This document shows positions 1-64,000 of a stretch of 64,000 bases of DNA, in pieces. Source of the DNA: Thermoproteus sp. (GTDB lineage: Archaea; Thermoproteota; Thermoprotei; Thermoproteales; Thermoproteaceae); NCBI GenBank assembly GCA_049976425.1, contig JBMFIG010000002.1, forward strand, positions 1 through 64,000, given 5' to 3'. A program made the position numbers and the translations under genes. The notes under the pieces are model-generated. The model did no database searches, was not told the DNA's origin, and saw nothing but the letters and a program-made list of their open reading frames with translations. Positions within the stretch are counted from its first letter, which is position 1. The number at the start of each line of letters is the position of its first letter.

Positions 1-84
1 TTCAAATCGGTCAGAAGACTAGAACAGACAGGCCTAGCAACCGTAGAGAAGAGAGACGGAAAAAACTTCGTAACGCCGAAATAG
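1..84 (+). CDS. 3' end of a probable winged-helix DNA-binding protein (partial, runs off window)
   Basis: Frame 1 reads FKSVRRLEQTGLATVEKRDGKNFVTPK* (TAG 82-84). This resembles a wHTH recognition helix plus wing (LE..GL..V.K.G..N.V). Confidence 0.5.
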   Translation, partial: FKSVRRLEQTGLATVEKRDGKNFVTPK

Positions 85-172
85 GGCCAGCATGATCTGA
101 TGGGGGTGGGTTGCGGATATACGCATAACTCTATGCGTTTGCTTGCTGGTCTAGAAATTTGGCGTGTTATCG

Positions 173-1339
173 CTATTCGGGGAGTATGAACGCCTCTGCG
201 CTGTACTCCACGGCTTGGGGCAACGCCGACAGTCCCTCTGCTATGGCCCTCTCCACGCTCGCCTCTATCGAGAAGGGATCCAGCCCCCTCATCTTGGCCT
301 CCACGTATGCATAAGCCCTGTTCAGAGGGACCTCCATGCTCTTATTCCACTCGTAGGCGAAATACCTGAGCCTGTAGGTAGGCGGGGTCCACGCCCTCGA
401 CAGAAGCCCCTTCACGACTGAGCGCACTGCCTCGAGATCGCTGGCCGATTCCACAACGATCTGGAGGAAACCGTCGCGGCCGACGCTGTCGAAGTCGACG
501 TAGTAGGAATAGGCCAGGCCCTTGTTGCGCAGGGAGTCGAAGAGGAGGGATTTCGTGCCGGAGGCGAGGTGGAAGGCGGCGGCGTTCAGTCTATAGTAGG
601 CGTCGTCGAGGCTCACCTTGGCCGCGAACGAGTAGTACGCCCCGTCCACCTCCCTGTTCACCTCCTTGGCTAGGAGGGGGCCGCGGGTCATCTCGGGCAC
701 GCGTCTGGGCGGCGCCGTCCCCTCCAGTTTGGAGAACTCCGCCCTAGCCTTAGCCACGTCGGCCTCGCCCACGTTGCCCGCCAGAGCCACCACCATGTTG
801 TCGGGGGTCATCCACTGCTCCTTAAACTCCAATAGCTCCTCCAACGTGGCCGCCGACACGATCTCGGGGGATCCGCCTATCGGCCTCCCCCAGACGCCGT
901 CGCCGAAAAGTGCGCGGAGGCCTAAATCCCCAATCCTCTCGCTGGGGTTCTCCCTCGACATCCTCAGCTCGGAGAGGACGACCCGCCTCTCGTTCTCGAA
1001 ACGGGCCTCCTCGTAGCGCCGGTTGGATATCACCCTCACCGCGACCTCGATGAGGCCGCCCAGCCCGTCGGCCAGCGACTGGAAGGTAAGCACGACGGAC
1101 GATCTATGGGTGTAGGCGTTGGTCTCGCCGCCCAGCGCCTCGACGGCCCTATCCACGTCGAACTCGGGCACGTTGAAGAGCATGTGTTCGAGCAGATGAG
1201 AATAGCCGCTCCGGTCCTCAGGCTCGTAGAGGGGGCCCACCCCGATCCCGATCACCACAGCCGCCAGAGCCGAAGGGTAGGGATCCACAAGCAGGACGAC
1301 CCCATTGTCTAGCCTCTCCTCTCTGAGGGAGCTCCTCAT
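173..1339 (-). CDS. M16 family (insulinase-like) zinc peptidase
   Basis: Inverted zinc motif HLLEH (HxxEH), GG.TNAYT, E..VVLSE and C-terminal LR.KGLAYS. Confidence 0.9.
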   Translation of the reverse strand: MRSSLREERLDNGVVLLVDPYPSALAAVVIGIGVGPLYEPEDRSGYSHLLEHMLFNVPEFDVDRAVEALGGETNAYTHRSSVVLTFQSLADGLGGLIEVAVRVISNRRYEEARFENERRVVLSELRMSRENPSERIGDLGLRALFGDGVWGRPIGGSPEIVSAATLEELLEFKEQWMTPDNMVVALAGNVGEADVAKARAEFSKLEGTAPPRRVPEMTRGPLLAKEVNREVDGAYYSFAAKVSLDDAYYRLNAAAFHLASGTKSLLFDSLRNKGLAYSYYVDFDSVGRDGFLQIVVESASDLEAVRSVVKGLLSRAWTPPTYRLRYFAYEWNKSMEVPLNRAYAYVEAKMRGLDPFSIEASVERAIAEGLSALPQAVEYSAEAFILPE

Positions 1340-1475
1340 ATCTCCGCCCGCAACGTGTCGAGTGGATTTATATAAAGCCGAGGCGACACTAAGTAGCTAA
1401 ACCTCGCCTATTAAAAATTAGCTTGCGCCCATCAACAGATGCGATACCTGCGGAATCTTTGCGGCAACAGTCGGC

Positions 1476-2978
1476 CTATCTAACAGACTCGTCGGAATAT
1501 CTCCTTATAATAGACGGTATATACTTAAGGAGATCGGACGCCGTTATGTGGAAGCCGAGCTCCCTCGCCGCCTCCTCGCCGGCTAGGCCGTTCACGAACG
1601 CGGCTATCGAGGCCGCCGCCATGAGGTCTCTGGCCTTAGTGGCCAAGCCGGCCACGAGCCCCGTGAGCACGTCGCCGGTGCCCCCGACCGTCATTGCCGG
1701 CGTCCCGGTTATGTTGACCTTGACCCGAACCCCGTCGCTGACCACGTCGTATCTGCCCTTCAGCAAAATCACGGCGTTTATCCTCGCCGCCTCCCCCTTC
1801 ACGACGTCTATCCTCTTGTCGAGCTCTGCCGGAGGCTCGACCCCCGTCAACGCCTTGAACTCCCCTGCGTGCGGCGTAAACACAACGAGGCCGGCGGCCT
1901 TTAGGCCGGAGAGGGCCTTGATGGCGTCGGCGTCTATTACCATGGGCATCTTCCCCGATAGCTTCGAAAATACGGCCCGCACGGCCTCCTGGGTCTCCGG
2001 CTCCGTCCCTAGACCGGGCCCTATCGCCAAGACGTCCGCCCTCCGCGCTAGATCGAGCACCTTGTCCACGTGGGCCGGCCTCAACCTATCGCCTGGCAGG
2101 GGGATGGCTATGAGATCCGGTGAATATGCCTTGGCCGCCGCGGCGGCGGGCTCCGGCTCTACCAGGATGGCTAGATCAACCCCGGCCCTCAACGCCGCCA
2201 GCGCCACGTACATGGGAGCTCCCGAATATTCGGCGGAGCCCCCCACTACGACCACGCGGCCGTGGTCGCCTTTCTTGGAGTCGGCCCTCCTAGCGAGGTT
2301 GAGCAGACGGAAATCGCCGGGACCCACGTAGAGCTCGGCCTCGGGAGGTATGCCTATCCGCTCCACCACGAGCCTCCCCACGTAGGCCGTCGCCTGCGGT
2401 TGCAGAAGGCCTCTCTTGGCCTTGTGGAAGGTCACCGTGACGGAGGCCTTAACAGCCTTGTCCCTCACCTCGCCCGTGTCGGGATCCAGACCTGAGGGCA
2501 CGTCGACGGCTATCTTGGGGGCCGGCGCTAGATTCATCAAATCTATGGCGGTCGAGTGCGGCTCCCTCAACTTCCCTCTGATGCCGGTGCCCAACACTGC
2601 GTCGATTATGAGCTGAGCCCAAGTGAACCAGCTCTGGAGGGCCAGGAGCTCCTCGGGGGTTGCCGCCACGGCGATGTCCACGCGCGTCCTCCTCAACGCC
2701 TCGAAGTTCACCTTGGCGAGCTCCTCCCTCGGCTCCCCCAAGACGATAACCCTGACCTCCTTCCCCGCCCCGTGGAGGTGGCGGGCCGCGACCATGCCGT
2801 CGCCGCCGTTATCGCCCGTGCCGGCCACGACGAGGATCCTCTCAGCCGTGGGGAACTCGGAGAGGGCGATCCGCGCCACCGCCGCGCCGGCGTTCTCCAT
2901 CAAAGCCAGGCGGGGCACGCCGAGCCACTCGGCGTTTCTATCGGCGATGTACATCTCGACTGAGGTTATGGACTCCAC
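1476..2978 (-). CDS. nnr: Bifunctional NAD(P)H-hydrate epimerase/dehydratase (YjeF/Nnr)
   Basis: LMENAG, GDNGGDG, DAVLGTG and AVDVPSG in the N domain; GPGLG, VIDADA, TPHAGEF and GGTGDVL in the C domain. Confidence 0.93.
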   Translation of the reverse strand: MESITSVEMYIADRNAEWLGVPRLALMENAGAAVARIALSEFPTAERILVVAGTGDNGGDGMVAARHLHGAGKEVRVIVLGEPREELAKVNFEALRRTRVDIAVAATPEELLALQSWFTWAQLIIDAVLGTGIRGKLREPHSTAIDLMNLAPAPKIAVDVPSGLDPDTGEVRDKAVKASVTVTFHKAKRGLLQPQATAYVGRLVVERIGIPPEAELYVGPGDFRLLNLARRADSKKGDHGRVVVVGGSAEYSGAPMYVALAALRAGVDLAILVEPEPAAAAAKAYSPDLIAIPLPGDRLRPAHVDKVLDLARRADVLAIGPGLGTEPETQEAVRAVFSKLSGKMPMVIDADAIKALSGLKAAGLVVFTPHAGEFKALTGVEPPAELDKRIDVVKGEAARINAVILLKGRYDVVSDGVRVKVNITGTPAMTVGGTGDVLTGLVAGLATKARDLMAAASIAAFVNGLAGEEAARELGFHITASDLLKYIPSIIRRYSDESVR

Positions 2979-3068
2979 GACACGCGATCGGCAGACTCTT
3001 TAAACATAGACGTCCCTGTGTTTTTATCCGACGTTGATAAATGTAGATGCGGGGGTGAGGCCGTGGAG

Positions 3069-3782
3069 ATGAGGGTCAACCTCCTCGCCGTGTTGGGCTC
3101 CGACATCGGCCTCCTCGGCGAGATCGCCGCCGCGCGTATACTGCCGGGCGCCGCCCGCGGCGAGGCCGTCGCCATGCTCGTCGAGGGCCTCCTCTCGTAC
3201 GAGAGGCTCCCCGCCGCCGAGCCCCGCGCAACTGGCCACTCGGGCCGGGGCTACATCTCGGCGTTTATAGAGGGCAGATGGCCCCTGCACAAGAGCTGGT
3301 TCGTCCCATCGCTGGGCCCCGACGGATATAGGCTATTCCTAGATCCCCCTAGGGGCCTTGTCAGATACGTGGGCAGAGACGACGGGAGGTTCCTCGGCAT
3401 ATTGAGGGCAGGCCTCGGAGAGCTCGCGCGCTATGTGGAGCGGGGGACGCCGCCGGAGCACGTCGTCGGGGCCGACTTCTCCGAGGAGGAGCGCCTCGTC
3501 GCCCGCAGACTCCACAAGCTGGTGGACGGGTTGCCGGAGGAGGAGCAAGTAGAGATATTGGAAACTCTGAGGCAGGTCGACCTGCTGTTCGAGAAAGACG
3601 GACAGCTCTACCACGTCGAGGTGAAGACGGGCCTCCGCTTCAAGCCCTCAAAGCTGAGGCGCAAACAGATGGTGTTGGAGGCGAGGCAGAAGGTCCTCGG
3701 GGCGCTGGGGCTGAGGCCGGCCCTAGTCTACATAACGCCGGGGGAGAACTGGGAGGTCGAGGTGAGGCTTGTCGAGCCCTAG
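3069..3782 (+). CDS. Hypothetical protein with C-terminal PD-(D/E)XK nuclease-like domain
   Basis: QVDLLFEKDGQLYHVEVKTG fits the D...ExK core. Start moved to ATG 3069 (AT-rich TATA-like element near 3034). Confidence 0.6.
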   Translation: MRVNLLAVLGSDIGLLGEIAAARILPGAARGEAVAMLVEGLLSYERLPAAEPRATGHSGRGYISAFIEGRWPLHKSWFVPSLGPDGYRLFLDPPRGLVRYVGRDDGRFLGILRAGLGELARYVERGTPPEHVVGADFSEEERLVARRLHKLVDGLPEEEQVEILETLRQVDLLFEKDGQLYHVEVKTGLRFKPSKLRRKQMVLEARQKVLGALGLRPALVYITPGENWEVEVRLVEP

Positions 3783-4019
3783 ACGGCCCTGAGGTCCCTA
3801 CGTTCGTCTCGGCACGTTCGTTGCAATCTCAGGCGGCCTTCGCCCAATATTTCTACGAGCGCGGCCGCGATAGGCAAGCCCTCAGCCCCAGCCCTTAGCC
3901 GGGACCGAGCCACGTTCTCGTCGGCCCCTTGCCTGGCATAGCCGCTCCGTCCCCAAGGGGGATAGAGGGATCGGAGGCGGGCAGGGAGGTTCGCGGAGGG
4001 CGCAGGAGAGGGAGATGGA

Positions 4020-4181
4020 TTACTTGCTCTTGAACTTCTTGAGGCGTAAGTTGCGGCTACCGCACCGCCTGCACTTGACGGCCTCCGGCGGGTTCTTGGC
4101 GCCGCAGTTCCTGCATACTTTGTAGTTGAAGCGGTGCTCCAATACTATCCTCAACTTCTCGGGATCCAATGTGATGGGCAT
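4020..4181 (-). CDS. rpl40e: 50S ribosomal protein L40e
   Basis: Not in the ORF track. Manual translation [53 protein letters not shown] shows the L40e zinc knuckle. Confidence 0.95.
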
Positions 4182-4218
4182 GCCACCGCCCTACGCGGCT
4201 TTTTTAAGCTTTTCCCCG

Positions 4219-4452
4219 CTACGCGCCCTCCTCAACCACGTCGATGGCCTTGACGGGGCAGGTCATCATGCCGCGCACGGCCTCCGGCACCAGCTCGTCC
4301 GGCACGAGGCCCTCGTAGGGCGACCCCGATCTGTATCGGGGGTTCAGCTCGGCCTTCCCCTCGGGCCCCTCAACGAATATGTCCGGCGCGAGGACGTAGC
4401 AGAGCCCGCAGGCGAAGCACTCGGAGCTGTTTATGGAGACCCGCGCCGTCAT
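4219..4452 (-). CDS. Single-cluster ferredoxin
   Basis: CFACGLC...APDIF...CPVKAI pattern, 77 aa. Confidence 0.88.
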   Translation of the reverse strand: MTARVSINSSECFACGLCYVLAPDIFVEGPEGKAELNPRYRSGSPYEGLVPDELVPEAVRGMMTCPVKAIDVVEEGA

Positions 4453-4754
4453 CTACGCACGTAGAACCTAGGCGGCTCTATCCTTTCGCTGTGGCATCTG
4501 GGGCATTTTGAGGGTCTCTTAAGCCTCTCCCTATCCCTGAACTCGTAGCCGCAGTTTCTGCATTTCGCGGGCACCACGGCCAGCTTGAGGCCCTGTCTCT
4601 TGAGGGTCTTCGCCACGTGTTCCAGCTCGTCGTATATCTCCGACGGCGGTAGGTCGAGACCTGCGGCGTCCCTTATTTGGTACACGTCGAGGGGCTCCTG
4701 GGAGGACAGGAGGACTCTTATTATCCGCTCTCTATCGGTCAAGAACTCAGTCAT
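4449..4754 (-). CDS. HTH plus Zn-ribbon predicted transcriptional regulator (COG3357-like)
   Basis: T.RERII..L, YDELEHVAKTL, PAKCRNCGYEF...PSKCPRCHSERIEPPRF. Confidence 0.85.
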   Translation of the reverse strand: MTEFLTDRERIIRVLLSSQEPLDVYQIRDAAGLDLPPSEIYDELEHVAKTLKRQGLKLAVVPAKCRNCGYEFRDRERLKRPSKCPRCHSERIEPPRFYVRR

Positions 4755-5065
4755 TTAGTGGCCACCGCGCTCTGGAGCCACAAGAGCTTGTACTTGCCCG
4801 CGCTCTTCAGAATGGCGAAGGTGAAGATGTGCTTGTCGGGGCTTTCGCCGTATTTGGCCTCTATCCTCAAGAACCGGGCCCTTTCGGGCGAGTCGGCGGG
4901 ATCCACGTTGGCGTCGAGATACGCCAGCTCCTTGGCCTCAAAGCCCGCGGACGCCAGCCTATTCTTGGCGCAGTCGCCGAGCTGACCTGGACTATCGGCG
5001 ACGCAAGGCTCCTTATCGAACGCCTCCTTGACCCTTCCGTGTAGGAGGGAAATTTCGGCGGACAT
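4751..5065 (-). CDS. Hypothetical protein
   Basis: 104-aa ORF with host-like codon use, TTTAAATA box upstream and ATGA overlap with the next gene. Confidence 0.7.
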   Translation of the reverse strand: MSAEISLLHGRVKEAFDKEPCVADSPGQLGDCAKNRLASAGFEAKELAYLDANVDPADSPERARFLRIEAKYGESPDKHIFTFAILKSAGKYKLLWLQSAVATK

Positions 5066-5218
5066 ACGTCCCTAGACCCCTAGGGTATTTAAATACTTCA
5101 AGACGCCGAGGGTAGTGTTTTAACCTACGCACAAGCGGAGGCGTGAGGAGGCTTGCAAGGGCTGAGCCGTGAGGAGACTGGGCGTGCCGAATTTTTAAAC
5201 ATATTTAGGATTTCGTAC

Positions 5219-5698
5219 ATGTGTATTGATCTCCGCGTGCCTGCCGGGGGCCCCGACACAGCCGCCGTCGCCCTTATTCTCAACGGGAAGAGCTTCCTCC
5301 TCATAAAGAGGGCCGAAAGGCCGGGCGATCCGTGGTCCGGGCAAGTCGGCTTCCCCGGCGGCCGCTGGAAGCCCGGCGAGGATCTCCTGGACACCGCCAA
5401 GAGGGAGGTGGAGGAGGAGGTCGGCCTCAAGCTCCTCGACTCCTATTGGAGAGGCGTGATGGAGCCCGACTCGCCCATGAACGCCCCCTATCTGAAGGTA
5501 TATCCCTTCGTCTTCCAGCCGGCGAAGATAGGCGAGATACGCCTCAGCGACGAGGTGGCGGGCTACAGATGGACCACGAAGGACGAGCTCAAGGAGGTCG
5601 AGTGGCGCGGCCACCCCGCCTTCGAGGTCGGCGGCTGGATCGTCTGGGGCTTGACCTACCGCTTCATAAAGCGGGCGATAGCCTGCGGCATTATATAG
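5219..5698 (+). CDS. Nudix hydrolase, CoA pyrophosphatase-like
   Basis: WSGQVGFPGG, Nudix box GGRWKPGEDLLDTAKREVEEEVG and VWGLT. Start moved to ATG 5219 behind TTTTTAAA. Confidence 0.87.
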   Translation: MCIDLRVPAGGPDTAAVALILNGKSFLLIKRAERPGDPWSGQVGFPGGRWKPGEDLLDTAKREVEEEVGLKLLDSYWRGVMEPDSPMNAPYLKVYPFVFQPAKIGEIRLSDEVAGYRWTTKDELKEVEWRGHPAFEVGGWIVWGLTYRFIKRAIACGII

Positions 5699-5722
5699 CG
5701 CCCCGCGGCGGCCGGCCTCGGG

Positions 5723-6640
5723 CTATACGCGGCCAGCCCACCTGAGTATGCTCTTCACTCTCTTCGCTGGGTGCGGGTGGGTGGACAGGAGATCGGCCAG
5801 CGGGGATACGCGCTCTCTGGACCACTTCTGTAGGAGGTCGTCGGGGTTCGTCTCCTTGATCCGCATGGGCGGGACGGTCAACACTATGCCTCTGAAGGGA
5901 TCCACCCTCACGTTGCTCATATATATCTGGATCTTGGCGAGGGCCCGCGCCAGATACACCGCGGAGGGGCCTAGAAGGCGCGCAGCGTGGAGGTCGGCGT
6001 AGGTCTCGCGCAGTCTGTTAAACCACAGCACGAATATCTGGATGAAGAAGGTGGCGGCGGTCAGCAAGAAACCCACGGCGAGCATCACAAGGCCCAGCAA
6101 CAAGGCGGCCTCATCTAGGGCGGCGAAGAGCAACATCTGGCCCGTATAGAGCATGAACCCGCCTATGGATCCCAGAGCGGACGGTATAAGGCCAAGGGCT
6201 AGGACAAGCTCCATGTCGAAATGCCTCACGTGACCCACCTCGTGGGCCAAGACGGCGTAGAGCTCGTTATCGTCCAGTATGTCGAGGAGCGGCCTCGTGA
6301 CGGCGACGCCCCTTCCCTGGACCAAGTTGCCGAAGGCGAAGGCGTTGGGGAACGGGTCGTCGGTCACGTAAACCCTCGGAGGCTTGACCCCAGAGCTCTC
6401 GGCTATCTTGTGCACCATGTCCTTAAGCCACGAGAACGCCGGGTCGTCGGTCACGTCGCGCGCCCCTCTGCTTATCAACACCGGCGATATGAGCCACTGG
6501 AAAAGCCAGAAGAGGGGAAGCCCCACGGCGAGTGTCCACAACGGTAGCGCCAATATCGACATTATGATATAGGTTACTAGGAACTCGGCGAGCACCGCGA
6601 GCGCGCCTGCGGCGGCCATCTTGAGCCACAGCGACTCCAC
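5723..6640 (-). CDS. htpX: HtpX-like M48 membrane zinc protease
   Basis: PNAFA, AVLAHEVGH, RETYAD, STHP and TM segments. Confidence 0.9.
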   Translation of the reverse strand: MESLWLKMAAAGALAVLAEFLVTYIIMSILALPLWTLAVGLPLFWLFQWLISPVLISRGARDVTDDPAFSWLKDMVHKIAESSGVKPPRVYVTDDPFPNAFAFGNLVQGRGVAVTRPLLDILDDNELYAVLAHEVGHVRHFDMELVLALGLIPSALGSIGGFMLYTGQMLLFAALDEAALLLGLVMLAVGFLLTAATFFIQIFVLWFNRLRETYADLHAARLLGPSAVYLARALAKIQIYMSNVRVDPFRGIVLTVPPMRIKETNPDDLLQKWSRERVSPLADLLSTHPHPAKRVKSILRWAGRV

Positions 6641-6817
6641 GTGAAAAGGGACGAGTTATTATTTTTGTCGACCTGTCTCTAACCCAGCCCTTGACGCCGC
6701 GTCTTTCGCAGAATGCCGGAAGAAGTCGATCTGGGCCTCCCTATGTGGACGCGGGCTCTGGCCGTCTCCGTGCCGGTCTGTGGGGAATGTTTTTATAGAT
6801 ATGGCGCGTCTTCCCCC

Positions 6818-7123
6818 GTGCTCCAGTTGGCGGACTACGCCCTTCTCAGACACGGCATAGTGGCCGGAGCCCGCTTTGTAGAAAGCTCCACCGGCTTCGT
6901 CGAAGGGGCCTACGCCAAGCAGCTGGGCAACCCCACTTGCTTAACGACAGGGAGGGCGGCTATCACTAGATACGTCAGAGAGAGGGAGCACGGATCGGGG
7001 GTCGAGATAGCCGGGGGGATTAGGTCAGAGGGGCAGTCCCGGGCTATTAGAGAAGCCGTAGGCTTCGGCCTAGACCCGGCGCGGGTTGGGCTGGGGATCT
7101 CCACCCCGGAGGCCCTCGCATAA
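6818..7123 (+). pseudogene. deoC: Deoxyribose-phosphate aldolase remnant with a large in-frame internal deletion
   Basis: GTG 6818 sits ~25 nt after TTTTATA. DYALL (DERA N-terminus) is joined directly to AGARFVESSTGF...AGGIR...DPARVGLGISTPEAL (DERA C-terminus), giving 101 aa against ~220 expected. Confidence 0.75.
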
Positions 7124-7539
7124 TGGGGACCTGCCTCTCTATTCTGCAGAGGGCCTCGGAGGCGCGAGGGGCCATAAACGACGCCTCGAGGATTGCCAGC
7201 CGCAGATTTGAAGAGCTCAGCGACGAGGAGATATGGGCTCTGCGGTACCAGATAATTGTGCTCGTGGAAGCCCTCGCCTCTATGTGTATGAAGTTCGCGA
7301 GGGCGGCGTGGGGCCGCGTGTTTTCCTCCTACCGCGAGTGTCTAAGGGAGGTGGATAGGAGGCTGGGGACGGGCTGTGGAGAGGTCCTAGCCGCCTTGGT
7401 GGGTCTCCGCAACCTCCTCGTCCATAGATACTTCGCAGTAGACGACCGGGAGGTGTACGACGCGGTGAAGGGCGACTTCAAATGCGTCCTTGAATTTATC
7501 AAGAGGGTGGAGGAGAATGCGCCCTGTCTACCAAATTAA
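7123..7539 (+). CDS. HEPN (DUF86/HepT-like) RNase toxin
   Basis: LRNLLVHRY is an Rx4HxY motif; sits next to a minimal nucleotidyltransferase gene. Confidence 0.88.
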   Translation: MGTCLSILQRASEARGAINDASRIASRRFEELSDEEIWALRYQIIVLVEALASMCMKFARAAWGRVFSSYRECLREVDRRLGTGCGEVLAALVGLRNLLVHRYFAVDDREVYDAVKGDFKCVLEFIKRVEENAPCLPN

Positions 7540-7891
7540 GCTGGACGAGGTCCTGGAGGCGTTGAGGAGGGCGGCCGGCGGCAGGAGGCTGATTGTGCTC
7601 TTCGGCTCCGCCGTGGAGTCGGGAATGGCGCACGACCTCGACGTCCTTATCGACGGCTCGGATCTGGGAGAGGCCCTCCGCCTCGCGGCTGAGATAGAGG
7701 AGGCTCTGGGCGTCCCCGCCGACGTGGTGCCCGCCGGGCTGGCGCCGCCTTGTCTGGTGGCCGAGGCCTTAACGCGGGGCGTCGTGGTGGCCGCCGACTC
7801 GGACTACTACGACGAGCTACTGTACCTCTCAGTGGGGCAGTGCCAGGACCTCAAGATTAAGCTTAGAGAAGCAGGGATTAACGTATCTTAA
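7517..7891 (+). CDS. Minimal nucleotidyltransferase (MNT/MntA-like) antitoxin
   Basis: VLFGS...HDLDV (GS...DxD) and ADVV. ATG 7517 follows GGAGG and overlaps the HEPN gene. Confidence 0.85.
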   Translation: MRPVYQIKLDEVLEALRRAAGGRRLIVLFGSAVESGMAHDLDVLIDGSDLGEALRLAAEIEEALGVPADVVPAGLAPPCLVAEALTRGVVVAADSDYYDELLYLSVGQCQDLKIKLREAGINVS

Positions 7892-7989
7892 CCCACCTCT
7901 TGTAGCACCTATTCGGCACAAGCGCCGTATATCACGCCTATCGATCAAGCACATCCTCCGACCCACCTTTTTCTCGATATATTTCACAT

Positions 7990-8375
7990 CACCGCTACGT
8001 TATTGCGGCTGTTTGAACTACACGGTAGCCTGGCCTATCCGTTGGGCTTCCACTCGCAAAGATCAAGGGCATCCCGTCGTCGTGTGCCGGTCTGCTCCTG
8101 TTGCCCCAGTCTCTATTAATGGCCATATCCGCGCCTACCTAGGGCTGGCCCTCGCCCTTTCATATCGCCCAATGCGAACGCGGTGATGAGCTCTGTCGAG
8201 CCGAGGCATTACGGCGTGGCGCCGTCGGCGGCCGCCGCGGCGAGGCTTATAGGCCAACCGCTGGGCATGGCCGCATCCGCGTATGTGCCGGCCTCCTTGT
8301 GAGCGTTCGCTTGCCCCTATCGATACCGGCGTCGATCTCGCGGCCGCCGCGCTTTCGCTTGTCAAGAGGCTAATC
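7990..8375 (+). pseudogene. Degraded MFS (DHA2-type) transporter fragment
   Basis: Broken frames read KIKGIPSSCAGLLLLPQSLLMAISAP*, then LGLALAL / FISPNANAVMSSVEPRHYGVA...ARLIGQPLGMA, then AAAALSLVKR. These are collinear with the C-terminal half of the intact MFS at 16038-17441. Boundaries approximate. Confidence 0.65.
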
Positions 8376-8402
8376 GTTTTAAAGAGGAGATAGGCGCGTC
8401 GC

Positions 8403-9332
8403 GTGTTGCTGTTGTACGGCTTCGGCGGGGTCGGCAGGACGTTCGTCGACGTGGTGCTGTCCAGATCCGAGCTCAAGATATCTGCGGTATTCGACAGCAG
8501 AGGCGGCGTCGTGAAGTGCGGGGGCTTCGAGCGGCCCGAGATAGAGGCCTTGTTGAGAGCGCCGAGGGGCGGCGTGTCCAAGTCAGGCGTGGGCAAGCCG
8601 GCCTCCCTCGAGGAGGCCTTCAGATGCGCCGAGATACTGGTGGACGTCAGCCCGCCCAACTACGTGGACGGGGAACCCGCGCTGTCCGTGTACCGCTCCG
8701 CCCTAGGAGCCGGCCTCTCGATAGTCACAGCCAACAAGGCCCCGCTGGCCCTCCGCTTCGCGGAGTTCGAGGGGAGGCCGGTCTACTATAAGGCTACGGT
8801 GATGGCCGGCACGCCGGTGGTGGATCTGGCGCTGGGCCTCCGGGGGCAGAAGGCGCTGAGGATCCGCGGCATATTGAACGGGACCACCAACTACATCCTC
8901 AGCAGAGTCGACCTCGACGGCCTCAGCTTCGCCGAGGCCTTAGAGGAGGCGAAGGCGAAGGGATACGTCGAGCCTGACCCCGCCATAGATCTAGAGGGGG
9001 TGGACGCGGCCGCGAAGCTGGTCATCCTGGCCAACACCCTGGGCGCTAGGCTTTCCCTCGGCCAAGTGCGCCGCGAGCCTCTAAGACATCTAGGGCCTCG
9101 AACCAAATACGTGGCCGAGGCCGATCTGGAAGCCGGGACTGCCAGAGTGGCCCCGGTCCAGCTAAAGCCCGACGACCCCCTCCTCCTAGCCCGCTACACG
9201 ACCAACGCCGTTGAGATAGCCACGGAGGTCAACGAGGTGAGGGTATACGGCAAGGGGGCCGGCAGACTGGAGACCAGCCTAGCCCTACTAAACGACGTGT
9301 TGAGGGCCGCGAGGGAGCGGAGATGGAGATAG
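8403..9332 (+). CDS. hom: Homoserine dehydrogenase
   Basis: GFGGVG, VTANKAP, ATVMAGTP, GILNGTTNYIL, GYVEPDP..D..G.DAAAK and GKGAG. Confidence 0.95.
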   Translation: MLLLYGFGGVGRTFVDVVLSRSELKISAVFDSRGGVVKCGGFERPEIEALLRAPRGGVSKSGVGKPASLEEAFRCAEILVDVSPPNYVDGEPALSVYRSALGAGLSIVTANKAPLALRFAEFEGRPVYYKATVMAGTPVVDLALGLRGQKALRIRGILNGTTNYILSRVDLDGLSFAEALEEAKAKGYVEPDPAIDLEGVDAAAKLVILANTLGARLSLGQVRREPLRHLGPRTKYVAEADLEAGTARVAPVQLKPDDPLLLARYTTNAVEIATEVNEVRVYGKGAGRLETSLALLNDVLRAARERRWR

Positions 9333-10501
9333 GCGCGGTATATTCCGCCTTCCTCTACCTATCCCTATTGCTGTTCCTGGCGGCGGTCTTGAGGTATCTC
9401 TTGCGGAGGCTCAAGATACCTGGGCTCGTCGCGGGGATCGCGGCCGGGATGGTCCTAAGCCCGACGTTGCTGGGCGGCTTCCTAAACGGCATTATAGGCG
9501 CGCCTATCTTCCAACTGAACGACTACATAAAGTTCATGGCGGACTTCTCGGTGATCTTGATAATATTCGCGGCTGGCCTCGAGGAGGGGCTGGCGCCGCT
9601 TAGGTCGGCCGGCGCGCTCGGCGCCGCGGGCGCCGCGTTCGGCGCGTTGTTGCCGTTCGTAGCGGGCTACGTAGCCTACAGCGGATCTGTAGGTAGGGAC
9701 GCGGCGCTATATATGGGCGTAAGCCTCGGCGCGACTAGCCTGGCCGCCGCCTCGGCGATACTGCTAGAACGGGGAGCTAGGGGCAGGGGCGCCCGCTTCC
9801 TCACGGCCGCCGCGGCGATAGACGACGTCGTGGCGTTCCTCCTGCTTTCGGTAGTCAACGTGCTGATAGCGGCTGGACATCTATCGGTCGCCGAGCTGTT
9901 GGGCACAGTAGCGGTGTACGTAGCCGCGTGGATAGTCATATTGGCGTCCTCGCTGGCCATACTCAAACTTGTGGGGAGGAGGATTAGGGAGGAGTACTCC
10001 TACGAGTTCTCCCTGCTCGTGATATTCGGGCTGACGGCCGTCATGGTGGTCTTGGGCTTCTCGCCGATAATAGCGGCGTTCATCGCCGGGGTGGCCGTGG
10101 CCGAGGGCCTCAGCAAGGAGAATATAAAGAGGTTGACGGACGCGCTGCTGGAGGTCTTCGGCCCCATATTCTTCGTCGTGGTGGGCGCCGAGAGCGATCT
10201 GTCGAGCATAGGCGTCGGCGGCCTCGTCATGGGCCTGGCCCTAACCGCCATAGCCGTGGTCTTCAAGATGCTCGGCGTGTTTCCGTTCGCCTATCTCTAC
10301 ACGCGCGACGTGAAGGCGTCGGTCGCCATCTCGCTCGGGATGGTCCCTAGGGGAGAGACGGGGCTGGCCATAGCCACTCTGGGGCTGGAGGCAGGTATCT
10401 TGACCGGCGGGGAGTTCACGGCGGTGGTCCTGATGGGGCTTTTGACGACCGTGATAGGCGCCGTGGCGTTCTCCAGAGCGCAGAGCTGGCTCCAGGACTA
10501 G
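9323..10501 (+). CDS. Cation:proton antiporter (CPA2, Kef/NapA type)
   Basis: About 12 TM segments, ATS, AAAIDD and GMVPRGE. Confidence 0.9.
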   Translation: MEIGAVYSAFLYLSLLLFLAAVLRYLLRRLKIPGLVAGIAAGMVLSPTLLGGFLNGIIGAPIFQLNDYIKFMADFSVILIIFAAGLEEGLAPLRSAGALGAAGAAFGALLPFVAGYVAYSGSVGRDAALYMGVSLGATSLAAASAILLERGARGRGARFLTAAAAIDDVVAFLLLSVVNVLIAAGHLSVAELLGTVAVYVAAWIVILASSLAILKLVGRRIREEYSYEFSLLVIFGLTAVMVVLGFSPIIAAFIAGVAVAEGLSKENIKRLTDALLEVFGPIFFVVVGAESDLSSIGVGGLVMGLALTAIAVVFKMLGVFPFAYLYTRDVKASVAISLGMVPRGETGLAIATLGLEAGILTGGEFTAVVLMGLLTTVIGAVAFSRAQSWLQD

Positions 10502-11523
10502 GCCCAGAGTCCCGATTTCACCAACAGCTCAGCCGCCAATATCGCGTTGCCGGCGGCGCCCCTTATCGTGTTGTGGCCCAACGCGACGAACGCCAGCTTC
10601 CTAGGCGCGAGCTTCCTGATACGGCCGACGACTACCGACATCCCTCCGCCGGCCATTCTGTCGAGCCGGGGCTGAGGCCTATCTACGGCCCTTGTGGGGA
10701 TCACGGGCTGGGGAGGCGCCGTGGGGAGGCCGAGCTCTTGAGGAACGCCTCTGAATCTGGCCATGAGCTCGACCACGGCCTCCACGTCGAAGTCCTTCAC
10801 GGTATCTACGTAGACGGCCTCCGTATGTCCGTCGAGGACCGGGACGCGGGTCGTCGTGGCGTAGATCTCCAGATCTGCCTTGAAGATCTTCCTGGTCTCG
10901 TTGACTATCTTCTCCTCCTCCCCCTTGATATAGGGTATCAAGTTGTCGAGGATAGCCACCGAGGGTACGCCGGCGTAGCCCGCGCCGGTGACCGCCTGCA
11001 TGGTCACCACGTGTATCTTGGATACTCCGAACTCGTCGAGGACGGGCTTGAGCGGGAGGTCCAATATGGTCGTGCTGCAGTTCGGCTTCTTTATGATGAG
11101 GCCGTCCCAGCCGCGCCGCGCCCTCTGCTCCTTGACGAGGGACAGATCGTCGGGGTTCACCTCGGGTATCAGGAGAGGGACGTCGGGCTCGAGCCTCATG
11201 TTGCTGGAGTTGCTGACTACGACGTAGCCCCGCCTCGCCATCTCCGGCTCGACCCTGGCGGCCACCTCGGAGGGAAGCGCCGAGAATATCACGTCGACCT
11301 TAGGGAGGGAGTCGACGTCGAGCTTGTCTATCTTCAGCTCGGCGGCTTTCCTAGGCATGGGGGTCTCGAGCACCCAGTTTATCTCGCCGTATCTCCTCCC
11401 CGCGCTCCTCTCGGAGGCGGCGACGCCCACCAGCTCGAACCAGGGGTGGTCCGCCAGCAACTGCACGTAGCGTTGCCCGACCAGCCCAGTGGCGCCGACG
11501 ACGTACGCCTTCAGTTTATCCAT
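10498..11523 (-). CDS. asd: Aspartate-semialdehyde dehydrogenase
   Basis: VGATGLVGQ, PNCST, QAVTGAG, RVPVLDGH and HNTIRGAAG. Start moved to ATG 11523. Confidence 0.96.
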   Translation of the reverse strand: MDKLKAYVVGATGLVGQRYVQLLADHPWFELVGVAASERSAGRRYGEINWVLETPMPRKAAELKIDKLDVDSLPKVDVIFSALPSEVAARVEPEMARRGYVVVSNSSNMRLEPDVPLLIPEVNPDDLSLVKEQRARRGWDGLIIKKPNCSTTILDLPLKPVLDEFGVSKIHVVTMQAVTGAGYAGVPSVAILDNLIPYIKGEEEKIVNETRKIFKADLEIYATTTRVPVLDGHTEAVYVDTVKDFDVEAVVELMARFRGVPQELGLPTAPPQPVIPTRAVDRPQPRLDRMAGGGMSVVVGRIRKLAPRKLAFVALGHNTIRGAAGNAILAAELLVKSGLWA

Positions 11524-12503
11524 AGCAACTTCTCGAAGTAGGGCTTGACGAAGAGGTCGTGGGCCCACTTGGGAGGCATGGGCACCTGAGCGGCGAATCT
11601 GCTCACGTACTCGCCCCCGAGCTTCACGATCTCCTCCGCCTCCAGCCCCACGACGCAGGAGCCCTCGCCGCATCTGAGGACGACCTTATAGGGCGGCGGC
11701 GCGTAGAAGTTGCCTATGACGGTGCCCCTGCTCCAGTAGTTCCGCACCTCGACGTACATACCTCCCGAGACCGGCTCGAAGGTTCTGGGGTGGAAGTTCT
11801 TGGCGCCGAGCCTCGCGGCCTCCACGGCCTCCTCGACGGACATCATGGGGAGGATCTTGGCCTCGGGCACCTCCTGCGGATTGGCGGTCATCACGCCGGG
11901 CGAGTCCGTCACGAGCACCACTTGCCTATATCCGAGTAGCTTGGCGAGGAACGTCGCCGTGTAGTCGCTCCCGCCCCTCCCCACGGTCGTGAACCTGCCG
12001 TCTCTGGTCCTGCCTATGAACCCCGTCACGACAGCTATGCCCTCGTGCCCGTCTATCTCCGACGCCAGGCTGCGGTCCTCCAGAGGCCTCGCGTTGCCGA
12101 ACGAGTCGTCGGTGATTATCGGCGCAACGAAGAGCTTGCTGTCGAAGCCCATCCTCTTGAGCAACCCGTTCATTATCGTCGCGGATAGCCGCTCCCCGAA
12201 CGACATGAAGTAGTCCAGCACGTCCGGGCCCTCGGGGAGCTCCAGGGCGGCCCTCAGCTCCTTGAGGAGAGGCTCCACGCCGGATACGCCTAGCCTCTTC
12301 GCTATCTCCACGTGTATGTCCCGGATAGCCTCGTAGAGGCTCTCGTACCTGGTCTTGTAGAGCTCTATCAACATGTCGGTCACGCCCTTCACCGCCGAGA
12401 CGACCACGACAGGCGACTCGTAGGACGAGAGGAACTTGGCGGCCTCCACGAAATGTTGGGCGCTTCTGAGCAGAGACCCCCCTATCTTTACGACGGCCCT
12501 CAT
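11511..12503 (-). CDS. lysC: Aspartate kinase
   Basis: VVKIGGS, VVSA..GVTD, SFGERLS, GRGGSDYTA and GVMTANP; C-terminal regulatory region is short. Confidence 0.93.
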   Translation of the reverse strand: MRAVVKIGGSLLRSAQHFVEAAKFLSSYESPVVVVSAVKGVTDMLIELYKTRYESLYEAIRDIHVEIAKRLGVSGVEPLLKELRAALELPEGPDVLDYFMSFGERLSATIMNGLLKRMGFDSKLFVAPIITDDSFGNARPLEDRSLASEIDGHEGIAVVTGFIGRTRDGRFTTVGRGGSDYTATFLAKLLGYRQVVLVTDSPGVMTANPQEVPEAKILPMMSVEEAVEAARLGAKNFHPRTFEPVSGGMYVEVRNYWSRGTVIGNFYAPPPYKVVLRCGEGSCVVGLEAEEIVKLGGEYVSRFAAQVPMPPKWAHDLFVKPYFEKLLWIN

Positions 12504-13647
12504 CGGCTCAACACTGAGATGAGCTCTTCCTGGGACGCAACGGGGATGGTCCTCACCTCGACGACGTCGGGATCCTTGAGGGCGTGGCCTGTGACCACCG
12601 CGACGGTGATCCCGGGGAGGTCCAACGCGAGGGCGCCGGCCACGGAGGCAGCTCCGGCAGGCTCCGCGCCCAGCCCGTCCGCTCTGGCGAGGGCTAGCTG
12701 GGCCCTCAAGATGTCCGCGTCGTCGACCTCCACGAACATCCCGCCGGACTCCCTCACGGCTATAAAAGCCTTAACCCAATTGACGGGCTTCCCGATCCTT
12801 ATGGCCGACGCTATGGTGTTCGGCGACTCAACGAACAACGGGTTTTGCAACCCCTCACGCCAGGCGCGGGCCAGCGGCGCCGCGCCGGCCGCCTGGACCC
12901 CGATCATCCTCGGCAACTTGTTGCAGAGCCCGAGCTCTCCTAGCTCCCTAAAGCCCTTCCATATAGCATATATATTTCCGGCGTTCCCTACAGGGACCAC
13001 TATATTGTCGGGGCACCCCAGCTCCTCGTACACCTCGTAGGCGAGCGTCTTCTGGCCCTCCAGCCTCCACGGGTTGAAGCTGTTGAGGGGATACGCGTAC
13101 TTGGTGCCGTACTCCACGACGAGGCTAAGCGCCTTGTCGAAATAACCCTCGACGGCGAGGATCTCGGCGCCGTGCAGAGCCGCCTGCACGAGCTTCCCCC
13201 TGGCCACGTTCCCCCTGGGCAGAACCACATACGCCTTGAGGCCGGCCCTAGCCGCGTAGGCGGCGGCAGAGGCCGCGGTGTTGCCGGTCGACGCCACGAT
13301 GACCTTGTTAGCCCCCGCCTCCCTAGCCACAGTCACGCCTAGCGCCATCCCTCTGTCCTTGAAGCTACCGGTGGGGTTAGCCCCGTCGAATTTGACCCAG
13401 AGATTTCTCTTAAGCCGGGACTCCACCAACGGAGTCCTCCCCTCGCCCATAGTGACGCCTGCCTTCATGGGCAACATAGTGGCGTAGCGCCATATCCCCG
13501 AGCCCTTAGGCGCCCAGTACTTTCCCTTGACCACTACGTCCAGAAGGCCGCCGCATCTGGGGCATCTGAACAGCCTGAAATCGGGGCCGTACTCGGCCCC
13601 GCAGACGACGCACCTCAGGACAACTTCGTTATTGTCCCCGAAGGCAT
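12500..13647 (-). CDS. thrC: Threonine synthase; the 5' ATG is one base out of frame with the body
   Basis: GEGRTPL, NPTGSFKDRG, ASTGNT, EGQKT and PVGNAGN. The N-terminal Zn ribbon (CVVCG...CPRCGG) is in frame upstream of 13534 but has no in-frame start codon; ATG 13647 is in another frame. Confidence 0.88.
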
Positions 13648-13648
13648 A

Positions 13649-13674
13649 CCCGACGAAACGTCGGGCTATATAAA
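13649..13674 (-). promoter_or_regulatory. TATA box plus palindromic candidate operator of the thrC-lysC-asd operon
   Basis: Minus strand reads TTTATATA (13674-13667), then the perfect inverted repeat CCCGACG-N3-CGTCGGG (13649-13665), then the ATG. Confidence 0.55.
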
Positions 13675-13867
13675 CTTTGTCGCTATGTCGGGCTGTATTA
13701 CAACAGATATATATCGCGGTTGTTTGGCCCTTAGTATATCTAGATCGACTTAGAGGTAGATATACAATACGGACTATTTTACATTAAATATAAATAAATA
13801 TATTTTAATAAATCATATAAATCCTAGATATATAGAATATATTTTGGTGAATAGAGAACATATCGGG

Positions 13868-15460
13868 CTATCTACCGCCGCAGACCCATTTGGCCAGATC
13901 GCCTAACAGCGCCTGGTTATTGCCCAGCCTTACGAAGTCGGGGAGGAACGAGGTCACGGTGCCCACGACGGTCACGTTGCCTCTCTGCAACACCACGGCG
14001 TATCTGCCGGCGCCGAAGCCCAGGAGATGGGCGTCGACGTAGATGCCCACGCCGGAGCCCGATATGGCGGCCGGCGTGAAGAAGACGTAGTCTCCGTCGC
14101 CAAGCTCCGTAGAGTTGACGTATCTGGTCGACACGAACTGCCAGTTATCGGTCAAGGCCGTCAAGCCGGCGCTCGCGTTGTAGAGGTAGCCGTCCATCAC
14201 AACCATGCCGAAAGGCGTCAACAGCTCGTCTAGGTATGCGGGCAGTGGAGGGCTGGAGGTTATGTAGATAGAGCTGGCGAGCCGCGGGTCGTAGAAGACA
14301 AGCAGACGGCCGCCAGAAGCCGTGAAGGACTCTACGGCATCCACAGACGCCGAGGAGTAAGGCGACGACGGGTTGACGATTACGAGACCTGCGGCGTTCT
14401 TGAGCAAGCTCCTGAGATCGTTGCTGGTGGTCGCGAACGCGACGGTGCAGTTGTAGAGGACAAGCTTCGACGCAAGCGCCTGGACGAACTGCTCCGGGAT
14501 CAAGTTTCCGTGGCTGAGATCGAACAGGACGTATCTACCCACGGGCTTGACTTGGGATACGTTGAACTTAGGCACGCTTTGGTTTACGTCGAGTTGGACC
14601 GCGCCGGGGTATATGTAGAACACAGGGTTCAGCGTTGAGTTGGCCAGTAGCCCTAGAGGCACCTTCGCCTGCGTCATGGTCAGTCCGCTACAGTTCGGCG
14701 GAGATATGCCGAAGTAGGAATATATGGAGACGACCGAGTAGGAGGTCAGCCCAAGGGATCTAGCCATATCGGCCACGGCATCGGCCAGCCCCCCGATTTT
14801 GTCTATTAGGCCTATCCTCAACGCCTCCTGGGCTGTGAAGAGCCTCCCAGTCGCGAGCAGGTCGGCCGAGGCGTTGAGCCTATCGCCTCTGCTCTTGACC
14901 ACCACGGAGAGGAAGCTGGCGGCTGCCTGGTCCACGGAGTTGTAGTAGCCGAATAGGGACATGCCGAACAGCTTCTCGTAGCCCGACGGAAATATCTCGA
15001 GAGGTATCGGCGTCCAGAAGACGGCGGGGTTTATTACGGTCCAGGCGCCTATATTGCCCACGAGGGAGCCCGGGGACGCGTATATCTTCTCGGCGGCCAT
15101 GGAGACGTAGAAAGCCCCCGAGGCGTCGAGGCCGGAGACGACGGCGTATACGGGCTTGCCGAGGCCCTTAAGGGCGCCGTAGAGGGCCTCCGTGGCGTCC
15201 AGCGTGCCGCCGGGCGAATCTATATAGAGTATGATCCCGGCCACGTCGCTTGAGTTGAGCTTCAGTATATAGGGCAGTAGCGGGTCAACCCAACAGCTGG
15301 TGAGCGGCGCCGTGATCGGTATCACCACTATCCGCTCTTTCTGGGGCGGCGCCGCCAGCTGGACAGACCGCTGTTGTTGGGTGGCCACTATGACCAACAC
15401 AGCCGCCACGCTTATCGCGGCGAGTATTAGCGCCGCCAGAGCTGTTCTATCTTCGGCCAT
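13868..15460 (-). CDS. S49 (SppA-like) peptidase fused to a C-terminal extracellular alpha/beta domain
   Basis: N-terminal TM, IDSPGG, ASGAFY, GSLVGNIG, SGYEK and GLIDKIG. C-terminal VLFDLSHG...GGRLLV domain (DUF4350/GATase-like, inferred). Start moved to ATG 15460. Confidence 0.82.
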   Translation of the reverse strand: MAEDRTALAALILAAISVAAVLVIVATQQQRSVQLAAPPQKERIVVIPITAPLTSCWVDPLLPYILKLNSSDVAGIILYIDSPGGTLDATEALYGALKGLGKPVYAVVSGLDASGAFYVSMAAEKIYASPGSLVGNIGAWTVINPAVFWTPIPLEIFPSGYEKLFGMSLFGYYNSVDQAAASFLSVVVKSRGDRLNASADLLATGRLFTAQEALRIGLIDKIGGLADAVADMARSLGLTSYSVVSIYSYFGISPPNCSGLTMTQAKVPLGLLANSTLNPVFYIYPGAVQLDVNQSVPKFNVSQVKPVGRYVLFDLSHGNLIPEQFVQALASKLVLYNCTVAFATTSNDLRSLLKNAAGLVIVNPSSPYSSASVDAVESFTASGGRLLVFYDPRLASSIYITSSPPLPAYLDELLTPFGMVVMDGYLYNASAGLTALTDNWQFVSTRYVNSTELGDGDYVFFTPAAISGSGVGIYVDAHLLGFGAGRYAVVLQRGNVTVVGTVTSFLPDFVRLGNNQALLGDLAKWVCGGR

Positions 15461-15495
15461 GGCCACCACAACGATCTTTATAAAAAGCTTAGAGG

Positions 15496-16068
15496 CTACG
15501 CCTTGACGCGCCGCACGCCGAGCCAGACCAGGTAGCACTCCCTGTGCCCGAAGCGCTCCGCGTCGCCCACCTCGGCCGCCACCTCGCGCGGGGCAGGTCC
15601 CTTCAGGAAGATAATGTCGTCGTCATATCCGCATGTGGCTCTCAGGAGAACGTCCCTCGTCCTCTTGTCGAGCTCCCGCCATCGGTACCCCACATATCCG
15701 AGGGATCCGAAGAGGGCCTTGGCCGCCGCGTTGTCCTCTGTGGTAGTCGCGGCGTAGGCGTCGGCCTTGCAAACCCTCTCGACGGTCGTGACCAACGTCT
15801 TGCCCACGCCGCGTCCTCTATACTCCCTCAGCACCGCCACGTAGTAGTGTACGCAGAGATCCACGGCCAGCCTGATCTTGTAGAAGATCTCGGCGCCTAT
15901 CGGCCGGCCGCCGAGCAGGGCCACGGCCACGTCGCCCAAGCCGTCGGCCACCACGGCTCTGGCGTATTCCAGAGCTCTGCCGTATTCTCTGGCGAGTATG
16001 TCCAGAGCCTTTTCGAGATACCTCCTCCCTATCTCTACTACGGGACCTTGTGCCTCAGCCTCGACCAT
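15496..16068 (-). CDS. GNAT family acetyltransferase
   Basis: VAVLREYRGRGVGKTL (motif A) and N.AAKALF.SLGY. Confidence 0.85.
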   Translation of the reverse strand: MVEAEAQGPVVEIGRRYLEKALDILAREYGRALEYARAVVADGLGDVAVALLGGRPIGAEIFYKIRLAVDLCVHYYVAVLREYRGRGVGKTLVTTVERVCKADAYAATTTEDNAAAKALFGSLGYVGYRWRELDKRTRDVLLRATCGYDDDIIFLKGPAPREVAAEVGDAERFGHRECYLVWLGVRRVKA

Positions 16069-17441
16069 GAGAGCGCGGCGGCCAGCGCCATTATGATGGA
16101 GGAGGCGGTGAAGGCGGCGTGGAGGCTGGCCACGAAGGGCTCCATGTACTGGGGGCTCAACGTGGTCAGGCCGGCGAAGATCTGGAAAGCCACGTCGCGG
16201 GGCACGGCGGCCGACGAAACCGCTATTGCTATGGAGAAGCTCAAGACCATGCCGATATTGCCCAGAGTCCTCGACGTGCCCGACGCGGCGCCGTACCAGC
16301 GACGCGGCACGTCCCACATCACGAGCTTGCCGTTCGACGAGAAGAAAAGCGCCGCGCCTATGCCGTTGAGCGCAGATATGGCGGTCACTAAGTAGAGCGG
16401 TGTGTCGACCGCCAGCAGAGATCTAAACAACAGATAGGCCAAGATCTGGAGGCTCAAGCCCATCGACGCGACTATCCTAGGGTCGTGGGAGTCCGCCAGC
16501 CTTCCGCCGAAGGAGGCGGTCGCGCTGCCCAGCAGATATCCTGGGACCAGCCAGAGGGACGCGGTGAACGGGTCGAGCCCCCGCACTCCCTGTAGGTACA
16601 TGGTCAGGAGAAAGAGCGTGGCGTAGTTGGCGGTGGTCTGCAACATGAGCGAGATAGCGGATAGCGTGAAGAGCCTCGTCTTTATGAGGTCGGGCGGGAC
16701 TATGGGCTCGGCGGATCTCGTCTCGGCTAGGGCGAAGATCGCCAACAGCGCCGTGGCCGCGGCCGCCTCTAGGACCACAGACGTCGAGAGGCCGGCCCCG
16801 GCGTATTCCAGCCCAGCCAGCGAGTAGAGGGTCAGGGAAGCCCCTAGGAGGAGGGAGCCCGCCACGTCGAACCTCCTCCTGGTCCTTTCGCCGAGGTCTT
16901 CCAGATACCTGCGGCCCAGCACGAAGCCGGCCAGCGCTATGGGCACATTTATGTAGAAGTTCCAACGCCATCCCCAAAACGTCGTGATCAAGCCGCCCGC
17001 GAATATGCCCGCGACGGCGCCGAGGTTCCACACCGCGGAGGACCAGCCGAAGGCCCACCCCCTACGCTCAGGCGGGAAGTAGTCCGAGATCAACGCCATG
17101 GACGTGGCCGACATGAGGGCCCCGCCGACGGCTTGGACGACCCTAAAGGCGACGAGCTCCGCCGCGCTGGTCGAGGCCCCTACGAGGGCGCTCCCGAGCC
17201 CGAACAACAACATGCCTAGGTTGAACACTCTCGGCTTGCCCTCGAGATCGCCCAGCCTGCCCGCCTGCGTCGACAACACGGTGACGACCAATATGTAGGC
17301 TATTATAGCCCACACAACGGCGTCTAGGGGCGCGTGTAGGTCCTCCATCATGGCCGGAAGAGCCAGGACAACTATGGTCGCGTCTAAGGCCACCATCAAG
17401 CTCGACATCAGTATTATGGAGAAGGCGAGGCCGCGCCTCAC
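16038..17441 (-). CDS. MFS transporter, DHA2 (14-TM) type
   Basis: LDATIV.LALP, GRLGD..G, RVVQAVGGA and WRWNFYINVP. Confidence 0.92.
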   Translation of the reverse strand: MRRGLAFSIILMSSLMVALDATIVVLALPAMMEDLHAPLDAVVWAIIAYILVVTVLSTQAGRLGDLEGKPRVFNLGMLLFGLGSALVGASTSAAELVAFRVVQAVGGALMSATSMALISDYFPPERRGWAFGWSSAVWNLGAVAGIFAGGLITTFWGWRWNFYINVPIALAGFVLGRRYLEDLGERTRRRFDVAGSLLLGASLTLYSLAGLEYAGAGLSTSVVLEAAAATALLAIFALAETRSAEPIVPPDLIKTRLFTLSAISLMLQTTANYATLFLLTMYLQGVRGLDPFTASLWLVPGYLLGSATASFGGRLADSHDPRIVASMGLSLQILAYLLFRSLLAVDTPLYLVTAISALNGIGAALFFSSNGKLVMWDVPRRWYGAASGTSRTLGNIGMVLSFSIAIAVSSAAVPRDVAFQIFAGLTTLSPQYMEPFVASLHAAFTASSIIMALAAALSWSRLRHKVP

Positions 17442-17477
17442 GGCCCCGATATATCGGTCGGTCTATAAAAACTTATA

Positions 17478-18173
17478 TCAATCGATGCCGAGCAGGAACC
17501 GCGCGTCCACCACGTAGGCGCCCTTGCCCTCCTCGAGGGCTATGACGGGGTTCAGATCGGCCTCCCTTATGGCGGGGTTCTCGGACAACAGACGGGAGAA
17601 TTTGACAATTATATCGACTATCGCGTGTAGATCTCTCGGCGGAGTTCCGCGGTAGCCCGTCAACAGCCTATACGCCCTCACCTCCCTCAACATCTCCCAA
17701 GCGTCCTCCTCCTCGACCGGCACAAGCCTCATGGACACGTCTTTGTACAGCTCGGTCAATATGCCGCCTAGGCCGAACGCGAGCACGTGGCCGAAGATGT
17801 CGTCGTAGACGGCGCCTATTATGAGCTCGACGCCTTGAGGCACCATCCTCTGTATGAGGCAGCCCTCTATCTCCGCGTACGGCGCCCGCGCCTTGACCGA
17901 CTCCCTTATCTTGTTACACGCGGCGATCAGCTCGTCTCTGTTCGTCACGCCCAAGACGACGCCCCCCACGTCGGTCTTGTGGACTATCTGCCTCGATATC
18001 ACCTTAACTGCGACGGGATAGCCGATCCTCTCGGCGAGCGACACAGCCTCGTCCTCGTCCTTCGCTATGCCGTAGTCGGGCACAGGTATGGCGTATTTCC
18101 TCAACAGCTCGAAGGCCTCGTGCTCGTACAGCTTGTTCCTGCCCTCGGCCCTAGCCCTATCTACGACGCTCAT
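17478..18173 (-). CDS. acdB: Acetate-CoA ligase (ADP-forming), beta subunit
   Basis: ATP-grasp motifs GYPVAVK, HKTDVGGV, FGLGG..E.YKD and DLNP. Start moved to ATG 18173. Confidence 0.92.
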   Translation of the reverse strand: MSVVDRARAEGRNKLYEHEAFELLRKYAIPVPDYGIAKDEDEAVSLAERIGYPVAVKVISRQIVHKTDVGGVVLGVTNRDELIAACNKIRESVKARAPYAEIEGCLIQRMVPQGVELIIGAVYDDIFGHVLAFGLGGILTELYKDVSMRLVPVEEEDAWEMLREVRAYRLLTGYRGTPPRDLHAIVDIIVKFSRLLSENPAIREADLNPVIALEEGKGAYVVDARFLLGID

Positions 18174-19579
18174 GGCCTGACCACGCCGCGTATTTTTGCG
18201 TACTCGTAGAGCGCCCACAGGGCCTTGGCGGCTCTATCAGGCGTCGAGTACGTGGGTATCTCGGCGTCCTCCAACGTCTTGGTGAACGACTGGACCATCT
18301 CGCTCCCTCCGAAGTTCACCACCGCTATCGGCTTCTTGAACCTCTTGGCGTCGATTATGTACTCGGCCAAGTTCTGGGTGAGACCGGGCACCTGCATCAA
18401 GGTGACGACCAAAGCCATGTCGAAAAACGCCGTGGGCAACAACGCCTCCAGGACAACCTTGTAGTGCTGGTCCGTCGCCGACCCGGTCACGTCCACCGGA
18501 TTGCCCAGCGCCGAAAACGGGAGGAGCTCCCTCCTCAGATCCCGCCTTATCGACTCCGGTATCTCCGGCACCTCAAGGCCCAAGGCCTCCAACGCGTCCA
18601 CAGCCTGTATGCCCATCCCGCCCGAATCCGTCAAGACCAAGACGCGGTTGCCTCTGGGAAGCGGCTGGGTGGCCAGAGCCTTGGCCATGTCGAACATATC
18701 CCTGAGGTTGGCCGCCTCGATTATGCCCGCCTGTCTGAAGAGGCCTCTATACATCTCGTAGCTGCCGGCCAACGCGGCTGTGTGGGACTTCACGGCCCTC
18801 TGGGCGGCGGCGCCCCTCCCCGCCTTGTAGGCTATTATGGGCTTCTTCTTGGCCACCTCGCGCGCCGCGTCTAGGAACCTCTTGGCCTCGCCCGGGTATT
18901 TGAAGCCCTCCACGTAAATAGTGATGACCTTTATCCGATCGTCCCTCTCGAAATATCTGAGGAGCTCCACGTCGCCTACATCGGCCTTGTTCCCGTAGTT
19001 CACCATGATCGAGAGGCCTATGCCTCTTCTGGCCGCCCAGTCCATTATGGACGCAGCCACGGCGCCGCTCTGGCTTATCAACGCCAGAGGGCCTGCGGGC
19101 GGCCTCCCGGCGCGTTCGGCCGGCAGAAAGACCGTGTCGAAGCCGTCGAAGGCGTTGTAGACCCCGAGGCAGTTGGGGCCCAGCAGTCTGATGCCGTACA
19201 TCTTGCCAAGAGCCCTCAGCTCGTCCTCCAGCTCCTTGTTGCCGACCTCGGCGAAGCCGCTACTTATTATTATCGCGGCCTTCACGCCCTTCTTGCCCGC
19301 CTCCTCGAGCACCTGCGGCACGACCTGGGCCGGCACGGCGATTATGACGACGTCTACGGGGTCGGGGATCTCCGATATGGACTTGTAGAACTTGAACTGC
19401 TTCCCCCAGGCCTCGACGACGTCGTATTTGGGGTTCACGAAATACGCCTTGCCCTTGAACCTGTTGGCCAGGTTTTCGAATATGACGTAGCCCACAGACG
19501 CTTGTTTCGGCGAGGCGCCGACCAGCGCGACGGATTTCGGCGAAATAAGAGGAGCCAAGTCGTCTTGTCCCGAGGACAT
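18170..19579 (-). CDS. acdA: Acetate-CoA ligase (ADP-forming), alpha subunit
   Basis: PKSVALVGAS, GPNCLG, SQSGA, SHTAALAG (phospho-His) and NPVDVTG. Confidence 0.93.
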   Translation of the reverse strand: MSSGQDDLAPLISPKSVALVGASPKQASVGYVIFENLANRFKGKAYFVNPKYDVVEAWGKQFKFYKSISEIPDPVDVVIIAVPAQVVPQVLEEAGKKGVKAAIIISSGFAEVGNKELEDELRALGKMYGIRLLGPNCLGVYNAFDGFDTVFLPAERAGRPPAGPLALISQSGAVAASIMDWAARRGIGLSIMVNYGNKADVGDVELLRYFERDDRIKVITIYVEGFKYPGEAKRFLDAAREVAKKKPIIAYKAGRGAAAQRAVKSHTAALAGSYEMYRGLFRQAGIIEAANLRDMFDMAKALATQPLPRGNRVLVLTDSGGMGIQAVDALEALGLEVPEIPESIRRDLRRELLPFSALGNPVDVTGSATDQHYKVVLEALLPTAFFDMALVVTLMQVPGLTQNLAEYIIDAKRFKKPIAVVNFGGSEMVQSFTKTLEDAEIPTYSTPDRAAKALWALYEYAKIRGVVRP

Positions 19580-19880
19580 GCCGTAACTCTAATTTTGGGA
19601 TTAAAAAACTTTCTATGAGTTATATCGATAGATATAATAAATGAAATTTTTATTTCTAAAATATAAATAAATTTAGAAATTATCATAATATAAATATATA
19701 GATGAATAGAGTATATAGAGTGTTATGAGTAGGGCTAATGGTATAAGGCTCAGATAACAGTCCAAATATACTCACGGCGGATTAGGAATCTCCAAGCTAG
19801 GGCCTCCGGCTCCTTAAGGGCTACATGCCGCGTCTCGGATAGGCGGCGCTACGTATATATCTATCCAAAGGCTCTGTCTA

Positions 19881-20102
19881 GTGCCGGCCCGTAGGTACAC
19901 CACTGTATCGATACCGTATCAGCTGTACAAGAAGCTGGAGGAGCTGATAGCCGGGACGGGCTTCTCGTCGGTCTCGGAGTTCGTCGTATATGTGTTGAGG
20001 GAGGTCGTGGCCCTTAAGGAACGCCGCGGGGCCGGGCCCGAGCTCACCGAGGAGGAGCTGAAAGAGCTGGAGGAGAAGTTAAGGGCGTTGGGCTACCTCT
20101 AG
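19881..20102 (+). CDS. Ribbon-helix-helix (CopG/NikR-like) DNA-binding protein
   Basis: YTTVSIP..LYKKL...GFSSVSEFV.YVLRE and a C-terminal LRALGYL. Confidence 0.85.
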   Translation: MPARRYTTVSIPYQLYKKLEELIAGTGFSSVSEFVVYVLREVVALKERRGAGPELTEEELKELEEKLRALGYL

Positions 20103-20812
20103 ACGTGGTATAGCGCGGCTAGAATCGCCGTAAGTAGAGCGGATCTCGCCAGCTCGCGCCAGCCCATCCTCGCTATGTCCTTGCCGCTTCTGTACTTGAC
20201 GTTGTTGGCTATATTCGCGGCGAACTTGGCGGTGGGCTCTACGGCGGCTACCAGCAACAACGGCCTGACGGCCCCCGCCGCGATCACTGCAGGTATCCAG
20301 GGAGCCAGCGCGCTCCAAGGCGATACGTTCCTGAAGGCGAGCCTCGACTCGACGTAGTACGCAGTGGCTACGTGGTAGCCGACGAATAGGGCGTATACGG
20401 CGTAGTCGACAACGCCGAGGGAGGGGTCGACCATGGACTTCGCCAGGAGGAAGATCGACGAGAGCATGGCGGTGCCCAAGACGACGCCGGGCACCGACCT
20501 GGCCAGGCCGCGCGCGGCGAGGACGACATATACAGCGAATACGAGCGCCGCTACGGCAAACGCCGGGGGGCTCCAGAGCCCCAACGCGATCGCCGCCACA
20601 TAGGGGACCACGTTCGCCGCCATGAGGCCCCAGGTCCTGGGCCGCGGCCTAAGTATGGAATTGAATATGGGATCGAAGGTCGTCAAGTGGAGGGCGTAGG
20701 CGACGGCGGCGAGGAGGGCTCCTGCCGGCTCTATCTTGGGCGCGGCGCCGGCCAGAGCAAGCGCGAACGAGAAGGTCAATATCCCCAACACGCTCCTCTC
20801 TCTGGGCAACAT
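20099..20812 (-). CDS. Polytopic membrane protein (possibly YwiC-like)
   Basis: About 8 hydrophobic segments. The family guess is weak and rests only on the LP.E N-terminus. Confidence 0.65.
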   Translation of the reverse strand: MLPRERSVLGILTFSFALALAGAAPKIEPAGALLAAVAYALHLTTFDPIFNSILRPRPRTWGLMAANVVPYVAAIALGLWSPPAFAVAALVFAVYVVLAARGLARSVPGVVLGTAMLSSIFLLAKSMVDPSLGVVDYAVYALFVGYHVATAYYVESRLAFRNVSPWSALAPWIPAVIAAGAVRPLLLVAAVEPTAKFAANIANNVKYRSGKDIARMGWRELARSALLTAILAALYHV

Positions 20813-20859
20813 ACGACACGCCGATTTCCGGTGAAATATTTATTGAGGACGTAGTTGTC

Positions 20860-22800
20860 GTGTTCGCGGTCGTCCGGGCTTATTTCAAGGACGGCGTATG
20901 TATCCCCTCCCGCGAGGGGGATGGCTATAACCTATGCGGGAGGGGGGACCTGAGGCTTCTTGTGGACGGAGACGGCTCCTCGGGCGTCGTCGGCGTCGAG
21001 GCCAACGCCGACGCGGAGCTCGCGGACTGGCCTCTGGACATATCGGTCAAGGCCGACGCGTCGGCATTCGTCGCGCTTACAAACGCGCAGATCTACGACG
21101 GGCCTTGGCAGTGCAACCAGGCCTATGTGGGCAAGGGCAACCCGGAGGAGTGCGCCGCGTTTCCCTCCAACTACCCGAAGAAGCCGTCGGCGGAGCTCGA
21201 CGTGGCGAAGTGGTGGATACAGCCTTGGGCGACTCCCTACTTCGGCGAGGATTTCCCCGACCTCTTGCCGTTCACCGTTGCGTTGCTGGCCTCCCTAAAG
21301 GACGGCGGCTATTTGGCCCTGCTCGCCGCCTCGTCGGGCGATCTCAGCGGCTATCTCTGGAGCGGCTGGACGGCGAAGGCCTATATGGGAGTAGAGTCCA
21401 GACGCATAGGGCGGTCCTGGATATTGGCGTACGGCCTCTCCGGCGATCCCTACGAGGCCTTGAGGAGGGCCTGGAGAGCTCTCGCGGCCCGCGCCAATTT
21501 AAGGCTGAGGGCCGACAAGCGGCGGCCCGAGTTCCTGAACTACCTGGGCTGGTGTAGCTGGAACGCGTTCCTTGCAGACGTCTCGGGCCCCGGCGTGGTG
21601 GACGTTGTGAGGGGTCTGAGGGAGAGGGGCGTGCCCGTGGTCTGGGCGTTGATAGACGACGGGTGGCAGAGGGAGAGGAAGGTGGAGCAGCCGTGTTGCC
21701 TCAACAGGGTGTTGATCTCGTTGAGGCCGGACGAGGGGAAGTTCCCCGGCGGCTTCGAAAAGACCGTGGAGGGCTTGAGATCGCTCGGCGTGAGGTGGGT
21801 CGGCCTCTGGCACACGTTGAACGTCCACTGGGGCGGCTTCGACGAGAGCGTCGAGAGGGAGCTGGGCGTCGCCGGGATCCCCTACGCGGCGGCGAAGGCC
21901 CCGCCGCCTGCGTTCCCCGAGGCCCTCCTCCTCTACAAACGGCTCTACGCAGACCTTAGAGGGTTCGACTTCGTCAAGGTCGACAACCAGTGCTCCGCGA
22001 GGCTGATAGCGCGCTACGCACGCGAGAAGGTGGGCAGGGCGTCGGCCTCGCTCCAGACGGCGCTCCAGCTAGCCGCCGACCAGTCCGGCCTGTCCGTGCT
22101 AAACTGCATGTCCATGAACCCGGAGAACTACAGCAACTACTTCTCGAGCAACGTCATGAGGACCTCCAACGACTATCTGCCCTACTGGCGCGAGGGGGCG
22201 CGGCTACACGCCATATCCAACGCATACGGCTCCCTATTCTTCTCCGAGGTCGTCTGGCCCGACTTCGACATGTTCTCCAGCTACGATCCCCACGCGAAGC
22301 TCCACCTAGTGCTCAGAGTCTTCAGCGGAGGCCCCGTGTATATAACCGACAGAGATCCCGCCAAGACCAACGCGGATCTCTTGAAGATGGCGGTCTTGCC
22401 CAACGGAGAGGTCGTGAGGGTGGACTTCCCCGCGGTCCCGACGCGCGACGTGCTCTTCGACAACCCCTACAGAGGCCGCCGCCTCTTGAAGCTCGCCTCG
22501 ACCGTGAGAGGCAAGGCGGCCGTCGCCATATGCAACGTGTCGGACAGAAGAGCGGCCGACTTCCTGAGCGCCGGGTCGTTGCCCTTCGAGTACGTCCCCG
22601 AGGTCTACTACAAGGTCTTCTCGCGCGAGGGCGGCAGGTTGCAGAGCGGAGGCGTCGAGGTGGAGCTGGAGCCCCTGGACTGCGAGGTGGTGATCTTGTC
22701 GAGGGCGGGGCTCATAGGGCTCGCCGAATATATACTGCCGCCCTACCCCGTAGTGGACGGGAGGCCCATAGCGCCGGGAACCCCGGTGGAGATCAGATGA
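20860..22800 (+). CDS. Alpha-galactosidase, raffinose synthase/Sip1-type (GH36)
   Basis: GWCSWNAF, LIDDGWQ, FVKVDNQ, RTSND, PDFDMF and SGGPVYITD. Confidence 0.9.
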   Translation: MFAVVRAYFKDGVCIPSREGDGYNLCGRGDLRLLVDGDGSSGVVGVEANADAELADWPLDISVKADASAFVALTNAQIYDGPWQCNQAYVGKGNPEECAAFPSNYPKKPSAELDVAKWWIQPWATPYFGEDFPDLLPFTVALLASLKDGGYLALLAASSGDLSGYLWSGWTAKAYMGVESRRIGRSWILAYGLSGDPYEALRRAWRALAARANLRLRADKRRPEFLNYLGWCSWNAFLADVSGPGVVDVVRGLRERGVPVVWALIDDGWQRERKVEQPCCLNRVLISLRPDEGKFPGGFEKTVEGLRSLGVRWVGLWHTLNVHWGGFDESVERELGVAGIPYAAAKAPPPAFPEALLLYKRLYADLRGFDFVKVDNQCSARLIARYAREKVGRASASLQTALQLAADQSGLSVLNCMSMNPENYSNYFSSNVMRTSNDYLPYWREGARLHAISNAYGSLFFSEVVWPDFDMFSSYDPHAKLHLVLRVFSGGPVYITDRDPAKTNADLLKMAVLPNGEVVRVDFPAVPTRDVLFDNPYRGRRLLKLASTVRGKAAVAICNVSDRRAADFLSAGSLPFEYVPEVYYKVFSREGGRLQSGGVEVELEPLDCEVVILSRAGLIGLAEYILPPYPVVDGRPIAPGTPVEIR

Positions 22801-24802
22801 CGACCCTATCCGTGAACGAGCCGACGGCTATCTCGCGGATCCGGCCCCCTCTGTACTCGACGACCTTGTCCACGCGTTTAGGCTTCGAGAGGGCCAGCAC
22901 GCCGCCGTCGCGCTGGATGACTGTGCCGTCCCTTAGCTTTATCCTTCCGCCGTCGCCGAAGACAAGCACGTCGAGCCCGTTGTCTGAGGCCAGAGGCACC
23001 ACGGCGCCCTCCCTCACGTATATGGGGAGCTCGTCGGAGTTCTCCACCCACACCGGCCCCTCGTGAATCTCGCCGGTCCAGAAATCCGCCCAGCGGCCTC
23101 TCGGCAGATATATCGGCCTCTTGGCCTCCTTCCAGAGCAGAGGGGCGTAGAGTATGTAGGGCCCGACGTAGTACTCGTCGTACATGGCGTGGACGTTCTC
23201 GTCGTCTTGGTGGTAGTAGGCGAGAGGCCTCAAGATGGGCCTCCCCTCCTCGTGGGCCTCGAGGGAGAGCGCCGAGAGGTACGGCAAGAACCTATACCTC
23301 AGCCTCACAACTCTGACGACCTTCTCGCGCCATCTGTCCGGCAGTTCGTAGATCTCCCTATCGGGAGTGTCGGGCGCTCTGTGGGACCTAAAGAGGGGGA
23401 AGAACAGCGCTATCTGGTAATACCTGACGAGCAGATCCATATCGTTGACGTAGGGCGATTTGTAGTGCCTATGCCCCGCGAACGAGCCTATGTCGAAGCC
23501 GGCGTACGGCACGCCGCTGACCGATAGGCCGAGCACGATGGCCGTCTGCAGCCTCAGATCCTCCCAGCTGGGAGCGTTGTCGCCGGTCCACACCGCGGCG
23601 TAGCGCTGTATCCCCGCCGAGCCTGCGCGCGAGAGGATGAAGGGCTCTCTGCCGGCCTCGGCGAGCCCCCTAAACGTGGCCTCTGCCTGGAAGACGGAGT
23701 AGTAGTTGTGGGCCTCCGCGTGCCTCACGCGCCTCCCGCCCGCGTCGTGTAGCGCCTCCGGATCCAAGGCGCAGTCCCTCTGCGGCTCCCCCAGAGCGGT
23801 CGGCTCGTTCATGTCGAGCCATATGCCGTCCACGCCCCACTCCTCGGCCCAACGCCTCACTCTCTCCGCCCACCACGATCTGGCCTCGGGCTTGAGGAAG
23901 TCGATCCAGGCCGACTTGCCGGGCCACATGGCCCCGGTGTAGATCTCCCCGTTTTTGGTCTCGACGAAGAGGCCCAACGCCTCGCGGAACACGGGATATC
24001 TCTGGTCCACCTTCAACACAGGGTTCAGTATAGTCACGAGCCTGGCGCCCATCTTGTGGAGCTCCTCGGCGAGTTGCCGGGGGCTCGGGAACTTCTGGGG
24101 ATCCCACGTAAAGGCCTTGTAGCCGTCCATGTAGTCTATGTCGAGATACACAGCGGACACCGGTACCCCCATCTCCACATGCCTCCTGACCACCTCCACG
24201 ACCCTCTCCTGGGGATAGTACGAGTACCTGCTTATCTGGTACCCGAGTGCCCACTCCGGCATGAGGAACGGCATGCCGGTGAGGCGGAAGTACCTCCTCA
24301 ACACGTCCTCGATCTTGGGGCCCCCAATGACGAACAGCTCCACGGAGTCCTCCGGCACGAATACGGTCAGCCTATCGTATCTGTAGAGCCCCGCGTCCAC
24401 GAATATGCGCGACGCGGAGTTGATGAAATAGCCCGTGGCCTTCGCCGCATCGAAGACGATGAGGAAGGGCACGGAGACGTACATGGGATCCACGTACCAC
24501 CCGTACCTCGCGACGCAGCCGACGTCGACGTTCCAGAGCTGGAAGAACCCCCTCCTCCTATCCAGATCGAAGGCCTTCTCGCCGAGGCCGTAGACGTGCT
24601 CGTCTAACGAGAGCGGCCGCGACAGGACAAGCCCCTTCAAGCCGGCGTAGGCCTCTAGGCGGAACGGGAACTCCCCCTCGGCGATTGAGAGCTCCGGAGG
24701 GGGCTCGGCCGGCTTCCCGGAAAAGGGTATATCCATAAGGGGCGCCGGATCGTTGATCCTCAGCCTGAGGACCTCTCCGTCGGACTCGGCAAGAATCTTC
24801 AC
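22793..24802 (-). CDS. Alpha-glucosidase, GH31
   Basis: YGLGE, LDIDYMDG, GIWLDMNEP, WTGDN and FRSH. Confidence 0.93.
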   Translation of the reverse strand: MKILAESDGEVLRLRINDPAPLMDIPFSGKPAEPPPELSIAEGEFPFRLEAYAGLKGLVLSRPLSLDEHVYGLGEKAFDLDRRRGFFQLWNVDVGCVARYGWYVDPMYVSVPFLIVFDAAKATGYFINSASRIFVDAGLYRYDRLTVFVPEDSVELFVIGGPKIEDVLRRYFRLTGMPFLMPEWALGYQISRYSYYPQERVVEVVRRHVEMGVPVSAVYLDIDYMDGYKAFTWDPQKFPSPRQLAEELHKMGARLVTILNPVLKVDQRYPVFREALGLFVETKNGEIYTGAMWPGKSAWIDFLKPEARSWWAERVRRWAEEWGVDGIWLDMNEPTALGEPQRDCALDPEALHDAGGRRVRHAEAHNYYSVFQAEATFRGLAEAGREPFILSRAGSAGIQRYAAVWTGDNAPSWEDLRLQTAIVLGLSVSGVPYAGFDIGSFAGHRHYKSPYVNDMDLLVRYYQIALFFPLFRSHRAPDTPDREIYELPDRWREKVVRVVRLRYRFLPYLSALSLEAHEEGRPILRPLAYYHQDDENVHAMYDEYYVGPYILYAPLLWKEAKRPIYLPRGRWADFWTGEIHEGPVWVENSDELPIYVREGAVVPLASDNGLDVLVFGDGGRIKLRDGTVIQRDGGVLALSKPKRVDKVVEYRGGRIREIAVGSFTDRVVI

Positions 24803-24837
24803 GAAAAGGAGGGGGATTGAGGCCGATTAAAAAGAGT

Positions 24838-26754
24838 TTATACCTGCTCAATCTTCTCTATCACCTCGTCCTCGCCCGACTTGCTCAGCATCCTCCTCAA
24901 CGCAAGCGCTAGGCCGGCGGCGGAGACCCCGCCCGCGGCGGCCGCGGCGTCGGTCTTCGTTATGGGCACTCCGTTGATTATGGCCACTATCGGCGTCTTG
25001 ACTACCGCCGTCACGGTCTGGCTCGGGCCGGCCACGGTCAGATTGGTGGTCACGTGCACGCGGTTGCCCACGTTGACCGCCAGCGTGTAGGCTCCCTCGA
25101 GCACTCCGCCGAACGTCACAGACCCGCTACTGTCCGTAGTCCCGCTGGCGGGGAAGCCGTTTATCGACACCTGGGCGTTGGGTATGGGCTGGTTAAAGGC
25201 GCCTACGACGACCACCTTCACGTTGTATATGCCCAGCTGCACCACGTGCTGGCTGAAGTCCAACGACTGCACCAGGACGTTGGCCGCCGGGACGCCCTTG
25301 TAGGCTATCTGCACGGAGACGGGCCCGGGCTGGTATACGTAGACGCTCACTACGCCGTTGGAGACCGCCACGTTGTACTGGCCGGCGGTGGCGGTGATGT
25401 CGCTTACAACTCCGCCGAACTTGTTGGCCACGGTTATCGTCAGCGGGCTCCAGTCGATCACGAACGTGTAGACGCCGGTCTCGGCAGTGTTGCCCTCCTG
25501 CACCACTATATACGCCTCGTGTCCGTCGGGGCTTATGGAGGCCATCCTCACGCCGCCGCCCCACACCAGCTGGACGTCGGTGGCGTTGGTTATCACGGCG
25601 TTGCCCGGCGTCTTTATCGACACTATCTTAGCGAGGGCGGGTAGCTGGAGCACTACGGCGGTCCACACGCCGTCGGACACATCGGCTTGCGTGACGTTAA
25701 CCAGCGCCCTGTCGGGCAACCAGGTGACCTGCGCAGCCTTGTAGACTATGGGTATGTATATCACGTTGACGGGGGAGTTCATCGTCGATGTCACGGTGAA
25801 GCTGTCGCCGTACACTATGGCTATCTTGTAGGTCAGTTGCGCTTGCCACAACGGCGGTATCAAGTAGCTCACGGACCTTATTATGAAGCTCAGCGTGTTG
25901 TTGTTCACTATGTCGACCAGGCCGCCGGATATGCTGATCTGGCCGCCCGCCTGTTGGCCCACCAGATTCACGTTGCCGGTGTACGCGAACACCACGTAGC
26001 CCAGCAACTGCCAGCCTTGCGGCACCCCTATCTGGGACCCGCTGACGGTCAGCTGGGAGTTGGGGCCGACGGTGGCCGTCTGTTGGGCCAGGCTCTTGAC
26101 CAGCAGTGCCGCCGGTAGCGAGGGGCCGCTGGCTATCACCACCTTATAGGTGCCGGGCTGCGTCAGCTCCACCACCTTGGGCTCCACGCGGTAGGCGCTC
26201 GCCGGCGACCCGTCGGGGAGCTCCACTGAGCTTATCACGTAGGGCGCGCCGGGATCCAGCCTAACGGTGGCGCTCTCCCCGAAGCCCTGCGGCAACTTCA
26301 CGTTGGGCAACGTGACGGTCAAGACGGTTCCGTTGGCCAGCGGGACGTACTGGTCGTAGGTGAACTGGTAGGTGACCTGTAGCTGTACCTGGACGTTGGT
26401 GTTGGCCGTGTTTATCAACATCACCTTGCTGGCGTCGGGGCCGACGTATACCGCCTGGAGGAAGCCCTCCGAGTTGTAGGACTTGCTGAAGAAGCCGTTG
26501 GCGGCCACCTGCACGGACGGGTAGACGCCTTGGAATTGTATCACCATGCCGCTGTAGGCGAAGCCGGAGCCGGGAGTCACGGCGGGCGGCGATATGGTGT
26601 AGGTGCCGCCGGGGCCTAGCTGTACGGTCAGCGTGACGGTTTTGTAGGCCAAGTACTGTATCTGTGCGTTGTAGGGGAAGACCACGTTTATCGGACCGGC
26701 TAGCGCGAGAGCCGCCAGCCCTATTAACGCTAAGGGCAGGAATTTTAGGCGCAT
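24838..26754 (-). CDS. Secreted, C-terminally membrane-anchored beta-rich surface protein
   Basis: Signal peptide, V/T/Q/N-rich composition, several NxS/T sequons, a carboxypeptidase-regulatory-like domain (PIPNAQV...GTTDSSG...G.YTL), then a TM and a charged tail. Confidence 0.78.
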   Translation of the reverse strand: MRLKFLPLALIGLAALALAGPINVVFPYNAQIQYLAYKTVTLTVQLGPGGTYTISPPAVTPGSGFAYSGMVIQFQGVYPSVQVAANGFFSKSYNSEGFLQAVYVGPDASKVMLINTANTNVQVQLQVTYQFTYDQYVPLANGTVLTVTLPNVKLPQGFGESATVRLDPGAPYVISSVELPDGSPASAYRVEPKVVELTQPGTYKVVIASGPSLPAALLVKSLAQQTATVGPNSQLTVSGSQIGVPQGWQLLGYVVFAYTGNVNLVGQQAGGQISISGGLVDIVNNNTLSFIIRSVSYLIPPLWQAQLTYKIAIVYGDSFTVTSTMNSPVNVIYIPIVYKAAQVTWLPDRALVNVTQADVSDGVWTAVVLQLPALAKIVSIKTPGNAVITNATDVQLVWGGGVRMASISPDGHEAYIVVQEGNTAETGVYTFVIDWSPLTITVANKFGGVVSDITATAGQYNVAVSNGVVSVYVYQPGPVSVQIAYKGVPAANVLVQSLDFSQHVVQLGIYNVKVVVVGAFNQPIPNAQVSINGFPASGTTDSSGSVTFGGVLEGAYTLAVNVGNRVHVTTNLTVAGPSQTVTAVVKTPIVAIINGVPITKTDAAAAAGGVSAAGLALALRRMLSKSGEDEVIEKIEQV

Positions 26755-26932
26755 GAGTCTCCGACGCCGTCATTTAATAAGACCTATGTACACCTTTAAC
26801 CAGTAGGATCTATATATCAGCTAAGTGATATTGTTTCTGGAAAATACCTTTATTTACCCGGCCCCGCGGGCCGGGCCCGACGCGCCCCGGCATAGCGGCG
26901 ATCCTAGCCGGCCGGCGGACAGCACGCGCCGA

Positions 26933-27271
26933 CTATCTGGACCCTCCGCGGAGGTAGCTGTCGCCGCCTCTCTCCCAGTCGTCGCGCCTAGGCGAGAAAA
27001 CGTCGACGACCACCAAGTCGGTGAGCGCTCTCACCTCGTGGGGGATCCCCGGCGGTATGTGCACGACCTCGCCCGCGGACACCTCCCGCGTCACGCCGCC
27101 GACTACGAAGAGGGCCTTGCCCTCGAGGATGAGGCTCATCTGCTCGTTCTCGTGGCTGTGCGCCGGCACGACGCAACCGGCCTTGATCCTGAACTGCGCC
27201 AGCGTGAGGTTCCTCCCCGATATATAGCGCCTCTCGATACATTCGTTGAGCCTCTCGAATACCCAACCCAT
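26933..27271 (-). CDS. Cupin domain protein
   Basis: PAHSHENEQ...G.V.HIPPGIPH and DVFSP.R.D. Confidence 0.9.
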   Translation of the reverse strand: MGWVFERLNECIERRYISGRNLTLAQFRIKAGCVVPAHSHENEQMSLILEGKALFVVGGVTREVSAGEVVHIPPGIPHEVRALTDLVVVDVFSPRRDDWERGGDSYLRGGSR

Positions 27272-27291
27272 AAGGGAAATACCAGCTCTAT

Positions 27292-28239
27292 TTAAAGCGA
27301 AGCCAGCTTAGCTAGATACTCCAGGTTGGCGACCACCTCCTTCTCCAGCTCCTCTATCTCCGCGTCGGTTAAGTGGGCGAACCTTCCCTGGAATTTCAAG
27401 AACTCCCTCAGCGGCTTCCTGCGCTTCGGATCGGCCACCATGTTCGAGGTGGGCGGGTTCAGCCTTATCTTCCCGTGGTCGTACTCGTACAGCGGGAAGT
27501 AGCCCGTCTCCACCGCCAGCCTAGCCGCCTCCACAGTCCGCTCCTCGGGGAAGCGCCAGCCCGGCGGGCAAGGCGCTATTATGTGCAGGAAGGTGGGGCC
27601 CTCCGCCGTGTACTCCAGCGCGGTCTTTATCTTGTTGGCCATGTCTATTATGTTCGAGATCGAGGCGGTGGCGGCGTAGGGCACCCTATGCGCCATCACG
27701 ATGCCCATTATGTCCTTCTTGGCCTGTATCTTGCCTCTTATGGCCTTCCCCACAGGCGTCGTGGTGGTCCAGGCGAAGCGCGGCGTGCCGCCGCTCCTCT
27801 GTATGCCGGTGTTCATATAGGCCTCGTTGTCATAAAGTATGTAAAGGACGTGGTGTCCCCTCTCCAGCATGCCGCTGAGGGACTGGAGGCCTATGTCGTA
27901 GGTCCCGCCGTCGCCGGCTATGACCACGACGTTCGTCTTGCCGGAGCTCCAGAGCCCCTTCTTGGACATGACCCTTATGGCCGAGTCGATGCCCGCGGCG
28001 GCCGCCGCGGCGTTCTCGAAGGCGACGTGCAGGTAGGGCACCATCCAAGCGGTCTCCGGGTACTGCGTGGTGGTCACCTCCATACAGCCTGTGGCGTTGA
28101 CCACGATGGTGTTCGGCCCGGCGGTCTTGGTTATCCACCTCATGGCGATGGCGGGTCCGCAACCCGCGCAGGCGCGGTGGCCGGAGGCGAAGAGCTCCTC
28201 GACGGGCAAGTCCCAGATGGCCTTATACACCACCTTCAT
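27292..28239 (-). CDS. porB: Pyruvate/2-oxoacid:ferredoxin oxidoreductase beta subunit
   Basis: GHRACAGCG, ATGCMEV, TPP motif GDG...DNEAYMNTG and PCPPGW. Confidence 0.93.
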   Translation of the reverse strand: MKVVYKAIWDLPVEELFASGHRACAGCGPAIAMRWITKTAGPNTIVVNATGCMEVTTTQYPETAWMVPYLHVAFENAAAAAAGIDSAIRVMSKKGLWSSGKTNVVVIAGDGGTYDIGLQSLSGMLERGHHVLYILYDNEAYMNTGIQRSGGTPRFAWTTTTPVGKAIRGKIQAKKDIMGIVMAHRVPYAATASISNIIDMANKIKTALEYTAEGPTFLHIIAPCPPGWRFPEERTVEAARLAVETGYFPLYEYDHGKIRLNPPTSNMVADPKRRKPLREFLKFQGRFAHLTDAEIEELEKEVVANLEYLAKLASL

Positions 28240-29426
28240 AGCCTCAGCCCCATGTAGACTACTTTATTCCTTTCGCCCTCCTTCAACATCTCGTATATCT
28301 TGACGAAGTCCTCGACGTACATAGACCGTTGCCCTATGCCGTGTATCACGGACAGCCCGGGTATGTCGATGCCGTTCATCCAGAGCGCGGCGGCCACGTC
28401 CAAGAACACCGGCCCTCCTCCCGATGAGCCGAACGCGATGGCTCTGTCGACCACCGCGAACGCCTTGACGCCGGCCAGCTGCTTGAGCAGATAGCTCGTG
28501 GGGAACGGCCTCCACACCCGCAACCTTATCGCGCCCGCCTTTATGCCCTTCTCCCTAGCTATGTCGGCGGCCTCGCGGGCGTTGCCGAAGGCGGCTCCGC
28601 CGTACGCTATTATGGCGTAGTCGGCGTCCTCCATCCTGTACGTCTGGACTATCCCGTAGCTCCTCCCGAAGGTCCTGCCGTATTCCGCATCGACCTCCTC
28701 GATTACCTTTAGAGAGCCCATCAACGCCTCCTGGACCTGGTACTTTATCTCGTAGTACCAGTCGGGCATGGCGAAGGCGCCCATGGTGATCGGCTTCTCG
28801 GGCCTCAAGACGTTCGGCCTATCCTTTCTGGGGAGGAAGCGCCTCACCTCCTCCTCGTCGTTGAGCTCCACGGGCTCTGTCGTGTGGGACATCAAGAAGC
28901 CGTCGTAGGACACCATGACGGGGAGCAACGCGGTCTCGGCCACCTTGTACGCCTGTATCACCGTGTCGTAGACCTCCTGCGCCGAGGACGCTATGTAGGT
29001 TATCCACCCGGTATCCCTTGTGTTCATCACGTCGCTGTAGTCGCCGTGTATGCTTATGGGGGCGGAGAGGGCGCGGGCCGGCACGGCCATCACTACGGGC
29101 AGACGGAGGCCCGAGGCTATGTGCAGGACCTCGTGCATCAGCTCGAGCCCCTGGCTGCTGGTCGCCGTGAAGACCCTAGCCCCGGCGGCCGCGGCGCCGA
29201 CGACGGCCGACATGGCCGAGTGCTCCGACTCTACGTGTATCAAATCGGCGTTCAGCTCGCCGTCGTCGACGAACTCGGCGATTTTCTCCACTATGGTGGT
29301 CTGCGGCGTTATGGGGTAGACCGCAACGACGTCGACGTCGGCGGCCTTGACGGCATAGGCTACGGCGTAGTTGCTGGTCAACGCAAGCGCCGTCTTGGCC
29401 TTTTGGAGAGCCGCCGCGGCGGTCAT
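28236..29426 (-). CDS. porA: Pyruvate/2-oxoacid:ferredoxin oxidoreductase alpha subunit
   Basis: YPITPQT, ESEHSA, TATSSQGL and DGFLMSH. Start moved to ATG 29426. Confidence 0.93.
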   Translation of the reverse strand: MTAAAALQKAKTALALTSNYAVAYAVKAADVDVVAVYPITPQTTIVEKIAEFVDDGELNADLIHVESEHSAMSAVVGAAAAGARVFTATSSQGLELMHEVLHIASGLRLPVVMAVPARALSAPISIHGDYSDVMNTRDTGWITYIASSAQEVYDTVIQAYKVAETALLPVMVSYDGFLMSHTTEPVELNDEEEVRRFLPRKDRPNVLRPEKPITMGAFAMPDWYYEIKYQVQEALMGSLKVIEEVDAEYGRTFGRSYGIVQTYRMEDADYAIIAYGGAAFGNAREAADIAREKGIKAGAIRLRVWRPFPTSYLLKQLAGVKAFAVVDRAIAFGSSGGGPVFLDVAAALWMNGIDIPGLSVIHGIGQRSMYVEDFVKIYEMLKEGERNKVVYMGLRL

Positions 29427-29731
29427 GCCTCCGGCACCATCTCTATCGCCTTGGTCGGGCACTCGTGTGCGCATATGCCGCATCCCTTGCAGTAGTTATA
29501 GTCTATTTCATACTTATATTGGTATTTGCGCCCTTTAACAACGAATTCTCCCTTGATCTCCTTTATGGTACCTTCGGGGCAGTACGTCCAGCATATGCGG
29601 CACCGGATGCACCTATCGTCGTGTATTACGGGCTTTAGGCTACGCCAGCTGCCCGTGAGGTTCTTGCGCGACGAGCCCGGCTCTGTTATTATGCCGCCTA
29701 TGGGTATCTCGTGGACGCGCGGGAGGCTCAT
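29423..29731 (-). CDS. porD: 2-oxoacid:ferredoxin oxidoreductase delta subunit
   Basis: TGSWR, CIRCRICWTYCP and YCKGCGICAHECP. Confidence 0.93.
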   Translation of the reverse strand: MSLPRVHEIPIGGIITEPGSSRKNLTGSWRSLKPVIHDDRCIRCRICWTYCPEGTIKEIKGEFVVKGRKYQYKYEIDYNYCKGCGICAHECPTKAIEMVPEA

Positions 29732-30249
29732 AGCTCCTTGGTCTGGTCGAATGCTATTTTTACCAGCTGCGCGTTTAGCTCGTATATCTTGCCGCTGAAG
29801 TATTTGCCCAAGGCGGCGAGGGCGGTCTCGAGGCGGACCACGCCGGTGGCCTTGACCACGGCGCCTATCATGGCGGTGTTCACTATCGCCTTGCCCAATA
29901 CCTTCAAGGCGAGGGACGTGGCGTCGACGTAGTAGGTCTTTACGGGCGCCTTGTAGGCGCCGTTGACGACCAGAATCCCGTTCTGTTTAAGCCCCTCGAG
30001 CGGGTTCTCCGAGACGAAAAGCGACTGGTCGCCGACGACCACGACGTCGGGCTCCACCACAGGCTCGCGCTTGTATATCGGCTTGTCGTCTATGCGCAGA
30101 TACGCCTTGACGGGGGCTCCGCGCCTCTCGGGGCCGAACTCCGGGAACGCCTGCGCGTATTTCCCCTCCATTATAGCGGCGGTTGCCAGGACTTGCGAGG
30201 CCGTGACCATGCCCTGGCCTCCGCGGCCGTGGAACCTTATCTCGATCAC
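29728..30249 (-). CDS. porC: 2-oxoacid:ferredoxin oxidoreductase gamma subunit
   Basis: EIRFHGRGGQG, FGPERRGAP and NTAMIGA. Confidence 0.93.
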   Translation of the reverse strand: MIEIRFHGRGGQGMVTASQVLATAAIMEGKYAQAFPEFGPERRGAPVKAYLRIDDKPIYKREPVVEPDVVVVGDQSLFVSENPLEGLKQNGILVVNGAYKAPVKTYYVDATSLALKVLGKAIVNTAMIGAVVKATGVVRLETALAALGKYFSGKIYELNAQLVKIAFDQTKEL

Positions 30250-30343
30250 GACATAGCGATCTCATCGTAATAAATATTTAACCATCCTTTACGAACACGG
30301 TTATAAACGTCATATTTTTAGCCATATAGCGAATTGAAGCGCC

Positions 30344-33022
30344 CTAGAAGCCTATTTCGAGCGTCTGGCCGGACGCCAGCTCGATTTCCTGGGCCAGCCT
30401 CGCCTCGTAGGCGCCGTCTATCTCCGCCGCCTCGAACTGCAGAGGCTTGCCGTCCAGCTTAATGGAGCCGGGCCTCTTGGGTAGCCTCAAGTATCTGAGC
30501 CTCAAAACGCCGTGGGCCAGCTCCAGCCTCGCCGCGTCGCCGGCCCAGTCCAGGACGCCCCAGCTCCCGCCCACGGCGAGCACCCATCTGAGCGGCGCCA
30601 CCGCCGGCCTCAACGTCAGCCTTTTGTCGAACCCGTCGTACCTAAGCCCCCACATGCCCATGACCACCGCCCACGCCGAAAGCGGCCGCATGTAGTGCGT
30701 CCCCCACTCTATATGGTTCCAGTAGTGCCCTCCCCGCTCGTAGCGCTCGTGCAACGCCTTGAGCACGGCGGTTCCCTCCTCTACAAGCCCCTCGTAGAAC
30801 ATATGGCCCGCCACGGCGTACTCGACGCCGGTCCACGGGGTGTCCATCTGCCACGTCGGCAGGTAGGGGCCGCGCGTGAAGTTCTCGTAGAGCGTCGGCC
30901 CGACGAAGGAGGGCCTGCGCCTGTCGGGATACATCCCGTTTATGAGCCCCTCGTCCGGCGCCAGGTTGTACTTGGCCACAGCCCTCAGAGCCGAGACCAC
31001 CCGTTGCTTGTCCGATAGGTAGCCCAGGTCGGCCACGTGGGCGAGCAGTTGCCCGAACAGCTGGGCCGCCATGGAGGCCCTGTCCCTCTCGCCGGTGACG
31101 GGATCCCACCATAGGTCGAAATATTCGCCGTTCCACAGCCTCTCCAGCCCCTCGACGGCCTTACGCAACAGCTCCGCGTACTTCTCGGGGCTTCTGCCCG
31201 TCAGCTTGGCGCCCTCGACCATGGCCTTGAGCGCGGCGGCCCAGAGGAATAGGACGTAGGACGAGACCCCGTAGAAGGCCCAGGTGTCGAAGGTCTGGAA
31301 GCCCATGAGGACGGCCCTCTGGCTCAACAGCTGGACCACCGCCGTCGATATCTGCGAGGCGGATTCCTTGAAGATCGCCTGCACGGCCCTCATCCACTCG
31401 ATGCCGGCGGGGGTCGTGTGGTAGGGCAACCCATCTACGCTCTGCGCCTTCGCCACGCTGTCCACAGCGCCGTCGAGGACATCCCAGAGGTTCCTCAACA
31501 GCTCGGCGTTGCCCGTCCACTTGGCGGCCGCGTAGGCCATCAACACGTACTTAGGCATGAGATCAATCATGTGGTAGCCGTCGACTCCCTTGATGGATCT
31601 GTTGAGGAAGTGGGCTATCCGGCCCGCCGGGTCTTTCCCCGTCCTCTCCACTATCCTCGAGACGGCCTCGACGAGCCTCTGCCAGTCCAGGGCCAGGTAG
31701 GGCTCCCTCTCCAGCGCCTTCTCGAACTCGCGCCTGTTCTCGGGGATCGCCAGCGCGTAGATCACCCACTCGGGCGTCCCCCGCCTCAACGCGAAGGCGG
31801 AGTGCTGGACTAGGTACTTCACGGCGAGTTCGGGGAAGAGCGATACCAGCGCGGGCGTCGCGTAGGCGATCACGTCGGTGGTGTTGAAGGCGTTGCGCTC
31901 AGGGCCTCCGTAGTACTTATCGCCCAGGGCCTCCCACAGAGCGAATCTGCCGTCCTTGGTGAGCCAGCTTATCTTGACCAAGGTGCTCAGCTGGGAGGCC
32001 ACAAGGTCGGCGATCCAGCTCTCGACGCCCTTTACGTCGTATAGGGCGTCGTGGAACCTCTTCGTCTTCCCGTACAGGTACTCGAAGTTGTCCAAGACGT
32101 ACCGGGCCACGGAGCCTGCGTCCGAGAAGAAGTTCTCGTAGTAGTGGCCGAGCCGCTCGCCGAACTGGTCCACGTGGTTGGGGAAGAACCAGGCCAGCAC
32201 CAAGACGACGGACTTCTCCTCGGAGGGCGCCAGCTTGAGAGGCGCCGTGACGACGGCCCAGAGGCCGTCCCCGGAGCGCGCGGCGGGCCCCCTGACCCTC
32301 CCCTCCCTTCTGAAATCTATCCAGGCCTGCAACATCTCGAGCGAGTCGTCGTATCTCTGGAATCCGTACTCCTCGTACCCCGGCGCCCTCACTACGGCGG
32401 CGTGGACCTCGCCTGCGCGCACGGCCAAAGCCATAGAGCCGTCGCGGAGCGGGCTGTCGCCGGGCTCGCCGCCGTCTTGTAGGACGACGGTGCCGCCCTT
32501 GGCCTTGGCCACCGCCTTGCTGAAGGGCGACTTCAACATTGCCCAGAGCGATACGTCCAACGGCTTGTCGGAGCGGTTTCTGAACTTGACGACCGCGATA
32601 AACGCCGGCAACGCCGAGTTCTTGAGATCGCCTGGGATGAACGGCGAGAGGAACTCAGCCTCGATCTCCACGGGCAGATCGTCGACGTATTTGAGCAGGG
32701 CTAGGGGCGGCTCCCCGCGGTAGTCCACTCCCTTGACCGGCTTGAGCCAAGGAGCCTTATAGGGATCCCCGCCCAGGATGTAGCCGGCCGACTGCAGTTG
32801 CCTCACGAGCGGCCCCTCGCCGCCGTCGACCCGCACCGCCAGGAGGAACCCCTTCTCGTCTAGGGGGTAGAGCTTCCTGTGGGCGTCTATCGTGGTCCAA
32901 GGCCCGTTGTTGAATATGAGCCAGTCGTGGAGGAGGCCGTCGGCCCTTATCTCGACGGAGCCCGCGCCTATCCCGCCCAGCGCAACGCCCGACGCAATGT
33001 TGTTCGAGTATACATACCTCAT
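30344..33022 (-). CDS. GH116 family beta-glycosidase (GBA2-like)
   Basis: SGVALGGIGAG, LSPFIPGD..NSALP, LAWFFP, GHYY..FF, QTFD.W, WTGVEY and HYMR. Confidence 0.9.
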   Translation of the reverse strand: MRYVYSNNIASGVALGGIGAGSVEIRADGLLHDWLIFNNGPWTTIDAHRKLYPLDEKGFLLAVRVDGGEGPLVRQLQSAGYILGGDPYKAPWLKPVKGVDYRGEPPLALLKYVDDLPVEIEAEFLSPFIPGDLKNSALPAFIAVVKFRNRSDKPLDVSLWAMLKSPFSKAVAKAKGGTVVLQDGGEPGDSPLRDGSMALAVRAGEVHAAVVRAPGYEEYGFQRYDDSLEMLQAWIDFRREGRVRGPAARSGDGLWAVVTAPLKLAPSEEKSVVLVLAWFFPNHVDQFGERLGHYYENFFSDAGSVARYVLDNFEYLYGKTKRFHDALYDVKGVESWIADLVASQLSTLVKISWLTKDGRFALWEALGDKYYGGPERNAFNTTDVIAYATPALVSLFPELAVKYLVQHSAFALRRGTPEWVIYALAIPENRREFEKALEREPYLALDWQRLVEAVSRIVERTGKDPAGRIAHFLNRSIKGVDGYHMIDLMPKYVLMAYAAAKWTGNAELLRNLWDVLDGAVDSVAKAQSVDGLPYHTTPAGIEWMRAVQAIFKESASQISTAVVQLLSQRAVLMGFQTFDTWAFYGVSSYVLFLWAAALKAMVEGAKLTGRSPEKYAELLRKAVEGLERLWNGEYFDLWWDPVTGERDRASMAAQLFGQLLAHVADLGYLSDKQRVVSALRAVAKYNLAPDEGLINGMYPDRRRPSFVGPTLYENFTRGPYLPTWQMDTPWTGVEYAVAGHMFYEGLVEEGTAVLKALHERYERGGHYWNHIEWGTHYMRPLSAWAVVMGMWGLRYDGFDKRLTLRPAVAPLRWVLAVGGSWGVLDWAGDAARLELAHGVLRLRYLRLPKRPGSIKLDGKPLQFEAAEIDGAYEARLAQEIELASGQTLEIGF

Positions 33023-33080
33023 GGATAGGTGTTATCGCGGAGTTTAAAATTATTGATCTGTTATGTCGGCGATCGGCAAG

Positions 33081-34958
33081 TTATGATACTGTTATACCTA
33101 GGAGCTTGTCCAGCGCTTCCTTGTAGCGGCGCCACCACTCCATGTAGGCCTCGTCGGAGTCGAATTTCCAGTCCTTGGCCCCGAGCTCCCTCGCCATGGT
33201 CGACACCACGTCCATAGCCCTCCTGCTCTCCCATGGCCTCGGATCTGCGCCGGCCTTGATCGAGTACTCGGCGAATCTCTTGTAGAGGCTCCTATCCATG
33301 TCGATCCCCGTCAGCTTGAAGAGATCTCCCAAGATGGGCTCCGCCCACCCTCTGTGGAATCTGCATATTCCGGCGTCTTCCACCAACGACTCCATCACGG
33401 CGCGGTCGTATGCGGTTTTGGCGAACTCCTCGGGCGGCATGTAGGTGGGGTTGTAGTTTGTCCAGTACTTCCCCTGCACGTACATGGGGGCCACCATGCC
33501 GGGCGCCCAGTAGAAGTTGGGCGTCATGTAGCCCTCGTCGCCGTACGCCACGAAGACGGCGAGGTCTCTGAACCTGACGCCGGCCTTGGCCACCCTATCG
33601 GCGTACTTAGCCTCGAAGGCCCTCGCGGCCTTCCTGATGCCCAGCCTCGCGACGTCCTCCACGGCCTCGCCGCCGCCCTCGACGAACGCCCTCAGAAGCT
33701 CGCCCGCCAATCTGGCGTTCTTCTTGGAGTCCGTCTCGGGCTTGAACTTGTAGGGGTCGAAGACGGGGGCGTCGTCTATCCCCACCTCCTCGGGCCTCAG
33801 CAGTCCGTGCTCCACAGCGTCGAAGAGCCAAGCCGTGACGTGGCCCATCTCTATGGCGTCCAGGCCGTAGGCGTCTATCTCGTCGACCAGCTTAACCGAG
33901 TCCTCGAAGGTGTAGACCCCTATGAAGGGGCCCATGGCGTGTAACGGCTCGTAGTCCACCTTCTTCCCCTGCCAGACCTTCTTGCAAGTCACGGGGCAGG
34001 GCTCGCCGCAGTTGTACCAGCTCCTCGCCTTCTCGAAGACCAGCTCGTTGAAGGGCTTCCAGAACAGCCTAAGGATCGCGTCGGCGTGCCTCACCCTCTC
34101 GTCTCTGTCCATATATATCGATTTATACCCGAAGAGCGGGACGAGGTCCCTGTAGTGGACGTAGTTGACGCCGAAGGTGCCGCCGGTGCCGAGGCTCGGG
34201 TCGAAACGGTACTTGATGGTTTTCTCCTGCAAAGACTCTAGGTACCCCTTCTTGAGCCTCACCTTGGCCACCTCGTCGATCTTGTGTATGTCGGCCACCG
34301 CCTGGTACCGCGCCCTCGCCTTGCCGCCCGCTATCAACGCCGCCAGGTTGTGGCCTTGGGCGGCGACCGTGCCGGGCCCTCCTCTCGCGGCGAAATCCTC
34401 GGCGCCTTTAGAGAGCTCGCCTTTCGGCGTCAGGTCTATGGAGGCCAGGGCCCCGTTGTAAGTGCGCCACGCCGCGGGCCCCACCACGACGGCCCGGGCG
34501 TTGTTCCTCTGGAAGAAATCCCTATAGGAGTCGTAGAGGTACTTGGTAAAGGCGTAGACGCCGCGCAGTCCCTGATATTCGTATACGAGCTTCACGGGCT
34601 CTATCTTGACCCCCTCCTGGGATGCCAGCAACGCCACGGGCTCCGGCGCTCTGCCGGTGATCACGTAGGCGTCTATGCCAGCACCCATCATCTTATAGGC
34701 GGCTCCCCCCAAGGCGCTCGAGTGGAGCCCCCTCGTCATGGGGCTTCTGAAGACGGCCACAATCCTGTGCACGCCTATGAGGCGGCCTCCGACGAATCGG
34801 CCCATGCCTATAACCAGCGGCGCCTCCGGCGATAGTGGATCATGGCGCCAGCTCTCCGCCTCCTCGTGCACCTTGAGGCCGAGGCTGACCGGGCCCTGCG
34901 CCTCCACCTCCCTCACCTCCACCGAGGATCTGCCCAAGTCCACGAAAGCGACTCGCAT
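33081..34958 (-). CDS. gor: Tungsten AOR-family enzyme, most likely glyceraldehyde-3-phosphate:ferredoxin oxidoreductase (GAPOR)
   Basis: FAARGG.G, TGGTFGVNY, CGEPCP..CKK, KVDYEP, GLDAIE and GICRFHRGW. Confidence 0.85.
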   Translation of the reverse strand: MRVAFVDLGRSSVEVREVEAQGPVSLGLKVHEEAESWRHDPLSPEAPLVIGMGRFVGGRLIGVHRIVAVFRSPMTRGLHSSALGGAAYKMMGAGIDAYVITGRAPEPVALLASQEGVKIEPVKLVYEYQGLRGVYAFTKYLYDSYRDFFQRNNARAVVVGPAAWRTYNGALASIDLTPKGELSKGAEDFAARGGPGTVAAQGHNLAALIAGGKARARYQAVADIHKIDEVAKVRLKKGYLESLQEKTIKYRFDPSLGTGGTFGVNYVHYRDLVPLFGYKSIYMDRDERVRHADAILRLFWKPFNELVFEKARSWYNCGEPCPVTCKKVWQGKKVDYEPLHAMGPFIGVYTFEDSVKLVDEIDAYGLDAIEMGHVTAWLFDAVEHGLLRPEEVGIDDAPVFDPYKFKPETDSKKNARLAGELLRAFVEGGGEAVEDVARLGIRKAARAFEAKYADRVAKAGVRFRDLAVFVAYGDEGYMTPNFYWAPGMVAPMYVQGKYWTNYNPTYMPPEEFAKTAYDRAVMESLVEDAGICRFHRGWAEPILGDLFKLTGIDMDRSLYKRFAEYSIKAGADPRPWESRRAMDVVSTMARELGAKDWKFDSDEAYMEWWRRYKEALDKLLGITVS

Positions 34959-35044
34959 GGGTATACGGGTATTATTCCTCTTATCCTTTTTGGTAAACTC
35001 AATAATAATGATAAAACTTATTATGGTGTGTTATTAGGCCCTTT

Positions 35045-35431
35045 ATGGAGGTCAAAAATATCATGAGCGATCGCGTCATCTACTGCACCACGCGCGACAC
35101 CATAAGGTGCGCCGTCTCTAAAATGTACGCCTACAACATAGGCGCGGTGCTGGTCGTCGACGACGTGGGGAGCCCCGTGGGTATATTCACGGAGAGGGAC
35201 CTCGTCAAGGTCGTGGCCGAGGGGATAAGCCTCGACACGCCTCTCGAGAAGCTGGCGCCTAAGGAGCTGATAAAGGCCTACCCCAACGAGTCCGTGTTCA
35301 TGGCCGCGCAGAAGATGATCGAGCACAACATAAGGCATATACCGGTCGTCGAGGGCAATAGGGTGGTCGGCATCTTGAGCATAAGGGACGCCTTAAGGAG
35401 CTTAATAGCGCTGGAGGGGGCCTACCCCTAA
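35045..35431 (+). CDS. CBS-pair protein
   Basis: VGIFTERD and IRHIPVV...VVGILSIRD. Confidence 0.9.
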   Translation: MEVKNIMSDRVIYCTTRDTIRCAVSKMYAYNIGAVLVVDDVGSPVGIFTERDLVKVVAEGISLDTPLEKLAPKELIKAYPNESVFMAAQKMIEHNIRHIPVVEGNRVVGILSIRDALRSLIALEGAYP

Positions 35432-35463
35432 TCCTCTATTTAAGGCGATCGTTTTTTGTAGCT

Positions 35464-36144
35464 GTGAAGGAGCTACTGGCTCGCAAGGCGGTCGAGTTCG
35501 TGAGGGATGGGTCGGTCGTCGGTCTGGGCTCGGGCTCCACGGCGAAGGCCTTCATAGAGGAGCTCTCCAGGTTGGTCGCCGAGAAGGGCATAAGGATCAC
35601 CCTTGTCGCCACCAGCGTCGACAGCGAGCTGAAGGCGTTGGAGGTCGGGCTCGGCCCCTATCTGGCGCCGCCTTGGGCTGTCGACAGCATAGATCTAGCC
35701 GTTGATGGAGCCGACGAGATCTCTAGAGACAGGATATTCATAAAGGGAGGGGGCGGCGCGATGGTCCGCGAGAAGGTGATAGACTACAGGGCGTCGACCC
35801 TCGTGATAATCGCCGAGGCCCATAAGCTCGTCGATAGGTTGCCCAGCAACCGCCCGATCCCGATAGAGGTCCTGCCGGCGGCCTGGAGGCTAGTTGCGAG
35901 GGATGTGGAGAGGAGGTGGGGCGGGAAAACCGAGCTGAGGGCCTGCAGATGCGGCGGCAAGCTGGGGCCCCTGATAAGCGACAACGGCAACTTCATACTG
36001 GACTGGGTTCCCCCCGGCCCGGCCTACCCCGAGCTGGAGGACGAGCTGAAGGCCATACCCGGCGTAGTCGACACGGGCCTCTTCGCCAAGAGGAGAGACG
36101 CGGTGGTACTGCTGGCGGACGAGAGGGGAGTCTTTGCTCTATAG
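35464..36144 (+). CDS. rpiA: Ribose-5-phosphate isomerase A
   Basis: GLGSGST, DGADE, IKGGGGA..REK, SDNGN and GVVDTGLF. Confidence 0.96.
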   Translation: MKELLARKAVEFVRDGSVVGLGSGSTAKAFIEELSRLVAEKGIRITLVATSVDSELKALEVGLGPYLAPPWAVDSIDLAVDGADEISRDRIFIKGGGGAMVREKVIDYRASTLVIIAEAHKLVDRLPSNRPIPIEVLPAAWRLVARDVERRWGGKTELRACRCGGKLGPLISDNGNFILDWVPPGPAYPELEDELKAIPGVVDTGLFAKRRDAVVLLADERGVFAL

Positions 36145-36156
36145 ATCCAAGCGGCT

Positions 36157-37200
36157 CTATAGGAAGACCACCTCGGTCTTGGCGATTATTATATTGTCCT
36201 CGTCCTCGACAACCCTGACTATCGCCTCGGCGCCGGCCCTCAAGGGCCTCTCGGAGACGACTGTCACCGCGCGGTCCGTCAACGGATCGTCGGCAAGTCT
36301 GTTCGGCACCGCCAGATATTCGTTTCTGAAAATGCCGCGCCCCACTATCCTCACCTTTATCCTCTGGCCGGCCTTGACGGTCTTCGGCAGAGCTGGCCTC
36401 CTCTCGACGCCGAACGGGTTCTCCCTGCGCCAGTCCAGCCTCATCCCCAACTGCGCCTCCCATGCCTTGATTCTGCCCCAGAAGACGCCCCAGTCCACCG
36501 CCCTAACGCCTTTGGGGTTTCTGCCTCTCTTATGCGGTATGTACTTCTGTATAAGCACGGGAGGCCACCTCTTGCCCAGACCGGCGGCCCTCGCCCAGCT
36601 CGCGATCTTCGGTATCTGGTCGTCGTTGACGCCCGGTAGCCATACGGGAGAGACCAAGACGTCCATGGAGGTGTTTCTTACAACGTACTCGGCCAGCGCC
36701 ATGGCCTTCCGGGGATCGTAGTAGCTGGCGTTTGCGAGCCTCGCCGCGAGGGAGGGCTCGACGGCGTCTAGGCTGAGGTTTATTCTGTCGAGGCCGGCCT
36801 CGGCGAGCTCCTCTATCTTCCTCTCGGTGAGGGTGAACATGCGGCTCTGCATAGACACGACGGACACGCCCCTTATGGACTTCACGTCTTGGACCAGATC
36901 CACCAGCTCGTTGTAGACGGCCGGCTCGCCCATGCCGTCTATATGCACCTCGACGCCGTCGCCTTTGTACTTCACCACGGCCCTGAGGGCCTCGACAAGG
37001 GCGTCCCTCCTCACCACGAAGTCCGCCCATCTGCGGGGCTCCAGAGGGCCTGCCGCCACGGAGCAGAACACGCAGTTGAGAGGACAGAGGCTCGTCGGCC
37101 TTACCTCAACTACGTTGGTGCCTTGATCCACAATGCCGTAGTAGCGCGTCCCGATCTGCGGAAGCCCGTCGACGAAGTAGATCTCCCTCCGCCGCTCCAC
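36157..37200 (-). CDS. Archaeal radical SAM protein with a C-terminal TRAM-like domain (COG2100-like)
   Basis: GIVD.GTN..EVRP, CPLNCVFC (CxxxCxxC), HIDG.GEP and RINLS. Confidence 0.85.
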   Translation of the reverse strand: MERRREIYFVDGLPQIGTRYYGIVDQGTNVVEVRPTSLCPLNCVFCSVAAGPLEPRRWADFVVRRDALVEALRAVVKYKGDGVEVHIDGMGEPAVYNELVDLVQDVKSIRGVSVVSMQSRMFTLTERKIEELAEAGLDRINLSLDAVEPSLAARLANASYYDPRKAMALAEYVVRNTSMDVLVSPVWLPGVNDDQIPKIASWARAAGLGKRWPPVLIQKYIPHKRGRNPKGVRAVDWGVFWGRIKAWEAQLGMRLDWRRENPFGVERRPALPKTVKAGQRIKVRIVGRGIFRNEYLAVPNRLADDPLTDRAVTVVSERPLRAGAEAIVRVVEDEDNIIIAKTEVVFL

Positions 37201-37283
37201 CGCTACTCGATCTACATAAAAATTAATTCCCGCGGCGCCTCACCGCGCCGGCTCGGCCGGCCCTCGGCGCCGCTAGTCCCGGC

Positions 37284-38012
37284 CTATTTTATAATGTTGA
37301 CGGGTATATAGACGTATATAGCCGTCGAGTTGTCATTGATTGAGAGAGAGGCGTATATGTGCGGGGCGAACGTCTTGTTGAGGTAGTAGCCGAGACACCT
37401 CATCCTCTGCCTCTCCGTTAAGGTTAGAGAGCCGCCTAAGGTTCCCACGAAACGGTCGCCCTGCCGGTACAAGACGCCCTCCAAGTACCCCTCTAGGGAG
37501 AACCCCGGCGGCACGTAGGCCGCCAGCTCCCGCCCGACGTCGTCTAGGCCTCCCCGGACGCTGGCCGTCGAGACGGCCTCGGCGACGCGTAGGAGCGTGA
37601 TGGGCTTGGCCCAGTCTATCCTCCCCTCAACGGTGCGGTTGAGGTAGTGCACGGCGTAGTCGAAGGCCTCCCCCGCGAAATGCGCCCCGCCTCCAAGGCT
37701 CCGCAACGGCGGATAGCGGCTCAGCCCCCTCAATGTGGCGTTGAATGTAGCCGACGCCGAGAGGTATATAGCGGGATCCGACATAGACACCGCCTTGACC
37801 GCATCGGACTCGACCAGACAGATCGTGGCGTTGGGCAGCTGGCTTGCCAGCTCCTGCCAGGCGTCCAAGGCGATTTTGACGGGCAGATATGCGCGGAGGG
37901 CCTCGTCGTAGAGATAATATATGGAGTATATCGCCACGAAGGCCGCTAGAACAATCGCGAAAATCGCCGTGGCCGCTACGGAATACACGCTATATAGTGT
38001 CTTTATCGCCAC
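37284..38012 (-). CDS. Hypothetical membrane-anchored protein
   Basis: N-terminal TM and NxT/S sequons; start uncertain. Confidence 0.6.
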   Translation of the reverse strand: MAIKTLYSVYSVAATAIFAIVLAAFVAIYSIYYLYDEALRAYLPVKIALDAWQELASQLPNATICLVESDAVKAVSMSDPAIYLSASATFNATLRGLSRYPPLRSLGGGAHFAGEAFDYAVHYLNRTVEGRIDWAKPITLLRVAEAVSTASVRGGLDDVGRELAAYVPPGFSLEGYLEGVLYRQGDRFVGTLGGSLTLTERQRMRCLGYYLNKTFAPHIYASLSINDNSTAIYVYIPVNIIK

Positions 38013-38033
38013 CTTCGCCGTCCGCCTAGCCGG

Positions 38034-38888
38034 CTATCTGAAGTAGGCCCAGCCTCTGTACTTCAGCTCCTCGCCCTTGTAGTACACCCTCCCCTCGCCC
38101 TCGACGACCTTGGCGAACGCCATATAGCCCTCGGGCACGCAACGGGGATCTACGGCGAAGACGGGGAGGTACTCCTCGCCCGCGTTTAGGACGACCTCCT
38201 CGGGCTCCACGCCTAGATTCAAGGCCTCCGAGATCACCTCCTCCGGCGCCGGCAACCTCTCCAGGATTATGTCGACCCCTCTGGCCATGGTCCACAACAC
38301 GTCCGCGACGCCGTCCGACGAGTCCATGGAGGCGGAGACGCAGTCGGGCGGCGGAGGCCTAGGCCAATCGAGCATGGGCCTCTTCAGCCACGCGATGCCC
38401 CTGGCGATTACGGGCGACCTCTCTCCCTCTCTAGACGCCACGAAGGCGAGGCCGGTGTAGCCGAACAGAGGAGGCGCGATGAGGACGTGGCCGGGCCTAG
38501 GCCTTCTGCCTATCTTTACGGGGACCGCGCCTATTGCCGCTATGTCCACCACGACCTCCCGTCCTTGGTTGAGATCGCCGCCGAGATACCTAACGCCGAA
38601 GTGGGCCGCCGCCTCCCTAATCCCGTCGAAGACCTCCCTAGCTCTTTGGGCGTCCGGAGCCGTTATGGAGCTGAGCAGGGCTTTAGGGACGGCGAACTTG
38701 ACGAACAGATCGCTCAAGGTGGCGGCGACGGCCCTCCAGCCGAGGTCGGCGTAGGTGTGGAACGGCAACTTGGCCCAGCTCTCCGCGAACCCGTCTATCT
38801 TGACGGCGAACCCGTCGACGTAGGATACGTCGTTATCCTCCTCGCCCAGCTCTTTAAGGAAAAGACGGAGGAGTACCTTCTCGTCCAC
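38034..38888 (-). CDS. thiL: Thiamine-monophosphate kinase
   Basis: LGWRAVAATLSD, LGGDLN, MDSSDG and AGEEY. Confidence 0.85.
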   Translation of the reverse strand: MDEKVLLRLFLKELGEEDNDVSYVDGFAVKIDGFAESWAKLPFHTYADLGWRAVAATLSDLFVKFAVPKALLSSITAPDAQRAREVFDGIREAAAHFGVRYLGGDLNQGREVVVDIAAIGAVPVKIGRRPRPGHVLIAPPLFGYTGLAFVASREGERSPVIARGIAWLKRPMLDWPRPPPPDCVSASMDSSDGVADVLWTMARGVDIILERLPAPEEVISEALNLGVEPEEVVLNAGEEYLPVFAVDPRCVPEGYMAFAKVVEGEGRVYYKGEELKYRGWAYFR

Positions 38889-39254
38889 CTACTCCACCGA
38901 CCTATAGATTAAATCGGTTACGTCGTCCACCTCCCCGTTCTTCAGAGGGGTCCAGAGAGGCGATCTGTCGCGGCAGATGATATAGCGGATTTTGGATCTG
39001 CTGTCGTCCCTCGTCACGAGGCCCTTGGCGGTCAGCCCCTCCAAAACGTGTTTGACCAAAGTGAGGGCTATAGGCGCCGTTGTGTCTATGCCGGCGAACT
39101 CCAGGACTCTGCGCGGCGTGAACGAGACGCAGTTGCCGCGGGCCTCCGAGACTATCTTGTAGAGCCCCAGTGCGACGGTCTTGGTCACCTCTCTGAAGTC
39201 CGTGATGTTAAACGGCCTCATGTAGGGGGGACTCTCGGCGAAAATAAGACTCAC
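38889..39254 (-). CDS. Hypothetical protein, possible winged-helix fold
   Basis: VKHVLEGLTAKGLV...SKIRYII resembles a wHTH helix and wing; stop abuts the thiL start. Confidence 0.65.
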   Translation of the reverse strand: MSLIFAESPPYMRPFNITDFREVTKTVALGLYKIVSEARGNCVSFTPRRVLEFAGIDTTAPIALTLVKHVLEGLTAKGLVTRDDSRSKIRYIICRDRSPLWTPLKNGEVDDVTDLIYRSVE

Positions 39255-39385
39255 AAACCGGATGGGATACCCCTAGATCCATTCTGCCTGTGATACAGGC
39301 CTCGGTCTGCCACGGTGAATGTACGGCTTAAATACGCCGGCCTGAAGACGTACAGGTCTATTACAGGGGTGATAATTGCGAGATA

Positions 39386-40165
39386 CTATAAATAGAGCGA
39401 TATCAAGATATACGTCAAGCCAAGAGATGCTTCAACTATCAAGTTGACAGCTTCATTTGTCAAGTAGCCAGACACCTTGTAGTCGGGACACCTCGGCTCG
39501 TCGTACATATCGGCGCCGCAGAAGAACTTCCTCTGCGCCACGGCGCCCACCACGCTGTCTAGGACATCGCCGGCGAAGCCCAGCCCCCAGACCACGTAGG
39601 GGTTGACGCCGAGGAGCAAGTACGAGAGGAGGGCGACGGAGGCGGCCCCCGCCAGGGAGGCCAACGTCCCGGCCAAAGTGACGCCGCCTGACGTGCCCGG
39701 CTCCACCCGCACCCAGGGCTTGGTTATCAGCCTCGGCCTTCCGCCGTAGGCCACGCCGACCTCGCTGGCCCACGTATCGGCGGTGGCTATAGCTATGGCG
39801 GCTACTGTGGCGGTCAGCGCGGGGCGGACGCCTGCCATGTACAGCAACGCGAAGAGCGCCATCGGGGTCCCCACCCCGACCACTTGAGTTATGGATCTGC
39901 CGGCCACGTCCTTAAGCCCGTGTTGGGCCTTCCAAGACCCCCTCAGCCTCGTCAAGAGGCTCGCAGACACGAAGAAGTATATGAATACTGCGAAGACGGC
40001 GATCCCGGTAGCGGCGAGAGCCCAAGCTATCAACGTACCCGCCACGGCCCCCCTCAGGTTTATGAAACGGGCTCTATACGCCGCGAAGGCGAAGGCCGGA
40101 ACGACCGCGGCTATGGCCAGCTGGGCGAGGTCCACGCCCCCCTCCAGCCTATGGTATATATCCAT
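39386..40165 (-). CDS. DUF92 (TMEM19/VTE6 family) membrane protein
   Basis: [36 protein letters not shown] and NEAVN. Start may be a few codons downstream. Confidence 0.88.
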
Positions 40166-40189
40166 TTAAAGAAGGTGTATGACGGCGCC

Positions 40190-41194
40190 ATGGACGTGCT
40201 CGACAGGCTGTCGGAGAAGTACGGCCCCCGCATCGAGGAGGCGTTGGCGAGGTATCTGTTGAGGGACGTGGCGGACGACTTCAAAGACGCGGTGCTCTAC
40301 CAGGTCTCCACAGGCGGCAAGCGCCTGAGGCCGATCTTGACGTTGGCGGTCGCCGAGGCCGTATCTGGCGACTACGAGAAGGCCCTGCCGGCGGCGGCCA
40401 TAGTGGAGCTCATACACAACTACAGCCTCATATACGACGACATAATCGATAGGGGCGAGGTCAGGAGGAACAAGCCGACGACGAGGGCCGCCTTCGGCGA
40501 CTACGCGGCTATCCTCATCGGCATATGGTACCGCGAGGCCATCGAGGAGGCCGTGTTGGACACGCCCAAGCCGCCGGAGTTCGCCAGAGAGGTGGCCAAA
40601 GTGATAAAGGCCATAGACGAGGGCGAGAGGCTCGACATACTCTTCGAGCTGGCCGGCCGGGACGATCCCTATTTCGTCAAGGCCAGATGGCCCTCCGTCA
40701 AGCTCGACGACTATATAAGGATGGTCGGCTTGAAGACGGGGGCCTTGATAGCGGCGGCGGCCAAATGGGGCGCCATGAGCGTCGCCGACGACAGACAGCT
40801 TGCGGACGCCGCGTGGGACTTCGGCATGAACGCCGGCATAGCCTTCCAAATAGTCGACGACGTCCTCGACATATTCGGCGACCCGAAAAAGTTCGGCAAG
40901 GAGATCGGGAAGGACATAAAGGAGCACAAGAGGGGCAACATCGTCGTGTTGCTCGGCCTTGAGGAGCTCGACGAGAGATCGCGCGGCGAGCTCCTCTCGA
41001 TCCTGTCCAAGCCGACGGTGAGCGACGAAGACGCCAGACGCGGCGTCCGTATGCTGGAGGGCACCAACGCCAAGGAGAGGGCCCTGGCCCTGGCCGACAA
41101 GTATCGGGAAAGGGCTCTTGCGAGCCTCTCCAAAATGCCGCACAATAAGGACCTAGAGGAGCTGGCGGCCTTCATAGTACAGAGGCAGTTCTGA
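40190..41194 (+). CDS. Geranylgeranyl diphosphate synthase (polyprenyl synthetase)
   Basis: [17 protein letters not shown]...RR, KTG and FQIVDDVLD. Start moved to ATG 40190 after TTTAAA. Confidence 0.93.
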
Positions 41195-41913
41195 TGTTGG
41201 TGGTCAAATTCGGCGGCTCCGCCATCACGGACAAGAAGAGGCCCTACACGTATAGGTGGGGGAGGCTGAGGGCGGCCGCGCAGGCGCTTAGGGGGACGCG
41301 CGCTATACTCATACACGGGGCGGGCTCCTTCGCCCACCCACACGTGAGGGCCTTCGGCCTAACGCCGGCCGGCGTGGCCAAGACCAAGGCCGCCTTGAGG
41401 AGACAGACCGCGATGGTGGTGGAGGACTTGGCGGCCGCCGGCATCTACGCCATGCCGATCGAGCCCAGCGAGGTCTTCTGGGGCGCCAAGCTCGTCCGCA
41501 GAGAGCCCATCGACGCGGCTCTGTCGGCGGGGCTGTATCCGCTTCTCCACGGAGACGTGGTCCCGTCCGACGGCGGCTACGTCGTGGTGAGCGGCGACGA
41601 TATGGCCGTGGAGCTGGCCTCGGAGTATAGGCCTCGGGCCGTCGTCTTCTTGATGGACGTCGACGGCATATACACCGCGGAGCCGGGAACTCCAGGCGCC
41701 GTGAAGTTGAGGGAGATCGCGGGCGGCGTGGCGGGAGGGGCCGCCGGCATAGACGTGACGGGCGGCATAGCCAAGAAGGTCGAGGCCGGGCTCGCCATCG
41801 CCGGGCTCGGGATACCGGCGTACTATTGCTCCATCGACGACGTTGCCGCCGTCGCCGACCTGGCGGCGGGCAGAGAGCCGGAGACCTGTAGCGTGGCTAG
41901 GCCTAGCAGGTGA
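41194..41913 (+). CDS. ipk: Isopentenyl phosphate kinase
   Basis: VKFGGSAITDK, HGAGSFAH, HGDVV, SGD and DVTGGI..K; coupled to the GGPP synthase gene. Confidence 0.9.
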   Translation: MLVVKFGGSAITDKKRPYTYRWGRLRAAAQALRGTRAILIHGAGSFAHPHVRAFGLTPAGVAKTKAALRRQTAMVVEDLAAAGIYAMPIEPSEVFWGAKLVRREPIDAALSAGLYPLLHGDVVPSDGGYVVVSGDDMAVELASEYRPRAVVFLMDVDGIYTAEPGTPGAVKLREIAGGVAGGAAGIDVTGGIAKKVEAGLAIAGLGIPAYYCSIDDVAAVADLAAGREPETCSVARPSR

Positions 41914-42181
41914 CCGTGGGGGCGTTCGCCGTGAGGTACAACGCCAGCACTACATATATCAGCAACAAGACCACGACCGCGCCCCACAAGAGCGTGCTGT
42001 TCCTATCGCGGGCGTAGAAGACCGCGGTGGCCGTCAAGACGCCGAGGACGGTATACCACAGCAGGCCCCCGCACAGGGAGGGGAAGAGCACTATGGACCA
42101 AAAGCCCTGGAGGAATAGGGCCACTAGGACTGCGGCAACCACCGTTATGACCAAGGCGAGCTTGTCGGTCCCGCGCGGCAT
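41903..42181 (-). CDS. Small membrane protein
   Basis: Three hydrophobic segments and a TTTAAA box upstream. Confidence 0.65.
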   Translation of the reverse strand: MPRGTDKLALVITVVAAVLVALFLQGFWSIVLFPSLCGGLLWYTVLGVLTATAVFYARDRNSTLLWGAVVVLLLIYVVLALYLTANAPTVTC

Positions 42182-42248
42182 GTACCCCGCGACGGGGGGC
42201 CCATTTAAATGTTCTTAGTGTTTTTAAACAGGTGCCGGGTTCGGTGCC

Positions 42249-42782
42249 ATGTCTGTTCTGACCCAGACAGTGACGAGGTGCCCGGTGTGCGGCGCCAACA
42301 CGTTCAACTACACGGAGTTCCTCTACGACGCGCCGTATTTCGGCAACATAGTGGTCTCGACCGGCTTCTGCAGGACGTGCGGCTACAGATTCTTCGACGT
42401 GGACTACGCCGAGTCGGGCAACCCCACGCGGGTCGTCTTCAAGGCGGAGGACGGCGACGACGTGTCGAAATCGTTGTTGATCAGGTCGAAGACCGGCAGC
42501 GTCAGATCGCCGGATCTGGGCTTCAGCCTCGAGCCGGGCCCCCAGGCCGAGCCCTTCGTGACTACGGTGGAGGGGCTCCTCTACAGAGCTCTCGACTACG
42601 CAGAGCGTCTGAAGGTTTTGGAGCCCGAGAGCGCGCAGAGGGTGGACGAGTTCATGGAGAGAGTGCGGAAGGCCATAGAGGCGGGCGGCTTCACCTTGAT
42701 AGTGGAGGATCCTCTGGGCAAGAGCGTGGTCGTCCCTAGACGGCCCGAGCTTGTGAGGATAGAGCCCCTCGGCAGTACCTAG
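42249..42782 (+). CDS. ZPR1-related zinc finger protein
   Basis: CPVCG, PYFG...CRTCGYR, TTVEG and EDPLG.S. Confidence 0.92.
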   Translation: MSVLTQTVTRCPVCGANTFNYTEFLYDAPYFGNIVVSTGFCRTCGYRFFDVDYAESGNPTRVVFKAEDGDDVSKSLLIRSKTGSVRSPDLGFSLEPGPQAEPFVTTVEGLLYRALDYAERLKVLEPESAQRVDEFMERVRKAIEAGGFTLIVEDPLGKSVVVPRRPELVRIEPLGST

Positions 42783-43326
42783 CTAGGTAGGTCTTCAGCA
42801 GGTCGGGGTAGGGCGGCGGGTAGCCGGAGAGCTTCTTGACAAACATCTCGATTAGGTCCCTCGTGTCGTATCCTCTCTCGGCGTAGCGGCACGCCCTTAT
42901 TAGAGTCGCCAGCTTGTCGGCGAAGGAGACCAGAACGCCGAGCTTCCCGTCGGCTTTCCTGTAGCTCTGGAAAAGCTCGTAGAGGTGCGGGTACAAGCGC
43001 CTCATTGCCTCGAGCTCCAGAGACTCCCAGTCCACGACAGCCCGGACCCCGTTGCCGGGATGGCCCAGCTCGGCCTCGGCCAGATCGTGTATGGCCGCCG
43101 CCGCGACCGCCTTGGCGACGTCCACGTCCTCGCCTCTAGACCTCAGCTCGGCCGCTATCTCGCCGGCCAGAAGCGCGGCCAGGAAGGCGTGTTGGCACAC
43201 GGTCTCCGCCGCCTCGACCCCCCTCTGCAACCAGCCGATGCGCTTGATGTTGCAGAGCGTGTCGACGACGCTGACGAGGTCCCTGGCCCCCTCCCCGCCC
43301 TTCGGCATTCCCTCAGGGCGAGTCAT
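42736..43326 (-). CDS. HD-domain hydrolase (YfbR-like); the first ~15 residues come from the IS right end
   Basis: KRIGW..RG...ETV..H, IHDLAEA and ADKL. Native sequence starts at (M)DLVSV, at 43282. Confidence 0.85.
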   Translation of the reverse strand: MTRPEGMPKGGEGARDLVSVVDTLCNIKRIGWLQRGVEAAETVCQHAFLAALLAGEIAAELRSRGEDVDVAKAVAAAAIHDLAEAELGHPGNGVRAVVDWESLELEAMRRLYPHLYELFQSYRKADGKLGVLVSFADKLATLIRACRYAERGYDTRDLIEMFVKKLSGYPPPYPDLLKTYLARYCRGALSSQARAV

Positions 43327-43400
43327 CGGCGCCCTCTACCCCTGCCCGTCTGGGCAGGGGTCATGGGGCTGGCCCGGGCCAGCACGGCGGGCCTTGAGAC
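43283..43400 (-). ncRNA. Candidate TnpB omega/reRNA scaffold
   Basis: Perfect hairpin ACCCCTGCCC-N4-GGGCAGGGGT (43338-43361) plus the right-end hairpin, overlapping the tnpB 3' end as expected for this family. The 5' boundary is a guess. Confidence 0.5.
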
Positions 43401-44674
43401 GGGCCTCTCGGCTTGGAGGACTATTCTACTCCATTCCTCCAGCCGTCTCTCGTCCACAGCAGATAGGGCTTTCTTGACGATCTCGGCGAATCTGGGATCG
43501 AGTTTTTCCGCGGCCCTCCTCAACATGTTGAGGACGGAGGCCACATCTCTGTGGACCCAGTGGTTGTGCGGACACAGCCCGATCTTCGGCCCCATCGGGA
43601 AGGAAAGCGGTTCGCCGTGTATTGGACACGTCTTGGAGTTCCTGTACGCGGATACCAGCAGGAGCCTCAGCCCCCTCTCCTCCGCCTTATCGGCGGTCTT
43701 GGCCAGTATCGCCTTCATCGGCGTTTGCTTGACGCGGTGCCTCAACTCGGCGTTTCTAGTCCTCTCAACCATCTCCTCTTGAGGCCTCTCGCCTACATCC
43801 TCTGTGATGAGGACGGCGGGCTCCTTCGTTAATTCGTGGGCAACCTTATTGACCCTATCCCTCTTCCTGTCCCTCTCCCTCAGCCTCCTCACCCGCTTCC
43901 TGTACTCTCTCGTGTGGACGCCGGATGCCCTCTTCCCGTTTATTTCTACTGTCAGCTCCTCGGCCCACTTCCTGCGGATCGCGCCGTAGCGCTTGGCCAG
44001 ACGGCCGAAATCGGTGCGGAACACCTTAATCGAGATCGGCGGAGATATCCACTGACAGTTCTGCCGCGCGACCGTATCGACAGTGGCCTTTAGATCAACC
44101 CTAGCCGCGACGACAGTGTTCTCATTGACGTCGAAGGCGGTTATGGCTACGGGCTCCTTCTCCCCTTCTGGCTCCACCTCGTAGGTGAAGACGGCGTATA
44201 CCCTGTCTCTGACGCGCTTCAGCCTAATCGTGCTGGCGCGTTTAGCCCTCCCCGTCTTGGCAAGCCACTCGAACTTCCAGAAGCGTCTGTGGGGCCAGAG
44301 CTCCACTACATGCCTGCCGGACATGAGGCGGATTGATAGAGCGGTCGCCGAGTCGAAGCGCCAGGCATCGCCTCTTACGTAAGGCGCCACGCGCCCCACC
44401 CTCGGAGGCCTCCTTCCCGCCTCGGCCCAAGAGTTGTACGCCTCCACGGCGTCCTTAACCGCCTGTTGCTGGTAGGCGGCGGGGAGGCCGAACTGCTTGA
44501 CGGAGTCCTTCACCTCGTGCCATACGCGGAAGTAGCTGGCCCCCCGTACTTCTCCACGAGGTAGTCCACCGTCATCTGCTTAGCCTTCCTGTACGCCCTC
44601 TCAAGCTCTAGGTAGTCGAGGAGCTGGTTGCCGTCGAGCAGAAGCGGCACTGCGACAGAGCGCCTAACCACCAT
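43323..44674 (-). pseudogene. tnpB: TnpB RNA-guided nuclease, frameshifted at a G6 run
   Basis: RuvC motifs AFDVNE, ITEDV and HRDVASVLN, plus SKTCPIHG...CPH. The upstream segment from ATG 44674 (MVVRRSV...EKYGG) needs one extra base at 44540-44545 to join ASYFRVWHEVKD. Confidence 0.8.
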
Positions 44675-44949
44675 AACTAAATTAAGGCCTTGTTAAAAGC
44701 CCTACCCCACCCTAAAGGGCGAGGTTTGCCGCCGCTCTATGACGCCCGCCCCGCGTGCACAACAACTGTTCGAAAGACATCCGCCCAGCCGTTGGAGCTC
44801 CCTGTGCCATGGAGCGTAATGCCGTGCATCTGTGGCCGGGTTGCTGCATATGGCTTGGCTTGTTGGTCCTCGTCCAGGAAGCACTTGCCCGTGCCACCTT
44901 ACACTAATGGGCCTTTATCGGACTGGAGTTCGAGGTCATCTCTATATCT

Positions 44950-45029
44950 TTCCTAAACTCTCGTCTACGCTTTCCTAAGTAGGAAAAATATAGGCGAAAG
45001 TTTAGGAAGAATGTATTAGGAAGAATGTA
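44950..45029. repeat. Nested inverted repeat followed by a 14-bp tandem duplication
   Basis: TTCCTAAACT (44950) pairs with AGTTTAGGAA (44999), TCGTCTA with TAGGCGA, and TTTCCTA-AG-TAGGAAA (44971-44986) is the core. TTAGGAAGAATGTA occurs twice (45002-45029). Confidence 0.8.
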
Positions 45030-45037
45030 GATGGAAG

Positions 45038-45445
45038 CTATTTGACGACTAGGACGCTTACGTCGCTTTCCTGCACAAGTCTGCTCGCCACGCTCCCGAG
45101 GAGAGATCTCCGGATCGTCGAAAGCCCTCTGCTCCCCACCACTACTAAATCAGCCTTGACCTCCTTGGCGAATTTCGCTATCTCGTGCGGCGGATCGCCC
45201 TCAAGCAACCTACTCTCGGCTGTCGGGATCACGCCGAGGGCCTCTCTCAGAGCCTTCTCCCCGCTTTCGCGCAGGCTTTTCACAACGCTTGGGGTCGAGA
45301 AGGCCTCCGAGAGCGACAAAACGGCGGTGTCGACCACATGAACCACGTATACCTTGGAACCGAACTTCTCAGCAATTACCTTTGCAGTCTCGAGAGCCTT
45401 TTTGGCATGTTGAGACCCGTCGTACGCTACGACTATGGTCTTCAT
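45038..45445 (-). CDS. Universal stress protein
   Basis: IVVAYDGS, ADLVVVGSRG and LLGSVA. Start moved to ATG 45445. Confidence 0.93.
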   Translation of the reverse strand: MKTIVVAYDGSQHAKKALETAKVIAEKFGSKVYVVHVVDTAVLSLSEAFSTPSVVKSLRESGEKALREALGVIPTAESRLLEGDPPHEIAKFAKEVKADLVVVGSRGLSTIRRSLLGSVASRLVQESDVSVLVVK

Positions 45446-45631
45446 AGAGAGGTGACCGACTCTGGTTTTTAACATTTCCGTCATAGTAATACCTAATTTG
45501 TGAGAATGAGATATATTTATTTATTGATTAATATTATTTAATTATAAATAAAATAAAATTACTATAGGTTGGTTCATCCAAATAATCGTCTTGGTGCGTA
45601 TCTAAGGTGCTTTTATAGGGTCGTTTTCGGC

Positions 45632-46198
45632 ATGGAGCACCTGTCCATATACCGCATGGCTGACGCCGTCCACGCCCTATTTGCGATCGATAGAGAGCCG
45701 TATGCGCTGAACGCGTTTCTGAAGATAGCAAACAGCTGGGTGTTGAGAGCGCTTTCCGACGTTCCGGGCTCGGATCTCAGGAGGCGTGCTTGTGGGGCCT
45801 TTATAAAACTGCTGGACAAAGCACGGAGCGTATTGGAAGCCCCGGCGGTCGTCAGAGCGCCCTGCTCGCCTAGAGGCGCGGCAAAGATAGAATCTATTAA
45901 GTACAGTGGCTGTGCCAAGTTTTTGGCAGAATGGGGGGCCGAGTTTGTCTATAGGTTTGTCTACGACGAAAGGATAAGGGCTAGGGCCGTAAAAGCTGCC
46001 GCGAGAAATTTGGCGGCTTATATGCAATACGGCTTGAGGGTCGAGGGCCCATATGCTGACGACTGGCTTGTCCTCGCCGAGGCTCCGCCGAGCTACGAGC
46101 CCCGCGACGTCGTGTGGAAGCCCTTTATGGCCAGAGTAAAGGTAGACATACTGCCTCAATGCGTGCAACTGTCCGCGGACGTTAGGACATGGATGTAA
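45632..46198 (+). CDS. Hypothetical protein, first gene of the pilus-associated operon
   Basis: ATG lies ~20 nt after TTTTATA and the gene overlaps the next one. Confidence 0.7.
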   Translation: MEHLSIYRMADAVHALFAIDREPYALNAFLKIANSWVLRALSDVPGSDLRRRACGAFIKLLDKARSVLEAPAVVRAPCSPRGAAKIESIKYSGCAKFLAEWGAEFVYRFVYDERIRARAVKAAARNLAAYMQYGLRVEGPYADDWLVLAEAPPSYEPRDVVWKPFMARVKVDILPQCVQLSADVRTWM

Positions 46199-46890
46199 AG
46201 GTCGATATAATAAACGCAGACAATCTCGCCGACTTCTTGAAGGAGCAGGCCGGAGCCACGGTGATAGATCCGTATCCCGAAATCGTGCCGACGGCGTTGG
46301 AGGACAAACTGCTATATCTAGCCTCGTCAATATACGGAGGGATAAGTCCTCTACCGCTGTTCTCGTTTGAGAAGGGAGGGGGCCGTTATTTACTGTCGCC
46401 GAGGCTCCACAAGCTTTTGGCCGACCTAATGCCGGGCCTCAAGGTGCTCCATATAGAGGTTGTCGGCGAGCCGCAGTACCCGTTTACGGCGATCGCGCTC
46501 GTGCTCAGAGATCTCGGCATCAGCGTCGACGAAAAATTCCTCAAGCAGTACATCTGTCCCGAGCTTGCCGCGTTGGAGGAGGACGACGTGCCGCTGGCGC
46601 GCGCCATAAGATCTGCCGTGTCCAAATACCTGACGATGGCGTCGTCGGGCGCCTCGACGCGATCGATAAAGTGTTTCTGCGGGCTCTGCGAGGATCGCGG
46701 CAGTGGACTGGACCTAGACGCGCTGGCGTTGAGCTTGACGAAGAGAGGCGCGTCGAGGGCATACAGCCGCCGCGGGTTAATGGACCTAAACGACGAGGAC
46801 AAGGCCATAATCATGCGCGTCATAAGAGGGCTTTCCATACCCGAATTCAGAAGGGAGCTCATCGATCTGCTCAACCGATATGAGGTATAG
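46189..46890 (+). CDS. Hypothetical protein, possibly a degenerate ParB/Srx-like domain
   Basis: LASSIYGGISPLPLF...GRYLL has ParB/Srx-like spacing but lacks the GxxR motif; also has a CFCGLC cluster. Confidence 0.5.
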   Translation: MDVKVDIINADNLADFLKEQAGATVIDPYPEIVPTALEDKLLYLASSIYGGISPLPLFSFEKGGGRYLLSPRLHKLLADLMPGLKVLHIEVVGEPQYPFTAIALVLRDLGISVDEKFLKQYICPELAALEEDDVPLARAIRSAVSKYLTMASSGASTRSIKCFCGLCEDRGSGLDLDALALSLTKRGASRAYSRRGLMDLNDEDKAIIMRVIRGLSIPEFRRELIDLLNRYEV

Positions 46891-47233
46891 ACGCGGCGAC
46901 TTCGAGGCGTCGTTTGTGCGGATAGGCGGGGACAAGTACAGAGTTGAATTAAAGTATAGGGGGAGGCCTCTAAAGATTAAGAAGATTGTTTTGGAGTATC
47001 TCGTCTACGATCGTTACAGATATGCCGTAGATCCCCACAGCGAGGTCCTCTACGTATTTATCTCGCGGACGCCTCCCGTAGTTGTCAAGTCGGCATGGAG
47101 GTCCTCCAAGATAATAGCGAAGGCCAAGGACGGCGCTCTGGCCGCCGTCGCCGACGTTGTCCTCGACTTCGCCGAGGTCTACATGACGGCGTACAGGGCC
47201 AATGCCCTCGATAGATTATTCCATGAGGACTAA
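46880..47233 (+). CDS. Hypothetical basic protein
   Basis: 117 aa, overlaps both neighbours. Confidence 0.7.
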   Translation: MRYRRGDFEASFVRIGGDKYRVELKYRGRPLKIKKIVLEYLVYDRYRYAVDPHSEVLYVFISRTPPVVVKSAWRSSKIIAKAKDGALAAVADVVLDFAEVYMTAYRANALDRLFHED

Positions 47234-47927
47234 GTTCGCGGTTTTCTTCTCGGTCGACGGCGGCGTGGGCAAGACGACGCTGGCGCTGGCCACCGCTTTT
47301 GAGAAGGAGAGGGTCCTCATAATAGATGCCGATTGGGAGAAGGCTGATCTATCCTCGATCTTCGGCGTTCCCAAAAGGCCCGGATGGCTCGCCGGCCGGT
47401 ACGGCAAGGACGTCTACGTGCATAAAGTTCGCCCAAACCTCTACGTGATACCCGGCTACGAGGCTGCTATGCTGTACCAGTCCGGCAAGATAGGCGACTC
47501 CGAGCTCTTCGAGGCGCTCTACGATACCCTAGTCGCGCTTCCCGACGCCTTGGCCGAGGAGCGTCTTCCGGTGGATACCGTGATTGTCGACACGCCGAAG
47601 GCGCTACAGCTGACGTGGATTGAGGCCTTGCAGAGGAAGCTCAAGGCGCTTATGTACTTCGTAGCCGATAGGCGGCTCGTCACGAGGATAGCCGATGTTA
47701 AGATGCAGATATACGGCAGATACATGCGCTACGCCTCGCTTATAGTGGCCAACATGTTGGAGAAGGGCGACGAGAAGGCCCCCGGTATAAAGATGGTAAA
47801 CGCGTTCTTGACGAGGGTCAAGATGCCCTCCGATTACTCAGCCGAGAGGATATACAAGGCGGTCTTAGGGGATCGGCGGAATAGAGAGGCGTTGTCGTTG
47901 TTGGTCAAGTGGATAAAAGAGAAGTGA
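47223..47927 (+). CDS. MinD/ParA-family ATPase (TadZ/CpaE-like)
   Basis: SVDGGVGKTT, VLIIDAD, NLYVIPG and VIVDTP. Start moved to ATG 47223. Confidence 0.85.
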   Translation: MRTKFAVFFSVDGGVGKTTLALATAFEKERVLIIDADWEKADLSSIFGVPKRPGWLAGRYGKDVYVHKVRPNLYVIPGYEAAMLYQSGKIGDSELFEALYDTLVALPDALAEERLPVDTVIVDTPKALQLTWIEALQRKLKALMYFVADRRLVTRIADVKMQIYGRYMRYASLIVANMLEKGDEKAPGIKMVNAFLTRVKMPSDYSAERIYKAVLGDRRNREALSLLVKWIKEK

Positions 47928-47928
47928 G

Positions 47929-49530
47929 ATGTCTTTGGCAGGTGCTCTGTTTGCCAAGGCCGATAACTCGTTGTTGGATAGGTGCGTGTTGTTCAAGAAA
48001 GGCGTGATGGTCTACCGCAATTACGCCACCGACATCTGCATAACAGACGACGGAGAGTACGTGGTGGTCGATCCGCAGTTGCCGGATGTTCTCGAGAAGG
48101 CCCTCGCGTTAACTGCGCTTCGTGGCGCCGTGCCGCCCGATTACGGGGAATACGACAAGGCAATAAAAGACGCGTTGCTGGCACTGGCGCCGAGCCGAGG
48201 CGTAGCCGGCTGGCGGTGGTATAGAAACGCCTTGCGGACATATAGAGAGCATAGAGAGCTCGTTCACTACTTCCTGGACAGATGGAGCGGACACGGCGAG
48301 TTCGGCGGCTACGGCGTGCTGGAGGCGCCTATGAGGGACGATCTACTGACCGAGATCGCCGTACCGCAACCCCTGGCGCCTCCAGGCAGGTGGAGCGAGC
48401 TTCCACGCAATCCGTTAGAGCTCTTGGACAAAATATACGCGGAGATGGTCGAGCTGGGGCGCTACCGGCGCGTCGTCGCGATCCGCAACGAGGCGCGAAT
48501 GCCCACTAACGTGGTGGTGCCGGAGGCCTTCATGCCCATATTGGTGAAGAAGCTGGTGCCGAGCTTGACCCTCGAGCGGCCGTTCCAGACCAGAGAGGAT
48601 CCCGTATATCGGCTCAGAATAGCGGCGGATCTGCTCGAGTACAACGTGAATATAAGGAAGATGAGCGAGCCGCCGCGGCCCTCGGCGGGCCTCATTAAGG
48701 TGTACGAGCGCCCGCGCCGTCTCGAGGACTCGGAGAGCCGGCCGAACGTCCAAGACCTCTCTGCTCTAGAGGTCTTCGCGCTGGCCACCATAGCAGCTGA
48801 GGCGAGATGGACGGTGATATTCTCAGGGGCCATGGGCACCGGCAAAACCACCCAGCTGAACCTCTTGCTCTACTTCATCCCGCCGTGGATGCAAGTCGTC
48901 ATCATAGAGAGAGGCGCGCGGGAGATCTGGGCGCCTCTGGAGGGCCAGATCCTCCACATATCGGTCCCCTCGGAGTCGAGGCTCATGGACGCTCTGGATC
49001 AAGCCCTCCGCTACGGCACCATGGCCACCATAGTGACTCTGGCAGAGGCCAGGACCAGCCAGGAACTTAACTTCTTAGTTTCCTACAAGTTGACGGGCCA
49101 CGGCGGGCTGACGACGATGCACGCCGACACCATACACGACGCCCTTCTGCGTATAAAGAGGTCGGGCGCCCCTGTCGAGGCCCTCGCAAACACCATGATT
49201 CTGCAACTAGGAGTATCCGGAGGCGAGAGGTATCTAAAAGAATGGAAGGCGTTGATAGCGCTGGGCGGAGAGGTGGCGGAGGCGCCTGTGGCCGATGTGT
49301 TGGGCCTTCTGAACGCCTACACCAAGTCCACATACGATACCAAGATCCTCGACGAGGTGAGGACGAGGGCCGGTCTACTTAAGGCGATCGCGTCCAAGGA
49401 GCTGGAGCCTCTCGAGGCGCGAGAGGCTGTACTGAAGCTCTTCTCCCGTAGAGAGATATCGGTGGTCGACGACGCCGTAAAGCACGGCTATCAGCTGGAA
49501 GGTAGATATTTCCATGAAGCTCAAGTTTAG
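47929..49530 (+). CDS. Type IV pilus/secretion assembly ATPase (TadA/VirB11/ArlI family)
   Basis: GYGVLE..M.D..LTEI, NIRK, Walker A SGAMGTGKTT, VIIE, LR...LAEAR and His box TGHGGLTTMHA. Confidence 0.92.
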   Translation: MSLAGALFAKADNSLLDRCVLFKKGVMVYRNYATDICITDDGEYVVVDPQLPDVLEKALALTALRGAVPPDYGEYDKAIKDALLALAPSRGVAGWRWYRNALRTYREHRELVHYFLDRWSGHGEFGGYGVLEAPMRDDLLTEIAVPQPLAPPGRWSELPRNPLELLDKIYAEMVELGRYRRVVAIRNEARMPTNVVVPEAFMPILVKKLVPSLTLERPFQTREDPVYRLRIAADLLEYNVNIRKMSEPPRPSAGLIKVYERPRRLEDSESRPNVQDLSALEVFALATIAAEARWTVIFSGAMGTGKTTQLNLLLYFIPPWMQVVIIERGAREIWAPLEGQILHISVPSESRLMDALDQALRYGTMATIVTLAEARTSQELNFLVSYKLTGHGGLTTMHADTIHDALLRIKRSGAPVEALANTMILQLGVSGGERYLKEWKALIALGGEVAEAPVADVLGLLNAYTKSTYDTKILDEVRTRAGLLKAIASKELEPLEAREAVLKLFSRREISVVDDAVKHGYQLEGRYFHEAQV

Positions 49531-49783
49531 GAACAACAACGATGGAGATCCCGAGATCAGCCTCGACGGCCAGCTAGAGCTAGGGCTGGCCGACCGCGAC
49601 GACCGCGAGGGCGATTGGGCCCTCCAGCTACTCAAGTCCCTACAGAGAGCGCCGCAGGAGATAGTCGACAAGCTAGACAGCGAACTGCTCGGGGCTGTCT
49701 TGAGGGAGGTCGCGAAGTCGGGAGGCGACGCAGGCGCGGTGGCGCGGCTGGCGCTTTCGTTGCTCGAGAGGTGTGGGAAATGA
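49514..49783 (+). CDS. Hypothetical acidic protein
   Basis: 89 aa, overlapping the ATPase stop and the next start (ATGA). Confidence 0.65.
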   Translation: MKLKFRNNNDGDPEISLDGQLELGLADRDDREGDWALQLLKSLQRAPQEIVDKLDSELLGAVLREVAKSGGDAGAVARLALSLLERCGK

Positions 49784-50187
49784 AGGACTGCGAGAAGTTG
49801 ATAGAGGACGGATACACGAGGGAGGCCGCCGAGGAGTTATGCGATACGGCTAAGGCCATAGGGATTAAGCCGTCCAGACTAGCCGCCGCTGCGAGGAGGC
49901 TCGAGAAGGAGGGCATAGCGTTGTTGCCCTCCGATTGGCTTGTGGTGAAGGAGGTGTTGGACAAGGGCTTCTCGCTGTCCACTGTCGTGGACTACATAGT
50001 GAAAAGGCATAGGGCCGGCCTATCGCCGTCGCAGATAATCGAGGAGCTACCTATAGCGGCCAACAACTCGGTCAAGAGAAGCCATATCTTGGGCAACTTG
50101 CTTAAGGTGCTGGAGGCGCCCGAATACTTCGTCGTGGAGGAGGACGGCGCTAGGAAGAGCTTGTTGCAGTTGTTGAGGCGTCGATGA
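49780..50187 (+). CDS. Hypothetical helical protein
   Basis: 135 aa from ATG 49780, with ATGA coupling at both ends. Confidence 0.7.
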   Translation: MKDCEKLIEDGYTREAAEELCDTAKAIGIKPSRLAAAARRLEKEGIALLPSDWLVVKEVLDKGFSLSTVVDYIVKRHRAGLSPSQIIEELPIAANNSVKRSHILGNLLKVLEAPEYFVVEEDGARKSLLQLLRRR

Positions 50188-51407
50188 ATAGGGAGGAGTT
50201 CTACATATACATAGCGCCGATCTTTGCAACGTATCTATCCCACATGTCCTCCGTCGAGGCCCTGAGGCGCACGGCGGCCGAGGCGGAGAGCCTAGACCGG
50301 AAGCACTCGCGCGAGCTGTTGCTAGCCAGCTTGACCCCGAACCCCGCCTCGTTGCTCTCGTCAGACGGGCTCGCCGTGGTGAGGCAGTACGGCTTCGCTG
50401 TATCTCAAGAAGAGGCGGGAGTACCCCGCCAAGTCCTCGTGCAGTCCTTCCTGCAGGCTATGAAGTCGATAGCGCTGGGCCGTATAGAGGCCGCCATGCA
50501 ACACTTCGTGGGGCTCTTCTCATCTCTGTCCAGCCTTATGTTCGCGCCGCTGTTACTGCTCTTCCTGTACGCGTACGGCCTTCTGCCTCTCGATCTCTTC
50601 TCGTTGCTGGGCGTAGCGGGAGTCTTCTCGTCTATGATAGGCCTACTGATATACAGATCGATGCCGAAAGATCTATCGCCGACCAGGACCTACGGCCGTT
50701 CTATCTTCCTGGCGGCCTTAGCCGGGGGCGCGGCGATTTATCTATCCATTGTCTGGTCCCTTCCAATATCGCTCGGCGCCGTTGCGGCCGGCGCCGTGTT
50801 GGCCATCTGGCTTCTGGCCACGAAACGCGTGGGGTGGTTTAGGCTAGCCGCCGAGATACCTGCCATGTTGAGAGATTTCGCCTCGCGTATATCCCAAGGC
50901 ATTCCCGCAGACCTCGCGTTGAGGGAGGTATCGGCGACCTACAAGGTGGCCTGGATGATAGCGTACTTCTACGAAATACCGTCCCTCATGTTCTCGTTGG
51001 CCAGAGCCATGTTCAACGCGGTGAGCTGGGCCGGGCCGAGCTTAGAGGCCGTAGACTACGTCCAGACGATCCTTAGCGAAAAGGAAAGGGGGTTGAAGAG
51101 GGTCACCGCGCTCACCGCCATGTTCATAGCCATATATCTGGCGGCGTCGGTGATACTGGTCTATTCACTTGCGGTATCGGTAACGGCGTTGCAAGCCGTC
51201 CCGTCGACGGGACAGTCGTTGATATACCCGCTACCTCCCGACGAGGTGAGGTACGCGGCCGCGCAGTTGCTGTCGGCTATGGTCACAAGCTTTGTCGCCG
51301 TGATGTTGCTCCCCTCGAAAGGCATGTGGGCCGGTCTTCTAGCGGGCGGCCTCGCCGGCATGTCGTTCTTCTACCTAACGACGGCGTTGTGGTCGCTTTG
51401 GGCATGA
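50184..51407 (+). CDS. Pilus membrane platform protein (TadC/ArlJ-like)
   Basis: Two soluble-plus-TM repeats, EIPAMLRDFASRISQGIP...AL motif, located after the ATPase. Confidence 0.82.
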   Translation: MNREEFYIYIAPIFATYLSHMSSVEALRRTAAEAESLDRKHSRELLLASLTPNPASLLSSDGLAVVRQYGFAVSQEEAGVPRQVLVQSFLQAMKSIALGRIEAAMQHFVGLFSSLSSLMFAPLLLLFLYAYGLLPLDLFSLLGVAGVFSSMIGLLIYRSMPKDLSPTRTYGRSIFLAALAGGAAIYLSIVWSLPISLGAVAAGAVLAIWLLATKRVGWFRLAAEIPAMLRDFASRISQGIPADLALREVSATYKVAWMIAYFYEIPSLMFSLARAMFNAVSWAGPSLEAVDYVQTILSEKERGLKRVTALTAMFIAIYLAASVILVYSLAVSVTALQAVPSTGQSLIYPLPPDEVRYAAAQLLSAMVTSFVAVMLLPSKGMWAGLLAGGLAGMSFFYLTTALWSLWA

Positions 51408-51922
51408 GGGGCTTCTTGGCCTTGAAACAGATAGTCGTCGTGGCCGCATCGCTCGCGGCGATTGCCGTGATCGCGTTGGCGGTATATAGAGCTACTGTCG
51501 AGGTGAGGGCCGCATATCCCTTAGCCGAAATTGCCGTAGCGATCAAGTCCTTCAAGCCTGTGGCCGTCCCCGACTATGTGCCCGTCTACGTGGTGAAAAC
51601 CCATTACCAACGCTCGGGAGGGCGTTACGTGTTGTTGCCAGGCCCCTCGCCTCCGACGTGTAACGACTGCGTGCCGCCGGCAGGTTGGCTCTATGCCGTC
51701 TCGTTCGGGGCGAACGCATCGCCGATATACGGAGTTTACTACAACGCGGCGAACTACACTGTGTACGTCGGGAGAGCGGTGGTCGTAGCGCCCTATTTTG
51801 ACAACGGCACGCTCTATTATCTATACCCCATGTGCACGGGCGGCTACCGTTTTTCCGAAAGAGCGATCCACATAGATAATGTACCTATATCTATTACTAT
51901 AATTTTACTAGATTGCTCTTAA
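51404..51922 (+). CDS. Pilin-like protein (class III signal peptide)
   Basis: MRG|FLALKQIVVVAASLAAIAVIALAV followed by a beta-rich Cys-containing domain. Confidence 0.7.
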   Translation: MRGFLALKQIVVVAASLAAIAVIALAVYRATVEVRAAYPLAEIAVAIKSFKPVAVPDYVPVYVVKTHYQRSGGRYVLLPGPSPPTCNDCVPPAGWLYAVSFGANASPIYGVYYNAANYTVYVGRAVVVAPYFDNGTLYYLYPMCTGGYRFSERAIHIDNVPISITIILLDCS

Positions 51923-52017
51923 TAAATATATAATATTAATTAAGAATAAAAATATAATATATTTTTATCATAGATAACACGTCTGTTGTGGTGTGAACTT
52001 GTTGTTGCTGTTTTTCC

Positions 52018-52479
52018 ATGAGACGTCTAAAAGGACAGGCAGGCGGTATAGACGCGTTGATAATCATAGCCGTGGTGGTGGCCGTCGCCGCCATAATCGC
52101 GTTAGCCATGATGCGGATGGGCCAGTCGGCCTCTGCCAATACCAGGGCACAGGTGATAGCAACCATAGGTAGCAAGGTCATGACCGTGGAGGTCCAAGTC
52201 CTCAATGGGAAGCTCAACGCGCTCTATCTACAGTACTGGAAACAAGGTGAGTCGCCTAGCCCGCCTATCAACGGCACGTGCTATTACAACGGCACGAGCG
52301 GCTTCGTCAACAGTAGTTCCAGCAACATACAGCTCTACACCGGCCAATCCGCCGTGTGCTACTTTAGCCTTAACAATCTGGCATACGGCACGCAGTACAG
52401 CTACGTCATATACGGCGTCGACTCCAGCGGTAGGACTATCCAGCTGGCCCGCGGCGTGTTTACGGCAGGCGCCACCTAG
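52018..52479 (+). CDS. Candidate major type IV pilin
   Basis: MRRLKG|QAGGIDALIIIAVVVAVAAIIALAM, 153 aa, NGT/NGT/NSS sequons, with its own AT-rich upstream region (51920-51975). Confidence 0.82.
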   Translation: MRRLKGQAGGIDALIIIAVVVAVAAIIALAMMRMGQSASANTRAQVIATIGSKVMTVEVQVLNGKLNALYLQYWKQGESPSPPINGTCYYNGTSGFVNSSSSNIQLYTGQSAVCYFSLNNLAYGTQYSYVIYGVDSSGRTIQLARGVFTAGAT

Positions 52480-52763
52480 AGGCAGACGATCTCCAAAGAA
52501 TCCCCTTTTTCCGGCGGCCTTTCCTCTTTCGGTAGCTCGAGGGTATGCGCCGCCCTCGGCTCTCTGTGGGTCTTCCAAGGCTTTAGGTACAAGACGTCCA
52601 CTACACGCATCTCTTCGTCGAGGAATACTGCCCATATGGGCTCCAGCATGAGGAACGTGTGTATCGAGTTCACTCCAATTAAAAGGATCGGCCTAGGTCT
52701 GCGCAACATCAAGCCCAGCCCGCGCCTCAACCGATCCCTATAGCATTTCGCATATATTTCCAT
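52476..52763 (-). CDS. DUF192 family protein
   Basis: GLM, SIHTFLM..PI.AVFLD...VV...LKPW and TLELP. Confidence 0.85.
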   Translation of the reverse strand: MEIYAKCYRDRLRRGLGLMLRRPRPILLIGVNSIHTFLMLEPIWAVFLDEEMRVVDVLYLKPWKTHREPRAAHTLELPKEERPPEKGDSLEIVCL

Positions 52764-52790
52764 GGGAATAAGTAGAGGAGGGGGCGGGCC

Positions 52791-53069
52791 ATGGACGTCG
52801 ACGTACTAGCGATGGTGGTCGTTATGGCGCTGGCGCTCGCCGTATTAGCGCTTATACAGCCGGTGGAGCTGTCGTCGCCTTCGCTATCGGCGATCTACAG
52901 ATACTGGCCCCAGTACTACAACTACACTATCCACGGCGACGTAGCCGCCTTGAGGCCTCTGCTGTCCGGGCTGACATGCTGGCTCTACGCAGACGGTAGT
53001 TGGGTAGAGATATCGAGATCGGGAGGCCTTGGTCTATCGATATCGGTGCTGAACTTGACCTGTAGATAA
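52791..53069 (+). CDS. Small membrane-anchored pilin-like protein
   Basis: GAGGAGG upstream; MDVD then a TM and a small Cys-paired domain. Confidence 0.65.
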   Translation: MDVDVLAMVVVMALALAVLALIQPVELSSPSLSAIYRYWPQYYNYTIHGDVAALRPLLSGLTCWLYADGSWVEISRSGGLGLSISVLNLTCR

Positions 53070-53072
53070 TCC

Positions 53073-53399
53073 ATGGAGGAGCTGGTGGAGCTCGCCTCAG
53101 TGCTGGCCGTGGCCTCGCTGTCCGTTCTATTGATCTTCTTGACATACACCCACTTCACTTCATGGAGTCTGTGCGAGGCGGCGCGGCTCGCCTTGGGCCA
53201 CAACGGCTCTGCGTTTGTAGTCTCGGCATTCGGCGAGATCTCGTGCGATGGGTCCGGTTGCTATCTCGGTTGCGGCTTGTTCGTGCCGTCGTATCGGATA
53301 TACTACGTCGACGGAAAGCCGGCGATAGGCGGCGTGCCCGGCGTCGTGGTGGTCGGCACAACCCCCGACGGAAGGCTGTACATCCTGCCGAGGGGATGA
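53073..53399 (+). CDS. Small membrane-anchored pilin-like protein
   Basis: MEELVE then a TM and a 4-Cys domain. Confidence 0.65.
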   Translation: MEELVELASVLAVASLSVLLIFLTYTHFTSWSLCEAARLALGHNGSAFVVSAFGEISCDGSGCYLGCGLFVPSYRIYYVDGKPAIGGVPGVVVVGTTPDGRLYILPRG

Positions 53400-53866
53400 G
53401 AGGCCAGATCTCGTCGCCGGTGGCCGCCTCGATCTTCGCGCTCCTAGTGGCCGTACTGACGCTCTTCGCCTTCATGAAGCTTTCGTCGTTGCCTCACGGC
53501 GGCTATCTAGCGCCTCTATCGCCGCCGCAGGGCGGACCTGCCAGGTGGATACACGTTTTCTACCACAACGGAGAACTCTGGATGGTCGATGCGGAGACGC
53601 CGTCTCCTACGCTGGCCGAAATCGCTGTCGGCGTAAACGGGACGTGGGTGGCCACATTCTATCTATGGCCGGGTGGGTACAACTGTACCTATAACTCCTC
53701 CTTCGTGCTGGGCGGCGAACCTATATCCGCCTCGAACCCGTTGAGAATAGGGCCGGATCCCTACTCCGGGCTCTGGTGCCCGCCGCCGTGGAAGGGCGGA
53801 GGCGTCTGTTCGGCTACCGTCGTTGAGTCTAGGGGGAGACTTCTCCTGGCTAGATGTATTCCATGA
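53396..53866 (+). CDS. Minor pilin (class III signal peptide)
   Basis: MRG|QISSPVAASIFALLVAVLTLFAF from ATG 53396, with ATGA overlap. Confidence 0.75.
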   Translation: MRGQISSPVAASIFALLVAVLTLFAFMKLSSLPHGGYLAPLSPPQGGPARWIHVFYHNGELWMVDAETPSPTLAEIAVGVNGTWVATFYLWPGGYNCTYNSSFVLGGEPISASNPLRIGPDPYSGLWCPPPWKGGGVCSATVVESRGRLLLARCIP

Positions 53867-54954
53867 GAGGAGTACAGATAACGACTACTCTGATCGCGAC
53901 CGCGGCGCTAGCCGTGGCGGCGACAGTCGCGATCGCCTTAATTGTCGTCGGCGCGGCGTCGGCGGATCTTCCGAGCGCCACGGCGTCGGTGACCGAGCAG
54001 AACGGCGTAGTCGTGGCGTCGATAACCGTGTTGCGGGGCGCCCTATACGGCGTCGCGCTTATGTACAGAGCGCCGGACGGCTCGATGTGGTATGCGAGGC
54101 CGATATACTGTCTCGGCGCCCAGACGCGGACGACGGCGACCTCGGCCCTACTCGGGAGGCCTCTGTACGCAGGCCAGGGGGTAACATGCGCCTTCCAGAT
54201 GTGGTATCCGGCCGCCGGCGACTACGCCTTCGATCTTCTAGGCCTTGGAGAAAAGGGCGCAGTGAGCATCGTGAGGGGAGTCGTGGCCGCGGCGCGGGCC
54301 AACGGCTATTCCGGCCAACTGCCGGCGGGAAATCTCTACGGCGTGGGGCAGACGCCGTCCATAGGACTCACTAAGAACGGGTACAACTTCACGTCTATCT
54401 CGATATATTGGCCAAGTCGCGGATATCTAGCCGTCGAGGTTAAGTGGGGCTATACCAACTCGACGTGTGTAGCTGACGGGCTGTATGTATCCCTATTCGT
54501 CCCTCAGAGCGCCCGTAGCCTCGTCGCGCCTTCTGACGAGGGTCTCGGCGTATTGCCGTTCGGAGGCGCCGACTACGTGCCCGCGGGAGGCCCCCTGCAG
54601 CTCTTCGTACAGCTCAACCCCTACGACTACGGGCGCGAGGACGGATCTTTTGAGTTCGCTGTGATGAACTCGTCGGGAGGCAGAGGCGTTGTAAGGCCGG
54701 CTGGCTTCAACGGCCTCAAGTCGTGGCCGACGGAGATCTGGACCACTTATCTGCTGTACAACTCCTCGAGCAATACTCTGTTTGTCGAATGGGCGGCGCC
54801 CGACGCCTTCAGCGAGGCGTATACCTATAATCTGACTAGCTACGGCTTCGCCAGACCTCCGGCGGGGAACTACGCCGTCGTGATAGGGGTCGCCAACGGC
54901 GGATGTACTGCCGACTGGCGCGTGTACGATTACGCAATAGCGTCAGGGGGGTGA
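53863..54954 (+). CDS. Pilin-like protein with a C-terminal L-type lectin-like domain
   Basis: MRG|VQITTTLIATAALAVAATVAIALIVVG. The C domain has ADGLYVSLF...GLG...LFVQLNPY...LYNSSSNTL.V...VIGVANGG. Confidence 0.7.
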   Translation: MRGVQITTTLIATAALAVAATVAIALIVVGAASADLPSATASVTEQNGVVVASITVLRGALYGVALMYRAPDGSMWYARPIYCLGAQTRTTATSALLGRPLYAGQGVTCAFQMWYPAAGDYAFDLLGLGEKGAVSIVRGVVAAARANGYSGQLPAGNLYGVGQTPSIGLTKNGYNFTSISIYWPSRGYLAVEVKWGYTNSTCVADGLYVSLFVPQSARSLVAPSDEGLGVLPFGGADYVPAGGPLQLFVQLNPYDYGREDGSFEFAVMNSSGGRGVVRPAGFNGLKSWPTEIWTTYLLYNSSSNTLFVEWAAPDAFSEAYTYNLTSYGFARPPAGNYAVVIGVANGGCTADWRVYDYAIASGG

Positions 54955-55289
54955 TGGACCTATACATAGTGTCGGCCGCCGTCTCTCTAGCCGTCGCCGC
55001 CGTGATCGCCGGCGCGTTTCTTATGCATGTGGGCGTCCAGGCCGGCGCGCCCAGATGCTCAGATTGCGTATTTTACGTCGAGGGACCCGTTGCGCTGGTC
55101 CAGACGAACGGCTCCGCTTATCTGGTCCGCGGACCGGTGCTCACAAACTCGTCGATTATGGCCCAATACGCCTGGGCCTACGGACCCGACGGGCGTCCTC
55201 TAAGGCCTGGCGAGGAGCTCGTGTGCCCCGTCCTCATGCGCGTCGAGGTGATCGACGGGATAGCCTACGCCTTGTGCGTCGGGCGATGA
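54954..55289 (+). CDS. Small membrane-anchored pilin-like protein
   Basis: MDLY then a TM and a 4-Cys domain; TGATG coupling. Confidence 0.65.
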   Translation: MDLYIVSAAVSLAVAAVIAGAFLMHVGVQAGAPRCSDCVFYVEGPVALVQTNGSAYLVRGPVLTNSSIMAQYAWAYGPDGRPLRPGEELVCPVLMRVEVIDGIAYALCVGR

Positions 55290-55861
55290 GAGGCCAGTGG
55301 TCTCTTGCGTACGCCCTAGTGGCCGTCGCTGTCGTGGCCTGGACCGCGGCAGTCCTGTCGAGCTCGCACCCGCGCTACGTCCCGATAGACTACCCGCAGG
55401 TGCTCTACGAGCTGAAGCTGGAGTCCCTCGTGGCTTCCCAGATCCACTGTATCACGTACAACGCCACGCCGTCCTCGATCTACTGCAACGGCTCTGCCCT
55501 ATACCTCTCGGGAGTCAACAGATCCCTGCTGGTGTATTATCGAGGCGGCCTTGTGGCGGCGCGTCTGTCCAGATCGTGGGGGCCTATAAACTACACCCTA
55601 TATCTGGCCTTGGTAAACTGTACTAAGGCAATTGCGCAAAACGGCGGCGCGGCGCGGGTCTACTACATCGCGCTGTCGTCAACGCTCGACTATATGCCCG
55701 AGCTGTACGTCAACGCCACCGCGGCCGAGATAGCGGCCTTGGGCAAAGACGGCTATTATCTGTCGCCGCAGAGGGAATACCTCGTAGCGGTGTCTAGAGG
55801 CTCCCACATAGAGGTAGTGGACTTCCCTGTGTCGTTGACGATCAGTTGTGATATTCCATGA
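55286..55861 (+). CDS. Minor pilin (class III signal peptide)
   Basis: MRG|QWSLAYALVAVAVVAWTAAVL from ATG 55286, many NxT/S sequons. Confidence 0.75.
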   Translation: MRGQWSLAYALVAVAVVAWTAAVLSSSHPRYVPIDYPQVLYELKLESLVASQIHCITYNATPSSIYCNGSALYLSGVNRSLLVYYRGGLVAARLSRSWGPINYTLYLALVNCTKAIAQNGGAARVYYIALSSTLDYMPELYVNATAAEIAALGKDGYYLSPQREYLVAVSRGSHIEVVDFPVSLTISCDIP

Positions 55862-58731
55862 GGTGGGTAGTCCTAACGCTGGCGATCGCGTTCTTGGCCT
55901 GGGCGGCAGTCCAGGCCCCGAACTGTCAGCTGGTTAACGCCACCCTCATTTCGAGCGGCGAACCGCCCCCAGAAGCGCCTATTTCGATAAGCATAGACCT
56001 CCACTTTCTAGGCATACCGAGGGCCGCGTCGATCCCTGCGATCTACGTGGCGGGCAACACATCGTATATTGCCAGCTCTGGCGGCTACGCCAGCTACGGC
56101 CTCGCGAGAGGATCTATATTTGTAGCAAATAATCCCCTTCCCTCAAATGGAAAATTCAATATAACAATATTTATAAATTATTATACTTATAAATATGATA
56201 TATATTATGTAATATATAATTGTTCAGGAACTATAAAAGAGGGCACTCTAGCGAACGTAACCGAGGTATCGCAGTCGATATATAGTGACGAGGCCGGCGG
56301 AGCGATACCGGGTATTGACTGGAGCTACGCGCGGACCGTGTATCTGCCCGCCCCGTATAGATCTCTGCCGACAGATTGGTACCTCGGGCCCAGCCTAGAC
56401 GACTACGTCGAGATATCTGTGGCCGTCAAAGAGCCGAGCGTCTTGAGCGGGCTCTCCGTCGGGCAGATAAACGAGGGCGCGCTCGGAATAAGCGCGGTCG
56501 TCAACTCGACGTCGCTGGTCTTCGGCGACGTCGCGCGAGGACTGCCGCAGAACAACCCGTTTAGGACGAGGTACTCGCCGAGTAGCTTCAGCTGGAGTCC
56601 TCAAGGATCCGAGGGGTACCTTTCAGGCTATCTCCCGTTGGATAAGGACTTCCCGAGCTCCGTGAGCTTACAGGCATGGCTTGTGCCGGAGTATTGGACG
56701 GCGCCGTTGGAGATAGAGTCGCCGAATGCGCCTGGGATCGTCGCCCTCCGCACCAGCTATATCCTGCTCAACCAGACCGCCGAGGGGCTTGTGGCCCTGT
56801 TTGATCCGACCTACAGAGTCGTGGCCGAGACCTACGTGTCGCAGTGGCCCAACTTCGCGGCCGCGGTCAGCCACCTGCTGGCCGCCGCCTCGTCGGGGGA
56901 GTTGCCCTCTCTCGGCCCGTTCGCGCTGTCGCCGTTGGCCTCCGGCTCGGGCGGATGGGAGTACTACAACCTGTATACTTACGTTGAATGGCCCGCCGAC
57001 GTCCTCTGGGAGCCTTATCTGCGTTTCGGCTCCGCCGAGATCTGGATCGAAGGAGGCTCGGCTAACGTCTACATGCCGGCGGGAGGCGTCGCGGACTTCT
57101 ACGCGTCGTTGCTGGGATATCTGATCTACGGAGGCCGCTACGTAGGGTACTCGCCTAGAGGCTACGGAGGATTTTCAGGCTACGTCGCGGTAAGTCCTCT
57201 GAGCGGCAACGTGGCGTGGGACGGACATTACGGAGGCGTCACGCTCACAGAGGTCGGCGGGTACGGAGCCACGTCGCGGCTGATCCCGTGGTCCTATCCG
57301 GCCCCCTCGGATCTGCCCACTTACGGCCTCGCGATGCTCCTATCGCGTTGGTCCTACTCGACGTCGCCGGACTATATATGGGCCACGCTTGTTGGCGGCT
57401 ATTACCAGTACACGAGCCCGGCCACCGACCCCATCACCGGCCTCACGGGTGTTGCCCAAGGAGCTGTCTTCGCCTCGCCGCCGCCCAAGGGGCCCGCCTA
57501 TCCGGCTGACGTGTACGTCTACGTGCTACAGCCGTGGGGTTCGGCGAGCCAAAGTGCCGCGTCGTATGTGTCGAGCGTAGTGAGGGGGAATAACGGCCAG
57601 CCGATCGGCGCGATTCTGTGGTCGCTGGTGCCTCTGGTCCCATGTAGGTCGCTCTCCTGCGCCGATCCTCAGAAAGCTTGGTGGAACGGCGAGTTCTCAG
57701 GGAACGCGGCGCTGAAGGGAGCGGCCTACGGGCTGGCCGTCATGTGGTTCGGCAAATCCCCCATCAGTGTAACCATATACGTCAACGCGAGCGGCGCGCG
57801 GTACGTCAACGGGTCTTGGGCTGGCTCGACGTGGCCGACGGCCGGGACCTGCAACATTTCCCTCGGCACATTCCAGCTGGAGCCCCATAAGCCGTACTTG
57901 GTAGTGCCGGGCTCTGCGGTCCCCCTCCCCAACTCGTCCGGTTGCGGGCTGGCCCCGACTCCGCCGGGCTGGCTCCTCACGCCCACAGACGATGGCTTCT
58001 TCTGGGTAGAGTTCGTAACCGGCAAAACGGCCAGCTACGGGTACTACTACACGACCGCGCTGGCCGTGAACTATACAGTATCCGACGACTTGGGCCGCCT
58101 CCTCCGCCCCGGCGAGATCTTCGCCGCCACTTTCTGTCTGGCGATAAACGGAACGAGACCATATCCCCCCTCCCTCGCCAACTGGTTCCCGTCTGGTTGC
58201 GCGCCGTTGGGCTGGCTTCCGCTGGACATATCGCATGGCCCCTACGTATATTGGAAGGCGGACTGCTCCGACGGCCAGGCAAGCGTGCGGGGCGATATAG
58301 GGCCCTACGCGGGTTTCGACGTGATGTTGGGGTCCGTGGGGCTGATGCACGGCTCCATATTATATGTATATATAAAGCCATATATTCTTGTAAATAGTTC
58401 TGGTATCTATATATATGTAGACAGTAATCTCAGTAAATATATAAAAGGCTATTATCTATATCTAAATAGAAACGGGACGTGGGTACGTCAATATTTCTGT
58501 CCAGGCGACGTGATACACATGCCGTGGAGCGTGGCCGAGAAGCTGGCCGTATATCCCTGGGATCCCGTCAAGGTACTGCCCGCGCTGAGCCTCACGGCGC
58601 TCGCCAAGTCGGATATAGTGTACCCGATACCTCAGTGGTCCACCCTGGCCAACTGGTGGTCTCTGCCAACCGATGCGGGGATGTACAGCGACCTCTCTGC
58701 GCTCGCCTCGCTCGGCTGTATCCCCGCGTAG
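55858..58731 (+). CDS. Large secreted protein, candidate pilus adhesin
   Basis: 957 aa, signal peptide, Y/W/G/S/P-rich with many sequons and no clear C-terminal TM; last gene of the pilin run. Confidence 0.72.
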   Translation: MRWVVLTLAIAFLAWAAVQAPNCQLVNATLISSGEPPPEAPISISIDLHFLGIPRAASIPAIYVAGNTSYIASSGGYASYGLARGSIFVANNPLPSNGKFNITIFINYYTYKYDIYYVIYNCSGTIKEGTLANVTEVSQSIYSDEAGGAIPGIDWSYARTVYLPAPYRSLPTDWYLGPSLDDYVEISVAVKEPSVLSGLSVGQINEGALGISAVVNSTSLVFGDVARGLPQNNPFRTRYSPSSFSWSPQGSEGYLSGYLPLDKDFPSSVSLQAWLVPEYWTAPLEIESPNAPGIVALRTSYILLNQTAEGLVALFDPTYRVVAETYVSQWPNFAAAVSHLLAAASSGELPSLGPFALSPLASGSGGWEYYNLYTYVEWPADVLWEPYLRFGSAEIWIEGGSANVYMPAGGVADFYASLLGYLIYGGRYVGYSPRGYGGFSGYVAVSPLSGNVAWDGHYGGVTLTEVGGYGATSRLIPWSYPAPSDLPTYGLAMLLSRWSYSTSPDYIWATLVGGYYQYTSPATDPITGLTGVAQGAVFASPPPKGPAYPADVYVYVLQPWGSASQSAASYVSSVVRGNNGQPIGAILWSLVPLVPCRSLSCADPQKAWWNGEFSGNAALKGAAYGLAVMWFGKSPISVTIYVNASGARYVNGSWAGSTWPTAGTCNISLGTFQLEPHKPYLVVPGSAVPLPNSSGCGLAPTPPGWLLTPTDDGFFWVEFVTGKTASYGYYYTTALAVNYTVSDDLGRLLRPGEIFAATFCLAINGTRPYPPSLANWFPSGCAPLGWLPLDISHGPYVYWKADCSDGQASVRGDIGPYAGFDVMLGSVGLMHGSILYVYIKPYILVNSSGIYIYVDSNLSKYIKGYYLYLNRNGTWVRQYFCPGDVIHMPWSVAEKLAVYPWDPVKVLPALSLTALAKSDIVYPIPQWSTLANWWSLPTDAGMYSDLSALASLGCIPA

Positions 58732-58733
58732 GG

Positions 58734-59366
58734 TCAGCTACCGAACGCCCTATCGCCGGCATCGCCGAGCCCGGGCACAATAAACCCGTTTTTGTTGAGG
58801 ACCTCGTCTATAGCCACAGCGTAAACCTCGGCTTGAGGGTATGTGGACAGCACGCGCTCTACTCCTATCGGCGTCGCTATGACGGAGGCCACCATCAGCC
58901 TTTTAGGCGAGCCTCTGCCCAGCACCTCCCGTATCGCAGAGGCCATAGTGATGCCGGTGGCCAGCATCGGATCCGCCATGAGGACCACCGAGCCCTCCAC
59001 CTCCGGAAGCCTTACGTAATATACGTCGACGCCTATGGCGCCCCCCTCCTCCTTCCTCCTAGCCGCGATGACGCCTATCTTGGCCTCGGGGAAGGCCTTG
59101 AGGAGCCCCTCGACGAGCGGCATGGCCGCCCTCAGCACCTCGACTATCACCACCTTGTCGAGATCCTCGAGCACCAAGCCCCTAGCCTCCCCCAGCGGCG
59201 TCTGGACCACGACCTCCCTTCTGGGAAACCTCTTGGCGATCTCGTACCCCATTATGCGGCCGAGCTTGACAAGGCCCTTGCGGAACTCCAGGCTGTTGGT
59301 GTTCTTATCGCGGAGTTTCGTGAGTACGTGTTGCGCGTATGGATGGTCAATTATATATACCGGCAT
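58734..59366 (-). CDS. upp: Uracil phosphoribosyltransferase
   Basis: HP...LT.LRD..T...[14 protein letters not shown] and [13 protein letters not shown]. Confidence 0.96.
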
Positions 59367-59470
59367 GTGGAGCAGTAGACGCGGGTATATGAAGATAGGC
59401 CCTTGTCCCGAGAGGTGACGAGAGTTCGCGCTCTGAAGGGCAACTTTTAAAGGGATAACACCGCAGGGGC

Positions 59471-60064
59471 ATGGGTTGGCTGTATCGGCCTTATAGATCG
59501 AGCGAGGTCGTCGACTTCGTTCTGGCCATAGCGTCGGTCGCCGTCGCCTACGTCTTCAACATAGCTAACCCGATAGCCGGCGTCTTGTTGCCCACGATAG
59601 CGATAGCCATAGCCATAGTGCCCCATGAGCTGGCGCATAGACAGGTGGCCAGACGCAGAGGTTGCTGGTCGCGTTTCGTCCTCTACCAGCCCGGCTTCCT
59701 CGTCACCCTGATAGTAAACGGCCTCGTCGGCGCCTTCACGAGGGCGCCCGTGTTGTTCATATCGGGATACACGCTCATATCCTGCCACAGCTACACGCGC
59801 GAGGACGACGGCTTGATCTCTCTGGCTGGCCCTCTGACCAACATAGCAGTGGCCTTGCTGTCGCTGGCGCTCCTATCTCTGCCGATAGCCCTCGGCCTTC
59901 TCTCGATCCAGTTCTTGATCTACTTGATGAGGCTCAACGCGTTCGTCGCCTTCTTCAACCTCCTGCCTCTCGGCCCTCTAGACGGCTCAAAGATATTCAG
60001 GTGGAACATAGCCGTCTGGGCGGTCATGTTCCTGGTAGCGATCTACCTCTCGTTCATACTCTAG
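59471..60064 (+). CDS. Site-2 protease family (M50) membrane peptidase
   Basis: HELAH, AGPLTN and FNLLP..PLDGSK. Confidence 0.9.
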
Positions 60065-60090
60065 CCAGAGATCGAGAATACGGGGGGAAC

Positions 60091-62562
60091 CTATCTTTCA
60101 AGCCGCGCCAGTCTGTCGAGTAGCTTCCTGTACTCGTCGCGTAGCTTCTCCACCTCCTCCCGCAACCTCTGGTACTCCGCCCCGCGATCCATGGCCTTCC
60201 TGATCTTGTCGGCGGCCTCGCGCGCCATCCTCCTAATCCTCCCGTCCACGTCCCTCTCAGCCCTTTCCTGGAGATCTGGCAGAAGCCTCGCGTCCATTAA
60301 GTCCAAAGCCGCCGTCACCGCGGCTGCCCTTATGCGGTAGTTCTCGTCGCGGAGCGCTCTGCGCAACGTCTCGAGAACCTGCGGCCTGGGGCCGAACTTG
60401 GAGAGCGACTGGACAGCCGTCATCCTGACCCACGTCGGCTTGTCCTCGGCGGCATAGCGCAGGACCACCTCAAAGGCGTTATCGCTCCCGAGCTCGGCGA
60501 GCCCCTCTATGGCGCCTCTAGTCACCACGTCCATATGCCCGCCGTACTCCAAGGCCTTCTTGAGGCTGTGTTCGGCGAACTCCCACTTGATCCTCCCCAA
60601 AGCCCTAGCCGCCTCGTATCTGACGTAGTAGCTCTCGGAGCCGTCGTGAAGCACCTTGTCCAGAAATTCGGCGGCCTCGCGCCGCCTCGCGTTGCCCAGC
60701 GCCTCCATGACGGCGCGGCGGGCCCTCGGGTGGCGCAACTCGCGGTAGGCCTCCATCAACGCCTTGACGGCATCTGCCGTGCCTATGGCGCCCAGCGCGC
60801 GGGCGGCCTCGGCTGCGACGCCCCAGAACTTGTCGCGGAGCGCCTTGGCGAGGAGCTCCACAGCCCTATTGCTCCCGTTCTTCCTCAGAGCCTCCACGGC
60901 TTGTAGCCTGCAGTACAGATGTTCGTCGTCCAACATCGCGCCGAGCACCTCCACCGGGAAGTTGAGCTCCACGACCTTCAACAGCTTGAACTCGGGGTCT
61001 ATGCAAACGTACTTAGGCCTCTCGCCCAGGGGCACCTCCAGGCGCTTCTCCGAGAAGTTCGCCGCGATTCTATCGCGCCGCCCGTCCTCGTAGACGACGT
61101 CGATCTCCAGCGGGAGGGTGTAGACGGGGAAGCTGTCGTCGGGTTGCGTCTGCTCGAGGATCACCCTCACGCCGTTGTTCTTGTTCCAAGACGCCTTGAC
61201 GACCGGGTGGCCGGCGGAGTAGAAGAACTGGCGCCACAGCCACTCGAGATCTCTGCCGCTCGCCTCCTCGAGGGCTTTCCTCAAGTCCTCTATATCGGCG
61301 TTCTTGTACCTGTGGCGCTCCAGAAACAGCTTGAGCCCTCTCCTAAACGCGTCGTCGCCCAGCAAGCTCCTGATCATGTGCAACACCACCGACCCCTTCT
61401 CGTAGGAATGTCTGTCGAAGACCTCCTCGGGTATGGCGTAGAGGTTGGTCACTATGGGCCTGGCGTAGCGCGTGCCGTACTCGTTGAGGTACGCCTTTAG
61501 GTTCAAGTAGATCTCGTAGAGATATTCATCACGGCCCTTGGAGCGCTCGGTCCAGAGAGCCTCTATGAACGTCGCAAACGACTCGTTTATGGATATGTGT
61601 CCCCAGTCCTTTGCCGTGACCAGATCGCCGAACCACTGATGGGCCATTTCGTGGGCCACAAGCGGATCGGAGGAGAAGTCCTCCTCGGCGCAGGGGAAGT
61701 CGCCGTAGGGGCAATGTGCGTGCTTGTCGTGCAGGGTCCAGTCCGTGAGTATAGTAAATGTTGCATTCTCCATACCGCCATATACGAATTCTTGGACGAC
61801 CACTTGGGCGTAGCGCTCGTACGGATAGGGAACTCCCAAATACTCCTCGAAGAACTTCATTATGTTGCAGGTGTTCCTGAAGCTGTACTGCATCGCCCCG
61901 GCGCGTCCCCTAGGTAGCCAGTATTCGAGAGCCACGTCGCCGCACTTATCCCTCACTATCTCGAAGTCGCCGGCCGCCAGCGCTATCAAGTACGGCGACA
62001 TTGGGTGTCTCATCTCCCAGATGAACGTCTGCCGGTCTCCGTCGTCCTTCACCTCGACGAGCACGCCGTTGCTCCCCGCCACGTAGGGCTTGGGGACCGT
62101 AATGGACAGCTTCCAGGGGAATTTTATGTTGGGCGTGTCGGGGAGGGGGAGCCAGTACCTATTGTCCTCGCTCTCTCCCTGCGTCCAGGCCATGGGCACC
62201 CTATAGGGGTGGTGTTTGTCCGGTAGGACGAAGTAGATGCCCTTGCGGGGCCTCGCCCTATACCTTATCTCGAACTCGGCCTCGCGGCCCGCTGGGAGGT
62301 CCAAGTGGAGCGTTATCGTCTCCCCGTCGTAGGAGTAGCTGGTCGAGGCGCCCAGCACCTCGAGCTCCACCGCGTCCAGCGCCACCTTGCGGAGATCCCT
62401 CTTGGCCCTTACCCTATACTTCACGACGCCTTTTACCTCGCGGTTCCAGAGGTCGATCTCTATATCTGCGTCGAGCTTTAGCACGTCGAAGTCGTACTGT
62501 CGCGGGAAGCGGGGGACGTATTCGGGAAAGGCGAAGTCCCTCCCCAACAAATACCTAGTCAT
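60091..62562 (-). CDS. pepN: M1 aminopeptidase with C-terminal HEAT repeats and coiled coil
   Basis: GGMEN, HEMAHQW...NESFA, YEKG and repeated A.ALG HEAT motifs. Confidence 0.92.
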   Translation of the reverse strand: MTRYLLGRDFAFPEYVPRFPRQYDFDVLKLDADIEIDLWNREVKGVVKYRVRAKRDLRKVALDAVELEVLGASTSYSYDGETITLHLDLPAGREAEFEIRYRARPRKGIYFVLPDKHHPYRVPMAWTQGESEDNRYWLPLPDTPNIKFPWKLSITVPKPYVAGSNGVLVEVKDDGDRQTFIWEMRHPMSPYLIALAAGDFEIVRDKCGDVALEYWLPRGRAGAMQYSFRNTCNIMKFFEEYLGVPYPYERYAQVVVQEFVYGGMENATFTILTDWTLHDKHAHCPYGDFPCAEEDFSSDPLVAHEMAHQWFGDLVTAKDWGHISINESFATFIEALWTERSKGRDEYLYEIYLNLKAYLNEYGTRYARPIVTNLYAIPEEVFDRHSYEKGSVVLHMIRSLLGDDAFRRGLKLFLERHRYKNADIEDLRKALEEASGRDLEWLWRQFFYSAGHPVVKASWNKNNGVRVILEQTQPDDSFPVYTLPLEIDVVYEDGRRDRIAANFSEKRLEVPLGERPKYVCIDPEFKLLKVVELNFPVEVLGAMLDDEHLYCRLQAVEALRKNGSNRAVELLAKALRDKFWGVAAEAARALGAIGTADAVKALMEAYRELRHPRARRAVMEALGNARRREAAEFLDKVLHDGSESYYVRYEAARALGRIKWEFAEHSLKKALEYGGHMDVVTRGAIEGLAELGSDNAFEVVLRYAAEDKPTWVRMTAVQSLSKFGPRPQVLETLRRALRDENYRIRAAAVTAALDLMDARLLPDLQERAERDVDGRIRRMAREAADKIRKAMDRGAEYQRLREEVEKLRDEYRKLLDRLARLER

Positions 62563-62677
62563 GGCACGATGAGGAGTCTAGGTTTAAAGCATTCCCTACA
62601 ATGGCGTTGCGGAACCTCGGCGATCTGCGAACTGGGCTCAGGCCGTATACTTTTTAAATCGCGCCTCTCGCCAATGC

Positions 62678-63793
62678 GTGATCGACAAGATAAAGCCGCA
62701 GACGGTGGGACAGGAGCGGGCTCTCAACGCGTTGTCCGATCCGGAGAACGAGATAGTGGGCCTCTTCGGCCCGACCGGCACAGGGAAATCGTTGTTGAGC
62801 ATAGCGTACGGGATCTCCTCGGTGCAGGGAGGCAAGTATAAGCGGTTCGTAATAGCGAGGCCCATCGTCGACGTCTCCACGGGCCGCGCGCTGACGCCTG
62901 AGGATCTCGGCGAGATGTACTACAAGCTGGCGGCCGTATATCTCGAGGATATCTTGGGCGAATACGCCACGCGGGAGGAGATAGAGAAGCTGTTGAGGGA
63001 GGAGACGGTCATAGTGACCGACGTGAACTACCTGAGGGGCAGGACCTTCGACGACACGGTCATATTCCTCGACGATGCCCAGAACGTCCAGCCTGACAGC
63101 GCGGCCGAGGTCCTCATAAGGCTGGGGAGAAACAGCAAGCTCATAGTGGCGGGCGATCCCGTGTTTCAGCGGAGCGAGGACGGCGCGGACGGCGCGACGC
63201 TGTTGAGGGAAGCCTTGCTCGGCGAGGAGAAGGCCGTGGTCGTGGATCTAGGCGTGAAGGACATCGTGAGGCCGGGGGCCAGGAGGGGGATAAAACTAGC
63301 CCTAGAGCTGCGCATGCGTAAGCGCCGCCTCACCGACTCGGAGAGATACGTGCACGACGCTTTCAGGGTCTACGCCCCCGATGCGGATGTCATAACCGCT
63401 ATAGAGTTCAAGGCGGACAAGGAGTCCCTAGGCATAAAGGGCGATGTCCCCGACGCCCTTGTCTTCGTGAAGGAGGGCCACTTGGGCAGGGCGGTGGGCA
63501 GAGGCGGCGAGCGGATAAAAAACGTCGAGAACGACACAGGCCTTAGGTTGCGGCTCGTCGAGATGACGCTCGATTTCAAGAACTGGATAAGGGCGTTGCA
63601 CCCCGCCGGCTGGATATCGAAGCACATACTCGACGTGGACTTCGCCGGCCCCGAGCTACTGGTGACAGTTAGGCGGAACGAATTCGGCGCCTTTGTAGGG
63701 CATAGAGGCGCCTACGTGAGGCTTATGGACCGCGTCTTCAGAAGGCTCCTGTCCATAGGCGTCCGCGCAGTGGAGGCCGAGGAGGAGAAGTGA
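62678..63793 (+). CDS. PhoH-like ATPase with C-terminal KH domain(s)
   Basis: GPTGTGKS, IARP, YLRGRTF, DDAQN and AGDP; KH motifs AVGRGGERIK and FVGHRG. Confidence 0.9.
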   Translation: MIDKIKPQTVGQERALNALSDPENEIVGLFGPTGTGKSLLSIAYGISSVQGGKYKRFVIARPIVDVSTGRALTPEDLGEMYYKLAAVYLEDILGEYATREEIEKLLREETVIVTDVNYLRGRTFDDTVIFLDDAQNVQPDSAAEVLIRLGRNSKLIVAGDPVFQRSEDGADGATLLREALLGEEKAVVVDLGVKDIVRPGARRGIKLALELRMRKRRLTDSERYVHDAFRVYAPDADVITAIEFKADKESLGIKGDVPDALVFVKEGHLGRAVGRGGERIKNVENDTGLRLRLVEMTLDFKNWIRALHPAGWISKHILDVDFAGPELLVTVRRNEFGAFVGHRGAYVRLMDRVFRRLLSIGVRAVEAEEEK

Positions 63794-64000
63794 AGATCCG
63801 CCTTCATATATTTATAAAGGGCGAGTTGAACCTGCCCGGCGTGCCGTTTAGGCATATAATGAGGGACGTGGCCAGGAGGAACAACGTAACTGGCTGGGTG
63901 CGTTTCGTCTCGGACGACGTGGCCGAGGCCGTGCTCGAGGGCGAGGAGAGAGACGTCGACGCGGTGCTTAGGTGGGCCTACGCGGGCCCGCAGGGCACCA
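63790..64000 (+). CDS. Acylphosphatase-like protein (partial, runs off window)
   Basis: Manual translation from GTG 63790: KIRLHIFIKGELNLPGVPFRHIMRDVARENNVTGWVRFVSDDVAEAVLEGEERDVDAVLRWAYAGP. Confidence 0.75.
   Translation, partial: MKIRLHIFIKGELNLPGVPFRHIMRDVARRNNVTGWVRFVSDDVAEAVLEGEERDVDAVLRWAYAGPQGT

Follow-up and report, generated by a model that had tools for sequence, protein, structure and literature searches.

Closest described systems

Elements of the IS1341 group carry a single orfB/tnpB gene and no transposase gene, and their ends are of the IS200/IS605 type (the ISfinder definition). The Y1 transposase is the enzyme expected to mobilize IS200/IS605-type elements. In the established TnpB model, the right-end RNA takes its guide from the right flank, and the element-free target flanked by the TAM is cut. 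The TnpB of ISDra2 (Deinococcus radiodurans) is 408 aa long. Passages in one report describe TTGAT as supporting DraTnpB cleavage and the TAM requirement of Sulfolobus TnpB as flexible (PMC11043419). Passages in another give the TAM of Sulfolobus solo tnpB elements as TTTAT, from left-end flanks, and describe RNA-guided cleavage at 75 C with staggered cuts (PMC10640517). TnpBs from thermophilic archaea have thus been put to use already (PMC10640517, PMC11043419). A literature search on TnpB and Pyrobaculum, by title and abstract start, returned nothing on such elements.

We analyzed a tnpB element in a 64,000-nucleotide stretch of Thermoproteus DNA (the window). As in ISDra2, insertion is 3′ of a pentanucleotide without duplication, the hairpins are subterminal, and tnpB is followed by a putative structured RNA that ends at the right boundary. 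The ISDra2 TAM, TTGAT, is the same pentamer as the verified target at the HD site described below, and the fold matches that of ISDra2 TnpB (8h1j and 8exa). Unlike ISDra2, the element has no tnpA, nor is there one in 29 family genomes; its motif is degenerate at position -3 (G or T, once C); its zinc site is CPxH...CPxxH; and the intact protein has about 455 aa, with 11-16% identity to ISDra2 TnpB in structure-based alignments. The solo-tnpB IS605-type elements of Sulfolobus islandicus REY15A (SisTnpB1/TnpB7) likewise have thermophilic crenarchaeal hosts and TnpB-only copies, but the protein lineage here is another one and the motif is T(G/T)AT rather than TTTAA. The element also fits the definition of the IS1341 group. 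It is another member of an already known kind, archaeal thermophile TnpBs having been characterized before.

The element and its boundaries

According to the initial annotation, a tnpB element interrupts the start codon of an HD hydrolase gene. The features concerned are these:

43283..44738, minus strand: TnpB-only IS200/IS605-type (IS1341-like) element of 1,456 bp, with boundaries from empty sites and end alignments
44704..44725, minus strand: left-end subterminal hairpin, with a 9-bp stem conserved in the left-end alignment
43294..43322: right-end hairpin, conserved across copies
42736..43326, minus strand: HD hydrolase gene (Pfam HD_3, E 3.1e-10; 94% identity to the orthologue in the relative G007)

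On the minus strand the locus reads ...GGCGTCAT^AGAGCGGCGGCAAACC...(element)...GGGGAGGGGGCCAG^GGACCTCGTCAGC, where carets mark boundaries. The right boundary is exact: the right end parts AT from the G of the HD start codon, as annotated. It is fixed by the element-free alleles of all eight same-genus relatives (G007 and seven more), which read ...AT^GGACCT (Met-Asp-Leu) without interruption. Nine of 13 aligned right ends terminate in YCAG at the boundary column. The left boundary, 44738, agrees with 12 other left ends in the alignment, and similarity to a 92% identical copy on the genome's own contig C24 breaks off at the same place.

The hairpin foreseen near each end was found, and no inverted repeat is formed by the terminal sequences, AGAGCGG... 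and ...GGGCCAG. The element thus has the subterminal imperfect hairpins, at both ends and without terminal inverted repeats, of the IS200/IS605 family. It also shows the insertion behavior that had been assigned to it: a conserved 4-5-nt motif 5′ of the insertion (TNAT at 12 of 13 independent sites, one of them through its empty allele only) and no target-site duplication in two occupied/empty pairs. A Y1 (HUH) transposase TnpA is present neither in the element nor in the genome. Since PF01797 is absent from the family genomes, the element is at best a non-autonomous, IS1341-like member of IS200/IS605, and we infer an IS200/IS605 mechanism from the anatomy of its ends.

To test for a chimeric element, we compared it segment by segment with eight full-length copies and with proteins; all copies are roughly equally distant (65-84%), which leaves the comparison with little power to tell. 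The closest protein to its TnpB in a collection of 5.8 billion is 79% identical, so there was no independent near-identical copy against which the coherence of the element could be checked. A locus search with a single protein gave two loci, both of them the insertion already known as L040, and therefore no new site.

The HD gene scores above the cut-offs for HD-domain phosphohydrolases (HD_3, 40.6 bits against 22.5; YfbR-like, 29.5 against 25.9; HD, 25.7 against 22). Its ancestral coding sequence, less the AT, runs from the G at 43282 onward. The present ORF takes its ATG from the right end (43324-43326), where it overlaps the tnpB stop (ATGA), and thereby gains MTRPEGMPKGGEGAR. By its sequence the gene reads as a still intact ORF with 15 extra N-terminal codons from the right end. 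For annotation, this means that the true HD start is the split ATG and that the first 15 of the present 196 codons are borrowed from the insertion sequence.

The HD site in relatives

Empty HD sites come in several variants, ..T(G/A)AT^GGACCT.., ..TAAAT^ and ..TAGAT^, and the start reads ATG GA(C/T) CT. The ancestral start is MDL(V/I), which supports the MDLVS start proposed in the initial annotation. In silico deletion of 43283-44738 indeed gives ATG GAC CTC GTC AGC. This is no evidence that the two flanks belong together, because left flanks of the family end in AT and the right flank begins with G.

The closest relative, G007, is about 95% identical. In its locus L037, positions 1-10066 match the genome's own contig C20 (11514..419) and positions 10067-19001 match the window (43282..34354); G007 is thus colinear with C20 through the T of the ATG and with the window from 43282 downwards. 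What follows on C20, at 418..1, is a different left end, 79-80% identical to that of the window, directly after ...GGGGGGCTTTGAT and 3′ of TTGAT. A 424-aa, gatD-like ORF (C20:420..1694) has as its stop the TGA within TTGAT, and this stop overlaps the HD start as TGATG. The HD-site insertion kept the upstream stop intact while parting AT from G. In all eight relatives the end of a conserved upstream gene precedes the HD gene.

In the eight relatives searched, the 1.5 kb before the HD gene contain no match to the window's left flank, and 44739-45035 has no counterpart adjoining the HD gene in any relative. The assumption that both flanks stem from one insertion therefore failed, since the gene order of G007 puts C20 before the HD flank. 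The comparison of empty sites proposed in the initial annotation bore out the right boundary and the split ATG and showed that the left flank is not the original neighbor.

The left flank and the usp site

To the left of the element, the window has the following features:

44739..44743, minus strand: GTCAT, a target-type motif beside the window's left end, which by alignment and G007 gene order does not pair with the HD flank
44739..45035, no strand: orphan DNA of 297 bp that separates the left end from the usp stop, absent from G007 at the same place
45036..45043, minus strand: AAATAGCT, an 8-bp repeat whose second copy, by sequence comparison, lies directly after the right end on the genome's own contig C84
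45038..45484, minus strand: universal stress protein gene, usp (Pfam Usp, E 4.6e-34), colinear with G007 around 544.6 kb

Window positions 45036-49300 match G007 from 544,562, and the other side of that site matches C84:1-292; C84:308-682 is a right end. On this sequence evidence, the usp region is the true chromosomal neighborhood of the window's left end.

About 98 nt of the orphan segment, on its usp-proximal side, form a palindromic unit, with a second copy at C62:1201-1290 of the same assembly. Nothing in 61 further genomes from the order matched the 297 bp, and a 37-nt probe from them had no match in viral contigs or genome contigs. Copies of AAATAGCT bracket the 297 bp plus element at the usp site. 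Such bracketing is not a product of IS200/IS605 insertion and counts against the best explanation given below. We considered a filled-in staggered TnpB cut as its source and rejected it on inspection, as the stretch of G007 inspected here has no T(G/T)AT at the right distance on either strand.

The insertion motif

Because the window's left flank is not the original neighbor, the motif read from it belongs to another insertion. The TAM had been proposed as (G)TCAT; this pentamer flanks a left end at the other site, downstream of usp, and the HD-site flank on C20 is TTGAT. Across 13 independent left flanks, with a placement slack of -2 to +1 alignment columns, we read TGAT six times, TTAT four times, TCAT once and CGAT once (its empty allele has TGAT); one flank was unreadable. 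All 12 recognizable flanks end in AT, and TNAT has a background frequency of 0.0083 per position. The family motif from left flanks is T(G/T)AT, our predicted TAM. As read from these flanks, the TAM paired with the HD-site guide is TTGAT, not (G)TCAT.

Aligning other copies, as had been suggested, confirmed shared ends and put T(G/T)AT in place of the proposed motif, TCAT occurring just once in 13 sites. Neither different ends nor orthologues with another start were found, the two outcomes that the initial annotation had named as fatal; what proved wrong was its single-event picture. The first occupied/empty pair is TTGAT^GGACC, without duplication. In the second, G023 has GGCGAT^...^CTGCTCC where G012 has GGTGAT^CTGCTCC, again without duplication. 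For the L051 site, five genomes offered no clean empty allele.

These results bear on TnpB mining. It is risky to derive both TAM and guide from a single copy by way of its flanks, as copies may swap partners, in vivo or in assembly. Here, flank reading would have joined the guide with the rarest variant, TCAT, and not with the verified TTGAT.

Origin of the window junction

The best explanation, of which we are quite confident, is that half of an HD-site insertion (3′ of TTGAT) is joined to half of a usp-site insertion (3′ of TCAT). An IS200/IS605 (IS1341-like) element would have inserted 3′ of TTGAT at the TGATG overlap without target duplication; the window would show its right half, and its left end would be the one on C20. 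The window's left end would come from a second insertion, for which the target was TCAT where the 297-bp orphan segment downstream of usp ends; the right end of that insertion would be on C84. Either in the cell or during assembly, the two copies would then have swapped halves or partners. As the assembly lacks the element interiors of C20 and C84, we deduced the pairing of ends from the gene order of a relative and did not read it.

How the halves came together is a separate matter. There is an even chance that the join is real and reflects an inversion of about 690 kb relative to G007, with two inverted IS copies as its end points and recombination inside the copies or an exchange at their boundaries. 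The observed junctions fit: because the two sites are oppositely oriented in G007, an inversion would give precisely those seen on C2 (the window's contig), C20 and C84, with C84 - element - C20 expected as the reciprocal product. Both ends of the copies are just 70-80% alike, which left an assembler little shared sequence to cross, and no exact match of the C20 and C84 ends to C2 exceeds 29 nt. Along its length, the window element is also evenly similar to other copies. Against an inversion, recombination between copies 70-80% alike is unlikely, although the interior of the partner copies (element positions about 430-1093) is missing and they could be near-identical there. In addition, no read or contig seen outside the assembly spans the whole element with both flanks. 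An exact scan of metagenome contigs, from which records close to this genome may be missing, gave 0 matches to 27 nt of the right junction, and the listed Logan contigs fail to bridge 43282/43283.

That C2 is instead an assembly chimera is a serious possibility, although we lean slightly against it. The genome would then be colinear with G007, with one element per site, and the assembler would have crossed in the interior; no chromosomal rearrangement is needed. The draft has 96 contigs, of which C20, C24 and C84 each stop inside IS copies, and in a hot-spring run the element interior occurs in several versions 97-100% alike, which could confuse an assembly graph. Against a chimera, identity shows no step along the element, and where the copies are known we saw no exact match between them as long as an assembler k-mer.

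One simple insertion with cognate flanks, target GTCAT^GGACC and TAM (G)TCAT would agree with the restored ATG GAC CTC and, through TCAT, with a loose TNAT, but it can be set aside with near certainty: G007 separates the two window flanks by about 690 kb, the left flank is unmatched in the 1.5 kb before the HD gene in eight relatives that all have the conserved upstream gene end there, the genome's own C20 holds the true upstream gene and another left end at the exact complementary position, and any family left flank would restore the ATG, since all end in AT.

A single Logan contig from a hot-spring metagenome run bridges the left junction (44696-44853) with zero differences. In run X1, bins 44844-45005 were nearly without cover and none of the pieces listed crosses 43282/43283 or 45035/45036; run X2 had no contigs on the window. 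The usp-side Logan contig continues past 45036 with another 22 letters, which fall outside the window sequence.

The tnpB gene and its protein

In the window, tnpB is in two pieces:

44510..44674, minus strand: N-terminal piece, a 54-aa ORF (MVVRRSVAVPLLLDGNQ...) corresponding in alignment to residues 1-50 of L051 and L046, two intact homologues
43323..44513, minus strand: main piece, 396 aa from GTG in an open frame of 418 aa, recognized by profiles and homologue identity
44540..44545, minus strand: G6 run, the frame break point, where seven Gs would read through as Y-G-G-A-S-Y-F

The main piece is 67-69% identical to intact homologues. The frame is uninterrupted in L046 and L051 and broken in the window copy; because tnpB is out of frame at the G6 run, this copy probably does not yield a full-length nuclease. 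At the G-rich run near codon 47, the frame is lost in four independent copies, each of which keeps about 400 open codons. Among orthologous copies of one related insertion, the run is G6 in L040 and G5 in L106 and L107.

NCBIfam guided_TnpB (NF040570) matched over positions 37-389 of 389 with E values of 1e-16 to 3e-17 and 61-63 bits (main piece alone, 1.1e-16 and 61 bits), short of its curated cut-off of 100 bits. Pfam PF07282 (Cas12f1-like TNB; cut-off 26.3) gave 22.6 bits for the window copy and 22.4 and 27.1 for homologues. The window copy is thus below the curated threshold of both profiles. An alignment of 77 sequences has D184, E294 and D379 invariant, together with C352/H355/C370/H374, and the window copy carries the motifs AFDVNEN, ITEDV, HRDVA and CPIH...CPHNH. 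The RuvC D-E-D residues and zinc-binding motif thus appear to be present, the catalytic triad being assigned by position, without superposition.

A search of PDB chains with a five-row sequence profile found no TnpB or Cas12 match. With an AF2 model of the intact homologue L051 (pLDDT 78.8), Foldseek returned AsCas12f (E 2.8e-14) and ISDra2 TnpB 8h1j (E 3.3e-11, TM 0.63); as modeled, the protein has the TnpB/Cas12f fold. The 120 best relatives listed are from Pyrobaculum, Thermoproteus and Vulcanisaeta, with no Sulfolobus protein among them. This lineage (about 450 aa, under the curated TnpB cut-offs) offers hyperthermophile nuclease candidates for which T(G/T)AT is the predicted TAM and the right-end boundary is defined; use of the window's own tnpB copy is limited by its being broken.

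Putative right-end RNA and predicted guide

The right end and its flank contain two further features:

43283..43393, minus strand: right end with a conserved three-stem RNA-like structure (putative omega-RNA scaffold) that overlaps the tnpB 3′ end and stops at the element boundary
43263..43282, minus strand: right flank, the predicted 20-nt guide (GGACCTCGTCAGCGTCGTCG), which adjoins the right end and is also the first HD codons

The consensus fold of 13 right ends has 26 pairs, six of them showing compensatory changes, and the single-sequence fold has z = -2.2. Rfam, searched over 43000-45300 with E up to 1, gave just a chance miRNA match (19 bits) and no family at the right end. Under the established TnpB model, the 20 nt beyond the right end, GGACCTCGTCAGCGTCGTCG, would be the guide, and in this the earlier reading stands. 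The putative structured RNA would carry GGACCUCGUCAGCGUCGUCG as guide, and TnpB would cleave the element-free allele, TTGAT followed by GGACC... In the genome, GGACCTCGTCAGCGTCGTCG occurs once, and it is the right end, rather than a TAM, that precedes it.

Search for a mobilizing transposase

A Y1 transposase (PF01797) was found in 0 of 29 family genomes, including G000 with its completeness of 99.4%; the expected mobilizing enzyme is therefore not at hand. In the sister family, 8 of 31 genomes have PF01797, none with a related tnpB within 1.5 kb. A serine recombinase of the IS607 type was rejected as partner: PF00239 is present in 27 of the 29 genomes, mostly as a single copy, and its neighbors in G000 are housekeeping genes, with no tnpB alongside.

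Insertions differ between genomes that are about 95% identical. The absence of tnpA across the family, beside such recent polymorphism, provides one modest example for the long-standing question of tnpB-only mobility. It is conceivable, but improbable in our judgment, that the lineage's TnpB-only elements are mobile and reshape the chromosome without Y1, with two copies 70-80% alike swapping partners at their boundaries or close to them and giving an inversion of about 690 kb, and that the G-run is a slippage switch for TnpB expression. The left-end match in G007 (L082) is a remnant of about 130 nt.

TnpB element and its reading frame

The element carries a hairpin at each end and a tnpB gene between them, as first described, and its left and right boundaries can both be aligned.

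43283-44738, minus strand: IS200/IS605-type element, 1,456 bp, delimited by empty sites in relatives (right) and by alignment with other left ends (left)

On the minus strand it starts with AGAGCGGCGGCAAACC, followed by a hairpin with a 9-bp stem, and it closes with a second hairpin and the terminal ...GGGCGGGGAGGGGGCCAG. Its single gene is spread over two frames, a 54-aa open reading frame (ORF) (44510-44674) and a 396-aa ORF (43323-44513). The 396-aa piece matches NCBIfam guided_TnpB with E 1.1e-16 and 61 bits, short of the curated cut-off of 100, and Pfam Cas12f1-like TNB with 22.6 bits against a cut-off of 26.3. A profile search of PDB sequences gave no relevant match, so a structure was predicted for L051, an intact homologue of 455 aa, using 76 relatives. 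This model (mean pLDDT 78.8) matches Cas12f (E 2.8e-14) and ISDra2 TnpB (8h1j; E 3.3e-11, TM 0.63). D184, E294, D379, and C352/H355/C370/H374 are invariant in 77/77 aligned sequences and are also found in the window copy. The protein family is large (772 relatives with E<=1e-10 among 8,000 candidates); names among the best 120 of the 772 are Pyrobaculum, Thermoproteus, and Vulcanisaeta, with "IS605 OrfB family transposase" a frequent description. The element belongs to an already known kind of insertion sequence (IS). Its interest is modest, and its value lies in a caution: a target motif (TAM) and guide read from a single copy can mislead. Truncated relics of the same IS family lie at C19:11437-11975 and C31:8771-8875 in this assembly and at C1:1192423-1192535 of the closest relative, G007; they comprise a 3' half, an isolated right end, and an isolated left end of ~130 nt.

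The tnpB frame is broken near codon 47, at a run of six Gs (44540-44545). Seven Gs would give Y-G-G-A-S-Y-F; intact copies read Y-x-G-R-R-A-S-Y-F. Three further copies are shifted within about 20 nt of the run: L040 with its orthologues L106 and L107 (G6 or G5), L041/L050 (-1), and L045 (+1). Run length is not constant even among orthologues of a single insertion (G6 versus G5), and the ~400 codons downstream of the frameshift remain open in four independent copies. L046 and L051 are in frame at the run, as is a partial copy on contig C20 (first 117 codons assembled). The G run is a mutational hot spot.

Right junction, putative RNA, and predicted guide

We searched for the HD hydrolase in 41 related genomes and extracted the start regions of eight same-genus orthologues. 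In all eight, without an element, ATG GA(C/T) CT.. immediately follows TGAT, TAAAT, TAGAT, or TAAT, which bears out the initial annotation's view that the right junction splits the HD start codon. Immediately before GGACC the window has G where the relatives have T, which fixes the right boundary at 43283 without ambiguity. When 13 right ends from 6 genomes were aligned, 9 finished in YCAG at the boundary column and the rest in CCGG, TCGG, CCAT, and TCAT. The HD ORF is unbroken (94% to the G007 orthologue); its present start is an ATG within the element's right end, overlapping the tnpB stop (ATGA) and adding 15 codons.

The last ~110 nt of the element are its best conserved part. Folding the right ends of 13 copies gave three stems with variable loops, and 6 of the 26 pairs have compensatory changes; folded alone, the window copy has z = -2.2. 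This structure fits a putative omega-RNA scaffold terminating at the element boundary. The earlier reading of the 20-nt right flank as the predicted guide holds. This sequence occurs once in the genome, preceded by the right end and not by a TAM. Over 43305-43385, in the conserved right-end RNA region, the summed contig depth in a hot-spring metagenome run was 466 versus 12-19 in the flanks, a sign that related elements are numerous there.

Left flank from a second site

The same annotation had read both flanks as one simple insertion. In none of the eight relatives, however, do the 300 bp to the left of the element match anything in the 1.5 kb that precede the HD gene, and by the gene order of G007 the cognate left end is on C20. 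Over 19 kb, G007 (about 95% DNA identity) is colinear first with C20 (11514 down to 419) and then, starting at the adjacent base, with the window (43282 down to 34354). A left end of the element's family, 79-80% identical to the window's, occupies C20:418..1, immediately after ...GGGGGGCTTTGAT. The 424-aa ORF at C20:420..1694, whose putative product is asparaginase/GatD-like, ends with the TGA of ...GGGGGGCTTTGAT. The G007 colinearity and this TGA at the C20 left end show that the ancestral HD target was a stop/start overlap, TGATG. The element inserted 3' of TGAT, retaining the upstream stop and parting AT from G. Elsewhere on this contig, C20:8073-9068 holds about 1 kb extra relative to the colinear place in G007, and an adjoining 123-nt stretch is repeated.

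Followed outward, the left flank in the window reaches a universal stress protein gene, usp (45038-45484; Pfam Usp E 4.6e-34). The region of this gene matches G007 near 544.6 kb, which puts it about 690 kb away from the HD site. Across this point, G007 matches contig C84:1-292; a right end 72-78% identical to the window's follows at C84:308-682. Given the colinearity of G007 with C20, C84, and the window, each of the two sites therefore carries IS ends, and in the window's contig, C2, a left end from one site is joined to a right end from the other. The HD and usp sites have opposite orientation in G007. An inversion between two inverted IS copies, a real rearrangement, would yield exactly the junctions observed, and we give it an even chance. 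A contig mis-joined inside the IS copies predicts them equally well; such a chimera is plausible, at rather less than an even chance. The longest exact matches of the C20 and C84 ends to any other contig are 23 and 29 bases, and the IS copies are 70-80% alike wherever both are known. No identity step was found along the window element against eight full-length copies or the nearest proteins, and nothing in the protein collection is closer than 79% to its TnpB. One Logan contig from a hot-spring metagenome run spans the left junction (44696-44853) with zero differences. In the same run, a usp-side contig departs from the window at 45036 and an HD-side contig stops at 43274; a scan of metagenome contigs gave no match across the right junction.

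Target motif

The TAM first proposed, (G)TCAT, gives way: the insertion with the HD gene as its right flank has TTGAT, and TCAT adjoins the left end at 1 of 13 sites only. Fifteen left ends represent these 13 independent sites. As the left end's first bases vary in length, a shift of -2 to +1 columns was allowed in placing the motif; empty sites pin down two of the placements. The adjoining tetramer is TGAT at 6 sites, TTAT at 4, TCAT at 1 (the window), and CGAT at 1; L091, whose left end is diverged, reads AACT. TNAT has a background of 0.0083 per position in this genome. The CGAT site has an empty allele in a related genome, G012 (GGTGAT/CTGCTCC). Here occupied L045 (G023:C1, about 217.3 kb) reads GGCGAT versus GGTGAT in empty L094 (G012:C9, about 18.0 kb), the first T of the motif being altered in L045. 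The HD-site pentamer, TTGAT, is the same as the TAM given for Deinococcus TnpB in PMC11043419. In Sulfolobus islandicus, solo tnpB elements have TTTAT according to PMC10640517, which also describes cleavage by SisTnpB1 at 75 C.

At the usp site, 297 bp (44739-45035) separate usp from the left end and have no other occurrence in 61 genomes of the order. A palindromic unit with ends CCATCTACATT.../...AATGTAGATGG takes up their first ~98 nt and recurs once, in an intergenic position (C62:1201-1290). The octamer AAATAGCT lies at 45036-45043 and again immediately after the C84 right end (about C84:285-292); G007 has it once at the corresponding place. It is as if the 297 bp and the element together were bracketed by an 8-bp repeat. 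IS200/IS605 insertion makes no such flanking repeat. By reading of the segment, TCAT is its sole TNAT. Conjecturally, the 297-bp piece may have arrived first with its own duplication, and the IS then inserted at its last four bases.

Search for a transposase

Y1 transposase (PF01797) was found in 0 of 29 genomes of the element's family and in 8 of 31 of the sister family (order-wide set, 62 genomes), where every such gene is more than 1.5 kb away from any related tnpB. Insertions of the element vary between genomes about 95% identical, despite a family without PF01797. A serine recombinase (PF00239) occurs in 27 of the 29 family genomes, mostly one per genome, but its setting in this genome, with no adjoining tnpB, speaks against it as the element's partner.

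C9:26572-27027 (L110 1204-1965), minus strand: serine recombinase, 253 aa, with a C-terminal CxxC...CxxC tail, from its PF00239 match

The neighbours of this gene are housekeeping genes.

What the first reader, a model, noticed from the sequence alone, without database searches (positions are those of the whole stretch)
45632..58731. Elaborate type IV pilus-like locus with an unexplained cytoplasmic front module
Seen: one tightly coupled + strand run of three unknown genes, a MinD/ParA ATPase, a TadA/VirB11 ATPase, two more unknown cytoplasmic genes placed between the ATPase and the TadC-like platform, five class III-signal pilins, three pilin-like proteins and a 957-aa secreted protein, with DUF192 on the opposite strand. 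Established: ATPase + TadC + class III pilins define archaeal type IV pili; the prepilin peptidase (PibD) is often encoded elsewhere and is absent here. Inference: this is a multi-subunit adhesive or DNA-exchange pilus with five uncharacterised cytoplasmic accessory proteins. Such loci are predicted for Thermoproteales in general, but I cannot tie this architecture to a characterised system. It is the best candidate for a new system in the window.
Basis: partly seen in the sequence, partly recalled or inferred. Interest (0 to 1): 0.8.

Follow-up and report, generated by a model that had tools for sequence, protein, structure and literature searches.

The report
Catalogued archaeal pilus with ParB-like cassette
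This is an already catalogued but apparently untested pilus gene cluster of a heat-loving archaeon, and its unexplained front genes form a cassette, predicted to include a ParB-like protein, that relatives also carry beside DNA-transfer-type genes and that likely sets where such surface machines are built.

Summary
The locus is real but catalogued. Seven proteins compared are 91-98% identical to Thermoproteus uzoniensis proteins between TUZN_0626 and TUZN_0635, and 15 of 16 gene lengths equal that locus, filed in 2016 as a subclade 4G type IV pilus; my searches found no experimental test. The scan reported 4G loci before in two other genomes. The 'absent' prepilin peptidase lies 63 bp past the window end.

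New here is the front module. Three genes precede MinD in 5 of 5 same-genus loci (third missing in one) and 15 of 17 Pyrobaculum-type loci. The second gene's predicted fold is closest to ParB/sulfiredoxin in both lineages, which share no detectable sequence there; scores are modest (Z 5.5, 4.8), a profile test failed and the GxxR motif is lost. MinD lacks its signature lysine in 23 of 23 such loci. Relatives of g1, MinD, g6 and g7 recur without pilus core genes before a membrane HerA/VirB4-like ATPase in 14 of 18 off-pilus regions (8 genomes), some with Ted pilin genes. Best reading: a cell-contact pilus with a ParA/ParB-derived positioning cassette shared with Ted-type DNA-transfer loci; mechanism untested.

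The parts
45485..45631 (.). AT-rich (73%) intergenic stretch between divergent usp and g1, with two TATA-like hexamers; likely promoter region
   Evidence: function inferred
45632..46198 (+). g1, 188 aa, soluble, basic; arCOG14030; remote relative of the first front gene of Pyrobaculum-type loci; fold unknown
   Evidence: 95% to TUZN_0626, table row; hhalign to A6 prob 48%, E 1.8e-4, above 25 of 25 shuffles
46189..46890 (+). g2, 233 aa, soluble; arCOG14031; N-terminal ~95-140 residues predicted to adopt a ParB/sulfiredoxin-like fold, GxxR motif lost
   Evidence: model; Foldseek; VIA-align; negative profile test
46880..47233 (+). g3, 117 aa, soluble, basic; no arCOG, no family; the least conserved cassette gene
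   Evidence: 96% to TUZN_0628; present in 4 of 5 same-genus relative loci
47223..47927 (+). MinD/ParA-family ATPase (arCOG05608); deviant Walker A reads DGGVGKT, signature Lys replaced by Asp
47929..49530 (+). 4G secretion ATPase (arCOG05609), 533 aa
   Evidence: 98% to AEA12122.1; table rows; PF00437
49514..49783 (+). g6, 89 aa, acidic, conserved helical C-terminal ~55 aa; positional equivalent of arCOG07479; follows MinD directly in off-pilus cassettes
   Evidence: alignment A4; weak MgtE_N match in 2 of 21 members, best E 0.0037
49780..50187 (+). g7, 135 aa, helical, weak HTH-like signal; arCOG05610
50184..51407 (+). TadC-like platform protein (arCOG05611), 407 aa
   Evidence: 97% to TUZN_0633; hydropathy
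51404..51922 (+). g9, predicted minor pilin (arCOG05617), class III-like signal
52018..52479 (+). g10, predicted major pilin (arCOG05612, PilA family); basic-Gly signal motif kept in 20 of 20 orthologues scored
   Evidence: 91% to TUZN_0635; best PDB match an archaeal pilin at E 0.005
52476..52763 (-). DUF192-like gene (arCOG03113); likely passenger, found in 4 of 5 same-genus relatives and in no Pyrobaculum-type locus
52791..53069 (+). g12, pilin-like (arCOG05618), no class III motif
53073..53399 (+). g13, pilin-like (arCOG05619), no class III motif in this copy
53396..53866 (+). g14, predicted minor pilin (arCOG05614), class III-like signal
53863..54954 (+). g15, 363 aa, g10 paralogue with an extra C-terminal domain (arCOG05612); relaxed class III motif
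54954..55289 (+). g16, secreted pilin-like protein (arCOG07478)
55286..55861 (+). g17, predicted minor pilin (arCOG05615), relaxed class III motif
55858..58731 (+). g18, 957 aa secreted protein, 11 Cys, 16 N-glycosylation sequons; arCOG05616, predicted adhesin
   Evidence: no PDB sequence match below E 0.9

Best explanation
The locus is a Thermoproteus subclade 4G type IV pilus gene cluster that likely builds an adhesive cell-contact pilus, and its six soluble genes (g1, g2, g3, MinD, g6, g7) form a conserved cassette that would choose and mark the assembly site, with the predicted ParB-like g2 likely acting as a catalytically degenerate adaptor for MinD. Shown: identity with the catalogued 4G locus (about 0.97); co-conservation of the cassette with the pilus genes; recurrence of cassette relatives before HerA/VirB4-like membrane ATPases without pilus core genes; loss of the MinD signature lysine. 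From established T4P biology: the nearby peptidase would cleave class III signals, the ATPase and TadC would polymerise g10 with minor pilins and display the 957-aa g18. Inferred: adhesion or cell contact as the job (about 0.75); ParB/Srx fold of g2 (about 0.7); the cassette as a functional unit around MinD (about 0.75); spatial positioning, in the manner of TadZ/CpaE or VirC1, as its mechanism (about 0.45); g6 and g7 as the link from MinD to the machine (about 0.35).
For: Gene-for-gene match to the 4G rows of T. uzoniensis and T. tenax. Front genes syntenic in 5 of 5 same-genus loci (g3 in 4 of 5) and three positional equivalents in 15 of 17 Pyrobaculum-type loci; g2 found in 6 of 62 genomes of the order, single copy, always at this locus. 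g2 model: all 26 Foldseek rows shown are ParB/Srx-type proteins by their titles or (Atu1540, SbnI, serine kinase) by my recall, best prob 0.99, E 2.6e-3; top two of 48,161 chains are pNOB8-like ParB-N (Z 5.5, rmsd 5.6, 118 aligned) and sulfiredoxin (Z 5.0, rmsd 5.0, 89 aligned). The Pyrobaculum-type second gene, with no sequence similarity to g2, independently ranks the ParB-like PadC first in three searches (Foldseek E 0.45; Z 4.8, rmsd 3.9, 89 aligned). MinD reads DGGVGKT in 23 of 23 Thermoproteus/Pyrobaculum-type loci and KGGTGKS in 4 of 4 loci of the other family; the Tad-pilus positioning ATPase TadZ also lacks this lysine and localises to the pole (passages). Cassette relatives precede a membrane HerA/VirB4-like ATPase in 14 of 18 off-pilus regions with no TadC or core pilin match; in five of them g6 and g7 follow MinD directly.
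Against: Fold scores are under Z 8, the range the tool calls common; no Foldseek match reached E 0.001. Profile-profile alignment of g2 with 26 archaeal ParB_N domains falls in the expected register but does not beat column shuffles (44 of 60 and 19 of 25 shuffles as good), and the Pyrobaculum second gene does not align at all (52 of 60). g2 and g3 have no detectable sequence link to their Pyrobaculum positional equivalents, so the window's own g2 and g3 are not directly tied to the off-pilus cassettes; the tie runs through MinD, g6, g7 (clear) and g1 (weak). The five complete off-pilus cassettes come from only two genomes, and all off-pilus regions were picked because they matched cassette genes. 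Four loci of the other family have ATPase and MinD but no cassette, so 4G-type pili can do without it. No expression, localisation or interaction data exist here.
Confidence: 0.5

Rival explanations
1. The 4G pilus is the mating-contact pilus of the Ted DNA-transfer system, the counterpart of Sulfolobus Ups pili for Ced; paralogous cassettes would place both machines at the same site. Compatible with the best explanation, but a narrower claim about function.
For: A complete second 4G locus is followed by the membrane ATPase (L008); in L025 a related ATPase-MinD pair lies between TedA/TedC-like genes and the membrane ATPase; cassette genes precede the membrane ATPase upstream of a pilin matching TedC, PDB 8DFT, at E 7.5e-64 (L073). 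Ted loci are reported to carry a ParA/MinD ATPase, and Ups plus Ced work this way.
Against: In the window's genome the Ted-type genes are on another contig (C51) and unlinked. Of the 26 loci with a 4G-type ATPase and MinD examined, only L008 and L025 show the membrane ATPase inside the fetched stretch (stretches at most 20 kb). No DNA-repair genes flank the window's locus. The 2026 paper leans to adhesion or cell recognition.
Confidence: 0.25
2. The cassette is the partition or maintenance module of a conjugative element (like aspA-parB-parA of pNOB8) in which the pilus genes once travelled; it is now a domesticated or decaying leftover acting on DNA, not on the pilus.
For: Multi-copy, element-like occurrences (five or more in one genome); best fold match is the pNOB8-like ParB-N, which sits in an overlapping three-gene partition cassette; g1, g3 and MinD are basic (pI 9.2-9.7); 0 of 13 Thermoproteales genomes searched have a recognisable PF02195 ParB.
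Against: The pilus ATPase gene sits inside the cassette, between MinD and g6, with overlapping stop/start codons, and the order is kept across two genera at about 45-55% protein identity; the single chromosomal copy is intact; both the ParB GxxR motif and the ParA signature lysine are lost, which argues against a classical partition cycle.
Confidence: 0.2
3. The cassette is regulatory: MinD acts like FleN/FlhG, binding a transcription factor (g7, HTH-like) or a motor part (g6, FliG-like repeat) to set pilus number or expression rather than position.
For: The published annotation of arCOG05608 is 'FleN family'; FleN structures are among the top PDB matches of the MinD profile; g7 has weak HTH matches (HTH_24 in 8 of 21 members, best E 0.0096); g6 weak MgtE_N/FliG_C matches.
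Against: All these matches are below family cut-offs; nothing explains the predicted ParB-like fold of g2; no operator repeat was looked for or found.
Confidence: 0.12

Closest known systems
Subclade 4G archaeal T4P (Makarova, Koonin, Albers 2016, PMC4858521) = subsystem 4G (PLoS Genet 2026, PMC13705601); T. uzoniensis locus beginning TUZN_0626, T. tenax TTX_0962-0973 region
   Same: Same gene order and 15 of 16 gene lengths; 91-98% identity for seven proteins compared; arCOG05608-05612, 05614-05619, 07478.
   Different: No difference in gene content from the T. uzoniensis row. Pyrobaculum-type loci add a ~325-aa protein (arCOG05613) after the major pilin, move g9, g12, g13 to the end and lack DUF192. 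The papers list the three front genes as 'uncharacterized', not as T4P parts, and in the passages read give no fold or link to Ted.
Tad pilus positioning ATPase TadZ/CpaE; Agrobacterium VirC1
   Same: MinD/ParA-family ATPase encoded with a filament or transfer machine; TadZ also lacks the signature lysine (passages).
   Different: No receiver-like N-terminal domain (recalled for TadZ); five extra soluble genes, one predicted ParB-like; archaeal pilus.
ParB-like adaptors: pNOB8 ParB (AspA-ParB-ParA), Myxococcus PadC, Noc
   Same: Predicted N-terminal fold of g2 and of its Pyrobaculum positional equivalent; encoded in an overlapping cassette upstream of a ParA-family gene.
   Different: Under 17% identity, no profile match, GxxR motif lost, no centromere or AspA shown, pilus context.
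Ted DNA-transfer system of Thermoproteales (Beltran 2023, PMC9905601) and Ups/Ced of Sulfolobales
   Same: Cassette relatives sit before the membrane HerA/VirB4-like ATPase of Ted-type loci.
   Different: The window's locus holds no TedA, TedC or VirB4-like gene; its ATPase scores far under the BasE and FlaI cut-offs (37 of 1000 and 27 of 550 bits).
P. arsenaticum pilus, PDB 6W8U (Wang 2020, PMC7347861)
   Same: A Thermoproteaceae type IV pilus with disulphide-bonded pilin; virus receptor.
   Different: Not matched by the g10 profile at E up to 10; the 2026 paper assigns it to subsystem 4E. No 4G filament structure was found.

Membership tests
Subclade 4G T4P | diverged ATPase arCOG05609 | tested here: met
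   98% (521/533) to the T. uzoniensis 533-aa protein listed as arCOG05609
Subclade 4G T4P | diverged TadC arCOG05611 | tested here: met
   97% to TUZN_0633; same length and position
Subclade 4G T4P | PilA-family major pilin arCOG05612 plus several Cys-containing minor pilins | tested here: met
   91% to TUZN_0635; 2-4 Cys in each of eight pilin-like proteins
Subclade 4G T4P | own FleN/MinD ATPase arCOG05608 | tested here: met
   same 705-nt length and position as the table row; MinD/ParA matches
Subclade 4G T4P | two small helical cytoplasmic proteins; large secreted arCOG05616 | tested here: met
   g6, g7 and g18 by position, size and orthology; Ig folds of g18 not modelled here
Archaeal type IV filament core | ATPase, platform, class III pilin, class III peptidase in the genome | tested here: met
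   peptidase identified by position and 603-nt length against the arCOG02298 row, not by a family scan
Archaeal type IV filament core | a filament is actually assembled | not testable with these tools
   no expression or structural data
ParB/Srx superfamily (g2) | ParB/Srx fold | tested here: inconclusive
   top rank in four of four searches of the g2 model and its positional equivalent by VIA-align, but Z 4.8-5.5, under 8; Foldseek E 2.6e-3 and 0.45
ParB/Srx superfamily (g2) | GxxR nucleotide-binding motif (motif recalled; visible in the ParB_N alignment) | tested here: not met
   aligned position reads S-x-R/K-L/V-H in 11 of 11 g2 sequences; not filed as a ParB member
ParB/Srx superfamily (g2) | sequence match to PF02195 or to archaeal ParB_N profile | tested here: not met
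   no Pfam match at E 0.1; none in G000; hhalign not above shuffles
ParABS / AspA-ParB-ParA partition systems | ParA with signature lysine | tested here: not met
   Asp in 23 of 23
ParABS / AspA-ParB-ParA partition systems | site-specific DNA-binding protein and centromere-like site | not tested
   folds of g1 and g3 unknown; no repeat search run
Ted/Ced DNA-transfer system | TedA, TedC and VirB4-like ATPase in the locus | tested here: not met
   homologues lie on contig C51, not in the window's locus
Archaellum, bindosome | FlaI or BasE ATPase at curated cut-off | tested here: not met
   27 of 550 and 37 of 1000 bits

The most novel reading that the evidence does not exclude
Thermoproteaceae have a six-gene, ParA/ParB-derived positioning cassette, with a catalytically dead ParB-fold adaptor and a lysine-less MinD, that has been plugged onto two unrelated envelope machines, the 4G type IV pilus and the Ted conjugation-like apparatus, to build both at the same cell site; the 4G pilus is then the missing contact pilus for DNA exchange in this order, and its ATPase gene was inserted into the middle of an element-borne cassette.
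Probability: 0.22. Interest if true: 0.75.

Novelty: new member of a known kind. Interest (0 to 1): 0.42.

Why it matters
The pilus locus itself adds little: a near-identical copy has been in a published table since 2016. The cassette is the useful part. It gives the first fold hypothesis (in the papers I could search) for a 4G front gene, turns five 'unknown' genes into one testable unit around MinD, and links an untested pilus to the Ted DNA-transfer loci. If right, it names candidates for how rod-shaped Thermoproteales, in which no ordinary ParB was detected (0 of 13 genomes searched), place surface machines, and for the pilus that brings cells together before DNA import.

Tried and rejected
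Pfam and NCBIfam gave nothing for g1, g2, g3, g6, TadC, g9, g12-g18 (Pfam; NCBIfam for the subset g1-g3, g6, g7, TadC, g10, g15, g18). Homologue searches with g1, g2 and g6 profiles returned only close, unnamed or 'hypothetical' relatives (8, 8 and 15 proteins); the g1-family profile found 26 representatives among 1.84 billion and no PDB match better than E 0.28. ESM Atlas: no usable hit for g1, only unnamed clusters for its Pyrobaculum-type relative. PDB profile searches with g6 and g7 gave only chance-level or designed-protein hits; the FliG/MgtE_N idea for g6 stays a lead. hhalign found no link g2-A7, g3-A8 or either to ParB_N above shuffles. No RNA holder was listed for 45500-52600. The sigma-70 promoter scan does not suit archaea and matched chance (7 found, 6.8 expected). 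No ATPase tree was built, because direct 98% identity to a classified protein settled the clade. Rejected: new pilus class (published table); archaellum or bindosome; g10 as the solved P. arsenaticum pilin; DUF192 as a core part (patchy, opposite strand). Rows dropped before counts: L032, L033, L035 (repeat stretches already fetched), L084, L090, L040 (overlap L075, L073, L008). Not in print, as far as searched: arCOG14031 and arCOG05606, arCOG05605, 05607, 07479, 05610, 14030, TUZN_0627 (0 papers), Ted + Thermoproteales + type IV pili + ParB (none with all four), Pyrobaculum + conjugative + VirB4 + ParA (listing only); these cover main texts of open papers only. The supplements of the 2026 paper (S6 Fig, tables) and of its preprint were not seen and may annotate the front genes.

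Full report
1. Observation. The window is bases 1-64000 of contig C2 of a 1.84-Mb genome. 14 of 16 plus-strand junctions overlap or nearly touch; a 95-bp AT-rich gap precedes g10 and a 311-bp gap holds DUF192. The ATPase has an intact Walker A and recognisable Asp-box, Walker B and His-box positions (box names recalled) and matches PF00437. g1, g2, g3, MinD, g6 and g7 have no hydrophobic segment; three pilins fit a strict class III pattern and two a relaxed one. The prepilin peptidase is 63 bp beyond the window end.

2. Identity. Exact look-up placed window proteins in 90% clusters with named T. uzoniensis 768-20 proteins; the seven compared are 91-98% identical. Supplementary Table S4 of Makarova et al. 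2016 lists that locus as subclade 4G, with arCOG05608 MinD, 05609 ATPase, 05610, 05611 TadC, 05612 (twice), 05614-05619 and 07478, and the peptidase arCOG02298 five genes after upp; 15 of 16 gene lengths are identical to the window's. The T. tenax row is the same but for g3, g6 and DUF192. The paper calls 4G 'highly complex', notes the MinD and two small helical intracellular proteins of unclear function (section 14). The 2026 PLoS Genetics paper repeats this, likens arCOG05616 to hook-like adhesins and says the function is unknown (section 17). The only solved Pyrobaculum pilus is assigned there to 4E and is not matched by the g10 profile. Two earlier scan reports on other genomes reached the same filing; I had the 2016 match before reading them and took the lead to the 2026 work from one.

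3. The front genes are co-conserved. In both published Thermoproteus rows g1 and g2 are 'uncharacterized' (arCOG14030, 14031) and not marked as T4P parts. Yet g1 and g2 precede MinD in 5 of 5 same-genus loci with a close ATPase orthologue, g3 in 4 of 5, and g2 occurs in 6 of 62 genomes of the order, once each, always here. Pyrobaculum-type loci (so called from the named record L034) carry three other genes at the same place in 15 of 17 loci, matching arCOG05605-05607 by position and size; the other two loci have a diverged g1-family gene. g1 is a remote relative of the first of these (prob 48%, E 1.8e-4, above 25 of 25 shuffles). g2 and g3 show no sequence link to their positional partners. 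g6 and g7 have clear orthologues in both genera.

4. g2 is predicted to be ParB-like. The g2 model (pLDDT 70; mostly 76-91 over residues 1-130) retrieved sulfiredoxin, Noc, ParB, PadC, KorB and pNOB8-like ParB-N in Foldseek (best prob 0.99, E 2.6e-3; none at E 0.001). In the unbiased search of 48,161 chains the top two are pNOB8-like ParB-N (Z 5.5, rmsd 5.6, 118 aligned) and sulfiredoxin (Z 5.0, rmsd 5.0, 89 aligned); most lower rows align only the helical part 94-170 (second look). The model of the Pyrobaculum-type second gene (pLDDT 80) independently ranks PadC first (Foldseek E 0.45; Z 4.8, rmsd 3.9, 89 aligned). Against: these Z values are in the range the tool calls common; hhalign to 26 archaeal ParB_N domains puts g2 in the expected register but 44 of 60 and 19 of 25 shuffles score as well; the GxxR position is degenerate in 11 of 11 g2 sequences. 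I put the fold at about 0.7 and do not file g2 as a ParB. PF02195 matched 65 of 121 genomes of the phylum but 0 of the 13 Thermoproteales among them.

5. The MinD is atypical. The signature lysine is Asp in 23 of 23 Thermoproteus/Pyrobaculum-type loci and Lys in 4 of 4 ATPase-MinD loci of the other family, which also lack the front genes. These are kin, so this is one event, not 23. Passages read state that this lysine serves dimerisation and hydrolysis and that the Tad-pilus ATPase TadZ works without it, and that TadZ/CpaE and VirC1 position a pilus or transfer machine at the pole.

6. The cassette also occurs without the pilus. Profile searches found further copies of g1-family, MinD, g6 and g7 genes. 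I fetched 18 non-overlapping off-pilus regions, chosen because they matched. In 14 of 18 (8 genomes) cassette genes precede a 630-690-aa membrane HerA/FtsK-family ATPase (one is a fragment), with weak VirB4, VirD4 and CedD matches below cut-off; the other four are L036 (MinD and g7 alone), L072, L076 (contig end) and L087 (fragment). Five regions, from two genomes, read g1-like, one gene, one or two small genes, MinD (DGGVGKT), g6, g7, then the ATPase. None of L071-L090 matches TadC, g10, g14, g16 or g17 at E 0.001; L086 holds a g13 copy. TedC- and TedA-like genes lie in L071, L073, L081 and L083; the L073 pilin matches TedC, PDB 8DFT, at E 7.5e-64. Beltran et al. note a ParA/MinD gene in Ted loci. 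I did not determine whether the membrane ATPase is TedB or TedD. In a quick FastTree tree (midpoint root, untrimmed, no clade test) five off-pilus MinDs form their own clade (support 1.0) beside the 4G MinDs and two nest among Pyrobaculum-type 4G MinDs, which suggests exchange but fixes no direction. Two loci join both machines: L008 (whole 4G locus, then the membrane ATPase) and L025. In the window's genome each cassette gene is single and Ted-type genes are on contig C51.

7. How it likely works. Established T4P logic, applied by inference: the peptidase trims class III signals, the ATPase on TadC polymerises g10, minor pilins prime the filament and carry g18 as adhesin. New inference: the six soluble genes are one module, into which the pilus ATPase gene is set between MinD and g6. 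Because the same module serves two unrelated envelope machines, a general job such as choosing the assembly site fits best: MinD as a slow or static marker like TadZ, g2 as a degenerate ParB-fold adaptor like PadC or pNOB8 ParB (adaptor role in passage), g6/g7 as the link to the machine. Confidence 0.5 overall. Rivals: Ups-like mating pilus for Ted (0.25, compatible), relic partition module (0.2), FleN-like regulator (0.12).

8. Papers seen. PMC4858521: passages, section 14, Table S4 rows and parts 191, 251, 253. PMC13705601: passages and section 17, supplements not seen. Preprint 10.64898/2026.04.22.720090: search listing only. Passages only: PMC3189178, PMC7347861, PMC9905601, PMC11823120, PMC11407121, PMC10482377, PMC5120986.

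9. Verdict. A new, near-identical member of a catalogued but untested pilus class; not a new system. The cassette reading is the part worth following: interest 0.42; most novel reading probability 0.22, interest 0.75 if true.

Noticed in passing
G000:C2:64063-64665 (-), 63 bp past the window end: Prepilin peptidase gene (200 aa), same length and neighbours as the arCOG02298 row of the published table.
   Followed up: partly
window 43323-44513 (-): 396-aa ORF that looks like an IS200/IS605 TnpB protein (label recalled, not scanned), next to usp.
   Followed up: no
L006:537-8090 (between ATPase codons ~155 and 156): The 4G ATPase of a same-genus genome is split by a ~7.5-kb insertion with a TnpB-like ORF, an HD-domain-like ORF and a P-loop ORF (labels recalled); only a 10-bp direct repeat was found near the ends.
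   Followed up: partly
L022:3953-5236 and L037:7214 onward: A Pyrobaculum-type 4G ATPase stops matching at residue ~366 and the rest of the locus resumes about 21.6 kb downstream; a second, independent disruption of the same gene, perhaps an integration hot spot.
   Followed up: partly
L078-L082, L075/L084, L083, L085, L086, L088: A repeated element family (five or more copies in one genome) carrying the cassette, a membrane HerA/VirB4-like ATPase, a second ~305-aa HerA-like ATPase and a RadA-like gene; it looks like an integrated conjugative element related to Ted loci; boundaries and integrase not sought.
   Followed up: partly
L008:18194-19900 and L086:1172-5375: A whole second 4G locus directly followed by the membrane ATPase, and a locus reading MinD, g13, then the membrane ATPase, as if the pilus genes between had been deleted.
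   Followed up: partly
L025:6837-18223: In the other family an ATPase-MinD pair lies between TedA/TedC-like genes and the membrane ATPase, all on one strand.
   Followed up: partly
G000:C51:1783-5164 (-); C44:1306-2775, C48:1760-3979, C1:254415-255905: The window's genome has Ted-type genes (membrane ATPase, TedC-like, TedA-like, adjacent) and three further secretion ATPases.
   Followed up: partly
window 49514-49783: g6 family has weak MgtE_N (2 of 21 members, best E 0.0037) and FliG_C (1 of 21, E 0.029) matches; a FliG-like repeat beside a pilus motor would be notable but is unproven.
   Followed up: partly
L004:9618-10910: In one same-genus locus g16 is fused to a domain similar to the C-terminal part of g15, and g3, g15 and DUF192 are missing.
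   Followed up: no
L036:1080-2507: An orphan Thermoproteus-type MinD, a 78-aa gene and g7 with no pilus genes, back to back with a Pyrobaculum-type 4G locus in the same genome.
   Followed up: partly
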